This document shows, piece after piece, positions 1-48,555 of a DNA stretch of 48,555 nucleotides. The stretch lies in the NCBI GenBank assembly GCA_009782315.1, contig WRJH01000002.1:1-48555 (forward strand). The letters are read 5' to 3'. A program made the position numbers and the translations under genes. The notes below the pieces were generated by a model. The model saw only the letters and a program-made list of their open reading frames with translations, was not told the origin of the DNA and did not search any database. Source of the stretch: Alphaproteobacteria bacterium. GTDB taxonomy: Bacteria > Pseudomonadota > Alphaproteobacteria > Rs-D84. How positions within the stretch are numbered: position 1 is the stretch's first letter; each line of letters opens with the position of its first letter.

Positions 1-528
1 GCCGGGCGGCTCGCCGCCCAGGTTTTTTTGGGGTCCGCCCGCCAATGCGCGCGCAATCGCGACGCGCTGGCGCATGCCGCCGGACAATTGCGTCGGAACA
101 TACCTTTCGAATTTTTCCAGTCCCACGGATTTCAGCATGTGCCGCGCCCGGCTCGCCCGCTCTTCGGTCGACATTCCGCGGTACATCAGGGGCAGCATGA
201 CATTGTCCAGAACCGTGCGCTTGGTAAGCAGATTAAAATTCTGGAACACAAACCCGATGTATTCGTTCCGCGCGGTGGCAAGTTCGTCCGCCGTCATATG
301 CATGACGTTGTTGCCGTAAAGTTCGTATACGCCCGTCGTCGGCACGTCCAACGCGCCGATTATGTTCATACAGGTGGATTTGCCGGACCCGGACGGCCCC
401 ATGATTGACACGAATTCGCCGGGCTTTATGTCGAACGACACGTCGAACAGGACGCGCGTCACGCCGCCCATTTCTTCGGGGAAATCTTTGTTGACTTTTT
501 TAAGGCTTACGACATTCACGGGTTTCAT
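1..528 (-). CDS. ABC transporter ATP-binding protein, MacB/LolD-like; C-terminal part runs off the window
   Basis: Hand translation of minus strand from ATG at 526-528: MKPVNVVSLKKVNKDF..GEFVSIMGPSGSGKST (Walker A)..FVFQNFNLL..QLSGGMRQRVAIARAL (ABC signature). It is absent from the ORF track because there is no stop in the window. Plus-strand ORFs 28-408 and 74-319 are its shadows. Confidence 0.85.
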   Translation of the reverse strand, partial: MKPVNVVSLKKVNKDFPEEMGGVTRVLFDVSFDIKPGEFVSIMGPSGSGKSTCMNIIGALDVPTTGVYELYGNNVMHMTADELATARNEYIGFVFQNFNLLTKRTVLDNVMLPLMYRGMSTEERASRARHMLKSVGLEKFERYVPTQLSGGMRQRVAIARALAGGPQKNLGGEPPG

Positions 529-595
529 AAATTGGATTATAGCATAAAAACCGGGAACAGATAACTGGAAAAATAGTAGGGAGTTTTTGAAAAAA

Positions 596-669
596 TGGAG
601 GCCTGGGTCGGAATCGAACCGGCATAAACGGATTTGCAGTCCGGTGCATAACCATTCTGCCACCAGGCC
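596..669 (-). tRNA. tRNA-Cys (anticodon GCA)
   Basis: Reverse complement reads GGCCTGGTGGCAGAATGGTTATGCACCGGACTGCAAATCCGTTTATGCCGGTTCGATTCCGACCCAGGCCTCCA. It has a 7-bp acceptor stem GGCCTGG/CCAGGCC, anticodon loop CTGCAAA, T-loop TTCGATT and an encoded CCA. Confidence 0.9.
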
Positions 670-727
670 ATTTTTCAAAATAAACAACTCTCGATTTTCA
701 GCCCGCGCTTCGCTTGGTGAAAATCGG

Positions 728-877
728 GGGTCGGATTGTTCGCTTTCGCTCACTACTCGTTATCGCGACCTTTGGTCGCTGCGCTCGTCTGCGCCTATGG
801 CTTGCCTCGCTTACTCGTATACGAACCGGCATAAACGGATTTGCAGGAAGGTAGCATAACCATTCTGCCACCAGGCC
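728..877 (-). pseudogene. Disrupted tRNA-Cys-like copy directly upstream of the intact tRNA-Cys
   Basis: Reverse complement of 822-877 matches the intact gene from position 1 through the T-loop TTCG, except for a scrambled anticodon stem (GCTACCTTCCTGCAAATCCG). About 84 nt of unrelated sequence follows (738-821). Then comes a T-arm remnant AATCCGACCC (728-737), with no matching 3' acceptor strand. Confidence 0.6.
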
Positions 878-888
878 ATCGCCACAGA

Positions 889-917
889 TTTCTATCAGAT
901 ATATTCGTTGTTTTCAA
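889..917 (-). promoter_or_regulatory. Candidate sigma70 promoter for the tRNA-Cys locus (TTGAAA-17-TAGAAA)
   Basis: Minus strand reads TTGAAA (917-912), a 17-nt spacer, then TAGAAA (894-889). The disrupted tRNA copy begins about 11 nt downstream of the -10. Confidence 0.35.
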
Positions 918-943
918 GCGAAAAACAAATTATACTTTTCGGT

Positions 944-2062
944 ATGATAAAAACCCTTACCATTTCCGATTTCCGCAATCACGAATCCAGCCGGATTATG
1001 GCGAACGTGGCCAAAGCCGTTATAATCACTGGGCCCAACGGCAGCGGCAAGACAAGTATTTTGGAAGCGATTTCAACATTATCCGCAGGGGCGGGACTGC
1101 GCGGGGCAAGCGTCGGCGAGTTGCTGCGCAACTCGCCGACGCAGAGCATAGAGCAGAGAGCAGAGAGCAGAGAATGGGGCGTTGTTGCGGAACTGGACGA
1201 CGATACGAATGTATCCGTATCGTGGCGCGATGGCGATACTTACAGGCGGGCGACCATTGACGGCGACGGCGCGCCGCTTTCCGATTTGGCAAAGGTTTTG
1301 CGGATGGTATGGGTGACGCCGCGGGAAGACCGATTGTTTTGCGACGGCGCGTCCGACCGGCGGGCGTTTTTCGACCGCCTGGCCGCGAATTTCGACCCGT
1401 CGCACATGGGGCGTGCGGCGCGGCTTTCCAAACTGTTGTCCGAACGGGCGTTTGCGTTGAAGTCGTGGCTTGCCGCACGTAGCCCGCAGGGCGAAGTGTG
1501 GATGGATGGAATCGACAAACAGATTGCGCAAACGGCGGTATCGGTCGCCGCCGCCCGTATAAAATACATCGGCGAAATAAATTATTTTCTGCAAGACGCG
1601 CGATATTCTTTAACCATTGCCGGATGTTTGGAAGAAAAACTGGCGGCGGGTATGGCGGCCGCGGATGCGGAACGCGAATATCTGGAATACTTGTCGGGCG
1701 CGCGGACGCTTTGCGGCGACAAGATGACCATAGACGGCGCGCACAAATCCGATTTTGTGATGTTTAACGGCATGCTGGGCATGAACGTCCAAATGACCAG
1801 CACGGGCCAGCAGAAATCCGCGCTGTTATCGCTGGTCATCGCGCATGCGAAACTGGTGCGGGCGCGCACGGGCGCGCGACCCGTCATATTGCTGGACGAA
1901 GCGGCGGCGCATCTGGATGTCGCCGCGCGGGAAAATTTGTTTGCCGAACTTGCCGCCGCGGATTCCCAAGTCTGGGCGACGGGAATCGACAAAGGCCTGT
2001 TCAACGGAATCGACGGTGCGGTATTTGTCGCTTGCGAAAACGGACGAATTGTTGAACAATAG
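944..2062 (+). CDS. recF: DNA replication and repair protein RecF
   Basis: ORF 908-2062. The likely start is ATG 944 (MIKTLTISDFRNHE). Walker A ITGPNGSGKTSILEAI; SMC-like signature STGQQKSALLSL; Walker B VILLDEAAAHLD. Confidence 0.85.
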   Translation: MIKTLTISDFRNHESSRIMANVAKAVIITGPNGSGKTSILEAISTLSAGAGLRGASVGELLRNSPTQSIEQRAESREWGVVAELDDDTNVSVSWRDGDTYRRATIDGDGAPLSDLAKVLRMVWVTPREDRLFCDGASDRRAFFDRLAANFDPSHMGRAARLSKLLSERAFALKSWLAARSPQGEVWMDGIDKQIAQTAVSVAAARIKYIGEINYFLQDARYSLTIAGCLEEKLAAGMAAADAEREYLEYLSGARTLCGDKMTIDGAHKSDFVMFNGMLGMNVQMTSTGQQKSALLSLVIAHAKLVRARTGARPVILLDEAAAHLDVAARENLFAELAAADSQVWATGIDKGLFNGIDGAVFVACENGRIVEQ

Positions 2063-2066
2063 AATC

Positions 2067-2525
2067 ATGGCAAAGAACATTGACTATCAACAGCTTTTGG
2101 AAAACGCGCTGCGCACCGTCGTGAAAGACGCGCTGACCCATGCGCAGTTCAATGGCCTGGGCGAAAATACCCATTTTTACATAACGTTCCGCACAAGAGA
2201 GCCGGGTGTGAATATCCCCGATTTTCTGCGCCTGCGCTATCCCGAAGTTATGACAATCGTTTTGCAGTATTCGTTTTCCAATCTGAACGTCACGGACAAG
2301 GAATTCGGCGTGACGCTGACATTCGACGGCCGGCCGTTCTATATACATATACCGTACGATGCGCTGGTCGAATTCAAGGACCCGTCCGTTGATTTCATGC
2401 TGCAATTCCAAAACCGCGGGCATAACGATTCCAGCAATGATTTAGAGCTTCCCCTGGCGCAGACGCCGGCCGAAGACAAGGGCAGGGTGGTCAGCCTGGA
2501 AGATTTCAAGAAAAATAAAAAATAG
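2067..2525 (+). CDS. sspB: ClpXP adaptor SspB-like protein (alphaproteobacterial type)
   Basis: Internal ATG of ORF 1845-2525, 2 nt after the recF stop. ALRTVVKDAL..HFYITFRTREPGVNIPDFLRLRYPEVMTIVLQYSF..VTLTFDG..FKDPSVDFMLQF matches the remembered SspB-family pattern. Confidence 0.7.
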   Translation: MAKNIDYQQLLENALRTVVKDALTHAQFNGLGENTHFYITFRTREPGVNIPDFLRLRYPEVMTIVLQYSFSNLNVTDKEFGVTLTFDGRPFYIHIPYDALVEFKDPSVDFMLQFQNRGHNDSSNDLELPLAQTPAEDKGRVVSLEDFKKNKK

Positions 2526-2578
2526 CCGGACGTATCCTGCATATGGTATAATGAAACCTGCAAAAAAAGGAGAAAAGT

Positions 2579-2761
2579 ATGAACAAACTTGTAAATTTGA
2601 TTATTACGCTGGGTGTGATTGCGGTTATCCTGTTCGCCGGATATTTCTTTGGCCAACTGGTTGCCGAACACACAAGCCTGGATGCGATGTTTTCCGCGAT
2701 GGCGGGTATTCTGGTCGGAATTGCCGGCGGATACTTTGTATTGCCAAAGATTGTGAAATAA
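2579..2761 (+). CDS. Small two-TM membrane protein, unknown function
   Basis: 60-aa ORF with RBS AAAGGAGAAAAGT-ATG and two hydrophobic helices. An extended -10 TGgTATAAT lies at 2544-2552, and a terminator follows. Confidence 0.55.
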   Translation: MNKLVNLIITLGVIAVILFAGYFFGQLVAEHTSLDAMFSAMAGILVGIAGGYFVLPKIVK

Positions 2762-2762
2762 G

Positions 2763-2787
2763 AAAACGCCGCTTTCGCGGCGTTTTT
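2763..2787. terminator. Bidirectional intrinsic terminator between the small membrane gene and accC
   Basis: AAAACGCCGC-TTTC-GCGGCGTTTTT: a GC stem flanked by an A-run and a T-run. Confidence 0.7.
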
Positions 2788-4132
2788 ACTTCTTTTCCAA
2801 AAACCTTTCCAGCCAATGGTTGTCGATTTTTAACGATTTGACGTCTTTATTGGCCAATAATTTCTTGTGCAGCGGAATCGTCGTTTTAACGCCTTCGATT
2901 GAAAATTCGTCCAGCGCCCGCGCGGAACGCAATATGCACGCCGCGCGCGTCGGCGCCCACACAATCAGCTTTGCAATCATGGAATCATAGGTCGGCGGAA
3001 TGCGCCAACCGTCGTACGCCGCGGAATCAACCCGCACGCCCAGCCCCCCCGGCGGTGAATACGCGGTAATCGTTCCGGCGTTCGGGACAAAGGTTTCCGG
3101 GTCTTCGGCGTTTATCCGGAATTCCATCGCATGCCCCACCGGTTTCAAATCCTTTTGCGTATATCCCAATTTTTCGCCCATTGCTATGCGTATCTGTTCG
3201 TGCACCAAATCAACATTGTACACCATTTCGGTGACGGGGTGTTCGACTTGCAGCCGGGTGTTCATTTCCAGGAAATAAAACAGGCCGTCCTGGAACATGA
3301 ATTCCATCGTTCCCGCGTTCACGTATCCCATTTGTTTCGCGGCCTTTTGGCATATATCAATCATTTCCTTGCGCGTGCCGGGTTCAATCGACGCGGCGGG
3401 GCATTCTTCCATGACTTTCTGGTGCTTGCGCTGCAAAGTGCAGTCGCGTTCGCCGAATATCACGACGTTGCCGTGGGTGTCGCCCAGAACCTGAAACTCT
3501 ATATGTTGCGGTGTTTCAAGCAGCTTTTCCATATACAGCGTGTCGTCGCCGAAACCGTTTGCCGCCTCTGCCCGGGTCATTTGGAACGCGTCCGCCATTT
3601 CCGCCGCCGCATAAACCCGCCGCATGCCCTTGCCGCCGCCGCCGGCGGATGCCTTTAATATCACGGGATACCCGGTTTTTTCCGCCCATTCCAACGCGGA
3701 TTCGACCGAATCAACGGAACCGCTTGACCCCGGAACCACGGGCAGACCGCATTGTTCGGCCGTTTTTTTCGCGGCGACTTTATCGCCCATGCGGCGTATC
3801 GTATCGGCGTCCGGACCAATCCATATCAGTTTGTGTATGACGACCTTGTCGACAAAATCGGCGCGTTCGGACAGGAATCCGTAACCCGGGTGAATAGCGT
3901 CCGCATTGGTAAGCAGCGCGGCGGTAAGTATCGCCGATTCGTTAAGGTACGATTCGCGCGCCGGCGCCGGCCCTATGCATACCGATTCGTCCGCCAATTT
4001 CACATGCAAAGAATCTTTGTCCGCGGTCGAATACACGGCGACCGAACGTATTCCCATGTCGCGGCACGCGCGTATTATGCGCAGGGCGATTTCCCCGCGG
4101 TTGGCAATTAAAATCTTTTTTATGGATGGCAT
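2786..4132 (-). CDS. accC: Acetyl-CoA carboxylase biotin carboxylase subunit
   Basis: 448 aa. MPSIKKILIANRGEIALRIIRAC, ATP-grasp glycine loop KASAGGGGKGMR, EMNTRLQVEHPVTE. Confidence 0.95.
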   Translation of the reverse strand: MPSIKKILIANRGEIALRIIRACRDMGIRSVAVYSTADKDSLHVKLADESVCIGPAPARESYLNESAILTAALLTNADAIHPGYGFLSERADFVDKVVIHKLIWIGPDADTIRRMGDKVAAKKTAEQCGLPVVPGSSGSVDSVESALEWAEKTGYPVILKASAGGGGKGMRRVYAAAEMADAFQMTRAEAANGFGDDTLYMEKLLETPQHIEFQVLGDTHGNVVIFGERDCTLQRKHQKVMEECPAASIEPGTRKEMIDICQKAAKQMGYVNAGTMEFMFQDGLFYFLEMNTRLQVEHPVTEMVYNVDLVHEQIRIAMGEKLGYTQKDLKPVGHAMEFRINAEDPETFVPNAGTITAYSPPGGLGVRVDSAAYDGWRIPPTYDSMIAKLIVWAPTRAACILRSARALDEFSIEGVKTTIPLHKKLLANKDVKSLKIDNHWLERFLEKK

Positions 4133-4138
4133 GGTTTT

Positions 4139-4231
4139 AGAGGTATGAGGTAAGAGGTATGAGGTAAGAAGTATTTAGAGTTGATTTGCTCTATACCTTT
4201 TACCTAATACCTAATACCTCATACCTTCCTC
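4139..4231. repeat. Inverted pair of 7-nt-period arrays (GAGGTAT/GAGGTAA vs TACCTAA/TACCTCA) between accB and accC
   Basis: Left arm gaggtat gaggtaa gaggtat gaggtaa gaagtat. Right arm ataccttt tacctaa tacctaa tacctca taccttc. The arms are mutually complementary. Confidence 0.85.
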
Positions 4232-4233
4232 TA

Positions 4234-4683
4234 TTATTCTACCAACATAAGCGGCTGGTCGAATTCGACCGCCTGGCCGTCTTTGATGTATATCTCTTTG
4301 ACCGTGCCGCTTTTTTCGGCCTTTACCGGATTGAACGTCTTCATCGCTTCGATAAGCGCAAGCGTGTCGCCGGCGCCCACAGTCTGGCCGACCTTTACAA
4401 ACACCGCCGCGCCCGGTTCCGGCGCAAGATACGCAACGCCGACCATTGGAGATTTAACCGCGTTCGCAAAATCCAACGGCACCGCGCATTCGGTCGGCAT
4501 GCCGGCGGAATTGCCAGGCGAATAATGCGCGGACGCGCCCGCGGAAACGATATTTTTTTGTTTTGAAAGGTGTATTTCCTTGCGGAATATTCCGAACAGG
4601 AAGGATGTTTCAACCTTGAATTCCGTCAATCCCATTTTATCCATCATGTGGGACATTTGCTCTATCTTACTATAAGATGACAT
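4234..4683 (-). CDS. accB: Acetyl-CoA carboxylase biotin carboxyl carrier protein
   Basis: Internal ATG 4683 of ORF 4234-4878 (MSSYSKIEQ, RBS AGGAA). Biotinylation motif IEAMKT and C-terminal lipoyl-like fold sequence. It lies upstream of accC. Confidence 0.9.
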   Translation of the reverse strand: MSSYSKIEQMSHMMDKMGLTEFKVETSFLFGIFRKEIHLSKQKNIVSAGASAHYSPGNSAGMPTECAVPLDFANAVKSPMVGVAYLAPEPGAAVFVKVGQTVGAGDTLALIEAMKTFNPVKAEKSGTVKEIYIKDGQAVEFDQPLMLVE

Positions 4684-4765
4684 AAAGGTTCCTTTTTGTA
4701 TTCTCTCTGGCGCTTTTTCGCCGAATGTGAAAGATTGTATCATGGAAATATGGGTTGTCAAGCGC

Positions 4766-4981
4766 CTATGGCACGGGGTCGTATCCCCCGCCCCCGCCCG
4801 GGCGGCATCTTGCAATCCGGCGCAAAGCCATGGCGCCGCCGCGAAGGGCCCCGTATTTTTCAATCGCCCCCTTTGCATATTCGCTGCACGTCGGGGTAAA
4901 CCGGCACGCCGCCCGCCCGCCGATGATGGGAGAGATTAAATTCTGGTAAGCGCGGATAAGATAAAGGGCGAAGTGTTTCAT
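4766..4981 (-). CDS. yidD: Membrane protein insertion efficiency factor YidD
   Basis: 71 aa. YQNLISP..CRFTPTCSEYA..A..KYG..G...A..RI.RC.P is the conserved YidD pattern. Confidence 0.9.
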   Translation of the reverse strand: MKHFALYLIRAYQNLISPIIGGRAACRFTPTCSEYAKGAIEKYGALRGGAMALRRIARCRPGGGGGYDPVP

Positions 4982-4984
4982 TTT

Positions 4985-5046
4985 AACTGAGAGCTGAGAA
5001 CTGATATCTGAGAACTGGTTATCAGCTTTCAGTTCTCAGTTTTCAA
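4985..5046. repeat. Inverted pair of 7-nt-period arrays (CTGAGAA family) between rnpA and yidD
   Basis: aactgag agctgag aactgat atctgag aactgg / ttatcag ctttcag ttctcag ttttcaa. The right arm encodes the last residues (KTEN-stop) of RnpA. Confidence 0.8.
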
Positions 5047-5361
5047 TTTCTTCATCGCCGTTCGCATCAGATTTTGCGCCAATGTAAAATCGGCGTCCAG
5101 AATCCGCGCGCGGACGATGAATATGTAATCCAAATCCGGCGACATGTATTTTTCGCATCCGCGTATCCATACGCGCAGCATGCGCTTGCCGCGATTGCGG
5201 TCCACCGCGCGGCGAAGGGTCTTTTTTGTGGATTTTATTCCGTATTTCGCGTCGCCCGGCCAGCGCGTCGGTCGCGCGCGCGCGATAAAGAATTCCGTCC
5301 GAAACGTGGGGTCGTTGTCGGACAATTCGAAATCTTTGTATTTTTTTATAACCGTTCTCAT
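5029..5361 (-). CDS. rnpA: Ribonuclease P protein component
   Basis: 110 aa, basic. RRAVDRNRGKRMLR (RNR-type motif). It lies directly upstream of yidD as in the common rnpA-yidD arrangement. Confidence 0.85.
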   Translation of the reverse strand: MRTVIKKYKDFELSDNDPTFRTEFFIARARPTRWPGDAKYGIKSTKKTLRRAVDRNRGKRMLRVWIRGCEKYMSPDLDYIFIVRARILDADFTLAQNLMRTAMKKLKTEN

Positions 5362-5456
5362 ACGCTGAATGGTATCAGAAAAAATGCCAAGTGCAAATTT
5401 TGTATTTACTTTTGGTTTTTATGATATAATATGAAGACCCGAGAGAGAGAGAACCG

Positions 5457-6776
5457 TTGAAAAAATTAATCATTGCATTGCTTTTTATGCCGTTCGCCGC
5501 AAATGCCGCGGATGATTGCAATACGCGCAAAACCGTGCCATCCGACCCCCAGACTTTACAGGAAATCGTAGAGATGGGCCTGTGCCGCAATCCGAACACG
5601 GCGGCGTCATATTTGGCGGCCAAGCAATCGCGCATGAATAGAAACGCAGGATTCGCCCCCTATCTGCCCGATGTATCCGCATCGGCGTCGGTGTCGCGAA
5701 GATATGCGACGGAGACCTGGTCCGACAATATGACGTCGACCGGCCTTTCGGCGTCCTGGCTGATATTCGATTTCGGAAAGCGCGAATCGGATTTCGGCAA
5801 TCTGAACGCTTCTTTTCGCGCGGCCAATCTTGATTACAACAATACCGTTCAGAATTACATATACGAACTGGTCGCGGCGTATTACGGAATGCTGTCGTCC
5901 GATGCCGAAATTACGGCGGCGAAAGAACTGGTCACCGTCGCCCGCGGCGCAAAGCAGACGGCGGATACGAAATTCAAGGCCGGAACCGTGGCGCGCGCGG
6001 ACGTCCTGCGCGCGGACACCAATATGGCGGCCCGCGAATTGGAATTACAGCGCGCGACCGGAAACGGACAAATCGCGCGCGGACGGATATTGTTCCTGTT
6101 ATCGTTCCCCCAGGACCAGGAACTGCAAATAACAGACATGCCCATAGAATTCGGCAGCGCGGCCGAAATGAAAAATGTCGAAGAATTAATCGAAAGGGCA
6201 AAGCGCCAGCGGCCGGACTTGCTGTCCGCCGAAGCGTCGGCATCCGCCGCATGGCATCGGCGCAATGCCGCTTTCCTTCGTAATCTGCCGTCCATATCCG
6301 CCAACGGCAACCTTTCGTACGACCCGACAAAGAATTACGACCAATACGGCGCGGGCCCGGATTATAAATTCGACGGCAGCACTATCGGCATCCGCGCCAG
6401 CATGCCTATATTCGCAGGATTCGCGAATATGAACAACATCCGCGCGACCCAGGCGGCGTATGAACGCGCGAACGAATTGGCGCGTGCCCGCGAAGATACC
6501 GTCGCTATGGATATATGGACGGCATACCAGAATTACCAGACCGCGCAGAAAGTTTTGGTCCAGACGGGCGCTCTTTTGAAATCCGCGACGGAATCCGAAC
6601 GCGTTGTCGCCGGAATGTACAAAGTCGGCCGGGCGACCATGCTGGATTGGCAGACGGCCCAGGCGGATTTGGCCAGCGCGCGCCGCCAGGATATCACGGC
6701 GCGGTACGATTTATATGTAAAGCGTGCCAGCATGGCCCTGGCATTGGGCGAATTGCGAGAAAATCTGAAAAATTAA
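5457..6776 (+). CDS. TolC-family outer membrane efflux protein
   Basis: 439 aa, TTG start, signal peptide MKKLIIALLFMPFAANA. It has two-repeat OEP-like coiled-coil composition. A membrane fusion protein gene follows 15 nt later. Confidence 0.8.
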   Translation: MKKLIIALLFMPFAANAADDCNTRKTVPSDPQTLQEIVEMGLCRNPNTAASYLAAKQSRMNRNAGFAPYLPDVSASASVSRRYATETWSDNMTSTGLSASWLIFDFGKRESDFGNLNASFRAANLDYNNTVQNYIYELVAAYYGMLSSDAEITAAKELVTVARGAKQTADTKFKAGTVARADVLRADTNMAARELELQRATGNGQIARGRILFLLSFPQDQELQITDMPIEFGSAAEMKNVEELIERAKRQRPDLLSAEASASAAWHRRNAAFLRNLPSISANGNLSYDPTKNYDQYGAGPDYKFDGSTIGIRASMPIFAGFANMNNIRATQAAYERANELARAREDTVAMDIWTAYQNYQTAQKVLVQTGALLKSATESERVVAGMYKVGRATMLDWQTAQADLASARRQDITARYDLYVKRASMALALGELRENLKN

Positions 6777-6791
6777 AAACCGGGGTAAGAC

Positions 6792-8051
6792 ATGAAAAAG
6801 ATTAAACAAACCAGACCGAACAGGTTTTTGGAATTTATAAAAAGACCTTTCCGTTTTATATGGCGGAACAAATGGAAGACGTTTTTGCTGCTGGTCATCA
6901 TCGGCGGCGCGTTCTATTTTACTCACCGGCCCAGGACAAATAACGACAATTTTATAACAACGCCGATTACCCGCGGCAACCTGAAACAGGTCGTTACCGC
7001 GACCGGTGAAATCCGCCCGCTGAACACCATCAAAGTCGGGTCCCAGGTTTCCGGAATAATCGAAGAGATTTACGTCGATTTCAACGACAAGGTTAAAAAA
7101 GACCAGGTTCTGTTGCGCATCGACCCATCCGTTTTACAGGCTACGGTCAACGAATCAAAGGCCGCGCTGGATTCCGCCATTGTCACGCGTAATTTTGACC
7201 GCGCGGAAATGGGCCGGTCGCAGACATTGTTCAAACAGGGATTCATCGCGCGTTCCGAAATGGAACAGGCCGAAACAAGATTCAAAACATCCGAAGAATC
7301 TGTCCGCCGCGCACAGTCGCAATACGACCGCGCCGTAACCAATTTGAACTTTGCGACCATAACGTCGCCGGTCGACGGCACCGTGATTTCGCGACGCGTG
7401 GACCGCGGCCAGACCGTCGCCGCTTCGTTCCAGGCGCCCGACCTGTTTGAAATCGCCGAAGACCTGTCCCAGATGCGTATCGAAACATCGGTGTCCGAGG
7501 CTGACATAGGCGTGATAAAAGAAGGACAGAACGTGACGTTCACCGTCGACGCATATCCGTCCCAGGTGTTCGACGGAATCGTGCGACAAATCCGCCTGTC
7601 GCCATCCACTGTATCAAACGTTGTTATATACACAACAATCATCGACGTGGACAACAGCGATTTACGCCTGATGCCGGGGATGACCGCCTTTGTGACCATT
7701 GCGGTTGCCGAAAAGGAAGACGTTTGGAAAGCGCTTAATTCCGCGTTCCTGGTCCGCAATTTCAACGGTGTATACGATGACCCTTGCATAAAATCCGGCG
7801 ATTGCACACCGCGCAATACGTTATTGATTGAACGCGGTGGAAATGTCGTTCTGGTGCCGTACAAACGCGGCCTGGTCACGGCGACCGAAACCGAAATAGT
7901 TGTGGAAAATCAGGACATGCTGAAAGAGGGCGATAAAATCATAACCGGCAAGGTCGGCGTCGCGCGCGGTAACGCGACCGGCGGCCAGATTGGGCAGCGC
8001 GGCGGCATGGGCGGTGGCGGCGGTGGTATGGGCGGCGGCGGACGCAGATAA
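6792..8051 (+). CDS. HlyD/MacA-family periplasmic adaptor (membrane fusion protein) with Gly-rich tail
   Basis: 419 aa with an N-terminal TM anchor. Coiled-coil hairpin region; FATITSPVDGTVISRRVDRGQTV lipoyl-like motif. C-terminus GGMGGGGGGMGGGGRR. Confidence 0.8.
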   Translation: MKKIKQTRPNRFLEFIKRPFRFIWRNKWKTFLLLVIIGGAFYFTHRPRTNNDNFITTPITRGNLKQVVTATGEIRPLNTIKVGSQVSGIIEEIYVDFNDKVKKDQVLLRIDPSVLQATVNESKAALDSAIVTRNFDRAEMGRSQTLFKQGFIARSEMEQAETRFKTSEESVRRAQSQYDRAVTNLNFATITSPVDGTVISRRVDRGQTVAASFQAPDLFEIAEDLSQMRIETSVSEADIGVIKEGQNVTFTVDAYPSQVFDGIVRQIRLSPSTVSNVVIYTTIIDVDNSDLRLMPGMTAFVTIAVAEKEDVWKALNSAFLVRNFNGVYDDPCIKSGDCTPRNTLLIERGGNVVLVPYKRGLVTATETEIVVENQDMLKEGDKIITGKVGVARGNATGGQIGQRGGMGGGGGGMGGGGRR

Positions 8052-8077
8052 AAAAGCCGGCCTTTGGCCGGTTTTTT
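8050..8077 (+). terminator. Intrinsic terminator after the adaptor gene
   Basis: AAAAAAGCCGGCC-TTT-GGCCGGTTTTTT. Confidence 0.75.
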
Positions 8078-8103
8078 CAACTAACAGCTAGCAACTAACA
8101 ACT
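8078..8103. repeat. 7-nt-period array (CAACTAA family), left arm of a distant inverted pair
   Basis: caactaa cagctag caactaa caact. It is complementary (24 of 26) to the array at 8571-8607. Confidence 0.8.
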
Positions 8104-8298
8104 TTTTTGATGTTTTCGGGCATTTATTTTATCGTCGATTTCTTTTAATTCGGCTTTCTTTTCCAACGCGTCGATTTTCACCATAATGCGGAACATTTCT
8201 TCGGCCAGCAATCGCCATATATCGTCCCGGATTTTTTTGTTTTTTATAATATACGAAACCGCCCGTGTTATTATTTCGTCTTTTTCTGTTTCGGTCAT
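8095..8298 (-). CDS. Small hypothetical protein (67 aa, charged, helical)
   Basis: ORF with RBS ACAGGAGAAAATC-ATG. I recognise no family. It lies downstream of a promoter-leader-terminator unit. Confidence 0.45.
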   Translation of the reverse strand: MTETEKDEIITRAVSYIIKNKKIRDDIWRLLAEEMFRIMVKIDALEKKAELKEIDDKINARKHQKSC

Positions 8299-8314
8299 GA
8301 TTTTCTCCTGTCTT

Positions 8315-8362
8315 GTAGGGACGTGCTGTGCCCGCCCCGGAGCGTATGCAATACGCCCCTAC
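8315..8362. repeat. GTAG-headed REP-like palindrome doublet
   Basis: gtagggacgtgctgtgcccgcc..ggagcgtatgcaatacgcccctac. Both ends read GTAGGG inward, which is the classical REP head tetranucleotide GTAG followed by a GC-rich palindrome. Confidence 0.5.
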
Positions 8363-8370
8363 GAATCAAC

Positions 8371-8536
8371 AAAAAAGCCATCTTGAAAAAGATGGCAGGA
8401 GGTTAGAAACAATGTAACTAATTGTGCGGCTTATTCGATATATTCACCGCCCTCCTGCCTGATGACAGGAGGCTTTGACGCAAGTCCCAGCGAGTTACGA
8501 GGTTTCTACACCTCAATGCCGGAATACCCGGACATC
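8371..8536 (-). ncRNA. Candidate structured leader/ncRNA with terminator-antiterminator architecture
   Basis: It is bounded by a near-consensus promoter (8543-8571) and a terminator GCCATCTT-TTTCA-AGATGGC plus T6 (8396-8371 on the minus strand). Internal helices: ACCGCC/GGCGGT, CCGG-GUAUU-CCGG, GAGGU-GUAGAAA-CCUC, CCUCCUG-UCAUCAGG-CAGGAGG. The GGCAGGAGG strand can alternatively pair with CCUCCUGCC, which overlaps the terminator stem. Confidence 0.45.
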
Positions 8537-8542
8537 GGCGGT

Positions 8543-8571
8543 ATTATATACCGAAATATATTCATATGCAA
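8543..8571 (-). promoter_or_regulatory. Near-consensus sigma70 promoter TTGCAT-17-TATAAT (minus strand)
   Basis: The plus strand shows ATTATA at 8543-8548 and ATGCAA at 8566-8571, with a 17-nt spacer. Confidence 0.55.
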
Positions 8572-8607
8572 GTTGTTAGTTGTTAGCTGTTAGTTCTTAG
8601 TTGTTAG
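8571..8607. repeat. 7-nt-period array (TTGTTAG family), right arm of distant inverted pair
   Basis: agttgttag ttgttag ctgttag ttcttag ttgttag. Confidence 0.8.
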
Positions 8608-8625
8608 TTTTTTAATCCTTGCCGC

Positions 8626-8654
8626 TTGCATATCGAAAATATACTGTTTATAAT
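8626..8654 (+). promoter_or_regulatory. Near-consensus sigma70 promoter TTGCAT-17-TATAAT for pnp
   Basis: TTGCAT 8626-8631, 17-nt spacer, TATAAT 8649-8654. It is about 105 nt upstream of the pnp start and divergent from the 8543-8571 promoter. Confidence 0.55.
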
Positions 8655-8761
8655 GCGTTTCGCACAAGGGGCGATTATTCTGTTTTATGCGAGATTTGCA
8701 TAGAATTGAATGATTATCTCTTTGTGTTAAATAACAACATTAAAACACAGGAGATACTATT

Positions 8762-10930
8762 ATGGTATTTGGTAAATTATTCAAAAAAGATGAAAAAACA
8801 ACATTAAACAACCCGGTTGCCGTATCCATGGAATGGGGCGGCGAAACATTGACCCTTGAAACCGGCCGCTTTGCCAAACAGGCGCACAGCGTTATGGCGA
8901 CAATGGGCCAGACGATGGTATTGGTGTCCGTGGTCGGCGAAAAGACCGCCGTCGAAGGGCAAGATTTCTTTCCCCTGACCGTCGATTACCAGGAAAAATT
9001 CGCGTCCGCCGGACGTATTCCGGGCTCCCGCGACCGCCGCGAAGGACGCACAACCACGGCCGAAACATTGACCGCGCGCCTGATTGACCGGCCCATCCGC
9101 CCGCTGTTTCCCGAAACTTTCAAAAACAAAGTTCAAATCACCGCGACCGTGTTTTCGTATGACAAGAAAAACAGCCCGGACATTCTGGCGATGGTTGCGT
9201 CGTCGGCCGCGCTGGCCATTTCCGGCATTCCGTTTTCGGGCCCCATCGGCGCCGCGCGCGTGGGATATGAAGATGGCAAATATATGCTGAACCCGGCCGT
9301 TCGCGAACGCGACAATCTGGAATTGGATATGGTCGTTGCGGGAACAAGCGAAGGCGTCCTTATGGTTGAATCGGAAATCGGCGAATTGGACGAAAAAACG
9401 ACGCTTGGCGCCGTTAAATTCGGCTTTGACGCGTTTCAGCCCGTCATCAAATTAATCCAGGAATTGAAAGAAAAAGCCGGCAAAGAACCGTGGGCTGCCG
9501 AAGAACACGCGCCGGAATACAAAGCCATGCAAAAGGATTTTGAACAATTCGCCGGCGAAACGGAATCCGCATTGGGCATATCCGAAAAGCTGTTGCGTCT
9601 GGATACCATCGCGCAAATCAGGGACAAGGCACTTTCCCGCATACCCGAACTGTTTCCGGAAACGACCGTATCTGCGACCACATTGAAATCATGGGGCGCG
9701 GAAATAATGGACAATCTGACCGGACGCATTATGCGCGGAAATATATTGGCCGGAAATCCCCGTATCGACGGCCGCGACAACAAGACCGTGCGTCCCATCG
9801 AATGCGAAGTCGGCATACTGCCGCGCGCGCATGGTTCCGCTTTGTTCACACGCGGCGAAACGCAGGGGCTGGTGACACTGACACTGGGCGGCGCGTCGGA
9901 CGCTTTGCCGATTGAAAGCATGGACGGCAAATCCGAAGAGCCGTTTATCATGAACTATAACTTCCCGGGATTCTCGGTTGGCGAAGCCAAAATGCTGCGC
10001 GGACCGGGTCGTCGCGAAATAGGGCACGGTAACCTGGCGCTGCGGGCACTGCGCCCCATGCTGCCGGCCAAGGACAAGTTTGATTACACAATCCGCATCG
10101 TATCCGACATATTGGAATCCAACGGCTCGTCATCTATGGCGACGGTATGCGGCGGAACGCTTGCCATGATGGACGGCGGTGTGCCGATGACCAAACCGGT
10201 CGCGGGTATTGCCATGGGTCTGATTAAAGAGGGCGCGCAATATGCGGTCTTGACCGACATATTGGGCGACGAAGACCATCTGGGCGACATGGATTTCAAA
10301 GTCGCAGGAACCAAAGACGGAATTACTTCGTTGCAGATGGATATCAAAATCACTTCCATAACGTTTGAAATCATGGAAAAGGCTTTGGCCCAGGCGAAAG
10401 ACGGACGCATACACATCCTTGACGTGATGTCGAAAGCCATAAAGGCGCCGCGCAAAGAATTGTCCGAATTCGCGCCCCAGGCGTTCGTGATGAAAATCCA
10501 TCCGGATAAAATCCGCGAAGTGATTGGAAAAGGCGGCAGCGTCATCAAATCCATCACCGCAGATACGAATACCGGTATCGACCTGGCCGACGACGGCACC
10601 GTTAAAATCATGTACACGGACGTCGCCGACCGCGACGCGGCCGTCGAACGAATCAAAGCCATAACGGCGGAACCCGAAGTCGGCGTGATATACGAAGGCG
10701 TGGTATCCGGCAAAAAGGATTTCGGGCTGTTCGTGAAAGTCATGAACGGAACGTTCGAATCCATGGTTCATATTTCCGAAATTACCGGCGAAAGACTGAA
10801 CACCATCGAAGACGCCAAATTGAAAGAGGGCGACAAGGTGTTCGTGAAATACTTAGGGTTGGACAAACGCGGCAAAACCCGCATGTCGATGGTTGGGATT
10901 GACCAGAAGACGGGTGTTGAAAAAAAATAA
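8762..10930 (+). CDS. pnp: Polyribonucleotide nucleotidyltransferase (PNPase)
   Basis: 722 aa, RBS AGGAG. Two RNase PH-like regions (WGGETLTLETGRFAKQA; RREIGHGNLA; GDMDFKVAGT), a KH region (IGKGGSVIKSI) and a C-terminal S1. Confidence 0.95.
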   Translation: MVFGKLFKKDEKTTLNNPVAVSMEWGGETLTLETGRFAKQAHSVMATMGQTMVLVSVVGEKTAVEGQDFFPLTVDYQEKFASAGRIPGSRDRREGRTTTAETLTARLIDRPIRPLFPETFKNKVQITATVFSYDKKNSPDILAMVASSAALAISGIPFSGPIGAARVGYEDGKYMLNPAVRERDNLELDMVVAGTSEGVLMVESEIGELDEKTTLGAVKFGFDAFQPVIKLIQELKEKAGKEPWAAEEHAPEYKAMQKDFEQFAGETESALGISEKLLRLDTIAQIRDKALSRIPELFPETTVSATTLKSWGAEIMDNLTGRIMRGNILAGNPRIDGRDNKTVRPIECEVGILPRAHGSALFTRGETQGLVTLTLGGASDALPIESMDGKSEEPFIMNYNFPGFSVGEAKMLRGPGRREIGHGNLALRALRPMLPAKDKFDYTIRIVSDILESNGSSSMATVCGGTLAMMDGGVPMTKPVAGIAMGLIKEGAQYAVLTDILGDEDHLGDMDFKVAGTKDGITSLQMDIKITSITFEIMEKALAQAKDGRIHILDVMSKAIKAPRKELSEFAPQAFVMKIHPDKIREVIGKGGSVIKSITADTNTGIDLADDGTVKIMYTDVADRDAAVERIKAITAEPEVGVIYEGVVSGKKDFGLFVKVMNGTFESMVHISEITGERLNTIEDAKLKEGDKVFVKYLGLDKRGKTRMSMVGIDQKTGVEKK

Positions 10931-10966
10931 AGGCACTGGGCACTAGTAACTAGTGCCTAGTCCCTG
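10931..10966. repeat. Palindromic 7-nt-period array (GGCACTA family) downstream of pnp
   Basis: aggcact gggcact agtaact agtgcct agtccct, self-complementary around ACTAGT. Confidence 0.7.
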
Positions 10967-10990
10967 TGAAGCGACCGAAAGGAGCAAGCG

Positions 10991-11290
10991 ATGGACATGA
11001 AAGCATTGATGGAGCAGGCAAAGGGTCTGCAAGCGAAAGTCGCCGCGGCCCAGGAATCGTTGGGCCAGACGACGGTAAAGGGCATCGCCGCGGGTGGGCT
11101 GGCCATTGTCGAAATGTCCGGCAAATACGACCTGGTCAAACTGACTTTGTCGCCGGATTTGATGAAAGAGGACGTCGACACCGCGACCGGAATCATCGCC
11201 GCGGCGTTCGGCGACGCAAAAGCCAAGGCCGACGCGACGATAGACAAGGTAATGTCGGCGGCCACCGCCGGAATGCCGATGCCAAATTAA
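10991..11290 (+). CDS. ybaB: Nucleoid-associated protein YbaB/EbfC
   Basis: 99 aa, RBS GAAAGGAG. M..LM.QA..LQ.K....Q..L......G.AGGG.V.V...G......L.I.P.L...D.. is the typical YbaB pattern. Confidence 0.85.
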   Translation: MDMKALMEQAKGLQAKVAAAQESLGQTTVKGIAAGGLAIVEMSGKYDLVKLTLSPDLMKEDVDTATGIIAAAFGDAKAKADATIDKVMSAATAGMPMPN

Positions 11291-11385
11291 ATCTAATAAC
11301 GCATCTGCTTGCGATTTGCTTTGGTCATGTATATCAAATACACTCCCGCCGCAAATCGCAGCGCATCTGCATCATTATCTTTAAT

Positions 11386-11413
11386 TTGATTTTTTCCGTA
11401 TACTTGATAATAT
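11386..11413 (+). promoter_or_regulatory. Candidate promoter TTGATT-16-TAATAT for the tRNA-Val locus
   Basis: TTGATT 11386-11391, TAATAT 11408-11413. The disrupted tRNA copy starts 10 nt downstream. Confidence 0.4.
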
Positions 11414-11423
11414 GCATCAGTTC

Positions 11424-11600
11424 GGGTGATTAGCTCAGTTGGTAGAGCGTCTGGTTTACATCCAGCAGGTCGGCGGTTCGCCCGTCTCGCAAATTTACGC
11501 AAAGCGTAAATTTGTGCGAGCCGAGGTTGAAAACCACGGCGAACACGAGACGGAGCGCCACGGCGCAGCGAAGCGGAGACGGGCGAGCCGAAATTTTATA
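11424..11600 (+). pseudogene. Disrupted tRNA-Val-like copy directly upstream of intact tRNA-Val
   Basis: 11424-11480 is identical to the intact gene through the T-loop TTCG, except for acceptor bases 3-4 (GGGTGAT vs GGACGAT). A 105-nt insert follows (11481-11585), bounded by inverted repeats CCCGTCTC/GAGACGGG. Then comes AGCC and no 3' acceptor strand. Confidence 0.6.
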
Positions 11601-11676
11601 GGACGATTAGCTCAGTTGGTAGAGCGTCTGGTTTACATCCAGCAGGTCGGCGGTTCGAGCCCGTCATCGTCCACCA
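11601..11676 (+). tRNA. tRNA-Val (anticodon TAC)
   Basis: GGACGATTAGCTCAGTTGGTAGAGCGTCTGGTTTACATCCAGCAGGTCGGCGGTTCGAGCCCGTCATCGTCCACCA. Acceptor GGACGAT/ATCGTCC, anticodon loop TTTACAT, encoded CCA. Confidence 0.9.
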
Positions 11677-11683
11677 AAAATCA

Positions 11684-11710
11684 AACGGCCCCTGCGGCCG
11701 TTTTATTTTT
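11684..11710 (+). terminator. Intrinsic terminator after tRNA-Val
   Basis: AACGGCC-CCTG-CGGCCGTT followed by TTATTTTT. Confidence 0.7.
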
Positions 11711-11741
11711 GGTTTATTATTATCGTTATAATGGACAAATT

Positions 11742-12164
11742 CTAGTCAAACTCGCCGGGAATGATTTCGCCGCTTTCCGTAACCGTGAAATACGGATCGC
11801 CCAGTTTCAAAATCTCGTCTTTTGAATATGTATGCGTCAATTTACACGGTGTCGGCGTGTCGGACGGGCCCCATTCTCCGTTGCCCAAATGTTTATTTTT
11901 GTAATGAAACCACTGTTTGCCATTGTTCCAAAATGCGCCGCTGTGATCGCCTTCGTATCTGGCGCCGCGTTCCGACGCGACCCTTTCGTAATCAAGCGTA
12001 AAGCCCGCGCCGCCCGCCGCGCTTGCCCAAGAATCCGTATAAACAAAAATATATTCATGCTCACCGCATGCCAAATCAACCGCCTTTACCGGAAAATCAT
12101 TGTGCGCGCCGCCGCCCGAGCAAGCGCACAGAAACACCGCCAAAAGCAACACATGTTTTTTCAT
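11742..12164 (-). CDS. Lipoprotein, possibly MliC-family lysozyme inhibitor
   Basis: 140 aa with lipobox LAVFLCAC-S. ACGEHEYIFVY..ASERGARYEGD..GAFWNNGKQ..C resembles the remembered MliC pattern (Y.C.., SGARY, FW.KG, C). Confidence 0.5.
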   Translation of the reverse strand: MKKHVLLLAVFLCACSGGGAHNDFPVKAVDLACGEHEYIFVYTDSWASAAGGAGFTLDYERVASERGARYEGDHSGAFWNNGKQWFHYKNKHLGNGEWGPSDTPTPCKLTHTYSKDEILKLGDPYFTVTESGEIIPGEFD

Positions 12165-12239
12165 TCGACACCCTTTTATGGATTCAGTATATCAGATTTT
12201 TATTTGAAACTCTTTATTTTATTCGCTAAACTGCGCCTG

Positions 12240-13175
12240 ATGAAACAACTCTCTATTCTTTCCAGATACGATGCCGCCGCCCCGGCGTTGGAATTGCTGA
12301 AAACCCCGAATTCGCCGCGGCGAAACGGACTGATTGAATTGTATCAGACCGGTCTGCCGTCAAATAATGCGGTTCTGTTTGAACATTCGGACAGTCCGGG
12401 TCTGGTGCGGGAAAAGATAGAAAATTTTTGCCGCGCCGAAATCTCCATGAAAAGCATAGTGGCGACGGTGCGGTATGACGGCGGTCCGGGCGGCAACGGC
12501 AAATCTTCCGGCGTGTCGCATAAACTGAACAATCCGGATGCAATGGAAAAGGAAGTGTCGTCCGGTCTTTCCGACGGCTTTCTGCCCATGCTGGCCGGAT
12601 TTGCGAACAATCACCGCGCCGAAACGCAGGCCGCCGCGTGCGTCCGGGTTATCGGAAAAAACCAGATTTCGATAGAAATGCTGGGGCCGGGATACAACGC
12701 TTCCGTCCTTACCAAAGGACAGGTGCCGCCCGCATTGCGGTTGGATATGAAACCTAACTCCCCCGATATAACCGACCTGGCAAAGAACGCAAGTCCGGAA
12801 CATTTGATTCTGCGTTTTTATGTGTATAACGAGGCGGCGCTGCTGTCCCCGGAAGTTCTTGCCGCCACGCGCGCCGAACGCGCCCTGATACTGCTGGGGC
12901 TGTTGGCCAAAATGAATAAAAGAAGCCCGGAAGAAGAAGAGGCGTGGTTGCGCGACAACGGCTTTGCGGATTTTATCGACAAAAACCTGGTTGTTTCCAT
13001 GTCGGATATAACGACGATTTTTGGATTTGCCGCCAGGCTTCGGACTTACTTGGACACCGGCGGCAAGCGGCCGCAAGAAATATTTGCTTTCAGCACGCTT
13101 AAGCTGCCGCATGGCAAATGGGCGCTGGACAACCTGTACGGTCCGGATAAATTTATCGCGCAAAAGCAGAGATAG
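12240..13175 (+). CDS. Hypothetical protein (311 aa), no recognised domain
   Basis: Internal ATG 12240 of ORF 11832-13175. The upstream part of that ORF overlaps the lipoprotein gene on the other strand. No signal peptide. Confidence 0.5.
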   Translation: MKQLSILSRYDAAAPALELLKTPNSPRRNGLIELYQTGLPSNNAVLFEHSDSPGLVREKIENFCRAEISMKSIVATVRYDGGPGGNGKSSGVSHKLNNPDAMEKEVSSGLSDGFLPMLAGFANNHRAETQAAACVRVIGKNQISIEMLGPGYNASVLTKGQVPPALRLDMKPNSPDITDLAKNASPEHLILRFYVYNEAALLSPEVLAATRAERALILLGLLAKMNKRSPEEEEAWLRDNGFADFIDKNLVVSMSDITTIFGFAARLRTYLDTGGKRPQEIFAFSTLKLPHGKWALDNLYGPDKFIAQKQR

Positions 13176-13208
13176 GTTTGTTTAATTTGAAATAGTAGAT
13201 GCAAAAGC

Positions 13209-14366
13209 CTATTGGTTTGTTTCAAACAAATCAAGATAGTCCTTGTAAACCCATTTTTGTCCATAGACCGAATCACCTAATTTTATTGGATATAATATCC
13301 CCATACCAACCATACGCTCTATCAATTTATAGGCGCCTTTCGGTGTCATCCGCGTCCATTTGATGATGTCGGCAATCCCGGCTATTGGAACGCCGTATAG
13401 TTTTTCAAGCACCGTCATTGTGGATGCGGCTGATGTTTTGCCCAGCTTTGCTATCTTTGCAATATCGCGTTCGTGCAAGCTTGTTATTCCAGCGCAAGTT
13501 TGTATTGCAGACCCTGCGGTTTGTACAACACCTTCCAAGAAAAAATCCAACCATTCTTCAACTTTGCCTTCGTGGTAACCATCTAATTTTTCATAGTACA
13601 ATTTCTTGTGTTTGTTGAAAAACGATGACAAATACAATACTGGCATATTCAGTAGTTTGTTTTGCCACAAGAACATGGTTATAAGCATGCGTCCGGTACG
13701 TCCGTTTCCATCATTGAACGGATGGATTGTTTCAAATTGTGCGTGCAATAATCCCGCTTTGACCAAAGGTTGGTATTCATTGCTGTAATGAACAAATTTT
13801 TCTAAATCGCCAAGCGCCGGGATTACCTCTGTCGGTGGCGGTGGAACGAATTGCGCGTCTTCCGGTTTAGTGCCGGCAATCCAATTTTGCGATTTTCTGA
13901 ATTCACCGGGATACGCATGCTGGGTCGCGCGCGCGCCAATCATTAACTCTTTATGTAGCTCGCAAACAAATCGTAAAGAAAACGGGAATTCTTTCGCGCG
14001 TTTCAGACCATAATTAAGGGCGTCTATATAATATACGATATCGTTGACATCCGCCGGGATATTTGAACCAGGTTCTTCGTTTTCATGTTCAATCGCATCC
14101 ATCATTGTAGCATTTGTGCCTTCTATGTTGCTTGACGACGAAGCGTCTTTCAAAACGAACATCTTCAAAAAACAGTCCTTGTCCGGCAGACGTTCGGTAA
14201 TACCGTCCAGTTTGCCGATAACATGAATCGCGGCGGTGTGTTTCAGTTGCAACGCGTTACTGAACTCGAATGGCACATGCGGTGGAAAAGGACGCGGAAT
14301 AAATGCGTTGTATCCATGGGGTTGACGGACGTAATCGCCAATGATAATTTTGTCTTTTTTTGACAT
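13209..14366 (-). CDS. Fic-family protein (putative AMPylase), class II with N-terminal inhibitory motif and C-terminal wHTH-like region
   Basis: 385 aa. Fic motif HPFNDGNGRTGR; upstream S-SNI-EG fits the [ST]xxxE[GN] inhibitory helix; Fic_N-like YNAFIPRPFPP. The gene is visibly AT-richer than its neighbours. Confidence 0.85.
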   Translation of the reverse strand: MSKKDKIIIGDYVRQPHGYNAFIPRPFPPHVPFEFSNALQLKHTAAIHVIGKLDGITERLPDKDCFLKMFVLKDASSSSNIEGTNATMMDAIEHENEEPGSNIPADVNDIVYYIDALNYGLKRAKEFPFSLRFVCELHKELMIGARATQHAYPGEFRKSQNWIAGTKPEDAQFVPPPPTEVIPALGDLEKFVHYSNEYQPLVKAGLLHAQFETIHPFNDGNGRTGRMLITMFLWQNKLLNMPVLYLSSFFNKHKKLYYEKLDGYHEGKVEEWLDFFLEGVVQTAGSAIQTCAGITSLHERDIAKIAKLGKTSAASTMTVLEKLYGVPIAGIADIIKWTRMTPKGAYKLIERMVGMGILYPIKLGDSVYGQKWVYKDYLDLFETNQ

Positions 14367-14396
14367 TTTTCGACCTCTTTATATTAACAGTACTAT

Positions 14397-14471
14397 AAAC
14401 AGTTCATAATTTCAAGTATAAAGTGAACTGTTTTATGTAAATTGTTCATATTTGTATTACAAAAGTGAACT
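14397..14471. promoter_or_regulatory. Operator-like inverted repeats (TGAAC half-sites) upstream of fic
   Basis: AAACAGTTCA (14397-14406) and TGAACTGTTT (14424-14433) form a perfect 10-bp inverted repeat. Further half-sites are ATTGTTCA (about 14441) and GTGAACTA (about 14464). Confidence 0.4.
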
Positions 14472-14513
14472 ATTTTTCTGGAAATTTGTGGTATTGGTTG
14501 CTAGTCTTTAACA

Positions 14514-14867
14514 ATGCATACAAAAACTTTGAATTTTGGAAGGTTTAAGGACTGGTTCGTGCGGAATATATCCGGTGACGATATCCTGTATATAAAATCA
14601 ACCGATGCCGAAAGCTGGCCTTTTTTCGCCCCGTCCGACAATTATTCCGGCATATCCGTTACAAATGAAGAATATTCCATCGAAAACCGGGCCGTGTTGG
14701 TTTGTGTAAACGAAAGGGTTTATATAAAAGGCCCGACGGATACGATTCAATGCCAATCGGGTTTTTTGACGGATAAGTCGGAAAATCTGACGTTCAAATT
14801 CACGCCGGAACAGGCCCGGCAGATGGTGGGTCTGATGTCTTTTCTGGTGGAACAAACAGAACGGTAA
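14514..14867 (+). CDS. Hypothetical protein (117 aa)
   Basis: ORF divergent from fic, AT-richer, with no recognised motif. Confidence 0.4.
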   Translation: MHTKTLNFGRFKDWFVRNISGDDILYIKSTDAESWPFFAPSDNYSGISVTNEEYSIENRAVLVCVNERVYIKGPTDTIQCQSGFLTDKSENLTFKFTPEQARQMVGLMSFLVEQTER

Positions 14868-14928
14868 GGCAATTTATTCTTGAAAACCGCCATATTCCGT
14901 GCTAGATTTTGTGCAAAAGGCGGACACA

Positions 14929-15783
14929 ATGAAAAACTATTACATCGACGTCGGCAGCAGCACCGTAAAGACCTATTGCGAAGAAAAAGGAAAGCTGGAT
15001 TTAATCGACGAAAAATCCATTCTGTTCAAAAACGGATTTACCCCGGAATTGGGCGTAGACGATGAAAACGTCCAGCTTATGCTGCGCCATCTTTTGTCTT
15101 TGGACATTCCCCCGGCAAAAACTTTCGCGACCGGAATCTGGCGCGAAATTCCCGCGGCCCAGGCCGAATATCTGGATTCCGTATTTGCGCCCATGGGTTT
15201 TAATATAATTTCGCACGAACAAGAGGCCGAATATCTGAAACGCGCGGCCGATTTGGATTTTGGCGGCAAAAAGGTCATGATTATAAATATGGGCGGCAAG
15301 ACGACGGAAATCGTTTCGCGCAAAGGCGATACGGCGGAAATAAAAACCATAAAAGTCGGCGTTGCGGACTTGCTTAACGCGTTCCCCGAACAAAACGAAG
15401 AAATTTCGGCCGCAAAACTGGAAGACATGGAAAAATTCGTCGACGAAAAACTGGCCGATGAAGTATTCGACACGGATTATGATTTCGCGATTTTAACCGG
15501 GGAACTGCGGTTCCAGAAACTGACCGATTATCCGCATTCAAAGAACAAATCCTTTAAGGATGCCAATCATCCGGTGCAACAATCGCTTTCCGACTTTATT
15601 CGCGGGACGGAACATATATTTTACGAATTGACGTACACCCAGCTGCGCGAACTGATGCCCAAAAATCCCAATTGGATGAGCGGCGCGCGCGCCGGCGCCG
15701 TTCTGCCCCTGGCAGTATTCCGCCGCGCGAATATCGATTGCATAGTGCCCAGCGATTTGAATCTGATAAATGGCGTAATATAA
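14929..15783 (+). CDS. ASKHA-fold protein, Ppx/GppA-phosphatase-like
   Basis: Internal ATG 14929 of ORF 14899-15783. YYIDVGSSTVK (phosphate-1-like), ISHEQEAEYLKRA, IINMGGKTTEIV (phosphate-2-like). Confidence 0.5.
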   Translation: MKNYYIDVGSSTVKTYCEEKGKLDLIDEKSILFKNGFTPELGVDDENVQLMLRHLLSLDIPPAKTFATGIWREIPAAQAEYLDSVFAPMGFNIISHEQEAEYLKRAADLDFGGKKVMIINMGGKTTEIVSRKGDTAEIKTIKVGVADLLNAFPEQNEEISAAKLEDMEKFVDEKLADEVFDTDYDFAILTGELRFQKLTDYPHSKNKSFKDANHPVQQSLSDFIRGTEHIFYELTYTQLRELMPKNPNWMSGARAGAVLPLAVFRRANIDCIVPSDLNLINGVI

Positions 15784-15785
15784 AA

Positions 15786-15810
15786 CCCGGCATTGCCGGG
15801 ATTTATTTTT
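15786..15810. terminator. Bidirectional terminator between the ASKHA gene and rlmN
   Basis: CCCGGC-ATT-GCCGGG followed by ATTTATTTTT. Confidence 0.65.
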
Positions 15811-16876
15811 GGCCAAGGCGCAATTGACCGCATGCGGAACCGATATCCGCGCCGCGCGTCCGCCGGATGCGCGTATGAATTCCATTTTCTTTCAATATAT
15901 CTTGGAACCTGTGCACCGCATTGTTTGACGGCGCGGCGAATTCCCCCCTTTCCGCAACCGCATTCCATGGGATTAGATTTACCATAACATTCTTGTCTTT
16001 TAACAGCGCGGAAAGTTCGGCGGCTTGTTCCGGCGAATCGTTCGTGCCGGCCAATAATATATATTCAATCATCAACTGGCGGCCGGTTTTATCGCTGTGC
16101 GCGAATGCCGCGTCCAGAACGTCAGTAATCGGATAGCGATTGTTGACAGGCATCAGGCGTCCGCGTAATTCGTCGTTTGGCGCGTGCAACGAAATCGCCA
16201 GATTCACCGGCCGGCCCCATTCGATTAATTCATTAATTCCGGGAACAATGCCGCAAGTCGATACCGTCATGCGGCGCCATGAAATGCCAAGCTTTTCATT
16301 CGCCGTTTCCAAAAATCCGCGCAGGGCTCCTGTATTCTGCAAAGGTTCGCCCGTGCCCATAACCACAATATGCGACACGTCGCCATTAGGACGTGAAGCG
16401 TAAGGCGTAAGGCGTGAAGCGTGAAGTGTCCATTGCGCAACCAATACTTGGGAAATCATTTCGTTTGATGTCAGGTTTCTTTTCAGGCCCAGCAACGTCG
16501 ATGCGCAGAATTTACAGCCCATTGCGCACCCGGCCTGGGACGATACGCACACGCTGTTGCCGTAACTGGTGCGCATAAGGACGGTTTCGATAATATCGTG
16601 TTCGTGATTCGTGTTCGTGGTTCGCAACAGGAATTTAGTTGTCTGGCCGTCGGCCGATTCCAACTTTTGTTCAATAGTGCAGGGCAGGGTTTGCGCAAGT
16701 CCATCCAAGTCGCCCCGCAGATTTTCGGGCAGGTTTTTCATAACCGAAAAATCAGGCGCGCCGCGCCAAAGCCATTCCAGAATTTGTTTCGCCCGGAATT
16801 TCGGCTGGCCCATGCCGACGACAAACTGTTCCAGTTCAGGCAGAGTCATGTTAAAGAGAATTGGCTTGGTTGTCAT
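15803..16876 (-). CDS. rlmN: 23S rRNA/tRNA adenine-C2 methyltransferase RlmN (radical SAM)
   Basis: 357 aa. FRAKQILEWL; radical SAM cluster motif GCAMGCKFCAS; VVMGTGEPL; IPWN. It contains an in-frame heptamer array at 16392-16428. Confidence 0.9.
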   Translation of the reverse strand: MTTKPILFNMTLPELEQFVVGMGQPKFRAKQILEWLWRGAPDFSVMKNLPENLRGDLDGLAQTLPCTIEQKLESADGQTTKFLLRTTNTNHEHDIIETVLMRTSYGNSVCVSSQAGCAMGCKFCASTLLGLKRNLTSNEMISQVLVAQWTLHASRLTPYASRPNGDVSHIVVMGTGEPLQNTGALRGFLETANEKLGISWRRMTVSTCGIVPGINELIEWGRPVNLAISLHAPNDELRGRLMPVNNRYPITDVLDAAFAHSDKTGRQLMIEYILLAGTNDSPEQAAELSALLKDKNVMVNLIPWNAVAERGEFAAPSNNAVHRFQDILKENGIHTRIRRTRGADIGSACGQLRLGQK

Positions 16877-16957
16877 AATAGGTAATAGGTATTAGGTAAT
16901 AGGTATTAGGTATTAGGTAACATACTTCATACCTATTACCTAATACCTAATACCTAA
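16877..16957. repeat. Inverted pair of 7-nt-period arrays (GGTAATA/GGTATTA) between rlmN and surA-like
   Basis: aggtaat aggtatt aggtaat aggtatt aggtatt aggtaa ..catacttcat.. acctatt acctaat acctaat acc. Confidence 0.85.
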
Positions 16958-17808
16958 ATTGCCCCCTTGTAATTCTGGTCATTTATCACAATCACCGCTT
17001 TGCGGCGCAGTTGTTTCAATTGCTGGTCGCCGATGAACATCGCCCGCTTGAACACCGCGTTCTGTTTTATTATATCGTCCAGTTCGCCGTATTCCTTCAT
17101 CTTTTGCCGTTTGCATACCAGCAAGACCGACCGGTCGGGCCCGCGCGACGACCAGGCAAGCAGCGGCAGGTCCGCAATCCGTCCGCGCGTTTCCACAGAC
17201 AATTCGAATTCCGGCGCAGTGATGCGCGTCGGCGCGCCGCCCAAATTCCACGCAATCTTTTCGGCCGTATCGCAATCTTTGGCCGGGGTTAATTTTTCGG
17301 CGACCGATTCCGGAATATCCGCAAGCCGCACAAGAGTCACGTCTATGGGAAGGCCGCGGCTGCGCGAAAGTTCCGCGATTTCGTCCTTTATATCCCGGTC
17401 GGTCACATTCACCGCCGGCATTATCGTGCGGCCGATAATCATCTGCCATGCGATATGCGATTTCGTCGCAAAGCGCAACATTTCCATTCCAACAGAATCA
17501 AGGCCCGAAACATCAAACCCGCGCGATTTCATATTGTCGATTTCCTTCTTAACTTCGGCGTCGGACGGGTTGATTTGTATCTGGGCCGCAAAGCCCAGCT
17601 TTATGTTGTCGTCTATGATATTGGAAAGGGCGCGCAGACGGTTGTCCGTTCCCGAATCGCCCTGTATATTCATCAGTTTCACCCGCGCGGTTATATCGCG
17701 GTCCGTTATCGGCGCGCCGTTGACGCTTGCTATAACCGATGCGCATTGCGCAACACAAGGCATAAGGCATAAGGCATAAGGCATAAGAAATTTGCAAATT
17801 GTTTTCAT
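16954..17808 (-). CDS. SurA-N-domain-like periplasmic chaperone (no obvious PPIase domain)
   Basis: 284 aa with a signal peptide. VNGAPITDRDI..R..L and the position immediately downstream of lptD (TAATG overlap) fit the lptD-surA arrangement. The signal peptide is encoded by a GGCATAA array. Confidence 0.6.
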   Translation of the reverse strand: MKTICKFLMPYALCLMPCVAQCASVIASVNGAPITDRDITARVKLMNIQGDSGTDNRLRALSNIIDDNIKLGFAAQIQINPSDAEVKKEIDNMKSRGFDVSGLDSVGMEMLRFATKSHIAWQMIIGRTIMPAVNVTDRDIKDEIAELSRSRGLPIDVTLVRLADIPESVAEKLTPAKDCDTAEKIAWNLGGAPTRITAPEFELSVETRGRIADLPLLAWSSRGPDRSVLLVCKRQKMKEYGELDDIIKQNAVFKRAMFIGDQQLKQLRRKAVIVINDQNYKGAI

Positions 17809-19874
17809 TATTTTTTTCCCTCTACTAATTTAAGGCTGAACGACAGTTTGAAAGTCGTGTTTCCGACGTAATTTTCGCTTTCGTCGTCCAGGTTGGTCCT
17901 TATCGCGCCGTCGCGCAGATATTCGAACCCTATCATATAGCACGGATGTTCGTAATAAAGCCCTGCATTCTGACGCTGTATCCGTTCGTCGGTGATATTG
18001 TAAATCGTGCGCGTGCGAAGATTCCACCGTTCCGTAAGCCCCAGGCCGAATCCGCCGACTATTTCGTTGTTGCGGCTGTTTTCCGTAAGCGCGTCGTCCA
18101 GCTGGACCGCGATTATATATCCCGCTTCGACATAATTTCTTTTGCCCAGGCGGGCCGTGGATTCAATATGGCGCAGTGCCAGGTTGGAATTCGCGAAACG
18201 CGCGCGGTTGTTTATCATAAACCAATCCTTATACTCGGCCGACAGCCGCCCGACAAAGTCCGACCCGCCGTTATGGTATCCGGAATTCGGGTCCAAATCT
18301 TTCGGTTTGGAAAAGTCGTAAGTCTGTCCGGCAAACCCGGATACGGATATGCCGCCGCGCGAAAAAGCGGACCAGCCAAGCCCGTAATCCGCATAATCGC
18401 CGTTCACCCAAAGGTCGTATCCGGAAAGCCGGTTGTCCGAAAAAAGCGTCGCGTCCGACAAGACCGAACCGGAAGAATCTATGTTCGCAAAGGCCGGCGT
18501 TTCCAAAACGCGCATGGCCGTGTACCGCACCCGCGGTTCTATGACATGGGTCCAGTCCCGTCGTTCGTTATTTACCAGGGGCAGCGCCCACTGGGCGTAT
18601 CCCGACGGCAGAAAGCGCGCCCGGGACCCGGAAAATCCAACCTCTCCGTCCAGCATGTCCGTGTTGTTGAAATAATAAAAATCGTACCGCGACGACGCCG
18701 CGAGAGTAACCCGCTGGCCGCCCCATATCGTCCACGGCGATGTGACGGTAGCAGACCCCAGCATTCTTTGCATATTGCCCGCCGTTTCGGAATTGTATAT
18801 GCCAATCATATCGCCCATAAAGGACACGTACGTATCGCCGTATACGGGCGCGGTTTGATACACGCCGTGAATATTCGGCAGTATGTCGCCGGAAATGCTG
18901 GACGATTGGACGCCGGGCATTACGCGCAGTTCCTGGAACACGTGCGCGTCTGTGCGGACGTATCCGCTGTCCGCAAAAACTTCCATCCGGGCGCCCGAAT
19001 CAAGAAACGGCTGGGCGTCATAGAACCCGTAATGCTGCAAATAAGTCTTGTCGGACGCACGCTGTAAAAATAATTTCGCGCGGGCGTGTTCGCCCAGTTC
19101 AATCAAATCTTCGTTGAACACGTGCCAGCGGTCGTTGCCCGCCCGGTTGCTGGTGTACGACCCCGTCGTCCGGAAACTGGAATGATGCGCGTTCAGCCGG
19201 TGCTCCAACTGCCATATCGGATTTTCCGCGGTAAGATACCCGGGCGTAAAGGTAAAATCGTGAGTGTCCGAAACCACAATGTAAAGCGGCAGGTTAACCT
19301 GGGTCCCCATGTTGTTCGTCGTGTTCACATAGGGAATCAGGAATCCGGATTTGCGCTTTATGCTGGGGTCCGGATACGACAGGTACGGCGACCAGAATAT
19401 CGGAACATCATAGGCCCAGAACACCGCGTTATAGAATTCCATCATGCGCGCGTCGGCGTCGTGGCGCATGCGGTCGGCCGACACCTCCCACGCGTTCACA
19501 TTGGTGTCGCAGTCGCCGCACGCCGTGTACACGACGCTTTGGGCAAGCGTTATGTTATCCTGTTTTTCGACGGATGCGGCCGAAAAGTGCGTGCGGGTCC
19601 CCAGCCATACTTCGACACGCTGTCCGCCCGCATGCGCGCCGCGATTGTCCATATACGCGTCAAGCAGGGTCATGCGCTTGCCGTCCGACGTTTCCATTTT
19701 TGTGTCGCCGGCCGTCTTTATGGATTGCGTTTTGCGGTCGAATTCTATCCTGTCGGCCGTGATGGTTTTGTCGGAGCTAGTGTCAAGAGAGAGAGCGTGA
19801 GCCGAACTGAAAACTAATAACGAAGAACCAAGAACCAGCGTCATACGAAAGAAAATCGGAAAATGGTATTTCAT
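17808..19874 (-). CDS. lptD: LPS-assembly outer membrane protein LptD
   Basis: 688 aa with a signal peptide. N-terminal OstA-like ADRIEFD; RKSGFLIPY motif; large beta-barrel region. Confidence 0.85.
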   Translation of the reverse strand: MKYHFPIFFRMTLVLGSSLLVFSSAHALSLDTSSDKTITADRIEFDRKTQSIKTAGDTKMETSDGKRMTLLDAYMDNRGAHAGGQRVEVWLGTRTHFSAASVEKQDNITLAQSVVYTACGDCDTNVNAWEVSADRMRHDADARMMEFYNAVFWAYDVPIFWSPYLSYPDPSIKRKSGFLIPYVNTTNNMGTQVNLPLYIVVSDTHDFTFTPGYLTAENPIWQLEHRLNAHHSSFRTTGSYTSNRAGNDRWHVFNEDLIELGEHARAKLFLQRASDKTYLQHYGFYDAQPFLDSGARMEVFADSGYVRTDAHVFQELRVMPGVQSSSISGDILPNIHGVYQTAPVYGDTYVSFMGDMIGIYNSETAGNMQRMLGSATVTSPWTIWGGQRVTLAASSRYDFYYFNNTDMLDGEVGFSGSRARFLPSGYAQWALPLVNNERRDWTHVIEPRVRYTAMRVLETPAFANIDSSGSVLSDATLFSDNRLSGYDLWVNGDYADYGLGWSAFSRGGISVSGFAGQTYDFSKPKDLDPNSGYHNGGSDFVGRLSAEYKDWFMINNRARFANSNLALRHIESTARLGKRNYVEAGYIIAVQLDDALTENSRNNEIVGGFGLGLTERWNLRTRTIYNITDERIQRQNAGLYYEHPCYMIGFEYLRDGAIRTNLDDESENYVGNTTFKLSFSLKLVEGKK

Positions 19875-19907
19875 GTTCAGTTCTTAGTTTTTAGTTATTA
19901 GTTTTTT
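19807..19907. repeat. Imperfect inverted heptamer arrays spanning the lptG-stop / lptD-start junction
   Basis: ctgaaaactaataacgaagaaccaagaaccag (encodes the LptD signal peptide LVLGSSLLVFS) versus gttcagttcttagtttttagttattag (encodes the LptG C-terminus). About 17 of 21 positions are complementary in the best segment. Confidence 0.65.
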
Positions 19908-20969
19908 ATCCGAAAGTATGAAAAACAGAACTATGACGATTGCGGCCTGGCCGCCGGCAATCGCGAAAAAACCGGAAAGCGTGACGGCCAGGTCGGACAA
20001 AATCATAAACGCGGCCATCGCGGCGGCCATGCCAAAAGTCGCCATAGGCGCCGCCATATTAAACCCGGACCGGCGAAGCAGCGACGATTTCAAAAGCATG
20101 GTCATGGCGATAAGCGCCAAAATCAAATTCATAAAAGGACCCAAAAACCGCGTCGATAATTCGGTAATAATACGCTTGCGGTTGTTATCGCTGAACGTTT
20201 CAAGATGCGTCGCGTCATGGACCAGATGCGCGCTTGAAAGTCTGCTTACGCGGAAGACGTTTCCCTGCTCCCTGTCCGCCAGATTCATGTCCATATCCAT
20301 GGAATCGAACGTGCCGACCGCAAAATTGTCGTCGCGGAACTGGACGCTGCCAAGGGTCATGACCATGGATAGCCCGCGGCTGGTATGAATCAATTTTCCA
20401 TTATCCGCAGAAATTGTCATCTGGTTCCTTTGGTCGCGGTTGTCGTACAGCATCAGTTTGGACAAATCGTTGCCGGCCACGTTTTCGACAAACACCACAA
20501 GACCGCGCGCCATTTGGGTGAACGTCGCCTCTTGCAGTTTCAAATGCGCCAGACCGTACCGCATCTCCCACTGGGTGTCGTAAAACTTTACCTGGGTTAT
20601 AGGCACAACAAACATGTTCATCGCGAAATGTATGGCCGTAACGGCGCCCGCAAACCAAAGCGCCGGCCGCGCAATCTGCATAGGGGACAGGCCCGCCGCC
20701 GCCGCGACCGTTATTTCGCGGTCGGATATAAGCCTGCTGTACAGGAACACCACGGATATAAATACCGAAAACGGCATGATGATTGAAATTATAAGCGGCA
20801 GCATCATCGCCGTCAGCCCCAGAAATCCGAAAATGCCGATGCCGTACTGTATAAGGAATTTCAGCATGGTAAGTATGTGCATCATCCACGCCAGGCCGGC
20901 CAGCACCAGCAAAAGCATTATGAAAAATACCAAAATTTGGCGCGCAAAATAAATCGACAGGGTTTTCAT
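19884..20969 (-). CDS. lptG: LPS export ABC permease, LptF/LptG (YjgP/YjgQ) family, probably LptG
   Basis: Internal ATG 20969 (MKTLSIYFARQIL) of ORF 19884-21101. It has six-TM YjgP/YjgQ-like topology and lies directly upstream of lptD. The ORF extension 20970-21101 is translated repeat DNA. Confidence 0.75.
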   Translation of the reverse strand: MKTLSIYFARQILVFFIMLLLVLAGLAWMMHILTMLKFLIQYGIGIFGFLGLTAMMLPLIISIIMPFSVFISVVFLYSRLISDREITVAAAAGLSPMQIARPALWFAGAVTAIHFAMNMFVVPITQVKFYDTQWEMRYGLAHLKLQEATFTQMARGLVVFVENVAGNDLSKLMLYDNRDQRNQMTISADNGKLIHTSRGLSMVMTLGSVQFRDDNFAVGTFDSMDMDMNLADREQGNVFRVSRLSSAHLVHDATHLETFSDNNRKRIITELSTRFLGPFMNLILALIAMTMLLKSSLLRRSGFNMAAPMATFGMAAAMAAFMILSDLAVTLSGFFAIAGGQAAIVIVLFFILSDKKLITKN

Positions 20970-21103
20970 TCGTGGTCCGTGTTCGTGGTTCGTGGTCGTG
21001 GTCCGGGGTATTCTAGTACAATGGATTGCAATATCAAACTTTTTTTCTTGACCCAAACCATGAACCACGACCACGAGCCACCAGCACGAACCACCAACCA
21101 CGA
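20969..21103. repeat. Inverted pair of 7-nt-period arrays (TCGTGGT / ACCACGA) in the lptG-nusA divergent region
   Basis: ttcgtggt ccgtgt tcgtggt tcgtgg tcgtggt ccgg ... aaccatg aaccacg accacga gccacc agcacg aaccacc aaccacga. Confidence 0.85.
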
Positions 21104-21109
21104 TTTTCC

Positions 21110-21138
21110 TTGCAATCCGCCGATTCGTGATTCATAAT
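21110..21138 (+). promoter_or_regulatory. Candidate promoter TTGCAA-17-CATAAT for nusA
   Basis: TTGCAA 21110-21115, CATAAT 21133-21138. Confidence 0.45.
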
Positions 21139-21165
21139 GCCGTTGTTCTTTAATAAATAAATTAG

Positions 21166-21194
21166 AGAGCGGGTTCATAAGAACCCGCTCTTTT
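21166..21194 (+). terminator. Terminator-like hairpin in the nusA leader (possible attenuator)
   Basis: AGAGCGGGTTC-ATAA-GAACCCGCTCT followed by TTTT. It lies between the candidate promoter and the RBS AAAAGGAG (about 21199-21206). Confidence 0.45.
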
Positions 21195-21214
21195 AAGTAA
21201 AAAGGAGTTATAAC

Positions 21215-22789
21215 GTGTCATTCGAATCCATGCCCAGACAGGACTTGCTGCTTGCAATCGAATCACTTGCCGCCGAAAAGATAATCGACCGCGAAATCGT
21301 CATAGAATCGCTGGAAGCGGCAATCGCCAAAATCGCCGGACAAAAATACGGGGCCGAATTCAACATAGTGGCGGATATCGACCGCAAAAACGGCGCAATT
21401 CACGTAAAGCGCCTGTTCGACGTTGTCGACCCCGCGGATCTGGGCGAAGACGAGCTGGGCGAGCCGGTGCAATTCAACAGCGACACCATGCTGACCGTAA
21501 CAGAGGCGAAAAAATATTCGAAAGACCCGAAAATCGGCGACGTCGTGTCCGACCCGCTGCCGGAACCGGAATTCGGCCGCATGGCTTTCCAAACCGCAAA
21601 GCAAATCATGACCGCGCGCGTCCGCGACGCGGAAAAAGGACGCCAGTTCGAAGAATTCAAAGACAATATCGGCGACATAGTCAGCGGCATGGTCAAACGC
21701 ATAGAATTCGGAAACGTGTTCGTCGACATAAACGGCAAAGCCGAAGGTTATATAAAATCGTCCGAACTTATCCCCGGCGAAAAACTGCAGCCGGGCGACC
21801 GCGTGCGCGCCCTGGTCATGGACGTCGCGCGTTCCAACAGCGGCCCGCAGATTTTCCTGACCCGCACGCATCCGATGTTCATGGAAAAACTGTTCATGCA
21901 GGAAGTGCCGGAAATATACGAAGGCATAATAAAAATCAAGTCCGTCGCCCGCGCGCCGGGCAGCCACGCAAAGATTGCCGTCACCACAGACGACCCGTCA
22001 ATCGACGCCGTCGGCATGACGGTCGGCATGAAAGGCACCCGCATACAGCCGGTCATCAACGAATGCCACGGTGAAAAAATCGACGTGATACTTTATTCCG
22101 AAGACCCCGCCGTATTCATCGTCAATTCCATGCAGCCGGCAAAGGTTCAGAAGATAATCGTCGACGAAGACACGCGAACCGCCGCAGTCGTCGTGAACGA
22201 AGACCAGCAGTCTTTGGCTATCGGCCGCCGCGGACAGAACGTGCGTCTGGCGTCCCAGCTGACCGGATGGAACATCGACGTCATGAACGAAATGGAAGAA
22301 CAGGAAAAACGCGCCAAAGAATTCAAGGAAAAGACCGAACTGTTCACCAAAGGGCTGGACGTCGACGAAATGATTGCGCACCTGCTTATCACCGAAGGGT
22401 TCAGGACAATCGAAGAAATCGCGTACGTCGATTCGGCCGAACTTTCCAGAATCGAAGGGTTCGACGCCGATTTGGCCGCCGAATTGCAGGGCCGCGCCAA
22501 AGCCCATATCGAAAAGATGGAACAGGAATACAAGGATACCGGGCATGCGCTTGGCATGGCGGACGATTTGCTGTTCTTTGATTTCGTAAAGCGTCCGACA
22601 ATACTTGCGCTGGGGCGCGCGGGCGTGCGCTCTTTATCCGACCTGGCCGATTTGGCGTCAGACGAGCTGGTCGAAATACTGGGCGAAGACAATATGTCCG
22701 AACGCCTGGCCGGCCGCATAGTCATGAAGGCGCGCGAAGTCGCGTACGGAATAGGGGATAGCGGGGAAGAGGAAGAAGAACAGGAATAA
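21215..22789 (+). CDS. nusA: Transcription termination/antitermination factor NusA
   Basis: 524 aa, GTG start. S1 region IVSGMVKRIEFGNVFVDI; KH region AIGRRGQNVRLASQLTGWNIDV; C-terminal acidic repeats. Confidence 0.95.
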   Translation: MSFESMPRQDLLLAIESLAAEKIIDREIVIESLEAAIAKIAGQKYGAEFNIVADIDRKNGAIHVKRLFDVVDPADLGEDELGEPVQFNSDTMLTVTEAKKYSKDPKIGDVVSDPLPEPEFGRMAFQTAKQIMTARVRDAEKGRQFEEFKDNIGDIVSGMVKRIEFGNVFVDINGKAEGYIKSSELIPGEKLQPGDRVRALVMDVARSNSGPQIFLTRTHPMFMEKLFMQEVPEIYEGIIKIKSVARAPGSHAKIAVTTDDPSIDAVGMTVGMKGTRIQPVINECHGEKIDVILYSEDPAVFIVNSMQPAKVQKIIVDEDTRTAAVVVNEDQQSLAIGRRGQNVRLASQLTGWNIDVMNEMEEQEKRAKEFKEKTELFTKGLDVDEMIAHLLITEGFRTIEEIAYVDSAELSRIEGFDADLAAELQGRAKAHIEKMEQEYKDTGHALGMADDLLFFDFVKRPTILALGRAGVRSLSDLADLASDELVEILGEDNMSERLAGRIVMKAREVAYGIGDSGEEEEEQE

Positions 22790-22791
22790 TT

Positions 22792-22870
22792 CGTTACCCG
22801 TGAACCGTAACCCGTAGTCCGTAAATAAATTACGGATAACGGATAACGGATAACGGGTTACGGCGAACGA
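22792..22870. repeat. Inverted pair of 7-nt-period arrays (CGTAACC / ACGGATA) between nusA and infB
   Basis: cgttacc cgtgaac cgtaacc cgtagtc cgtaaat aa attacgg ataacgg ataacgg ataacgg gttacgg. Confidence 0.85.
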
Positions 22871-22881
22871 AGTGAGCGAAT

Positions 22882-25257
22882 ATGGCAACATTAACACTTA
22901 AAAAATCTGTCGACACGGGCGCGGTTCAAAGCGCAAAGGGCGCGGTCATATCCGTAGAGCGCCGGCGCAAAATCGAAATCCCGGGCGCGCGCACCCTGCG
23001 GGAAGAGCCGAAATCCCCCGCCCCCCAAAGCGCCGCGGACGAAAAGCTGCGCGCCATATTAGAGGCGAACAAAGAACGCGAAGCCCAGCGCCAGAAACAA
23101 CAGGCCGAAGACGACGCCCTGCGCGCGCGCCGCGATGCGGAAATCGCCCGCGAAGAGGAGGAATATGCCGCCGTAAAGGAAAAACTGAACGCGAAAGCCG
23201 CCGTGGAAGAAGATGACAGGAATCAGGAATCGGGAACCAGGAATCAGTCGTTCGGCCGCCCGTCTTTCGCCGCGCCCAAAGCGGCCGACGACGATGAAAA
23301 CGATGCGCGGAAAAACAAAGGCAAAAAGGGAAGCGTTAAAAAAGATTTTTCCAAAGGCAAGATTTCCATACGCGACATAGTCATGTCTTCGGACGACGAG
23401 GGCGATTCTGAAATGGGAATCCGCGCGGGCGGGCACCGCCGCAGCGACGCGTCCTTGAAACGATTCCGCGACAAGGCGCGCCAGATGTTCGCGGCCCCGC
23501 AAAAAGTATCGCGCGAAGTCGTTATCGGCGATTCCATCACGGTCAAGGAACTGGCCGCCGCCATGGCCGAAAAGGTCGGCGCGGTTGTCAAAAAACTGAT
23601 GGAAATGGGAATGATGGCGTCGCAGAACCAGTCGCTGGACGCGGATACCGCGGAACTTGTCGCAACCGAATTCGGCGCGGCTGTCAAACGCGTCGTAACA
23701 GCGCCGCACGCCGAATTGCTTTCCCGCGCGGCAAACCCGGACAATATGAAACCCCGCGCGCCGGTCGTTACCGTCGTGGGCCATGTCGACCATGGAAAGA
23801 CTTCCCTTTTGGACGCATTTCGCGGCGCGAACGTGGTCGCAAAGGAAGCCGGCGGAATAACACAGCATATCGCCGCGTACGAAGAAAAATCGGCATCCGG
23901 AAAAATGATAACTTTCCTGGACACACCCGGGCACGAAACCTTTTCCGCAATGCGCGCGCGCGGCGCAAATATGGCCGACATCGTCGTCCTGGTCGTCGCC
24001 GCGAACGATTCCATAATGCCGCAGACTGTCGAAGCAATCAGTCATATCCGCGCCGCAAAGGTTCCGTTCATTGTCGCGATTAATAAAATAGATTTGTTTG
24101 ATGCCGACGCGCAGCGCGTCAAAACCGACCTGTTGCGGCACGAGGTTCAGGTAGAGCAAATGGGCGGCGACGTTCAATCGGTCGAGATTTCCGCGACCAA
24201 AAAAATCAACCTGGACAAACTGGAAGACGCGATTCTGGTCCAGGCCGAACTGATGGATTTAAAGGCCGACCCGGACATGCCGGCCGTTGCCACCGTCGTG
24301 GAGGCAAAAATGGAAAAAGGCCTGGGGCCGACGGCGACAGTGCTGGTTCAACAGGGACGGCTTTCCGTCGGCGACGTGTTCGTCGTTGGCGAAACATGGG
24401 GCCGCGTGCGCGGACTGGTAAATTCGAACGGCGTGCGGGTGAAATCCGCGGGGCCTTCGCAACCCGTCATAGTTTTGGGTCTGGAAACGGTTCCGAACGC
24501 GGGCGACGAATTGCGCGGTCTGGAATCCGAATCCCAAGCGCGCGAAGTGGTGTCGTACAGACAGCATAAAAAACAAACGGAAGCCAACGCCGTCAAACGG
24601 TCGTCCTTGGAAGAATTGTTCGCAAAAAGAGACGAGACGAAAAAACTGACCCTGCCGGTCGTTCTGCGCGCGGATGTCCAGGGTTCGGTCGAAGCCATAC
24701 GCGACATGCTGAAAGGCGTCCAAAGCGACAAGGCCGCAATAGATTTGATTTCCGCAGGCGTCGGCCAGATTACCGAAGGCGACGTACGGCTGGCCGCCGC
24801 GTCTAACGCAATCATAATCGCATTCAATGTCCGCGCCGATTCCGCAGTGCGCGAGGTGGCCAAATCATTGGGCGCGGATATTCGCTATCATTCCATCGTA
24901 TATCGCATTACGGACGAACTGAAAGACGTTCTGACCGGAAAGCTGGCGCCGGAACGCCGCGAAAACTTTATCGGATACGCCGACATTATCGCATTGTTCA
25001 CAGTGGGCAAGGGCGTGCGTGTGGCGGGATGCCGCGTGACCGAGGGCGTGATAAAACGCGACGCCTTTGTCCGCTTGCTTCGCGACAACGTCGTCATATA
25101 CGACGGCAAAATCGGCGTACTGAAACGCGAAAAGAACGAAGTAAAGGAAGTCGGCGTCGGCACGGAATTCGGTATGTCGTTCGACAAGTACAACGACCTG
25201 CGCGAAGGGGATCGCGTCGAATGCTATGAAGTCGAGAATATTAAGGCAACATTATAA
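22882..25257 (+). CDS. infB: Translation initiation factor IF-2
   Basis: 791 aa. G1 [13 protein letters not shown]3 DTPGHE, G4 NKID, with a charged N-terminal region. Confidence 0.95.
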
Positions 25258-25258
25258 G

Positions 25259-25359
25259 TCATAAGGCATAGGGCATAAGGCATAACAAAGTCAGAGATTG
25301 CTGAAATAAATTTCAACAATCGCAAAACTAATATGCCTTATGCCCTATGCCTTATGACT
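25259..25359. repeat. Inverted pair of GGCATAR arrays between convergent infB and rsmE
   Basis: gtcataaggcatagggcataaggcataac ... atatgccttatgccctatgccttatgac. The 44-nt loop has its own small hairpin. The right arm encodes the RsmE C-terminus. Confidence 0.85.
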
Positions 25360-26055
25360 TAGAGCGGCGATAGCCGCGACGGCGGCGGTTTCGGCGCGAA
25401 GGACTGTCGGGCCCAATGATATGCCGGTCGCGTCGGCGTTGTCCAGCGCGGCGAATTCCCTTTCCGAAAAACCGCCTTCGGGGCCTATCAAAACGACTGT
25501 GTCGTTTTGGCGTGAGACGTAAGGCGTAAGACGTGAAGCGTTATTATCAACCGTTCGTTCGTCGGCGAAAAACAATTCGGCTTTCGGTTCACGGCTTTCG
25601 GTTTTCGATAAGAATTCATCAAACTTTACCGGTTCCGCCAATTCCGGCACGCTATTCCGGCCGGATTGTTCCGCCGATTCTATTATGATTTTTCGGACCC
25701 GGTCCCATTTGACGCGATGTTCGTTTACCCGTTCCGTTATCACCGGCTGTAATTTCCGGACGCCCGTCTGCGTCGCCATCGACAGCATCTCTTCCAGCCG
25801 CGATTGTTTTATCGGCGCGAACGCAAGCGTCAAGTCGTTCGACGGGTCAAGGCGGCCGGAAGGCATAAGGCACAGGGCATAAGGCATATTATCTTGTGTG
25901 GCAAGTTTGGCGTGAAATTCTTGCCCATTATTGAAAACCAAAAATTCGTCCGTGCGCATGACCCGCGATAAATAATGTTCGGTGTCTTTCGATATTGAAA
26001 AACTTTTCCCGGTTTCCAGGTTTTCATTCAAATAAATTCTTGGTATATTTTTCAT
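25345..26055 (-). CDS. rsmE: 16S rRNA (uracil1498-N3)-methyltransferase RsmE
   Basis: 236 aa. IPRIYL..HYLSRVMR N-terminal PUA-like region; C-terminal LIGPEGGFSEREF. It carries two in-frame heptamer arrays (25511-25540, 25861-25888). Confidence 0.85.
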   Translation of the reverse strand: MKNIPRIYLNENLETGKSFSISKDTEHYLSRVMRTDEFLVFNNGQEFHAKLATQDNMPYALCLMPSGRLDPSNDLTLAFAPIKQSRLEEMLSMATQTGVRKLQPVITERVNEHRVKWDRVRKIIIESAEQSGRNSVPELAEPVKFDEFLSKTESREPKAELFFADERTVDNNASRLTPYVSRQNDTVVLIGPEGGFSEREFAALDNADATGISLGPTVLRAETAAVAAIAALSHKA

Positions 26056-26060
26056 AATTT

Positions 26061-26092
26061 TATGCCTTATGCCCTATGCCTTATGCCCTTAT
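26061..26092. repeat. TTATGCC-type heptamer array upstream of rsmE
   Basis: tatgccttatgccctatgccttatgccctta. It is inverted relative to the array at 25861-25888 inside rsmE. Confidence 0.75.
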
Positions 26093-26112
26093 TATGATAT
26101 AATAATACCATC

Positions 26113-28347
26113 ATGGCTGCAAAGTTCAATATTTTATCCGTATCCGGCAAAGGCAAGGGCTTTGGTATTTTCAGGTCCAAATCGTACGCGTCCAAAGACC
26201 ATGAATTTCTGAAAATGCAGCTGGTGTTCTGGAAATACCGCTGGCTGTTTTTCGCCTGGGTGTTCGCCATACTTGCGTTCGGGGCCGCGTTCGCCGCCGA
26301 ACACATATTCCGGTACGGTTGGAATCCCGCCACAATCAAATGGCTGTCGGTTTATTTCGACCAGATTATTCATACGTTCGGCCTGCGCGTGTTCGCGGAA
26401 ATTCCGGCATGGTTTTCAAGGGCCGCTTTGCGTCCGGATTTTCCGGTCGTGTTTCCGCTGGTTGTGATAATCGCGTACAACCTGGTCACCATTCCGCTGT
26501 TCACCGAAAAATTCAACCCGCACGGCGAAGATATGTGGGACAGCAGTTCTTCACGCAAAGCGAACGAGGCGGACGTGGCGAAAATGGGCCGGTACGGCGG
26601 TCTGTTCAAAGGCTTTATAATCGTTCTGGGCAAATTCAAAAAGAAGTACCTGATGCTGGACGAAACTTTGTCCGCGCTGTGCGTGGCGCCCCCCGGAATC
26701 GGTAAGACGACCGGAATTGTCCAGCCCACAATCTATAAATGCAACACCGTGTCCATGATTATCAACGACCCGAAGCCGGAACTGGACGATTTGACGTCCG
26801 GATACCGCGCGACTTTGGGACCGGTGTTCATCATGAACTGGGCCGGCCAGGACGAACCGGACAAGGGCGTATATTTTCCGTCTTGGAATCCTTTGTCGCC
26901 GGAACACGTTCCGTTTTTACAGGAAAAGCGCGATTTGTACATAGATTCCATCTGCGCGACGCTGGTCGCGGACAAGGCGTCAAGCACCGCCGACCCGCAC
27001 TGGACCATATCCGGTCGCGCGGCGTTGTCCGGCCTGATCCAATTCATAGTGTCCAAAATAGAGCGGGCGAAATGGAACGATTATTTCAAGGCGCGCCTTT
27101 CCGCCGGGACTTTCGACCGGACGGACGCGGCGCTGCTTGACGAACGGTACGCGATGATGGGGGGCGACCCGAACGCGGATGCGGCGCGGCACATGCTGCA
27201 AACCGGGGCGCTGTCCGCCAATAATTATGTTCCCGTCGGAACCTGGGCCAATATTCCGCCCAGCTGGCTGGGCAAAGAGGCGTCGCTGTCCATGATTCTG
27301 GACTGGTTGAACACCAGCCAAATCAGAATCGCCGAAGAATTGGAGACAAGGCGGAAACAGGGCGACCAGATGGTAATGATGGCCGACCCCATGAAAGACC
27401 TGTTCCAGGATGCCGTCGAAGAGGCAAGGCAATACGGATACGCGCACCGTTCCATACTTGAACTGACGCAATTGGCCAATACCCCGGACAAGGAACGCGG
27501 GTCGATACTTTCGACGGTTATGGCCGGACTTGGCATTTTCCGAAACGCGGCCGTGCGAAACCGCACCAGCCATTCCGATTTCCATTTTTCCGACCTGCGC
27601 GGAATGAAGAATCCGAAAACGGGCAAATTCGAACCCGTGACCGTGTACCTGTCCATAAACCTGGTCGATGCGGAAGCTTTGAATCCCATAACCGCGATAT
27701 TCGTCGAACTGATGTCGTCGTTTTTGCTTACCAACAAACCGAACTCTGTACACGCCGGCCAGACATTGGGGCCGACGCCGACCCTGTTCGTCCTTGACGA
27801 AATGCCGAAAATGCAGAAGATGGAGGCGGTCATAAAAGGACCCGACCTGGGCCGCGGACAACAGGTGTCGTATCTGATAATCGGACAGGATTTGGCCCAA
27901 ATACGGGAAAAATACGGTCCCGACGCGTCCGAGGCCATAATGTCCACCACCGCCGCGAAAATAGTGTTCCGCCAGAACAATTACGAAACCGCCCAGAAAT
28001 TCAGCGTTATAATGGGCGACAAGAAAAAAGTAAAAGAAAAAAAGGACGACAAAGGCGTTATAAAGGAAGAAAAAGAAGCCGCAGAGCCGCTGTTTACTCC
28101 GATGGATATAATGAAAATGGATTCGAACAAAGTACTTGTCATCATGCAGGGTTGGCCCAACCGTCCAATAGAGGCCGACGTACCGTATTATTTCAAGGAC
28201 CCGGAACTGACCGGTCTTTCGAAGATACCGCGCGCGTCGGCGTTGCCGGAATCACTTATCCCGGCGCATCATGCGGCGATGGGATATCCGGGCACGCCGA
28301 AGATTTATGACAATAAAACAAAGACGACCAGAGAATTAAAGTCGTAA
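26113..28347 (+). CDS. Type IV secretion coupling protein, VirD4/TraG family
   Basis: 744 aa with N-terminal TM helices. Walker A CVAPPGIGKTTG; Walker B-like TLFVLDEMPKM; IIGQDLAQIREKYG resembles the conserved Q-rich motif of T4CPs. Confidence 0.8.
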   Translation: MAAKFNILSVSGKGKGFGIFRSKSYASKDHEFLKMQLVFWKYRWLFFAWVFAILAFGAAFAAEHIFRYGWNPATIKWLSVYFDQIIHTFGLRVFAEIPAWFSRAALRPDFPVVFPLVVIIAYNLVTIPLFTEKFNPHGEDMWDSSSSRKANEADVAKMGRYGGLFKGFIIVLGKFKKKYLMLDETLSALCVAPPGIGKTTGIVQPTIYKCNTVSMIINDPKPELDDLTSGYRATLGPVFIMNWAGQDEPDKGVYFPSWNPLSPEHVPFLQEKRDLYIDSICATLVADKASSTADPHWTISGRAALSGLIQFIVSKIERAKWNDYFKARLSAGTFDRTDAALLDERYAMMGGDPNADAARHMLQTGALSANNYVPVGTWANIPPSWLGKEASLSMILDWLNTSQIRIAEELETRRKQGDQMVMMADPMKDLFQDAVEEARQYGYAHRSILELTQLANTPDKERGSILSTVMAGLGIFRNAAVRNRTSHSDFHFSDLRGMKNPKTGKFEPVTVYLSINLVDAEALNPITAIFVELMSSFLLTNKPNSVHAGQTLGPTPTLFVLDEMPKMQKMEAVIKGPDLGRGQQVSYLIIGQDLAQIREKYGPDASEAIMSTTAAKIVFRQNNYETAQKFSVIMGDKKKVKEKKDDKGVIKEEKEAAEPLFTPMDIMKMDSNKVLVIMQGWPNRPIEADVPYYFKDPELTGLSKIPRASALPESLIPAHHAAMGYPGTPKIYDNKTKTTRELKS

Positions 28348-28350
28348 TCC

Positions 28351-29112
28351 ATGAAAACCCGCCTTGCCAAATTTATTGCGGATTCCGGAATCGCTTCGCG
28401 CCGCGATGCGGAACGGATTATCGAATCCGGCGCCGTTTCGGTGAACGGCGAACGCGTGACGACGCCTGTATTTTTTGTCGGGCCGGACGATAATGTCGTC
28501 TTTCGCGGCAAACAGGTTTTACAACGTCGCGGAACGCGCGTAATCGCATTCAACAAGCCTGTGAGCGTCGTCACCAGCACGCGCGACCCGGATGGCCGCA
28601 AGACCGTTTACGATTGTCTGGCGCCCGAAATGCGCGGATTAAAATATATCGGGCGGCTGGATTTCAAAACGACCGGTCTTTTATTGCTGACCGACGACGG
28701 TGCGCTGGCCCGCCGGCTGACATTGCCGGAAACCGGCTTGGTGCGGACGTATGTCGCGAAACTGCGCCCGGATTTGAAGGCGTCCGCGTTTGCGCGAAAA
28801 TTACGCGAATTTTTATCGCCCCTGTCCGCGGACGATTCCATATTTGACACTTTGCGGCGCGGCGCGACGATTGACGGGGTAAAATATGCGCCGATGGATA
28901 TAGAATTGCTGTCGCGTTATCCGCTGTCCGTTCAAATTAAATTAACAGAAGGCAAAAAGAATGAAATCCGCATAGCGTTCGAACATATCGGCCTTCCGGT
29001 ATCCAAACTGCACCGCGAATCATACGGCCCCGTGGAATTGGGGGATTTGAAGCCGGGAGAGTGGAGGGAGTTGGCAGAAGACGAAGTAAAGAAATTAGCA
29101 ATGGGCAATTAG
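28351..29112 (+). CDS. rRNA pseudouridine synthase, RsuA/RluB family
   Basis: 253 aa. S4 domain RLAKFIADSGIASRRDAERII..G.V.VNG; catalytic GRLDFKTTGLLLLTDDG. Confidence 0.85.
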   Translation: MKTRLAKFIADSGIASRRDAERIIESGAVSVNGERVTTPVFFVGPDDNVVFRGKQVLQRRGTRVIAFNKPVSVVTSTRDPDGRKTVYDCLAPEMRGLKYIGRLDFKTTGLLLLTDDGALARRLTLPETGLVRTYVAKLRPDLKASAFARKLREFLSPLSADDSIFDTLRRGATIDGVKYAPMDIELLSRYPLSVQIKLTEGKKNEIRIAFEHIGLPVSKLHRESYGPVELGDLKPGEWRELAEDEVKKLAMGN

Positions 29113-29210
29113 CAATTATCAATTATTGTGCCGATATTCGCCGACAGTTATTTAATATAGATTGTAAGCGAAGCGAACACATTAATTGCTAATTGCCAAT
29201 TGATAATTAA
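29104..29210. repeat. Inverted pair of 7-nt-period arrays (GCAATTA / TAATTGC)
   Basis: ggcaatt agcaatt atcaatt attg ... cattaattgctaattgccaattgataattaa. Confidence 0.8.
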
Positions 29211-29233
29211 AAACGGGCCCAAAGCCCGTTTTT
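29209..29233. terminator. Bidirectional terminator between the pseudouridine synthase and TPR genes
   Basis: AAAAACGGGCC-CAAA-GCCCGTTTTT. Confidence 0.7.
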
Positions 29234-30257
29234 ACATTCCGTTCAGCAATGTCCCCAATCTTTCCATCGCGTCCGCGTCTTTAAGCGCGGTTGCAATGGT
29301 CAATGCCGATTCCAAATCCCCGCGCGCCGCGATAAAATCGCTGGTCACAACGTTCAATGCGGCGGATTTTTCAAAATACGACATCGCGTCGCGCGACATC
29401 TGTTCGCGTTCTTCGGATGTCTGGGCGGTCTGTATCTTTTCGGATATTATGGTTATCGCGGAAACATAATCGCGTGCGGCCGGCGCATACGCGCCCGCGC
29501 CCGTATATGCCTCTGCCCGGCCCGCATAATCGTCGGACACCGGGTCCAGCGCGCTTTCCGCAATCGCCACGGTATAATCTTCCGCCGACGCGTCGAAATC
29601 TTTGGCCCAAAGGCGCAGCTGGGCGCGGCGCGAATATATGTCGCGGTTTGAAAGCATGTCGCTTTTGTTCAAAGTATTTCTTTCCAGCGCCGCGTCAAGG
29701 TCGCGCATGGCCGCTTTGAAATTTTCCTGCCGGATATATGCAAGGGCGCGGTCGTACCAGGCGACGGGATTTTCGTCGTCAAGATTTATCGCGCTGGTGA
29801 AATCGTAAACGGCTTTGGACAGGTCGCCCACTTGCAGATGCGCCTCGCCCCTGTAGATATGCGACATGACGTCGTCCGGATTCGCCTCTATGGCGATGGA
29901 AAAGTCCAAAATGGCGCCGACCCCGTTTCCGGAAACCAGTTTGCCCCGGCCATACGCGAAATATTCGTTCGCAAGTACGGCGCGTTCTTCGTGCGACATG
30001 GCCGTCATGTCGATTATCGCGGCGGCCATCCCGTGATCGTCCCCGGGATTCAGTATGGAATAGCTGCGCCCCATTATATAGAACGTCGCGGATGCAAAGA
30101 ATAAAATTATGCCGAAATATATGTTCCGGGCCAGCCGTCTGCCGCATGGCGCGGGCATTGCGCGGGTCGCGGGCACGTACGCGGCCGCGATGCGCGGCGA
30201 TTTTGCCGCCGGTTTTTTTGTCTTTGCGCGTTTTTTTGAATCTTTTTTGAAAACCAT
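29232..30257 (-). CDS. Membrane-anchored TPR-repeat protein
   Basis: Internal ATG 30257 (MVFKKDSKK, RBS GGGGGGAAGGAA) of ORF 29232-30416. It has one TM helix, then repeated A..Y..RG.A....GD...A..DF..AI motifs. Confidence 0.7.
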   Translation of the reverse strand: MVFKKDSKKRAKTKKPAAKSPRIAAAYVPATRAMPAPCGRRLARNIYFGIILFFASATFYIMGRSYSILNPGDDHGMAAAIIDMTAMSHEERAVLANEYFAYGRGKLVSGNGVGAILDFSIAIEANPDDVMSHIYRGEAHLQVGDLSKAVYDFTSAINLDDENPVAWYDRALAYIRQENFKAAMRDLDAALERNTLNKSDMLSNRDIYSRRAQLRLWAKDFDASAEDYTVAIAESALDPVSDDYAGRAEAYTGAGAYAPAARDYVSAITIISEKIQTAQTSEEREQMSRDAMSYFEKSAALNVVTSDFIAARGDLESALTIATALKDADAMERLGTLLNGM

Positions 30258-30323
30258 TTCCTTCCCCCCTGTCATCTCTATAAACAATTCTATGGGATTT
30301 GCGGGGCAAGAGCAAGGAAAAAA

Positions 30324-30455
30324 TAGGTAACAGGTAATAGGTAATAGGTAGTTCGAGTTAATAGACTGTCTATTATAATAGACAACATGTAAGTGTCCAA
30401 TATATTGGGCAACCACTACTTATTACCTATTACCTATCGCATATCGCCTGTTATC
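30324..30455. repeat. Inverted pair of GGTAATA-type arrays enclosing the TPR-gene promoter
   Basis: aggtaac aggtaat aggtaat aggtag ... ctacttattacctattacctatcgcatatcgcctgttatc. The loop contains TTGGAC-17-TATAAT on the minus strand (30400-30372). Confidence 0.75.
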
Positions 30456-31213
30456 GAGTCGAATTTTTCTTTGCCGACGATAATCGTTCCATCGGAAAAT
30501 TCCGGCCTTGCCTGGGTTTTGATTTCCGTCCGCCAAAAGACGTCCCCGGTGCCGCCCGCTATCGCATACAAGTAACCGTCCGTGCCGACCACATAAGAAA
30601 CGCCCGTCCGGACAATGAACGGCGTGCCGGTGCCGACGCCCGAACACCAAACTTTCGCGCCCGTGTCCGAGTTGAGTTTGCAGAAAGAACCGCCCAATCC
30701 CCCCGCATAGACAAACCGGTCGCCGTCCGTCATTACGGGCGCGACGACGTCAAGTATGCTGGACCCGCCGGTCATCGCGCTGGATTTGAAAATGTCCGCG
30801 ACCCACACCAGGTTGCGCGTAGCCCTATCTATCTTTACGACTTCGCCGGTGGACAGTCCGGCGAATATGTATTTGTCCGTCACCGTCGGCCGTCTTTCGC
30901 CGGAAACATGGGCGGTCGTCGGAAAACCGGAAAATATCCGAATCCGTTCGTCCCCGGATATCCGCCATACTACATTGTTGGAATCCTGTATGTATTCCGC
31001 GGTCCGCACCCCCGGCCGCGATATTTCTTTCAGCGCGTTTTCCGGTACCGGTTTGTCCAGAACCACGATTCCGCCGGTATCGAACACGGAATGCCGTTCG
31101 CCCGGAAGTACCGGGTCCTTGGTGGCGCAGGCGCAAAGCGCTATAAGGCATAGGGCATAAGGCATAGGGCATATGCGCTTTGTAATCATTGAAAGTATTT
31201 TCATCAATCTCAT
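30434..31213 (-). CDS. PQQ-like beta-propeller lipoprotein, BamB-like (short)
   Basis: 259 aa with lipobox LIALCAC-A. Repeated G.v.a.d..tG...W motifs (KIDRATRNLVW, LNSDTGAKVW, AIAGGTGDVFW). It lies downstream of a yfgM-like gene. Confidence 0.6.
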   Translation of the reverse strand: MRLMKILSMITKRICPMPYALCLIALCACATKDPVLPGERHSVFDTGGIVVLDKPVPENALKEISRPGVRTAEYIQDSNNVVWRISGDERIRIFSGFPTTAHVSGERRPTVTDKYIFAGLSTGEVVKIDRATRNLVWVADIFKSSAMTGGSSILDVVAPVMTDGDRFVYAGGLGGSFCKLNSDTGAKVWCSGVGTGTPFIVRTGVSYVVGTDGYLYAIAGGTGDVFWRTEIKTQARPEFSDGTIIVGKEKFDSITGDMR

Positions 31214-31242
31214 ACTTTTATGCCTTATGCCCTATGCCTTGT
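31141..31242. repeat. Inverted GGCATAR arrays straddling the bamB-like start codon
   Basis: ctataaggcatagggcataaggcatagggcata (encodes the signal peptide PMPYALCL) and ttttatgccttatgccctatgccttg. There are 22 consecutive complementary nt, and the start codon 31211-31213 lies in the loop. Confidence 0.85.
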
Positions 31243-31937
31243 TACTTCAACATCTCTGCCTGGGCGGAAATGGATGCGGGCGCGTCCTTGTCCGACGTTA
31301 TGCGGTCCAGCCATTTGCGCGCGGACGCATCGTCGCCGGATGCCAGATATTTTTGCGCAATCAAAAGCATGCCGGTGTAATAGAACGGCGACCGTTTCGT
31401 CTGGACGGGCGCCAAATGGCGCGCAAACTGCCCCGCCGTCATGTCGGTCGCCTTTATGACCGCCAGGTTGATAAGCGCCAAATCCCGAAAATCGCGCGTG
31501 TTGCCGTCTTTGGCCAATTGTTCCAGCCGCACCAGCCCGTCTTCTATATTGCCGGTTTGCAAATCCAGTTTCGCCGCGGAAAACAGCGCCAGGTCCGCCA
31601 TGCCGCCGCCGGACTGTCTTGCGGCGCGGACAAGCGCCTCGCGCGCGGCGGCCGTGTTCCCGGATTCCATCATCATGACGGCCGATTCATACGCGGCGGC
31701 AGATTGGCGCAGGGTCCGCGCGTTGTGCATCCGCAAAAGCTGCAGCCCCGAAACAACGACAATCGCCAGCGCGGCGGCCGCGATAAGAATGCGGGAATGT
31801 TTTTTTACGAAATCGTACGCGGCTTCCGCATGAACCTCTTCATTTACTTCCCTGTACAGCGCGTCTTCGGCGTGGTCTTGCAGCGTCTTTTTCGGCGCGG
31901 CCGGTTTTTTTGCAAATCTTGTCAGCATTGATGCCAT
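31242..31937 (-). CDS. YfgM-like membrane-anchored TPR-like protein
   Basis: Internal ATG 31937 (MASMLTRF, RBS AAAGGAG) of ORF 31242-32288. It has one TM helix followed by a helical-repeat domain, and lies upstream of the bamB-like gene as in yfgM-bamB. Confidence 0.55.
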   Translation of the reverse strand: MASMLTRFAKKPAAPKKTLQDHAEDALYREVNEEVHAEAAYDFVKKHSRILIAAAALAIVVVSGLQLLRMHNARTLRQSAAAYESAVMMMESGNTAAAREALVRAARQSGGGMADLALFSAAKLDLQTGNIEDGLVRLEQLAKDGNTRDFRDLALINLAVIKATDMTAGQFARHLAPVQTKRSPFYYTGMLLIAQKYLASGDDASARKWLDRITSDKDAPASISAQAEMLK

Positions 31938-31987
31938 CGGTTGCTCCTTTTTCATCTTTGGCAATGATACTATTGTTTTCATCCCAT

Positions 31988-32015
31988 TTGCAATCTTTTT
32001 AATTTGCACTATACT
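31988..32015 (+). promoter_or_regulatory. Candidate promoter TTGCAA-16-TATACT abutting the rpoH start
   Basis: TTGCAA 31988-31993, TATACT 32010-32015. The ATG at 32023 is only 8 nt past the -10, so the mRNA may be leaderless. Confidence 0.4.
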
Positions 32016-32022
32016 GGTTGGC

Positions 32023-32955
32023 ATGAAAGTCAAAAGCGAAAAGAGACAAGACAACGATACAAGGGACGAAGCCGCCCTGCCGGCCGTCTGCAACCCCTTG
32101 CCCATTGTGACGTCCGACGACGCCAATCTGGAACGGTATATCCGGTCCGTCCAGAATTTTCCCATGCTTTCCGCCGAAGAGGAATACGAATACGCGCAAA
32201 GCTGGCGCCGGGCGGGCGACAAGTTCGCGGCCGAAAAACTGGTGTCCAGCCATCTGCGCATGGTCGTTTCCGTCGCGTACGATTTCAAGAATTACGGAAT
32301 TCCCGTCGCGGATTTGATTGCCAGCGGCAATTTGGGACTGATGCAGGCGCTTTCCAAATTCGACCCGGAACGCGGATTCCGGTTTTCAACGTACGCCATG
32401 TTCTGGATAAAGGCGGAGATTTACGACACCGTTCTGAACAACTGGTCTTTGGTAAAAATCGGAACGTCGGCGAATCAAAAGCGCGTGTTCTTTAACCTGG
32501 CGCGGGCCAAACGCGCGCTGGGCATAATGGACAACAATCTTTCCGACGACCAGACAAAGCAAATCGCGGAATATTTGGAAGTTCCGGAACTGGACGTGTC
32601 GCGCATGCAAAAACGCATCGCCGCGCGCGATTTGTCGCTGAACCGGCCGGCGCGCGACGAGTCCGATTCGCCGGACATGCTTTCCAATCTGGCGGATGAC
32701 GAAAATTCAATCGAAGACAAATTAGAACAATCGCAATTCAGAAATTTCGGGCGCGAGCTGTTGCAAAAACATCTGGCGGCGATGCCGGAACGCGACCGCG
32801 AAATTTTAATCGCAAGGCGCCTGTCCGACCCGGCGCCGACCCTGGAGCAATTATCCGAACGGCACAAGATTTCGCGCGAACGCGTCCGGCAGATAGAAGA
32901 GCGGGCGTTTGCAAAACTGCGGGACGCGATTCTGGCGGATGCCAACAAGTCATAA
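32023..32955 (+). CDS. rpoH: RNA polymerase sigma-32 factor RpoH
   Basis: 310 aa. Region 2 LVSSHLRMVVSVA, YAMFWIKAEI; RpoH-box-like QKRVFFNLARAK; region 4.2 ISRERVRQIEERA. Confidence 0.9.
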   Translation: MKVKSEKRQDNDTRDEAALPAVCNPLPIVTSDDANLERYIRSVQNFPMLSAEEEYEYAQSWRRAGDKFAAEKLVSSHLRMVVSVAYDFKNYGIPVADLIASGNLGLMQALSKFDPERGFRFSTYAMFWIKAEIYDTVLNNWSLVKIGTSANQKRVFFNLARAKRALGIMDNNLSDDQTKQIAEYLEVPELDVSRMQKRIAARDLSLNRPARDESDSPDMLSNLADDENSIEDKLEQSQFRNFGRELLQKHLAAMPERDREILIARRLSDPAPTLEQLSERHKISRERVRQIEERAFAKLRDAILADANKS

Positions 32956-33051
32956 GGCATAGGGCATAAGGCATAAATAATATGAGATTGATTAAACTAG
33001 TTTCAATAAGCACAAAACTGATATGCCTTATGCCCTATGCCTTATGCCTTG
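32949..33051. repeat. Inverted GGCATAR arrays straddling the porin-like start codon
   Basis: gtcataaggcatagggcataaggcataaat ... atatgccttatgccctatgccttatgccttg. The 24-nt core ataaggcatagggcataaggcata is the same as at 25261 and 31143. The right arm encodes CLMPYALCLA. Confidence 0.85.
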
Positions 33052-34028
33052 CGTCGCCTGCGGCGGCATACACATACAACAGGGACGGCGTCGGGCTGCG
33101 CCTGAACGGATACGGGACTGCGGGCGCCGCTTTCCCTGAACCGCTGATTTACGATTACCGCGTTCGCGGCCAGGCGAATTACGCCGTGCGAGGCGGCTGG
33201 ACATTGGGCGCCGTTTATTCTTTTGACCGGCTGGCCTATGAATTCGACAGATATTATTCCGACGCGTTCATATTCGCGGAAAGCCCGTACGGCCGCACGG
33301 AATTGGGTTGGACCGAATCGGTTGCGGCGAAACTGGGGCTGGGGCTGCCCGATGTCGGCGCCCTGCGAATGAACAACACGCCGATTTTATACAAGGTGAC
33401 CGATACGTCGGACGTTATTTCAAATTCAACATTAACAGGGACCAGATATTCTTTCCGCGCAACCGCCGTGTCGCTGCCCACCAATGTTGTTCAGGCCGGC
33501 ATGTCGGTTTCGCCGTTCGATACGCATTTTAATTCTGCGACCGACGTCGGAATAAAATTCCGACAGCCGCACGGCAAGACAAAACTGGCGCTGTCCGCCG
33601 CCGCCGGATTTGTGGACAGCCCCCGCGATTTGAACGCGGATATTTATACAGCGCCCGTCACCGCTGATTCGCGCATGCAGGCCGCGTTGGGTGCGAATGT
33701 TCAATACACCAGTTGGAATTTCGGAGCGACCGTTCGCGGGATTTACGACCATAACGCGATAACGCGCCCGTCGGACGGATTGCAGACCGGCGTCGGCGCC
33801 AGTTACGACTTCCTTGCCTGGTCCGCGTCGGTATCGTACATATTGTCCAACGTCGGTATATGGGGCAACCATCCGGACTATCCGAATTCGACGACCACCC
33901 ATACCGGCATTGTGTCGCTGCGTTACAAAATCGACGAATATTTCGAAATGTTCGGGTCGGGCGGCGCGGTGTCATCCCCGGGTGACGTACAACCGTTTGT
34001 TGCCGCCGGACTGCATGGAAAGTTTTGA
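32982..34028 (+). CDS. Outer membrane beta-barrel (porin-like) protein
   Basis: 348 aa with a signal peptide. Alternating beta-strand pattern with aromatic girdles; C-terminal ..GLHGKF ends in Phe, as in OMP sorting signals. Confidence 0.6.
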   Translation: MRLIKLVSISTKLICLMPYALCLASPAAAYTYNRDGVGLRLNGYGTAGAAFPEPLIYDYRVRGQANYAVRGGWTLGAVYSFDRLAYEFDRYYSDAFIFAESPYGRTELGWTESVAAKLGLGLPDVGALRMNNTPILYKVTDTSDVISNSTLTGTRYSFRATAVSLPTNVVQAGMSVSPFDTHFNSATDVGIKFRQPHGKTKLALSAAAGFVDSPRDLNADIYTAPVTADSRMQAALGANVQYTSWNFGATVRGIYDHNAITRPSDGLQTGVGASYDFLAWSASVSYILSNVGIWGNHPDYPNSTTTHTGIVSLRYKIDEYFEMFGSGGAVSSPGDVQPFVAAGLHGKF

Positions 34029-34042
34029 AATTTGAAAAATAT

Positions 34043-34180
34043 AAACGCCGCGAAAGCGGCGTAAAAAATTAAATCATTCACATTTGTTAGACCGGCTTGC
34101 GTGTGGTTTTGGTCCCGTAGTGTATAAGATATACATGAGGGGCCAAAACCGCGCGCAATGCGGTTTCGGACAAGGTAATA
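34043..34180 (+). repeat. About 140-bp conserved element, copy A (terminator hairpin plus long conserved stem-loop)
   Basis: Aligns along its whole length with 36333-36468. It lies between the stop codons of convergent genes (porin-like and yip1-like). Confidence 0.75.
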
Positions 34181-34182
34181 AG

Positions 34183-34797
34183 TTATCTGTAACATTCCAG
34201 CGCGGCGGCATAGTTTTTAAGGGAAAGCCAGCCGAACCGATAATCCGTCGCATACACCGTCAGCATAAAGAAAGCAAACGCGCCGATGACGATAAGGACG
34301 CGCGTCCTGTTTCCCTTCATGCAATACACCGCGATGTTGTAAAGCAGGAACAGCACGTATATGTCGACAATCGCGCTGATGACCCATAACGACACGCAGC
34401 CCCAGGCCAGCGAATTCAAAACCAGTATCACCGGATATATAAAGAACACCGACGCCAGACCCTTTATCGCGATTTCCCAATCGCGTTCGCCGCCCGTTAT
34501 TTCCGACACCATCATCAGCATGCCGCCCAAAACGAACAGTATCGCGACCGCCATAACCGGAACGATTACCAGTTTTGAAAATATCAATTGCAGCGTCAAT
34601 TCCGCCCCGCCGATTTTCTGTATCACCAGAACCATTATCCCGCCCAGCAGACCGTACAGGAACGCCTTCATCATGGATTCGTCCATATTCCCGTCCGCGA
34701 CGATTTTCGAAAAGAACTGTTTTGGGTTCATGATTATCTGCACTATGTGCGAGAACCAGATTGCGAACATGCGTTTGTATGAATTACGTTTGGCCAT
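34183..34797 (-). CDS. Yip1-family integral membrane protein
   Basis: 204 aa, five hydrophobic helices, N-terminal I..P..FF pattern. Family assignment is from memory only. Confidence 0.5.
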   Translation of the reverse strand: MAKRNSYKRMFAIWFSHIVQIIMNPKQFFSKIVADGNMDESMMKAFLYGLLGGIMVLVIQKIGGAELTLQLIFSKLVIVPVMAVAILFVLGGMLMMVSEITGGERDWEIAIKGLASVFFIYPVILVLNSLAWGCVSLWVISAIVDIYVLFLLYNIAVYCMKGNRTRVLIVIGAFAFFMLTVYATDYRFGWLSLKNYAAALECYR

Positions 34798-34805
34798 TTT
34801 ATACT

Positions 34806-34991
34806 CCGTTTACCGTTTACCGTTTACCGTTTACCGCCTTTCGCGACTTTCGGCAAATGAATCACGGAATTTGCACTTTGTTAAATTCCACTGTATAATA
34901 AACACGAATAAACAAAAAAACAATCACAAAATTTTCGTTATTTGTTCCGCATTGCGCGGTGAACGGAAAACGGAAAACGGAAAACGGAAAT
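34806..34991. repeat. Inverted CCGTTTA / AACGGAA arrays enclosing the yip1-der divergent promoter region
   Basis: ccgttta x4 at 34806-34840 and ggtgaac ggaaaac ggaaaac ggaaaac ggaaata at 34958-34991. The der ATG is at 34992. Confidence 0.85.
34871..34899 (+). promoter_or_regulatory. Near-consensus promoter TTGCAC-17-TATAAT for der
   Basis: TTGCAC 34871-34876, TATAAT 34894-34899. Confidence 0.5.
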
Positions 34992-36326
34992 ATGAAAATC
35001 GCAATCGCAGGGCGACCCAATACGGGAAAATCAACGCTGTTCAACCAGTTGACGCGTTCGCGCGACGCCATCGTCCACAACAGGCCGGGCGTTACCCGCG
35101 ACGTGGTTTCCGGCATGCTGCGCATGGCCGAAGACACGGATATAGAACTGTTCGACACCGCGGGATTGGAAACGAAAACCGACGAAATTGGTAAAATTTC
35201 AACAGACAAATCGTTGGCCGCGATAAAGGGCGCGGACGCGGTCCTGTTCGTGGTCGACGGCAAGGCGGGGCTGGTGCCGGGCGATACGGAATGGACGCGC
35301 ATTGTAAAAAAGGCGGGAAAGCCCGTATTGTTGCTGGTTAATAAAACCGAGGGCAAACGCACAGGCGATTTGTCCGAATTTTACAAACTGGGCCTGGGCG
35401 AGCCGGTGCCGGTTTCGGCGGAACACAAACAGGGGTTCGATGCGATTTCCGAATTTATATCGAAACTTGAAAAACCAAATCAGAAATCAGAAATCGAAAA
35501 TCAGAAATCAAGCGACGCGATTCGCGTCGCGATTATGGGACAGCCGAATGTCGGCAAGTCCACATTGGTGAATAAAATTCTGGGCGAAGACCGCGTAATC
35601 GTCCGCGACGAACCCGGCGTCACCCGCGATACCATCGCGATAAAAACAAAATTCCTGGGCCGCGATATGACGATTGTCGACACCGCCGGTCTGCGGCGCA
35701 AGGCCGGAATCACGGACGATGTCGAAACTTTGGCCGCGCTGAAATCACTTGACGCCATTTCCAAATCCGATGCCGTCATCCTGATAGTCGACGCGACGAA
35801 AAATATCGAAAACCAGGCGCTGGGCATCGCAGGGAGAGTGTACGACGCCGGAAAAATCCTGGCGGTCGCTTTGAACAAATGGGACCTGGTGCCGGAAGAA
35901 ATACGCGAAGACAAGCTGTTGAAATTAAAGCACCAGTTTGCGGACAGCTTTCACCAGATTATAAAACCGCTGATACTGCCCATCAGCGCGGAACAGGGGC
36001 GCGGCGTTAAAAACATGATAAAGCGCGTGTACGAATTGTGGGACCTTTCCAACGAACACGCCGCGACAAGTTTCGTAAATCGCACGCTTGAAAAACTGAT
36101 GGCCGCGCGCCAGCCGCCTATGTCGCGCCTGAAACGTCCGATGAAAATAAAATTCGCCAGCCAGACCGGAAAACGCCCGATGCGAATAACCGTCAATGTC
36201 GGCGGCACATCCGATATTCCCGAATCATATACCCGATATCTGCGCAAGGGGATTGCAAAGGCGCTGCGCTGGGAATCGCTGCCCGTCGTAATCGAATACG
36301 CGAAAACAGAAAACCCGTACGATTAG
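34992..36326 (+). CDS. der: Ribosome-associated GTPase Der (EngA)
   Basis: Internal ATG 34992 (MKIAIAGRPNTGKSTLFN). The second G domain has GQPNVGKSTLVN, DTAG and NKWD motifs, followed by a KH-like C-terminus. A heptamer array lies in the inter-domain linker. Confidence 0.95.
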   Translation: MKIAIAGRPNTGKSTLFNQLTRSRDAIVHNRPGVTRDVVSGMLRMAEDTDIELFDTAGLETKTDEIGKISTDKSLAAIKGADAVLFVVDGKAGLVPGDTEWTRIVKKAGKPVLLLVNKTEGKRTGDLSEFYKLGLGEPVPVSAEHKQGFDAISEFISKLEKPNQKSEIENQKSSDAIRVAIMGQPNVGKSTLVNKILGEDRVIVRDEPGVTRDTIAIKTKFLGRDMTIVDTAGLRRKAGITDDVETLAALKSLDAISKSDAVILIVDATKNIENQALGIAGRVYDAGKILAVALNKWDLVPEEIREDKLLKLKHQFADSFHQIIKPLILPISAEQGRGVKNMIKRVYELWDLSNEHAATSFVNRTLEKLMAARQPPMSRLKRPMKIKFASQTGKRPMRITVNVGGTSDIPESYTRYLRKGIAKALRWESLPVVIEYAKTENPYD

Positions 36327-36332
36327 AAATAT

Positions 36333-36468
36333 AAAACGCCGCGCAAGCGGCGTTAAAAATAAATTATTCGCATTCGTTAGGCCGGCTTGCGGGTGTTTTT
36401 GGGTGTGAAGTGTATAGATGATACATGAACACCCAAAAGCGCCCGCAATGCGGTTTCGGACGAGGTAA
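36333..36468 (+). repeat. About 140-bp conserved element, copy B
   Basis: Same architecture and orientation as 34043-34180. It lies between the der stop and the lpoB-like stop. Confidence 0.75.
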
Positions 36469-37083
36469 TTACCAGCGCGGGGCGCGTTTGCCTTCTTTAA
36501 GTATCGGCTGTTCGTTTTCCCAAACCGACAGGCCCGTCTTCAAATCCGTCAGTGTCAGCTGCAGATAATATTCCACGCGTTCGTTTTTGCTGTCGAACCA
36601 TCCGCTGTCCAGTTTCAGATTACGCTGCAACATCTTGCCCGACAAGGACATGTTCGGCGCGACCAATGTTCCCTTGCCCGCGAATGAATTGGCGGCGTAT
36701 TCCGAATTGCCGCGCATATCGCGCATTGTGTTGCTGGTCGTGTCTTCGCCGCCGAAATTAGTGGCAATCTGTGCGCGGCCGGAATTGACCAGGTCGCTGC
36801 GGATTTTCTTGGTCAGTATGTCCGTGTCGAAACGCTGCTGGGTGTCGTTAATCATCGGGCCCATTGCGATAACCGGGTCTTTGATTCGCGCGAATCCGCC
36901 GGATTTGAACATGGAATTAACCATTTCTTCGGCCGTGTTCGTCCAATCCCTATATTCCAATTCCATCACATGGCTCATCCCCGATACCGCTTTCGAATCG
37001 TTCGTGTCGATTACTTTCGTTCCGCCGCAGGCGCAGAGCATAAGGCATAAGGCATAAGGCATAAGGCATTTTATTTTGTTCAT
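36469..37083 (-). CDS. LpoB-like (COG3417-type) lipoprotein
   Basis: 204 aa with lipobox LMLCAC-G. DWTNTAEEMVNSM..IAMGPMINDTQQRFDTDILTKKIRSDLVNSGRAQI resembles the LpoB-family core. From memory. Confidence 0.5.
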   Translation of the reverse strand: MNKIKCLMPYALCLMLCACGGTKVIDTNDSKAVSGMSHVMELEYRDWTNTAEEMVNSMFKSGGFARIKDPVIAMGPMINDTQQRFDTDILTKKIRSDLVNSGRAQIATNFGGEDTTSNTMRDMRGNSEYAANSFAGKGTLVAPNMSLSGKMLQRNLKLDSGWFDSKNERVEYYLQLTLTDLKTGLSVWENEQPILKEGKRAPRW

Positions 37084-37086
37084 AGT

Positions 37087-38340
37087 TTATCCTTTTAGTT
37101 TTATTATTTTTGGTTTAATTTCTTCGTTCGGCAATCTTATGTAGACAAGATGGTTTCCGTGTCTTTCAATTTTGAATTCTGTAACAACTGTACCACCGGA
37201 TTTTAATGTAATCAAGCAATCATTGCTTTTGCACTTTGCATCCTTGTCAATCCGCAGCACGTATATTTTCTTTGGCAATGTGGCCCATGTTCGGATTTCG
37301 GCGCTGGTCATAGCCATGCCGGCCGCGACCGCCGCGATTCCGCCAAGCGTTCCGCCGTAATGGTTCGCCGTGCCCTGCATCGCCAATTTCGTCGCCGCGC
37401 TTGCGGCCGCGCGCAGCGCATCGTTGACCGCGTATTCTTTGTATTCCGTCATAAACATGGCGTCGATGTTCGCGACCAATTCCGCCCCGTCGACGGCTTG
37501 CCCGCCGTCAAGCATAATCGGTTCCGACACTGCAATCGATACGGCGCTTACGCCGCCGGCGGTAACCATGGGCCAATCGATTCGCCGTTCGATCAATTTC
37601 GGCGAAAATCCCGATTCGATAAATATCCATGCAGTGTTTACGGGCGTGCGCCGCGCGGAAGCGGCGGCCAGGTCTTGTTTTATAAATTTGTTGCCGGGCG
37701 CCATTCCGTCCGCGCGCGACAGGTATGTGCGCGCGGTTTCAAAATCCGACGGGCCCGACGCGAAATTCAAAAAATATATTCCGGCAAGGTAAGTCAACGC
37801 CGGATTCATAATATCCTTGAAAGATTCCCAAGACGCGTTTTCGGCGCGCAATTGTTTGCCCAGGCCGTTCGAATCTTTTTCCTTTTTACGAATCAGCGAC
37901 GCGTATTCGGCGGACAGGCGCTGTTGTTTCGCGTACGATTGATTTATAATCACGCGGGCGTCGGCTGTTCGTCCGTCCGCAATCGCGGACCATATCTGGT
38001 AATACGAAACAAACAGGTCGTCCATAAAATACGGCTTGTAATCCGCGGACAGATTTCCGGCGATGGCGCGGCCGATTTCGCCGGTTATGCCGGAAGACTG
38101 CGCTTTTTCCATCCGGCGGTTTATGGATTCGAATTCTTTGTCCGCGTCGCCGAATTTATTTTGTTGGAACAGCGCGTTCCCGGAAAGCAAAGGGTCCAGG
38201 TTTTTATCGCCGACTTTTTGTTTTTCGAATACGCCCGCCTTGAAATCGGCCCGCGCGTCGTCAAGGCGTTTTTCCATAGACCCGGCGCAGGCGCCAAGAA
38301 AGAGCATAGAGCATAGAGCAAAGATAATAGACTTGTTCAT
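37087..38340 (-). CDS. Lipoprotein of unknown function (417 aa)
   Basis: Lipobox LFLGAC-A. It is co-oriented with the lpoB-like gene, 3 nt upstream of it. The signal peptide is partly encoded by a GAGCATA array. Confidence 0.6.
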   Translation of the reverse strand: MNKSIIFALCSMLFLGACAGSMEKRLDDARADFKAGVFEKQKVGDKNLDPLLSGNALFQQNKFGDADKEFESINRRMEKAQSSGITGEIGRAIAGNLSADYKPYFMDDLFVSYYQIWSAIADGRTADARVIINQSYAKQQRLSAEYASLIRKKEKDSNGLGKQLRAENASWESFKDIMNPALTYLAGIYFLNFASGPSDFETARTYLSRADGMAPGNKFIKQDLAAASARRTPVNTAWIFIESGFSPKLIERRIDWPMVTAGGVSAVSIAVSEPIMLDGGQAVDGAELVANIDAMFMTEYKEYAVNDALRAAASAATKLAMQGTANHYGGTLGGIAAVAAGMAMTSAEIRTWATLPKKIYVLRIDKDAKCKSNDCLITLKSGGTVVTEFKIERHGNHLVYIRLPNEEIKPKIIKLKG

Positions 38341-38380
38341 GAACGGGATTATAGAACAAAAAACAAAAAAGTGAAATTAT

Positions 38381-38671
38381 TTAATTCTTGTTCAATTGCG
38401 TCAGGAAATCGGGAAACGATTCGTCGTCGCCTTCGCTTTCTTCGGCATCCGCCGGTTCCGCCGGTTTCGGGCCGCCCCGCTGGCCGTCGATTTTATTCTG
38501 TTCATCGCTGACAATGCGGCCGTAATGTTCCGCCATCTGAAGCAGGCGTTCGCGTTCGATTTCGTCCGCCGTTGTGCGCGCCTGGTCCAGGTATTGTTTT
38601 CTTTTCTGGCGCCAGCGATGGCACCGCTGTATCATGATGCCGGTGGACGATTGATTTTTTTTATGCTGCAT
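38381..38671 (-). CDS. DUF4167-like small protein (alphaproteobacterial)
   Basis: 96 aa. Basic N-terminus, Y...A........R....Q.AEHY.RIV core and an acidic tail, as remembered for DUF4167. Confidence 0.55.
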   Translation of the reverse strand: MQHKKNQSSTGIMIQRCHRWRQKRKQYLDQARTTADEIERERLLQMAEHYGRIVSDEQNKIDGQRGGPKPAEPADAEESEGDDESFPDFLTQLNKN

Positions 38672-38782
38672 GAAATAAACCTGATTAAAGGCACTAGGGG
38701 ACGCCTAGGCACTGGTTGATATTATTAAATTTGGGAAATTAAATCCTTTTAACCCGTTTATTATATACCGCCTTAAAACCGT

Positions 38783-38811
38783 TTGCAATAATTTTTTTAT
38801 ACCGCTAGAAT
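38783..38811 (+). promoter_or_regulatory. Candidate promoter TTGCAA-17-TAGAAT abutting the first pilin-like gene
   Basis: TTGCAA 38783-38788, TAGAAT 38806-38811. The ATG at 38818 is 7 nt downstream of the -10, so the mRNA may be leaderless. Confidence 0.4.
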
Positions 38812-38817
38812 TCCTTT

Positions 38818-40266
38818 ATGGAGAGGGTTGGAAATTCATCGGGAAACTTTATGCTGCAGGCGCTTTTGGCGCTGTCGCTGGTTGTCGCGTTTATGCCCAT
38901 GCTGGTCAAAAAAATGTCGCGAACCGGTCTGGACGCCCAGATGAACGCCGCCGTATCCCAGATTAATTCGGTCATTCCCGCCGCGCGCGCCTTTGGGAAA
39001 GACAATGCGGACCGGTTTATGTACGGCAAGACGGAATACGAAGGCAAGGATTTTGCGGACGCGCTGGAGGCGTACGGTCTGCCCATCGGATTCGTGCCGC
39101 GCACCCCGTTCGGACAAAAAGTGACGATGGTCGTGACCAAAGACGAATTGGACACAATCGCGTGGATACGGATGTCCGGCGGAGGCGTCCGCGGGATAGA
39201 CAAGGCGGAAATCGCGCTGCGCTTAGGGTTCTGGGCGGGAGAGCCGGACGGCGACGAAATCCGCGGCGCGACGGGCGGATGGAATATCGACATGTCCGCG
39301 TTTTCATACAAACCCATGCCCGGCTCTGTTTACGTCCGCGTTCCCTTGGACGGCGAATTTTCAGACCTTTTGGCCGTGCGCGCGCGCACCCCTGAAAACA
39401 ACAGGATGCATGTCGCGCTGAACATGGGCGGCCGCGACATCAGGGGCGCGCGCGACATATCCGCGGTTGAAGGCAGGTTCAGAAATATCCTGGCCGGCGA
39501 TATGGTGCTTTCCGGGACGGAAGACGGAAGAAGACAGCGGCACAGATTCGGCAATATGAAAATCCGCCGCGCCGTATTCCAGACGAAAAACATGTCGAAC
39601 GCGCTGAACATATCGCGGGGGTCGCTTTCCGCCAAATACGTTTCCGCGCCGTCGGTGTCCAGATACGGCGATGCGGGCTCTTTAACCGGCGAAGTCGTAT
39701 CCGCCCACAGTTTCACCATGGAGGAGGGGCGCGGCGGATTTACCGGCCCGGGAATATGGGATGTGCAGGGCAACGCCGTATTCCACAACATAACGCTTTC
39801 CGTCGAGAGGGCCGAAATCGCCGGATTCATCAACGCGGCGCGCGGCCAGGACGTATTCATCAGCGAAGACGGGACGGATATCATCAACAATAAATCGGGG
39901 ATAGAAACAAACGTCGTCGCGGCGACGGCCGTCACGCTGCGCGACCAGACGTCCGCGCGCCTTTTGGCCGGGGGAACCGGCCCGATTATCGCGGACGTGC
40001 GGCCCGCCGGCGTGTCCGTTCTGCCCGATGCCGCCATCGCCGGAATAAACAACAACGATATAAAAATTATCCGATATCCGTTAGAGGCGTCCGACGTACA
40101 AACCGGATGCAATGATTTCATAGCCGACAATATGTACGGTCTGGGCGTGACGTATAACCGGGAATCGCTGGCCCAGAATATCGTTTGCAGATTTATGTTC
40201 TGGCAGCGGCTGGAACAAAGAATCAACATGAAGAAATGTCTGCTGGAAGGAAAGGAAAAATGCTAG
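38818..40266 (+). CDS. Large type IV pilin-like protein, paralog A (482 aa)
   Basis: The N-terminus MERVGNSSG/NFMLQALLALSLVVAFMPMLV looks like a class III (prepilin) signal with Gln at +5. The mid-region motif NRMHVALNMGGRDIRGARDI is shared with paralogs B and C. Confidence 0.65.
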   Translation: MERVGNSSGNFMLQALLALSLVVAFMPMLVKKMSRTGLDAQMNAAVSQINSVIPAARAFGKDNADRFMYGKTEYEGKDFADALEAYGLPIGFVPRTPFGQKVTMVVTKDELDTIAWIRMSGGGVRGIDKAEIALRLGFWAGEPDGDEIRGATGGWNIDMSAFSYKPMPGSVYVRVPLDGEFSDLLAVRARTPENNRMHVALNMGGRDIRGARDISAVEGRFRNILAGDMVLSGTEDGRRQRHRFGNMKIRRAVFQTKNMSNALNISRGSLSAKYVSAPSVSRYGDAGSLTGEVVSAHSFTMEEGRGGFTGPGIWDVQGNAVFHNITLSVERAEIAGFINAARGQDVFISEDGTDIINNKSGIETNVVAATAVTLRDQTSARLLAGGTGPIIADVRPAGVSVLPDAAIAGINNNDIKIIRYPLEASDVQTGCNDFIADNMYGLGVTYNRESLAQNIVCRFMFWQRLEQRINMKKCLLEGKEKC

Positions 40267-41489
40267 AACAGCGCGGAAGCAATCTTCTTGAAACATTGCT
40301 GGCCATCGGGTTGGTTTCGGCGATGGCGCCTTTTGTGTACAACCGCGTGGCCGAAGTCAGCCGCGATATAAAAGACGTCGCCATGGCGCGGCAGATAGCG
40401 GGGTGGAAATACCCCGTGTCCGGATTTATCCGAAGCAGTCAGATGAATTGGGAGGAAGACAAGCTGGTCGAATTGGACGCAAAGGAATTGCAAGAGATTG
40501 CAGGTAAGGAAATCAAAGGCGCTATAGCGATGACGCCCGCTTTCGCATTCATTGAAAAGTTCAGACATCTGGGCGGCGTCACGGTCGAGGCATATCTGTT
40601 GTTCCCAGGAAAATTCGACGGAATCCGAATGCATAAGATAGCGCGTCATCTGGGCGCGGACGCCGCCGTCGCGGGGCCGGAAAACACGGCGTTTTCCGTC
40701 GGCGGCGGATGGAGCATAGAGACGGAAATGATGCAGGAAAACGATTTGGTGTACCGGATACCGGTCGAATTGCCCCGGGATGATTCGTTCAATTTTATGC
40801 ACCGGGTGGATGCGGGCGACGAACGTCTGAACACCATGGAGCGCAATCTGATGATGGCGCGCAACAACGTGACGAACGCCGGCGCCGTGGGCGCGGGACT
40901 GCTTGATTCTAAGATGGTGTCCGGATGGTTCGCGGCCATAGAATCGTTCGCCGCGGACGAAGCAGTGTTTCCGGACGGCGCGAACATGGACGGAAGCAAC
41001 GCGTCGTTCGACGGAGTTCGCGTCATGGGCGACGTCGTCGGATTCAGAAACATCCAGGCGGATTTGTTCGAAGGCGGCGGCGGCGCGGGAAACTGGTCCG
41101 CCCAGGGCGATATAATCGCAAGCCGCGCCCAGATTATGGAATCGGTCCGCGTCGGGCGGACCATGACCGTAAAGTCGGCGACATCAAGGACCGTTTCCGG
41201 ATTCACAGGGATCAGCGCGTACAACCTGACCGTGCCGTTCGTGTCCGCGGACGAGATGCGCTTTGCGGACGGATTGGGTCTGGTCGTGTCAAACGAACTG
41301 TCGTCAAGTTATTCCGATGCGCCGCTGAAACTGGGCAACTGGATGTTAACATCGCAAAGCGCGGCGCCCGGATTTTCGTCGTTAACCGTTTCTAATGCGG
41401 GAAACATGGAGTTCAATGTGCCGGCGGAAAAATTCGGGGAAATAATGAAGGAAGGATGGAAGGATTCAGAGAGCATAGAGCAAAGATAA
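40260..41489 (+). CDS. Large type IV pilin-like protein, paralog B (409 aa)
   Basis: Internal ATG 40260 overlaps the stop of A (ATGCTAG). MLEQRG/SNLLETLLAIGLVSAMAPF is a short basic leader ending in Gly, with Glu at +5 and a hydrophobic helix. FMHRVDAGDERLNTMERNLMMARNNVTNAG. Confidence 0.7.
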   Translation: MLEQRGSNLLETLLAIGLVSAMAPFVYNRVAEVSRDIKDVAMARQIAGWKYPVSGFIRSSQMNWEEDKLVELDAKELQEIAGKEIKGAIAMTPAFAFIEKFRHLGGVTVEAYLLFPGKFDGIRMHKIARHLGADAAVAGPENTAFSVGGGWSIETEMMQENDLVYRIPVELPRDDSFNFMHRVDAGDERLNTMERNLMMARNNVTNAGAVGAGLLDSKMVSGWFAAIESFAADEAVFPDGANMDGSNASFDGVRVMGDVVGFRNIQADLFEGGGGAGNWSAQGDIIASRAQIMESVRVGRTMTVKSATSRTVSGFTGISAYNLTVPFVSADEMRFADGLGLVVSNELSSSYSDAPLKLGNWMLTSQSAAPGFSSLTVSNAGNMEFNVPAEKFGEIMKEGWKDSESIEQR

Positions 41490-41587
41490 TAGAGCATAGA
41501 TGGGGTCGTTACAGGTGTTGAATATAAAAAAATATTTTTCAAATTGTTCAAAGCATTTATGCTCTATGCTCTATGCTCTATGCTCTG
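41468..41587. repeat. Inverted GAGCATA arrays between pilin-like genes B and C
   Basis: agagagcatagagcaaagataatagagcatagatgg ... tttatgctctatgctctatgctctatgctctg. Confidence 0.85.
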
Positions 41588-42888
41588 CGCGTTCGCATAG
41601 CGAACGTGCGGAACGCGGCGGAATGATGGTAGAGCTGTTGCTGGCGCTGGCATTGGCGGCGGCCATGCTGCCCTTTCTGGTCGGACAAGAGAACGCCCGG
41701 GTGCGCCGCGCGGAAAATCTGAAAGCGGCCGCCGATATGGCCGCCGTCCGGTCCGCTTTGGAAAAATACATGGAGGAAAACAAAAGAGAGCTGTTGTCGT
41801 CCGTCGGCCGCAACGTTGTTCGCGTGTCTTTGGAAGATTTAGAGGAATTCGATTTGAACGTAGAATCATTGGGCAGGGCGGAACAGTTCCAGATGCGCGT
41901 CGTGAAAAGCGCCGACCGCGGCGGACGGTCCTTCCTGCAAGGAATCGTCGTTATGGACATAGACGGCGCGGCGCCCATTCGCACGCGCGAAATCGCGCTG
42001 GCCGCGGGCGCGGGCGCCGGCATGGCCGACGGCCCGGACACGTTCGGCGCGTTCGGAACATGGCGAACAAAAGCCAATATATGGAACGCAAGGTTCAGCG
42101 ACCGGTCGTTGCTGGACATGACCGCCGCCGTCGTATCCGGCGAAGAATTCCTGCGCCGTGTTTCGGGCGGCGGCGCGGACGACGCAACAATGCGGTCCGA
42201 CCTGGCCATGGGCGGGCACGATATAACGGGGGCGGGTTCAATATTCGCAGAGGCTTCTAAATTCACGGAAACCATAAACGCGAATACAGCGGGCGCCAAC
42301 CGTCTGGTTGTCGAAAACAGGCCCGCTTTGGATGGAAATATCGCCGTCGCCGGCGAAGCGCTGGTATCGGGCGCGCTTTCTTCCGATTCCCGCGGCATAG
42401 ATACGCAACGCATGACCGTGCCGGGACGCGCGCGGTTTTCTTCGGTCGCCGCGCTGCGGCTTTGGGCGGGCGATCTGACGCTGGGCGGATTTTCCGTGTC
42501 GGATATGGATGAAAAAGCTGCCAGTCTTTCGGTCGGAGGGTCCATAGACATGACCGGCGGACGCGTTACCGCAATGCAGATGTTCGTCGGCGGAGGCGGC
42601 AGCGTGACGCCGCGCCTGGTGGTTCGGGAAAGAATCGAAGACCCGAAAAACGCCGCGTATTTCTGGGACTTTTCCGCACGCGACGCGGTGTTTTTCGACG
42701 TAATGCTGCCCGCGTTGCCCCAGATGATGAGACAAGCCGCGCGCGGCGCCGACACAAGCACGTACGCATACCGGGCGATGTCCGCCGTATTCAATAACAA
42801 CAACGCGACTGTCGCGGATTACGCGCGCGCGCTTTCCGAAATAGAGCGAAGGATTTCGGCGGAATACGACAGGTTGAATTTGGAATAA
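41500..42888 (+). CDS. Large type IV pilin-like protein, paralog C (start uncertain: 41500, 41566 or 41623)
   Basis: ..AERG/GMMVELLLALALAAAMLPFLV has Glu at +5 after a Gly. ATMRSDLAMGGHDITGAG motif. The first about 40 codons of the ORF are heptamer-repeat DNA. Confidence 0.65.
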   Translation: MGSLQVLNIKKYFSNCSKHLCSMLYALCSARSHSERAERGGMMVELLLALALAAAMLPFLVGQENARVRRAENLKAAADMAAVRSALEKYMEENKRELLSSVGRNVVRVSLEDLEEFDLNVESLGRAEQFQMRVVKSADRGGRSFLQGIVVMDIDGAAPIRTREIALAAGAGAGMADGPDTFGAFGTWRTKANIWNARFSDRSLLDMTAAVVSGEEFLRRVSGGGADDATMRSDLAMGGHDITGAGSIFAEASKFTETINANTAGANRLVVENRPALDGNIAVAGEALVSGALSSDSRGIDTQRMTVPGRARFSSVAALRLWAGDLTLGGFSVSDMDEKAASLSVGGSIDMTGGRVTAMQMFVGGGGSVTPRLVVRERIEDPKNAAYFWDFSARDAVFFDVMLPALPQMMRQAARGADTSTYAYRAMSAVFNNNNATVADYARALSEIERRISAEYDRLNLE

Positions 42889-42900
42889 ATTTCCTTTACA

Positions 42901-43383
42901 ATGCGCGTTGATATGAAAATCAAATGCCCTTTTTGCAGAACGGATTACGCGGCGGACATCCCCGGCGGCAAGCGCGCGGAATGCGCGCTGTGCGGACATG
43001 CGTGGATGCCGCCCAGACACCGCGGCCCGATTCTGATATGGGGTGCGGTCCTTTTTGCCGCCGTGTTTGCAGGGATGGCCGCGGTCAGATATATGCCGAC
43101 AAAAAAACCGAAAGCGCCCCTGGTCATCGAAATGACCGGCGTCCAAAAGACGGCCGAAGAAGCATGGGTCGTATCGGGCCGCGTCAGAAATTTGTCCGGA
43201 AAAATTTACGGAATTCCGGATATGGCGCTGGTCGTGAAAAATAACGCGGGCGACGAGGTTCTGCGCCAGAAAGTGCGCCCGCCGGTGCCGATTCTGGATA
43301 TAGGAGAGGCGGCGGAATTCGCCCACACTATCGCCGATTTTCCGCCGGCTGCGAAAAAACTGGCGGTGGAGTTTATAAAGTAG
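42901..43383 (+). CDS. Zinc-ribbon (MJ0042-type) + TM + DUF3426-like protein, ZitP-like
   Basis: 160 aa. KCPFCRTDY..(16)..CALCGHAW is a CxxC..CxxC ribbon. TM helix ILIWGAVLFAAVFAGMAAV. The C-terminal beta-rich domain has VSGRVRNLSG..VVKNNAGDEVL..LDIGEAAEF. Confidence 0.65.
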   Translation: MRVDMKIKCPFCRTDYAADIPGGKRAECALCGHAWMPPRHRGPILIWGAVLFAAVFAGMAAVRYMPTKKPKAPLVIEMTGVQKTAEEAWVVSGRVRNLSGKIYGIPDMALVVKNNAGDEVLRQKVRPPVPILDIGEAAEFAHTIADFPPAAKKLAVEFIK

Positions 43384-43509
43384 AGCATAGATAATAGAGC
43401 ATAGAGTATAACAATGGAGAATATACAAATGATGACATTAAAAAATAAATCTATGAAATTTTTCAAAAACATATATCTATGCTCTATGCTCTATGCTCTA
43501 TGCTCTATT
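43381..43509. repeat. Inverted GAGCATA arrays straddling the start of the next exported-protein gene
   Basis: tagagcatagataatagagcatagagtata ... atctatgctctatgctctatgctctatgctctatt. The start codons 43414/43429/43453 lie in the loop. The right arm encodes LCSMLYALCSI. Confidence 0.85.
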
Positions 43510-43932
43510 TGCGCGCACGCGCAATCCCTGCCGCCGGCGACCATCACAATGTTCGCGACCAGCGCGGATTGGGAGGCAATCACCGGCATGCGCATGTCCG
43601 AATACCGCGTGACTTTCGGCCGCGACAGGTCCGTATCGACAATTGGAACGGAACTGTATTTTCTGGACGCGTTTCCTTGTTTCGGCCAGGCCGAGGCCGC
43701 GCGCGCATGGGTCGCCCCCGCGACATCGTTCCAGATGGACAACGACGCGCGCATGCGCATCGTGTGCGTGTATCCGCCGAAAGAATTACAGTTCGCTTTC
43801 CGCGAAGTGCGGCGCGACGCAGTTCAGGGCGTAACCACGGGAATCGCCGTATGTCCGGCAGCGCACAGCGGACGGAATTTGACCGTGCGCCTGAACGAAT
43901 GCGAAAGAACAGACTGGAATGACATCAAATAA
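43429..43932 (+). CDS. Small exported protein, unknown function
   Basis: ORF 43414-43932. The preferred start is ATG 43429 (RBS GGAGA 8 nt upstream). Signal peptide ..FFKNIYLCSMLYALCSICAHA/QS. It overlaps the rluD start by 14 nt. Confidence 0.55.
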   Translation: MMTLKNKSMKFFKNIYLCSMLYALCSICAHAQSLPPATITMFATSADWEAITGMRMSEYRVTFGRDRSVSTIGTELYFLDAFPCFGQAEAARAWVAPATSFQMDNDARMRIVCVYPPKELQFAFREVRRDAVQGVTTGIAVCPAAHSGRNLTVRLNECERTDWNDIK

Positions 43933-44887
43933 TAAATTTATTTTTATCGTTGAAGACGGGGATGCGGGAATTCGCGTCGACAAGTTTGTCGCGTCCAAAA
44001 TTCCGGAATATTCGCGGTCGGAGATTCAGAAATTCCAAATCACGAAAAACGGCAATGAAATAAAACTTTCCGATAAAGTAAAAGTCGGCGAAGAATACGA
44101 AGTAATTATTCCAGAAAAAAAACCGGTAAACGTTAAACGGAAAACGGTAAACGAAACGATGTCGTTAGACATCGTTTATGAAGACGCCGACATCATCGTA
44201 ATAAACAAGCCGCGCGGAATAGCCATGTATCCCGGCGCCGGACGCGAAGATGGAACATTGGTCCAGGCGGTCCTTGCGCACACAGAATTGTCGTCCATCG
44301 GTGCGGACGGAATGCGCCCCGGCGTCGTGCACCGTCTGGACAAAGATACCAGCGGCGTTATAGTTTTTGCAAAAACCGACGCGGCGCACCGCGTGCTGTC
44401 CCATGTTTTCTCCGAACACAATCTGGTGCGGAAATACATCGCGTTCGTATGGGGCGTTCCGAACTGGCTGGGTGCCGACATATCCGGAAACATCGGACGG
44501 TCGACGCGCAACAGACAAAAAATGACAATGCTGAAAACCGGCGGCAAGCCGGCGAAGACACACGCCGAAGTCATCAACGTCTGGCCGCGGACCGGAATTT
44601 CGGAATTGCGGTGCACTTTGGAAACCGGGCGGACGCACCAGATTCGCGTGCATTTGTCGGCGCACGGTTTTCCGGTTTTATGCGACCCGATTTACGGTCG
44701 CGGACAGACAAGGCTGGGCAGCGTCAAGAACCCGGAATTGTTGGAATTTATCCGGGCGGGCGGCGGCCAGATGCTGCACGCCGAAGTCTTGGAACTTTCC
44801 CATCCGATTACGGGCGAAATGTTGAAATTCAAGGCGAAACTTCCCGACGATATGCGTGAATTGAAAGAGATTTTGAATGATATGTAG
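43919..44887 (+). CDS. rluD: 23S rRNA pseudouridine synthase RluD (RluA family)
   Basis: 322 aa. S4 domain; catalytic HRLDKDTSGVIVFAKT; GRTHQIRVHL. Confidence 0.9.
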   Translation: MTSNNKFIFIVEDGDAGIRVDKFVASKIPEYSRSEIQKFQITKNGNEIKLSDKVKVGEEYEVIIPEKKPVNVKRKTVNETMSLDIVYEDADIIVINKPRGIAMYPGAGREDGTLVQAVLAHTELSSIGADGMRPGVVHRLDKDTSGVIVFAKTDAAHRVLSHVFSEHNLVRKYIAFVWGVPNWLGADISGNIGRSTRNRQKMTMLKTGGKPAKTHAEVINVWPRTGISELRCTLETGRTHQIRVHLSAHGFPVLCDPIYGRGQTRLGSVKNPELLEFIRAGGGQMLHAEVLELSHPITGEMLKFKAKLPDDMRELKEILNDM

Positions 44888-45108
44888 GGGCTTTCCTGCC
44901 CCCGCCGGGTCCCGGCGCAATCAAAGATTGCGCGGGGTGGCTTTGCGGGGCGGGATAGAACTTGTTAGCACAAAGTGCGTTACAAGTTCTTGGGTGGGGG
45001 GAATTATTGGCTACCCCCACCCAAGAAAATCTAACTCGTTTCACTCGTAAGATTTTCTATCCCGCCCCGCAAGGGGGCAGGAACGTGTCCGCAAGGGGGC
45101 GCCCCTAC
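44884..45108. repeat. 225-bp GTAG-ended multi-hairpin palindromic element
   Basis: Outer pairs: GTAGGGGC/GCCCCTAC, TTCCTGCCCC/GGGGCAGGAA, GCGGGGCGGGATAGAA/TTCTATCCCGCCCCGC, CTTGGGTGGGGG/CCCCCACCCAAG. There are three local hairpins (GCGCAATC-AAA-GATTGCGC, CTTGT..ACAAG, GAAAATCT..AGATTTTC). Confidence 0.65.
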
Positions 45109-45176
45109 AAGTCCCACTTTTTGCTTTTATATTTTGCCACTATATGATAAAATAAGATGAAAAGAAGAGGGAAAAT

Positions 45177-48100
45177 ATGTCAAAAGTTTCCAAAAAACTT
45201 GTTGTTTTTGCGACGCTTGCGTTTGGGCTTTGCGGCATTGCCGCGGCGCAGCTGGTCGGACCAAATCCGAACCCGACCGCGCGGCCGGCCGTTGTCGCCG
45301 CGAATGTCGGCACGATTCAAGACCGCGGGCCGTCAATGCGCCAGCTGCGGCCGCTGACCACCACGGGCACAACGGGCACCAATACCCCGGGCGAATACAA
45401 CGGAACATGCGACAATCCCGTGCCGGAACAATTGGATGCTCTGCGCTGCACCATGCGCTATATGTCGTGCCTGAAAATGGAAATGGTCTGCGGTGAAAAT
45501 TTCGAATTGTGCGACACCGAAGAAAGATTCAAAGCCGGACGCATGTATTGCGAATCCGAACTGGTCAGATGTCCGGCGGACGTCATAAACCACATGTTCG
45601 GACTGGACGGCACCGACGGATATGCAAAAGTTTCATGGACCGACGACAACGCGTCTGCCAACCGCGCGCTTTGTGACGGAGAATGGAAAGTCGTTCGGCG
45701 CAGCCTTTTGCGCGGCGGCACAACGATACAGCTTTCCGATATCAAGCTGCGCTTTAGCACCAACGACGGTGCGAACCAGAAAAGCGCATTGGGCCGTGAA
45801 ATCTGGGCCGGCGCGCTGTGGGCGGCCAGTCATGCGGTCACAACATGCGAACGCGTCGCGAACGCGTGCCTGACCCGCGCATGCCAGGACAGTCCGCATA
45901 AATGCCTTGACATTGACCGCACGACCATGCAGCTGGATTCTGTAAACAACATACTGAACGACGCCCTGGAGAAATTGCCAGTGGGCGGCAGCGCCACAAA
46001 TCCGACCAACCTGGCGCGGCTGGGGATACGCAACGCGCTGTCCGAATTACAGGCGCTTTCCGACCCGACGTCGGTGTTCTTTGACAACCAACGGGGTTCT
46101 GTGGATGTCGACCAGACATTGGTAAAGAATTACGCGAACAACATGTTGTTGGACGCAACGGCCGTGAACAAATATTTAGAGGCGGAATGCAAAATTGAAA
46201 TCGGTTCCAACCGGTTCTGCTATATGACCGTGAATCCGTCGAACGGCGTGAATATCATGAACCAGCTGGACATAACCGACCCGTTGGAACAATACATGAC
46301 GTACCAACAGGTGATGAGCGGCACGATGAACCGCAAAAACTGGGTCCAGACGCAGGCCATAGAATGGCTGGCCGCGGCGGTCGCCAGTTCGTACGCGCGC
46401 TGTACTATGGCGACGGAAACATGCATAAAAGATTCTTGCGGCCGCGGGTCTATGGCCATGTGTTATGGAATGGCGCGCGATGCCCAGGGTCAGGTTAAAT
46501 TATGGACGGGCGCCAGCAACGAACTGATAGAAACTTTCTGCAAACCGCAAATCAACGACAACCAGTATTGCCGGAATCTGGCGCCAAACAACGGCAGCCT
46601 GTGGCCGACCATATGGAACACAAGCGATGGCAAGGGTTTGGCGTTGCGGCTTTCAACCCGGTTGCAAAGCACTTTCTCGCAGACCGGATTGAACAAAATG
46701 GAACAGACGTGCCAAAACGCCGCAAAGCAATGCGTGCGACGCGAATGCGGGGACGATTTTACCGGATGCCTGATACGCGGCGTGGATGAAAACAGCGGCC
46801 GGAACCAGGGCGTGTTCGGCACAAACAATGTGATTTCGGGCGTTCGCGCCGGCGGATTTTCCCGCGAAATGGCCCAGGGACTTTGCATAGGCACGGTTAA
46901 AAACATCCAGATGTGCCGCGATTGGTTCGATTTGAACTATGCATTGAAAGCGGACGGATGGGTAGGACCGGAAGGAGATAGCTCTGGCGTTTATAATTGG
47001 AGCAGCTTTAACTGGGATTCTTTGAATTCGGCAAAGGCCGGGGAATCGGCGCGCGACGCGTGGGCCGGCATGTGCACTTCGGCCGTGACGTATTTCAGGG
47101 ACGTTACCGTGGAACTTGAACAAGACGAGGATGGCAAGTATACCGGGAATTATACCACCACGCCGAACGACGAATTGTCGATGCAATCGTCGGACAATGC
47201 GAATTGCGCGTTGAACGAAAAGGCGATATTCAACAACCTTATCGACGAAGTCGCGATGGAGGCACAGCAGAGATTGGTGTACCAGGCGAACGCCGCAAAG
47301 AACGCGTGCGAAGCGCGCAACCGCGTTGCCGCCGCCCAGGATAATTTTATGTGGGCCGCTGTGGATTCAAGTTTTGATGATTGGGGTACCTATGCCGTAA
47401 AGGGGCTTGCCACGGATAAAGTAGAACGGACGGCGTATGTGTGGGGCGGGTTCTGCGCGGTGCGCGTGTCAATGGTTGCGACGAATACCACGTTGGAAAA
47501 GCACTTTACGAATAACACCCGGTATTTCTCTGTGGGCGATACGATTATGTGCGGTTCATGGCTGACCGATTCCGATATGAAGGCAATTATAAAGACGCTT
47601 GAAAGTGAGGTAAAGAAACCGGGAACCAATGTTCAGACCGCCGCATGGACCGGCGCGATTATCGCCGCAGTTGGCGGGAATATGGCGCATAATTCGATAA
47701 TGAACACCATGGAAAAGAATAAAACAAATGATCAAATGGTATGCGATGTTAAAAATGCAGGTTGCAATAAGTGCACAGATAGTACTAAAGCACACGTGGT
47801 GGTTGAACTTAATGATAAAAAAATAACTGTTAGTGGATGTAAAACCGAAGACGAAGCCGAAGACGAAGCCGACGACATAACTAAATTTAGTGTCGCTAAT
47901 TATAGCGATACTAAAGTATGTGAAGCACAAGTTAAAAGTTTTAAAGAAAGTAAAACGTGTGTAGAATCTGCGTCTTTGAAAGAGCGCGGCCTGATTGGTT
48001 TTAACGATGGCAGGGGCGGGTTTGCATGGGGTAATCTCGCAACCACGGTCGGTTCCGGTGTGATAGGTTATATGGCGACAAAGAGAATAGCGGAAGAACG

Positions 48101-48233
48101 TCGCGATGCGTTGCACCGTGAACGCAAAGACGCGGCCGTTGCGGAATTCATGGATTCCATAGGTTCCGAAATCCATTGCATAGTGGGCGGAAAGAACGCC
48201 GGCCGATTCGGCGATTTGATAGAAATCAAATAA
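45177..48233 (+). CDS. Large cysteine-rich exported protein with C-terminal hydrophobic segments (1018 aa), unknown function
   Basis: RBS GAAGAGGGAAAAT-ATG. Signal peptide MSKVSKKLVVFATLAFGLCGIAAA/Q. About 39 Cys, including four C-x6-C-x4/6-C-x6/7-C modules. Two hydrophobic stretches lie near the C-terminus. Confidence 0.7.
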   Translation: MSKVSKKLVVFATLAFGLCGIAAAQLVGPNPNPTARPAVVAANVGTIQDRGPSMRQLRPLTTTGTTGTNTPGEYNGTCDNPVPEQLDALRCTMRYMSCLKMEMVCGENFELCDTEERFKAGRMYCESELVRCPADVINHMFGLDGTDGYAKVSWTDDNASANRALCDGEWKVVRRSLLRGGTTIQLSDIKLRFSTNDGANQKSALGREIWAGALWAASHAVTTCERVANACLTRACQDSPHKCLDIDRTTMQLDSVNNILNDALEKLPVGGSATNPTNLARLGIRNALSELQALSDPTSVFFDNQRGSVDVDQTLVKNYANNMLLDATAVNKYLEAECKIEIGSNRFCYMTVNPSNGVNIMNQLDITDPLEQYMTYQQVMSGTMNRKNWVQTQAIEWLAAAVASSYARCTMATETCIKDSCGRGSMAMCYGMARDAQGQVKLWTGASNELIETFCKPQINDNQYCRNLAPNNGSLWPTIWNTSDGKGLALRLSTRLQSTFSQTGLNKMEQTCQNAAKQCVRRECGDDFTGCLIRGVDENSGRNQGVFGTNNVISGVRAGGFSREMAQGLCIGTVKNIQMCRDWFDLNYALKADGWVGPEGDSSGVYNWSSFNWDSLNSAKAGESARDAWAGMCTSAVTYFRDVTVELEQDEDGKYTGNYTTTPNDELSMQSSDNANCALNEKAIFNNLIDEVAMEAQQRLVYQANAAKNACEARNRVAAAQDNFMWAAVDSSFDDWGTYAVKGLATDKVERTAYVWGGFCAVRVSMVATNTTLEKHFTNNTRYFSVGDTIMCGSWLTDSDMKAIIKTLESEVKKPGTNVQTAAWTGAIIAAVGGNMAHNSIMNTMEKNKTNDQMVCDVKNAGCNKCTDSTKAHVVVELNDKKITVSGCKTEDEAEDEADDITKFSVANYSDTKVCEAQVKSFKESKTCVESASLKERGLIGFNDGRGGFAWGNLATTVGSGVIGYMATKRIAEERRDALHRERKDAAVAEFMDSIGSEIHCIVGGKNAGRFGDLIEIK

Positions 48234-48236
48234 AGC

Positions 48237-48268
48237 AAAACCCCCGGCGAAAGCCGGGGGTTTGTTTT
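48237..48268 (+). terminator. Intrinsic terminator after the Cys-rich gene
   Basis: AAAACCCCCGGC-GAAA-GCCGGGGGTTTGTTTT. Confidence 0.8.
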
Positions 48269-48269
48269 A

Positions 48270-48555
48270 TGCCGTTATGCACCACCCGTCATTGCGAGGA
48301 ATGTTTGTCTGATGCGCAAGCGTCTGCAAACATGACGAAGCAATCCAGTCAAATAGAGTGCGCCAGCAAAGCTGGCGCGTCAAATCACTGGATTGCTGCG
48401 TCGCGGTCGCCGGCGTTTCACGCCGGACTCGCACTCCTCGCAATGACGGCTATATATAAATGCGCTTGTATGACAAACACTCCTCGCAATGACAGGATGG
48501 GTGTAATTTGACGCTATGATGACTTTCCCGCAATGATGATTATAGAGTGCGCCAG
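48270..48555. repeat. Cluster of CATTGCGAGG / CCTCGCAATGAC REP-like units, runs off the window
   Basis: GTCATTGCGAGG (about 48287), CCTCGCAATGACGG (about 48447), CCTCGCAATGACAGG (about 48491), CCCGCAATGATG (about 48528). ATAGAGTGCGCCAG is repeated at about 48352 and 48542. Confidence 0.6.

What the first reader, a model, noticed from the sequence alone, without database searches (positions are those of the whole stretch)
38783..43932. Operon of three giant pilin-like paralogs plus a ZitP-like zinc-ribbon protein, with no pilus assembly genes nearby
- **The three proteins:** Consecutive genes encode 410-480-aa proteins whose N-termini look like class III (prepilin) signals. Each has a short leader ending in Gly followed by a hydrophobic helix, with Glu at +5 in B (G/SNLLE) and C (G/GMMVE) and Gln at +5 in A (G/NFMLQ). 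Loss of Glu5 is typical of tip-located minor pilins such as GspK.
- **Shared motif:** All three share a central motif: NRMHVALNMGGRDIRGA in A, ERLNTMERNLMMARNNVTNAG in B, and ATMRSDLAMGGHDITGAG in C. From memory this resembles the N-terminal constant region of PilV/shufflon type IVb minor pilin adhesins and a phage tail-fibre motif. After it come divergent Gly/Ser/Val-rich C-terminal halves.
- **Operon structure:** A and B overlap (ATGCTAG). C is followed 12 nt later by a zinc-ribbon/TM/DUF3426 protein, then a small exported protein that overlaps rluD.
- **What is missing:** No ATPase, platform protein, secretin or prepilin peptidase is in the window.
- **Interpretation:** The set could be a tip or adhesin complex for a pilus encoded elsewhere. 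It could also be an undescribed surface filament module linked to a polar-targeting factor.
Basis: partly seen in the sequence, partly recalled or inferred. Interest (0 to 1): 0.8.

Follow-up and report, generated by a model that had tools for sequence, protein, structure and literature searches.

The report
Three PilV-like pilus tip proteins
Three neighbouring genes in a tiny-genome gut alphaproteobacterium encode diverged relatives of PilV, the tip adhesin of plasmid "thin" type IVb pili. They sit in a conserved operon with a ZitP-like pilus-assembly factor, and probably form the tip of a pilus whose motor and main subunit are encoded elsewhere in the genome.

Summary
Window 38818-43932 (+) carries five co-oriented, tightly packed genes:
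- A (482 aa), B (409 aa) and C (about 440 aa).
- A zinc-ribbon/TM/DUF3426 protein.
- A small exported Cys-rich protein that overlaps rluD.

**Paralogy and family.** A, B and C are paralogs over their N-terminal ~250 residues (hhalign E 1e-17 to 1e-20). Each is homologous to the constant region of PilV (Shufflon_N), the minor pilin and adhesin of IncI/PAPI-1 type IVb pili. hhalign probabilities are 98.7% for C, 96.8% for A and 96.3% for B. Their size is normal for PilV, so they are not "giant".

**Pilin signal.** Family members with an intact N-terminus have Gly-1, residue 5 (Glu in B and C, Gln in A) and Pro18.

**Host and conservation.** The host belongs to the order Rs-D84 (Ca. Enterousia and relatives), whose genomes are under 1 Mb. 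The block is syntenic in 76-80 of the 80 species loci examined.

**Assembly genes.** None lie on this contig. Relatives carry a scattered type IVb set:
- A PilS-type major pilin 2 kb upstream of A in 60 of 80 species.
- A conserved PilO/ATPase/platform operon.

**Verdict.** This is a diverged, shufflon-less, three-paralog PilV module for a chromosomal type IVb pilus, a new variant of a known kind. No peptidase or secretin was found, and the fold searches were inconclusive.

The parts
38818..40266 (+). Gene A: PilV-like minor pilin paralog without Glu5 (leader MERVGNSSG|NFMLQ). It has four conserved C-terminal Cys. It is the candidate tip-most subunit.
   Evidence: ORF. Family of 109 homologs, all in uncultured Alphaproteobacteria. 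G-1/Q5 in 94/108 members and P18 in 92 of those 94. hhalign to PilV 96.8%, E 2.1e-10. AF2 pLDDT 78, helix 11-62, head residues 40-180 with pLDDT >90.
40260..41489 (+). Gene B: PilV-like minor pilin paralog with Glu5 (leader MLEQRG|SNLLE). Its start overlaps the A stop (ATGCTAG).
   Evidence: G-1/E5 in 23/25 members and P18 in 22 of those 23. hhalign to PilV 96.3%, E 1.8e-9. hhalign to A 3.3e-17 and to C 3.9e-20.
41566..42888 (+). Gene C: PilV-like minor pilin paralog with Glu5 (…RG|GMMVE). The ORF opens at 41500; the probable start is ATG 41566 inside a heptamer array.
   Evidence: Homologs hit Pfam Shufflon_N at 26.5-28.2 bits against a cutoff of 27.5. tblastn of family member P0243 hits pilV in 760 plasmids. 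hhalign to PilV 98.7%, E 2.9e-16. AF2 helix 2-58.
39400..39450 (+). Central PilV-type motif in A (NRMHVALNMGGRDIRGA).
40821..40883 (+). Central PilV-type motif in B (ERLNTMERNLMMARNNVTNAG).
42184..42237 (+). Central PilV-type motif in C (ATMRSDLAMGGHDITGAG).
42901..43383 (+). ZitP-like bitopic protein: CxxC...CxxC zinc ribbon, one TM helix, and a short periplasmic DUF3426-like domain.
   Evidence: Window copy: Zn_ribbon_4 E 5e-4, DUF3426 E 0.22. Family: four invariant Cys, Zn_ribbon_4 in 27/29 and DUF3426 in 14/29 orthologs. Present in 76/80 loci.
43414..43932 (+). Small exported protein: Sec signal peptide plus a ~125-aa domain with four invariant Cys. It overlaps rluD by 14 nt. Function unknown.
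   Evidence: No Pfam, NCBIfam or PDB match. Present in 76/80 loci.
43919..44887 (+). rluD (23S rRNA pseudouridine synthase). It is a housekeeping gene that closes the co-oriented block and is probably not functionally part of the module.
38381..38671 (-). DUF4167 small protein, the divergently transcribed conserved neighbour (79/80 loci). Its role in the module is unknown.
41470..41586 (.). Inverted pair of heptamer arrays, (AGAGCAT)n ... (TATGCTC)n, at the B/C junction. It forms a strong hairpin.
   Evidence: RNA fold -53.9 kcal/mol, z -7.5.
43381..43508 (.). Second inverted heptamer-array pair, at the junction between the zinc-ribbon gene and the small-protein gene. Its second arm encodes the signal-peptide core.
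   Evidence: Relative L006 has a pair at the same junction with a different heptamer.

Best explanation
A, B and C are three fixed, diverged paralogs of PilV, the large minor pilin and adhesin of PilS/PilV-type (R64, IncI2, PAPI-1) type IVb pili.

**Shown**
- They share with PilV, and with each other, the prepilin-type leader, the long N-terminal helix, the head region and the LYR...LNxMxxxLxMGGxDIxN motif. Their C-terminal halves differ.
- The operon is part of the conserved chromosomal core of Rs-D84 bacteria.
- Relatives encode a PilS-type major pilin, a PilO-like protein, a T2SSE ATPase and a T2SSF platform at other loci.

**Inferred mechanism**
1. The three proteins insert into the inner membrane by their N-terminal helices.
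2. A prepilin peptidase cleaves them after the conserved Gly.
3. They then form the priming or tip complex from which the ATPase and platform polymerise the PilS-type pilin.
4. A has Gln instead of Glu5 and so lacks the charge that pairs with the next subunit's N-terminus. It would sit at the very top, with B and C beneath.
5. The divergent beta-rich C-terminal halves are then exposed at the tip as adhesins for a partner cell or host surface.
6. This replaces the DNA-inversion (shufflon) diversity of plasmid PilV with three permanent variants.

**Accessory genes (inferred)**
- The co-operonic ZitP-like protein would help place or license the machine from the membrane. In Caulobacter the periplasmic DUF3426 of ZitP is needed for pilus biogenesis.
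- The small exported Cys-rich protein is an accessory of unknown role. It may be a tip-bound secreted partner like CofJ or TcpF.
For: **Paralogy and homology to PilV**
- Paralogy: hhalign E 1.9e-18, 3.3e-17 and 3.9e-20.
- Pfam Shufflon_N at about threshold in C-family members.
- 760 plasmid pilV genes hit by tblastn with family member P0243.
- Family HMMs against three PilVs score 14-38 bits, collinear from the leader to the motif.
- hhalign to PilV: 98.7%, 96.8% and 96.3%.

**Pilin features**
- Same size as PilV.
- Gly-1, Glu5 or Gln5, and Pro18 in family members with an intact N-terminus.
- The C-family profile matches the type IV pilin N-terminus of geopilins, E 0.004.
- AF2 predicts a 52-57-residue N-terminal helix followed by an alpha/beta head.

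**Conservation**
- A-B-C-ZnR-small-rluD is syntenic in 76-80 of 80 species loci, and 268 stretches of the GTDB genome collection (one genome per species) encode a relative of A.

**Pilus genes in relatives**
- A PilS-type pilin (PF08805 plus N_methyl, MxxxSG|RSLIE, 152 aa) lies 2.1 kb upstream of A in 60/80 loci.
- A PilO(PF06864)/orf/T2SSE/T2SSF operon is next to it in L053. The ATPase is found on 174 metagenome contigs; all 80 fetched carry it, with the platform in 75, the middle ORF in 74 and PilO in 66. These include termite-gut samples that also yielded the window's closest relatives.

**Literature**
- PilV is the minor pilin and adhesin of conjugative T4b pili (PMC9045228, PMC5430464, PMC5297154).
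- CofB forms a trimeric initiator at the T4b tip and binds an operon-encoded secreted protein (PMC6048534).
- The ZitP DUF3426 domain is required for pilus biogenesis (PMC5182063).
Against: - No prepilin peptidase or secretin was found in any of the ~3 Mb of related sequence held.
- No pilus assembly gene or major pilin lies on the window's own 59-kb contig, so the machinery is inferred from relatives.
- The window's own A, B and C give no Pfam or NCBIfam hit.
- Foldseek found no significant match to any pilin. TcpA scored E 2, PilS E 0.8 and GspI E 3.
- B and C lack the C-terminal disulfide typical of many pilins.
- The heterotrimer, the tip position of A and the adhesin role are analogies, not results.
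- The one published genome survey of Rs-D84 does not report pili for this order (PMC12306168).
Confidence: 0.68

Rival explanations
1. The three proteins are relics of a conjugative (IncI/PAPI-1-like) thin-pilus system on an integrated mobile element. They would still serve mating-pair formation for DNA transfer rather than a lineage-specific attachment role.
For: - In every annotated case retrieved, PilV sits in a T4b pil operon next to an I-type T4SS on a plasmid.
- The window holds a VirD4/TraG-type coupling protein at 26113-28347.
Against: - The block lies between housekeeping genes (DUF4167, dnaX, der, rluD) with the same order in 76-80 of 80 species loci. It is vertically inherited core, not an island.
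- No Rci recombinase, sfx-type shufflon repeats, relaxase or Dot/Icm-like genes lie in the window.
- The ATPase/platform operon sits between lpxK-lpxC and fabD-fabG-gyrB in L162.
- GC content of the region (0.545-0.569) is close to the rest of the window.
Confidence: 0.1
2. A, B and C are not assembled into a filament. Their pilin-like N-termini act as uncleaved signal anchors, and the proteins form an inner-membrane or periplasmic envelope complex, or a short pseudopilus like a T2SS piston, together with the ZitP-like protein.
For: - No peptidase or secretin was detected in held sequences.
- Fold searches were inconclusive.
- A lacks Glu5.
- The operon partner is a membrane-anchored periplasmic protein.
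Against: - A buried Glu at position 5 (all 23 B and all 107 C members that match the N-terminal pattern) and Gly at -1 are hard to explain for a plain anchor.
- The proteins are homologous to a known pilus-incorporated minor pilin.
- They co-occur in the clade with a major pilin and an extension ATPase and platform.
Confidence: 0.15
3. The similarity is compositional or restricted to a hydrophobic helix. On this view the three genes are unrelated lineage-specific surface proteins, or phage tail-fibre-like receptor-binding proteins.
For: - Pairwise BLASTP is weak or not significant.
- BFVD fold hits are weakly enriched in tail and tail-fibre proteins, E 0.004-1.
- A has a weak Phage_depo_C hit, E 0.087.
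Against: - Profile alignments are collinear over 190-340 columns. They reach well beyond the helix and include the conserved motif about 200 residues in.
- No phage genes are nearby.
- None of the viral fold hits reaches E 0.001, and their TM-scores are about 0.1.
Confidence: 0.04

Closest known systems
PilV, the shufflon-encoded minor pilin and adhesin of IncI1/IncI2 thin pili (R64, TP114) and PilV2 of the PAPI-1 conjugative type IVb pilus (Pfam PF04917 Shufflon_N)
   Same: - Homologous N-terminal ~230-250 residues, including the RG| leader, Glu5 and the LYR...LNxMxxxLxMGxNDINN motif.
- Same overall size (409-482 aa against 425-467 aa).
- Variable C-terminal half.
- Accompanied in the clade by PilS-type pilin, PilO, a PilQ-like ATPase and a PilR-like platform.
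   Different: - Three separate fixed genes instead of one gene with invertible 3' segments.
- No Rci recombinase or sfx repeats.
- One paralog (A) has Gln5.
- Chromosomal core genes scattered among housekeeping genes rather than a plasmid pil operon beside an I-type T4SS.
- Only borderline or no Pfam score.
- Co-operonic with a ZitP-like protein.
CofB / TcpB / LngB, the large minor pilins of enteric type IVb pili (PMC6048534, PMC5207764)
   Same: - A large (~50 kDa) minor pilin made of a pilin-like N-domain plus beta-rich C-terminal domains.
- CofB forms a trimeric initiator complex at the pilus tip.
- An operon-encoded secreted protein (CofJ, TcpF) docks on it. This is a possible parallel to three PilV paralogs plus the small exported protein.
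   Different: - No detectable sequence or fold match.
- CofB is a homotrimer of one gene product. Here a heterotrimer is only conjectured.
GspK-GspI-GspJ tip complex of the type II secretion pseudopilus (own knowledge: Korotkov and Hol 2008)
   Same: - Three different minor (pseudo)pilins are encoded together.
- The largest, tip-most one (GspK) lacks Glu5, as A does.
   Different: - No homology was shown. GspI gave only a Foldseek E of 3, and a C homolog gave NCBIfam GspK E 0.03.
- It belongs to a different machine, and the subunits are much smaller.
ZitP of Caulobacter crescentus (PMC5182063)
   Same: An N-terminal CxxC...CxxC zinc ribbon, one TM helix and a periplasmic DUF3426. In Caulobacter that periplasmic domain is required for pilus biogenesis.
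   Different: - About 160-170 aa here against 311 aa.
- Best Pfam model is Zn_ribbon_4 rather than Zn_ribbon_5.
- ZitP serves a Tad/Cpa (type IVc) pilus through CpaM and binds PopZ. Neither partner was examined here.

Membership tests
Type IV pilin / class III signal peptide proteins | Short, basic leader ending in Gly, directly followed by a ~20-residue hydrophobic segment | tested here: met
   A MERVGNSSG|NFMLQALLALSLVVAFMP, B MLEQRG|SNLLETLLAIGLVSAMAP, C ...ERAERG|GMMVELLLALALAAAMLP. Gly-1 is present in every family member with an intact N-terminus. Median leader length is 6 (A), 15 (B) and 16 (C) residues.
Type IV pilin / class III signal peptide proteins | Glu at position +5 of the mature protein | tested here: met
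   Met for B (23/23) and C (107/107). Not met for A, which has Gln5 in 94/94 members. Loss of Glu5 is known for tip-most subunits such as GspK (own knowledge).
Type IV pilin / class III signal peptide proteins | Long (~53 aa) N-terminal alpha-helix packed on an antiparallel beta-sheet head (alpha/beta roll) | tested here: inconclusive
   AF2 gives helices 11-62 (A) and 2-58 (C), followed by an alpha/beta domain with pLDDT >90 in A. Foldseek against PDB gave no significant pilin match: TcpA E 2 with TM 0.41 on the target, PilS E 0.8. The models could not be cropped to the head domain.
Type IV pilin / class III signal peptide proteins | Cleavage and N-methylation by an A24 prepilin peptidase encoded in the genome | not testable with these tools
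   No peptidase homolog was found among 16,838 ORFs from all held loci. Whole genomes could not be fetched.
Type IV pilin / class III signal peptide proteins | Pfam N_methyl / TIGR02532 match | tested here: not met
   No hit for the window's A, B or C. One of 26 C-family members hits N_methyl at E 0.0066. The C-family profile matches geopilin N-termini at E 0.004.
PilV / Shufflon_N (PF04917) | Sequence match to the N-terminal constant region | tested here: met
   The window's C has no Pfam hit at E<=1, but homologs score 26.5-28.2 bits against a cutoff of 27.5. Profile-profile to three plasmid PilVs: C 98.7%, A 96.8%, B 96.3%. tblastn of P0243 hits 760 pilV genes. Membership is at superfamily level; A and B are outside the Pfam model's reach.
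PilV / Shufflon_N (PF04917) | Shufflon: invertible 3' segments bounded by sfx repeats, plus Rci recombinase | tested here: not met
   The only strong inverted repeats in 38700-44000 are the heptamer arrays at gene junctions. No recombinase lies in the window.
PilV / Shufflon_N (PF04917) | Encoded at the end of a type IVb pil operon (pilS, pilU upstream) beside an I-type conjugative T4SS | tested here: not met
   The canonical context is seen in plasmids. Here the neighbours are DUF4167, a ZitP-like gene and rluD. In 60/80 relatives a PilS-type pilin lies 2 kb away on the other strand.
ZitP-like (zinc ribbon + TM + DUF3426) | N-terminal CxxC-x(n)-CxxC zinc ribbon of the MJ0042/Zn_ribbon_4/5 type | tested here: met
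   C9, C12, C28 and C31 are invariant. Zn_ribbon_4 hits 27/29 orthologs, best E 8.7e-8. Window copy: E 5e-4, and TIGR02098 E 0.0097.
ZitP-like (zinc ribbon + TM + DUF3426) | Periplasmic DUF3426 domain after one TM helix | tested here: met
   DUF3426 hits 14/29 orthologs, best E 1.3e-6. The window copy is weak at E 0.22. A hydrophobic segment at residues ~43-65 is visible in the alignment.
ZitP-like (zinc ribbon + TM + DUF3426) | PopZ binding, polar localisation and recruitment of CpaM | not testable with these tools
   Needs experiments. PopZ and CpaM homologs were not searched for.

The most novel reading that the evidence does not exclude
Rs-D84 bacteria have genomes under 1 Mb, no glycolytic entry enzymes and few transporters. 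In these organisms a conjugation-type (R64-like) type IVb pilus has been domesticated into the essential organelle for attaching to, and perhaps feeding on, a partner cell. On this reading:
- The three PilV paralogs form a heterotrimeric tip, with A as the Glu5-less cap, that replaces shufflon switching.
- The ZitP-like protein positions the pilus.
- The tip presents the small exported Cys-rich protein as CofB presents CofJ.
- The pilus genes have been scattered through the core genome, as T4SS genes are in Rickettsiales.
Probability: 0.2. Interest if true: 0.7.

Novelty: new variant of a known kind. Interest (0 to 1): 0.5.

Why it matters
Rs-D84/Enterousia bacteria are widespread, uncultured gut organisms of animals, humans and termites. 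They have very small genomes and are thought to depend on a partner (PMC12306168). How they contact that partner is unknown, and the published survey reports no pili for them.

In the species loci examined they keep this five-gene block: three PilV-like proteins, a ZitP-like factor and an exported protein. Many relatives also carry a PilS pilin gene and a PilO/ATPase/platform operon. That points to a concrete, testable attachment device.

For pilus biology the finding offers three things:
- A natural case where PilV diversity is fixed as paralogs instead of generated by DNA inversion.
- A Glu5-less PilV relative.
- A genetic link between a ZitP-type factor and a type IVb rather than Tad pilus.

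Tried and rejected
- **Direct domain scans.** Pfam and NCBIfam scans of A, B and C gave nothing significant.
- **PDB sequence searches.** The three family profiles gave only a marginal geopilin N-terminus hit for C. A and B gave nothing.
- **Fold searches.** Foldseek of both AF2 models against PDB, and of A against BFVD, gave no hit at E<=0.001. Pilins and phage tail proteins appear only among weak hits. The "tail-fibre" idea therefore stays untested rather than supported.
- **Shufflon signature.** Rejected. The only inverted repeats are heptamer arrays at gene junctions.
- **Prepilin peptidase and other canonical T4b parts.** Plasmid PilU, PilP and PilO2 were used as queries over all held ORFs, including jackhmmer for the peptidase. 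Nothing was found.
- **Phase variation.** I first read the (ATGCTCT)n repeats in the 5' regions of C and the small protein as phase-variable repeats like the Neisseria opa CTCTT repeats. I dropped this idea for two reasons. The arrays occur as inverted pairs at many intergenic sites with different heptamers. The array in C also supplies an in-frame ATG whatever its copy number.
- **VirB6 guess.** I guessed that the tandem polytopic membrane proteins downstream on the contig were VirB6-like. Pfam gave no support.
- **Exhaustive profile search with family A.** It found 185 representative proteins in 1.84 billion. The five sampled distant ones that carry a name are hypothetical proteins from uncultured (Alpha)proteobacteria, so no better-characterised relative than PilV emerged.

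Full report
**What is there.**
On the + strand between 38818 and 44887 lie six tightly packed genes:
- A: 38818-40266, 482 aa.
- B: 40260-41489, 409 aa. Its ATG overlaps the A stop in ATGCTAG.
- C: ORF from 41500, probable start ATG 41566, ends 42888.
- A 160-aa zinc-ribbon/TM protein, 42901-43383, starting 12 nt after C.
- A 167-172-aa exported protein, 43414/43429-43932.
- rluD, 43919-44887, overlapping the previous gene by 14 nt.

A DUF4167 gene (38381-38671) is transcribed divergently upstream. The rest of the window is ordinary chromosomal core: recF, sspB, accBC, TolC/HlyD, pnp, rlmN, lptD, lptFG, nusA, infB, rsmE, a lone VirD4/TraG-type coupling protein, bamB, rpoH, der and lpoB. No pilus ATPase, platform, secretin, peptidase or small pilin is in the window or in the other ~10 kb of its 59-kb contig. 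Two points need correcting: the start of B is ATG 40260, although the ORF itself first opens at TTG 40185, and the likely start of C is 41566.

**Are the three proteins related, and do they carry a pilin signal?**
- Pairwise BLASTP is weak: A-B E 0.002, the other two pairs not significant.
- Each protein heads a well-populated family. A has 109 homologs, B 32 and C 123, and every named one comes from an uncultured Alphaproteobacteria or "Rickettsiales" MAG.
- Profile-profile comparison of these families is decisive: A-C E 1.9e-18 over 234 columns, A-B 3.3e-17 over 344, B-C 3.9e-20 over 245. The proteins are thus paralogs over the N-terminal ~250 residues, and A and B over more.
- In family members with an intact N-terminus the start is a short leader ending in Gly, then a hydrophobic helix in one shared register. 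Residue +5 is Gln in A (94/94) and Glu in B (23/23) and C (107/107). Pro is at +18 in 92/94, 22/23 and 107/107. The pattern search required the G and E/Q, so these counts describe the members that carry the pattern (94/108, 23/25, 107/119).
- A conserved acidic residue inside a membrane helix is what pilin assembly needs. A plain anchor would not keep it.
- The C-family profile also matches the N-terminus of solved geopilins, E 0.004.
- AlphaFold2 with deep alignments predicts a 52-57-residue N-terminal helix followed by an alpha/beta domain, then beta-rich and helical C-terminal parts. For A, pLDDT is 78 overall and above 90 for residues 40-180. For C it is 77.
- Foldseek on the full-length models gave no significant hit in PDB. 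TcpA, PilS, C. difficile PilW and GspI appear only at E 0.8-3. The pilin fold of the head domain is therefore plausible but not shown.

**What family?**
- The window's own proteins hit nothing in Pfam or NCBIfam. Several C-family members hit Shufflon_N (PF04917) at 26.5-28.2 bits against a cutoff of 27.5, over model positions 11-271.
- NCBI names two homologs "shufflon system ... pilus tip adhesin PilV".
- A tblastn of C-family member P0243 against PLSDB hit 760 plasmids. Fourteen of the 15 listed hits lie on an annotated pilV gene, and one has no feature listed under the match.
- I fetched three PilVs, from Acetobacter, Yersinia and Pseudomonas plasmids, with their canonical context of pilin, peptidase, ATPase, platform and I-type T4SS genes.
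- Family HMMs score these PilVs at 31-38 bits (C), 19-25 (A) and 14-20 (B). The matches are collinear from the leader to about residue 240.
- hhalign gives 98.7% (E 2.9e-16), 96.8% (2.1e-10) and 96.3% (1.8e-9).
- The three PilVs are 425-467 aa, so A, B and C are normal in size for this kind of minor pilin.
- Two things that define plasmid PilV are absent. There is no shufflon (no sfx-type repeats, no Rci recombinase) and no pil operon context.

**Whose genome, and how conserved?**
- A scan of one genome per GTDB species found 268 stretches that encode a relative of A. The records are uncultured gut Alphaproteobacteria from termites, ruminants, horses, mice, humans and chickens, many named Candidatus Enterousia. 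One complete chromosome is only 716 kb.
- The literature places Enterousia in the order Rs-D84. This order has genomes under 1 Mb, lacks respiration and many biosynthetic pathways, and is presumed partner-dependent. The same paper reports type IV pili for another lineage and none for Rs-D84 (PMC12306168).
- In the 80 loci fetched, the order DUF4167(-) | A-B-C-ZnR-small-rluD(+) is kept. A is in 80, DUF4167 in 79, B in 79, C in 78, and ZnR, small and rluD in 76 each. At least most of the losses fall where a contig ends.
- An exhaustive HMM search with the A profile found only 185 cluster representatives in 1.84 billion. Fifty-three score at or below 1e-30. The tail matches only the N-terminal ~200 positions, and the sampled members that carry a name are hypothetical proteins of uncultured (Alpha)proteobacteria.

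**Is there a pilus for them?**
Yes in relatives.
- Using the plasmid pil proteins as queries, I found a 152-aa ORF 2.1 kb upstream of A, on the other strand between dnaX and an OmpA-family gene, in 60 of 80 species. It starts MxxxSG|RSLIEV and matches Pfam PilS (24.1 bits against a cutoff of 22) and N_methyl.
- In locus L053 the same strand continues with a PilO-type accessory protein (PF06864), a 234-aa coiled-coil protein, a T2SSE ATPase (E 4e-62) and a T2SSF platform. The platform matches plasmid PilR at E 3.6e-46.
- A metagenome scan with that ATPase returned 174 contigs at 73-91% identity. They include contigs of 590-935 kb and termite-gut samples that also produced the window's closest relatives.
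- Of the 80 loci fetched, all carry the ATPase, 75 the platform, 74 the middle ORF and 66 the PilO-like gene. The shortfalls are mainly on short contigs.
- In termite contig L162 the operon sits between lpxK-lpxC and fabD-fabG-gyrB.

The clade therefore has a PilS/PilV-type (R64-like) type IVb pilus gene set, broken into at least three loci inside the core genome. A secretin and a prepilin peptidase were not found in any held sequence. Whole genomes could not be retrieved, so their absence is not established.

**The operon partners.**
- The 160-aa protein has four invariant Cys (CxxC...CxxC), one hydrophobic segment and a C-terminal domain. Zn_ribbon_4 matches 27/29 orthologs and DUF3426 matches 14/29.
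- This is the architecture of Caulobacter ZitP, whose periplasmic DUF3426 is required for Cpa pilus biogenesis (PMC5182063). The protein here is half the length of ZitP, and the pilus is of another subtype.
- The last gene encodes a Sec-exported ~125-aa domain with four invariant Cys and no detectable relatives.
- In enteric type IVb pili the large minor pilin CofB forms a trimeric initiator at the tip and docks an operon-encoded secreted protein, CofJ (PMC6048534). That offers a working model for three PilV paralogs plus a small exported protein, by analogy only.

**Most likely mechanism.**
- Shown: homology to PilV, the pilin-type N-termini, conservation of the block, and pilus genes in the clade.
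- Inferred: A, B and C are processed minor pilins that nucleate and cap a PilS-type filament. A (Gln5) is the top subunit, and the divergent C-terminal halves act as fixed alternative adhesins. The ZitP-like protein helps the machine assemble.

I put 0.68 on the core statement, that these are PilV-type minor pilins of a type IVb pilus acting at initiation or the tip. I put much less on the heterotrimer geometry. Rivals are a conjugation relic on a mobile element (0.10), uncleaved membrane-anchored envelope proteins or a pseudopilus (0.15), and unrelated or phage-like proteins (0.04).

**Novelty and interest.**
This is not a new kind of system. It is a diverged, three-paralog, shufflon-less version of PilV in the core genome of a reduced-genome symbiont lineage, coupled to a ZitP-like gene. 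Most database entries call these proteins hypothetical. The value is mainly biological: it is a concrete candidate for the attachment organelle of Rs-D84 bacteria. Interest is 0.5.

**Seen in passing.**
The window is peppered with period-7 tandem arrays, 33-38 in 48.5 kb depending on the score cut-off. At least eight form strict inverted pairs that flank 44-171-nt spacers at gene boundaries. Two of these pairs sit inside this operon, and the B/C one folds at -53.9 kcal/mol with z -7.5. Details are listed under the things noticed.

Noticed in passing
window, many sites: 4140-4226, 16876-16957, 20969-21103, 25254-25361, 25860-26092, 29093-29208, 31143-31240, 32947-33050, 34806-34990, 41470-41586, 43381-43508: The window holds 33-38 tandem arrays of 7-nt units, 4-7 copies each. 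They lie mostly between genes. At least 8 form strict inverted pairs: (heptamer)n, a spacer of 44-171 nt (AT-rich at the B/C junction), then (reverse-complement heptamer)n. The heptamer differs from site to site. The B/C-junction pair folds as RNA at -53.9 kcal/mol (z -7.5). Second arms often run into the next gene and encode 'MLYALCS'-type leader or signal-peptide cores. Such arrays are common in some relatives (L003, L006, L007, L011, L012) but absent from most Enterousia loci and from the plasmid controls. L006 has a pair at the same ZnR/small-protein junction with a different heptamer. No explanation was found.
   Followed up: partly
L053 1219-7878 (-); L010 7422-7877 (-); L162 8030-12671 (+); 60 of loci L001-L080 at about 7.4-7.9 kb: Rs-D84 relatives carry a dispersed type IVb pilus gene set. 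A 152-aa PilS-type major pilin lies between dnaX and an OmpA-family gene. A separate PilO-like/orf/T2SSE ATPase/T2SSF platform operon is embedded among lpx and fab genes. The published Rs-D84 genome survey does not report pili for this order.
   Followed up: yes
window 26113-28347 (+): A lone VirD4/TraG-type type IV secretion coupling protein (T4SS-DNA_transf E 9e-49) sits between rsmE and a pseudouridine synthase gene. No other T4SS gene is nearby.
   Followed up: no
window 45177-48233 (+): A 1018-aa Cys-rich protein with a signal peptide and a C-terminal hydrophobic segment lies just downstream of rluD. It has no Pfam or NCBIfam match. A homolog was found in 55 of 80 relatives' loci, downstream of rluD in nearly all, so it may be another surface protein linked to the block.
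   Followed up: partly
L081 15905-22858 (the source contig beyond the window's 3' end): Five polytopic membrane proteins of 393-502 aa lie next to one another, four of them in tandem on one strand. Most have signal-peptide-like N-termini. None has a Pfam match, and their function is unknown.
   Followed up: partly
L008, L010, L036, L038, L050 (titled 'uncultured Muribaculaceae bacterium') and L040 (titled 'Bacteroides fragilis'): Public records that carry this alphaproteobacterial block are labelled as Bacteroidota. They include a 716,531-bp 'chromosome' (OZ246409.1). These are probably mislabelled or mis-binned Rs-D84 genomes.
   Followed up: no
window 11431-11486 (+): Rfam reports a partial tRNA-like match (34.9 bits, model positions 8-63) directly after the ORF 10966-11433 and 115 nt before tRNA-Val. 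ARAGORN does not call it. It may be a tRNA remnant.
   Followed up: no
window 38381-38671 (-): A DUF4167 small protein is divergently transcribed from A and keeps this position in 79 of 80 species loci. It may share a regulatory region with the operon.
   Followed up: no
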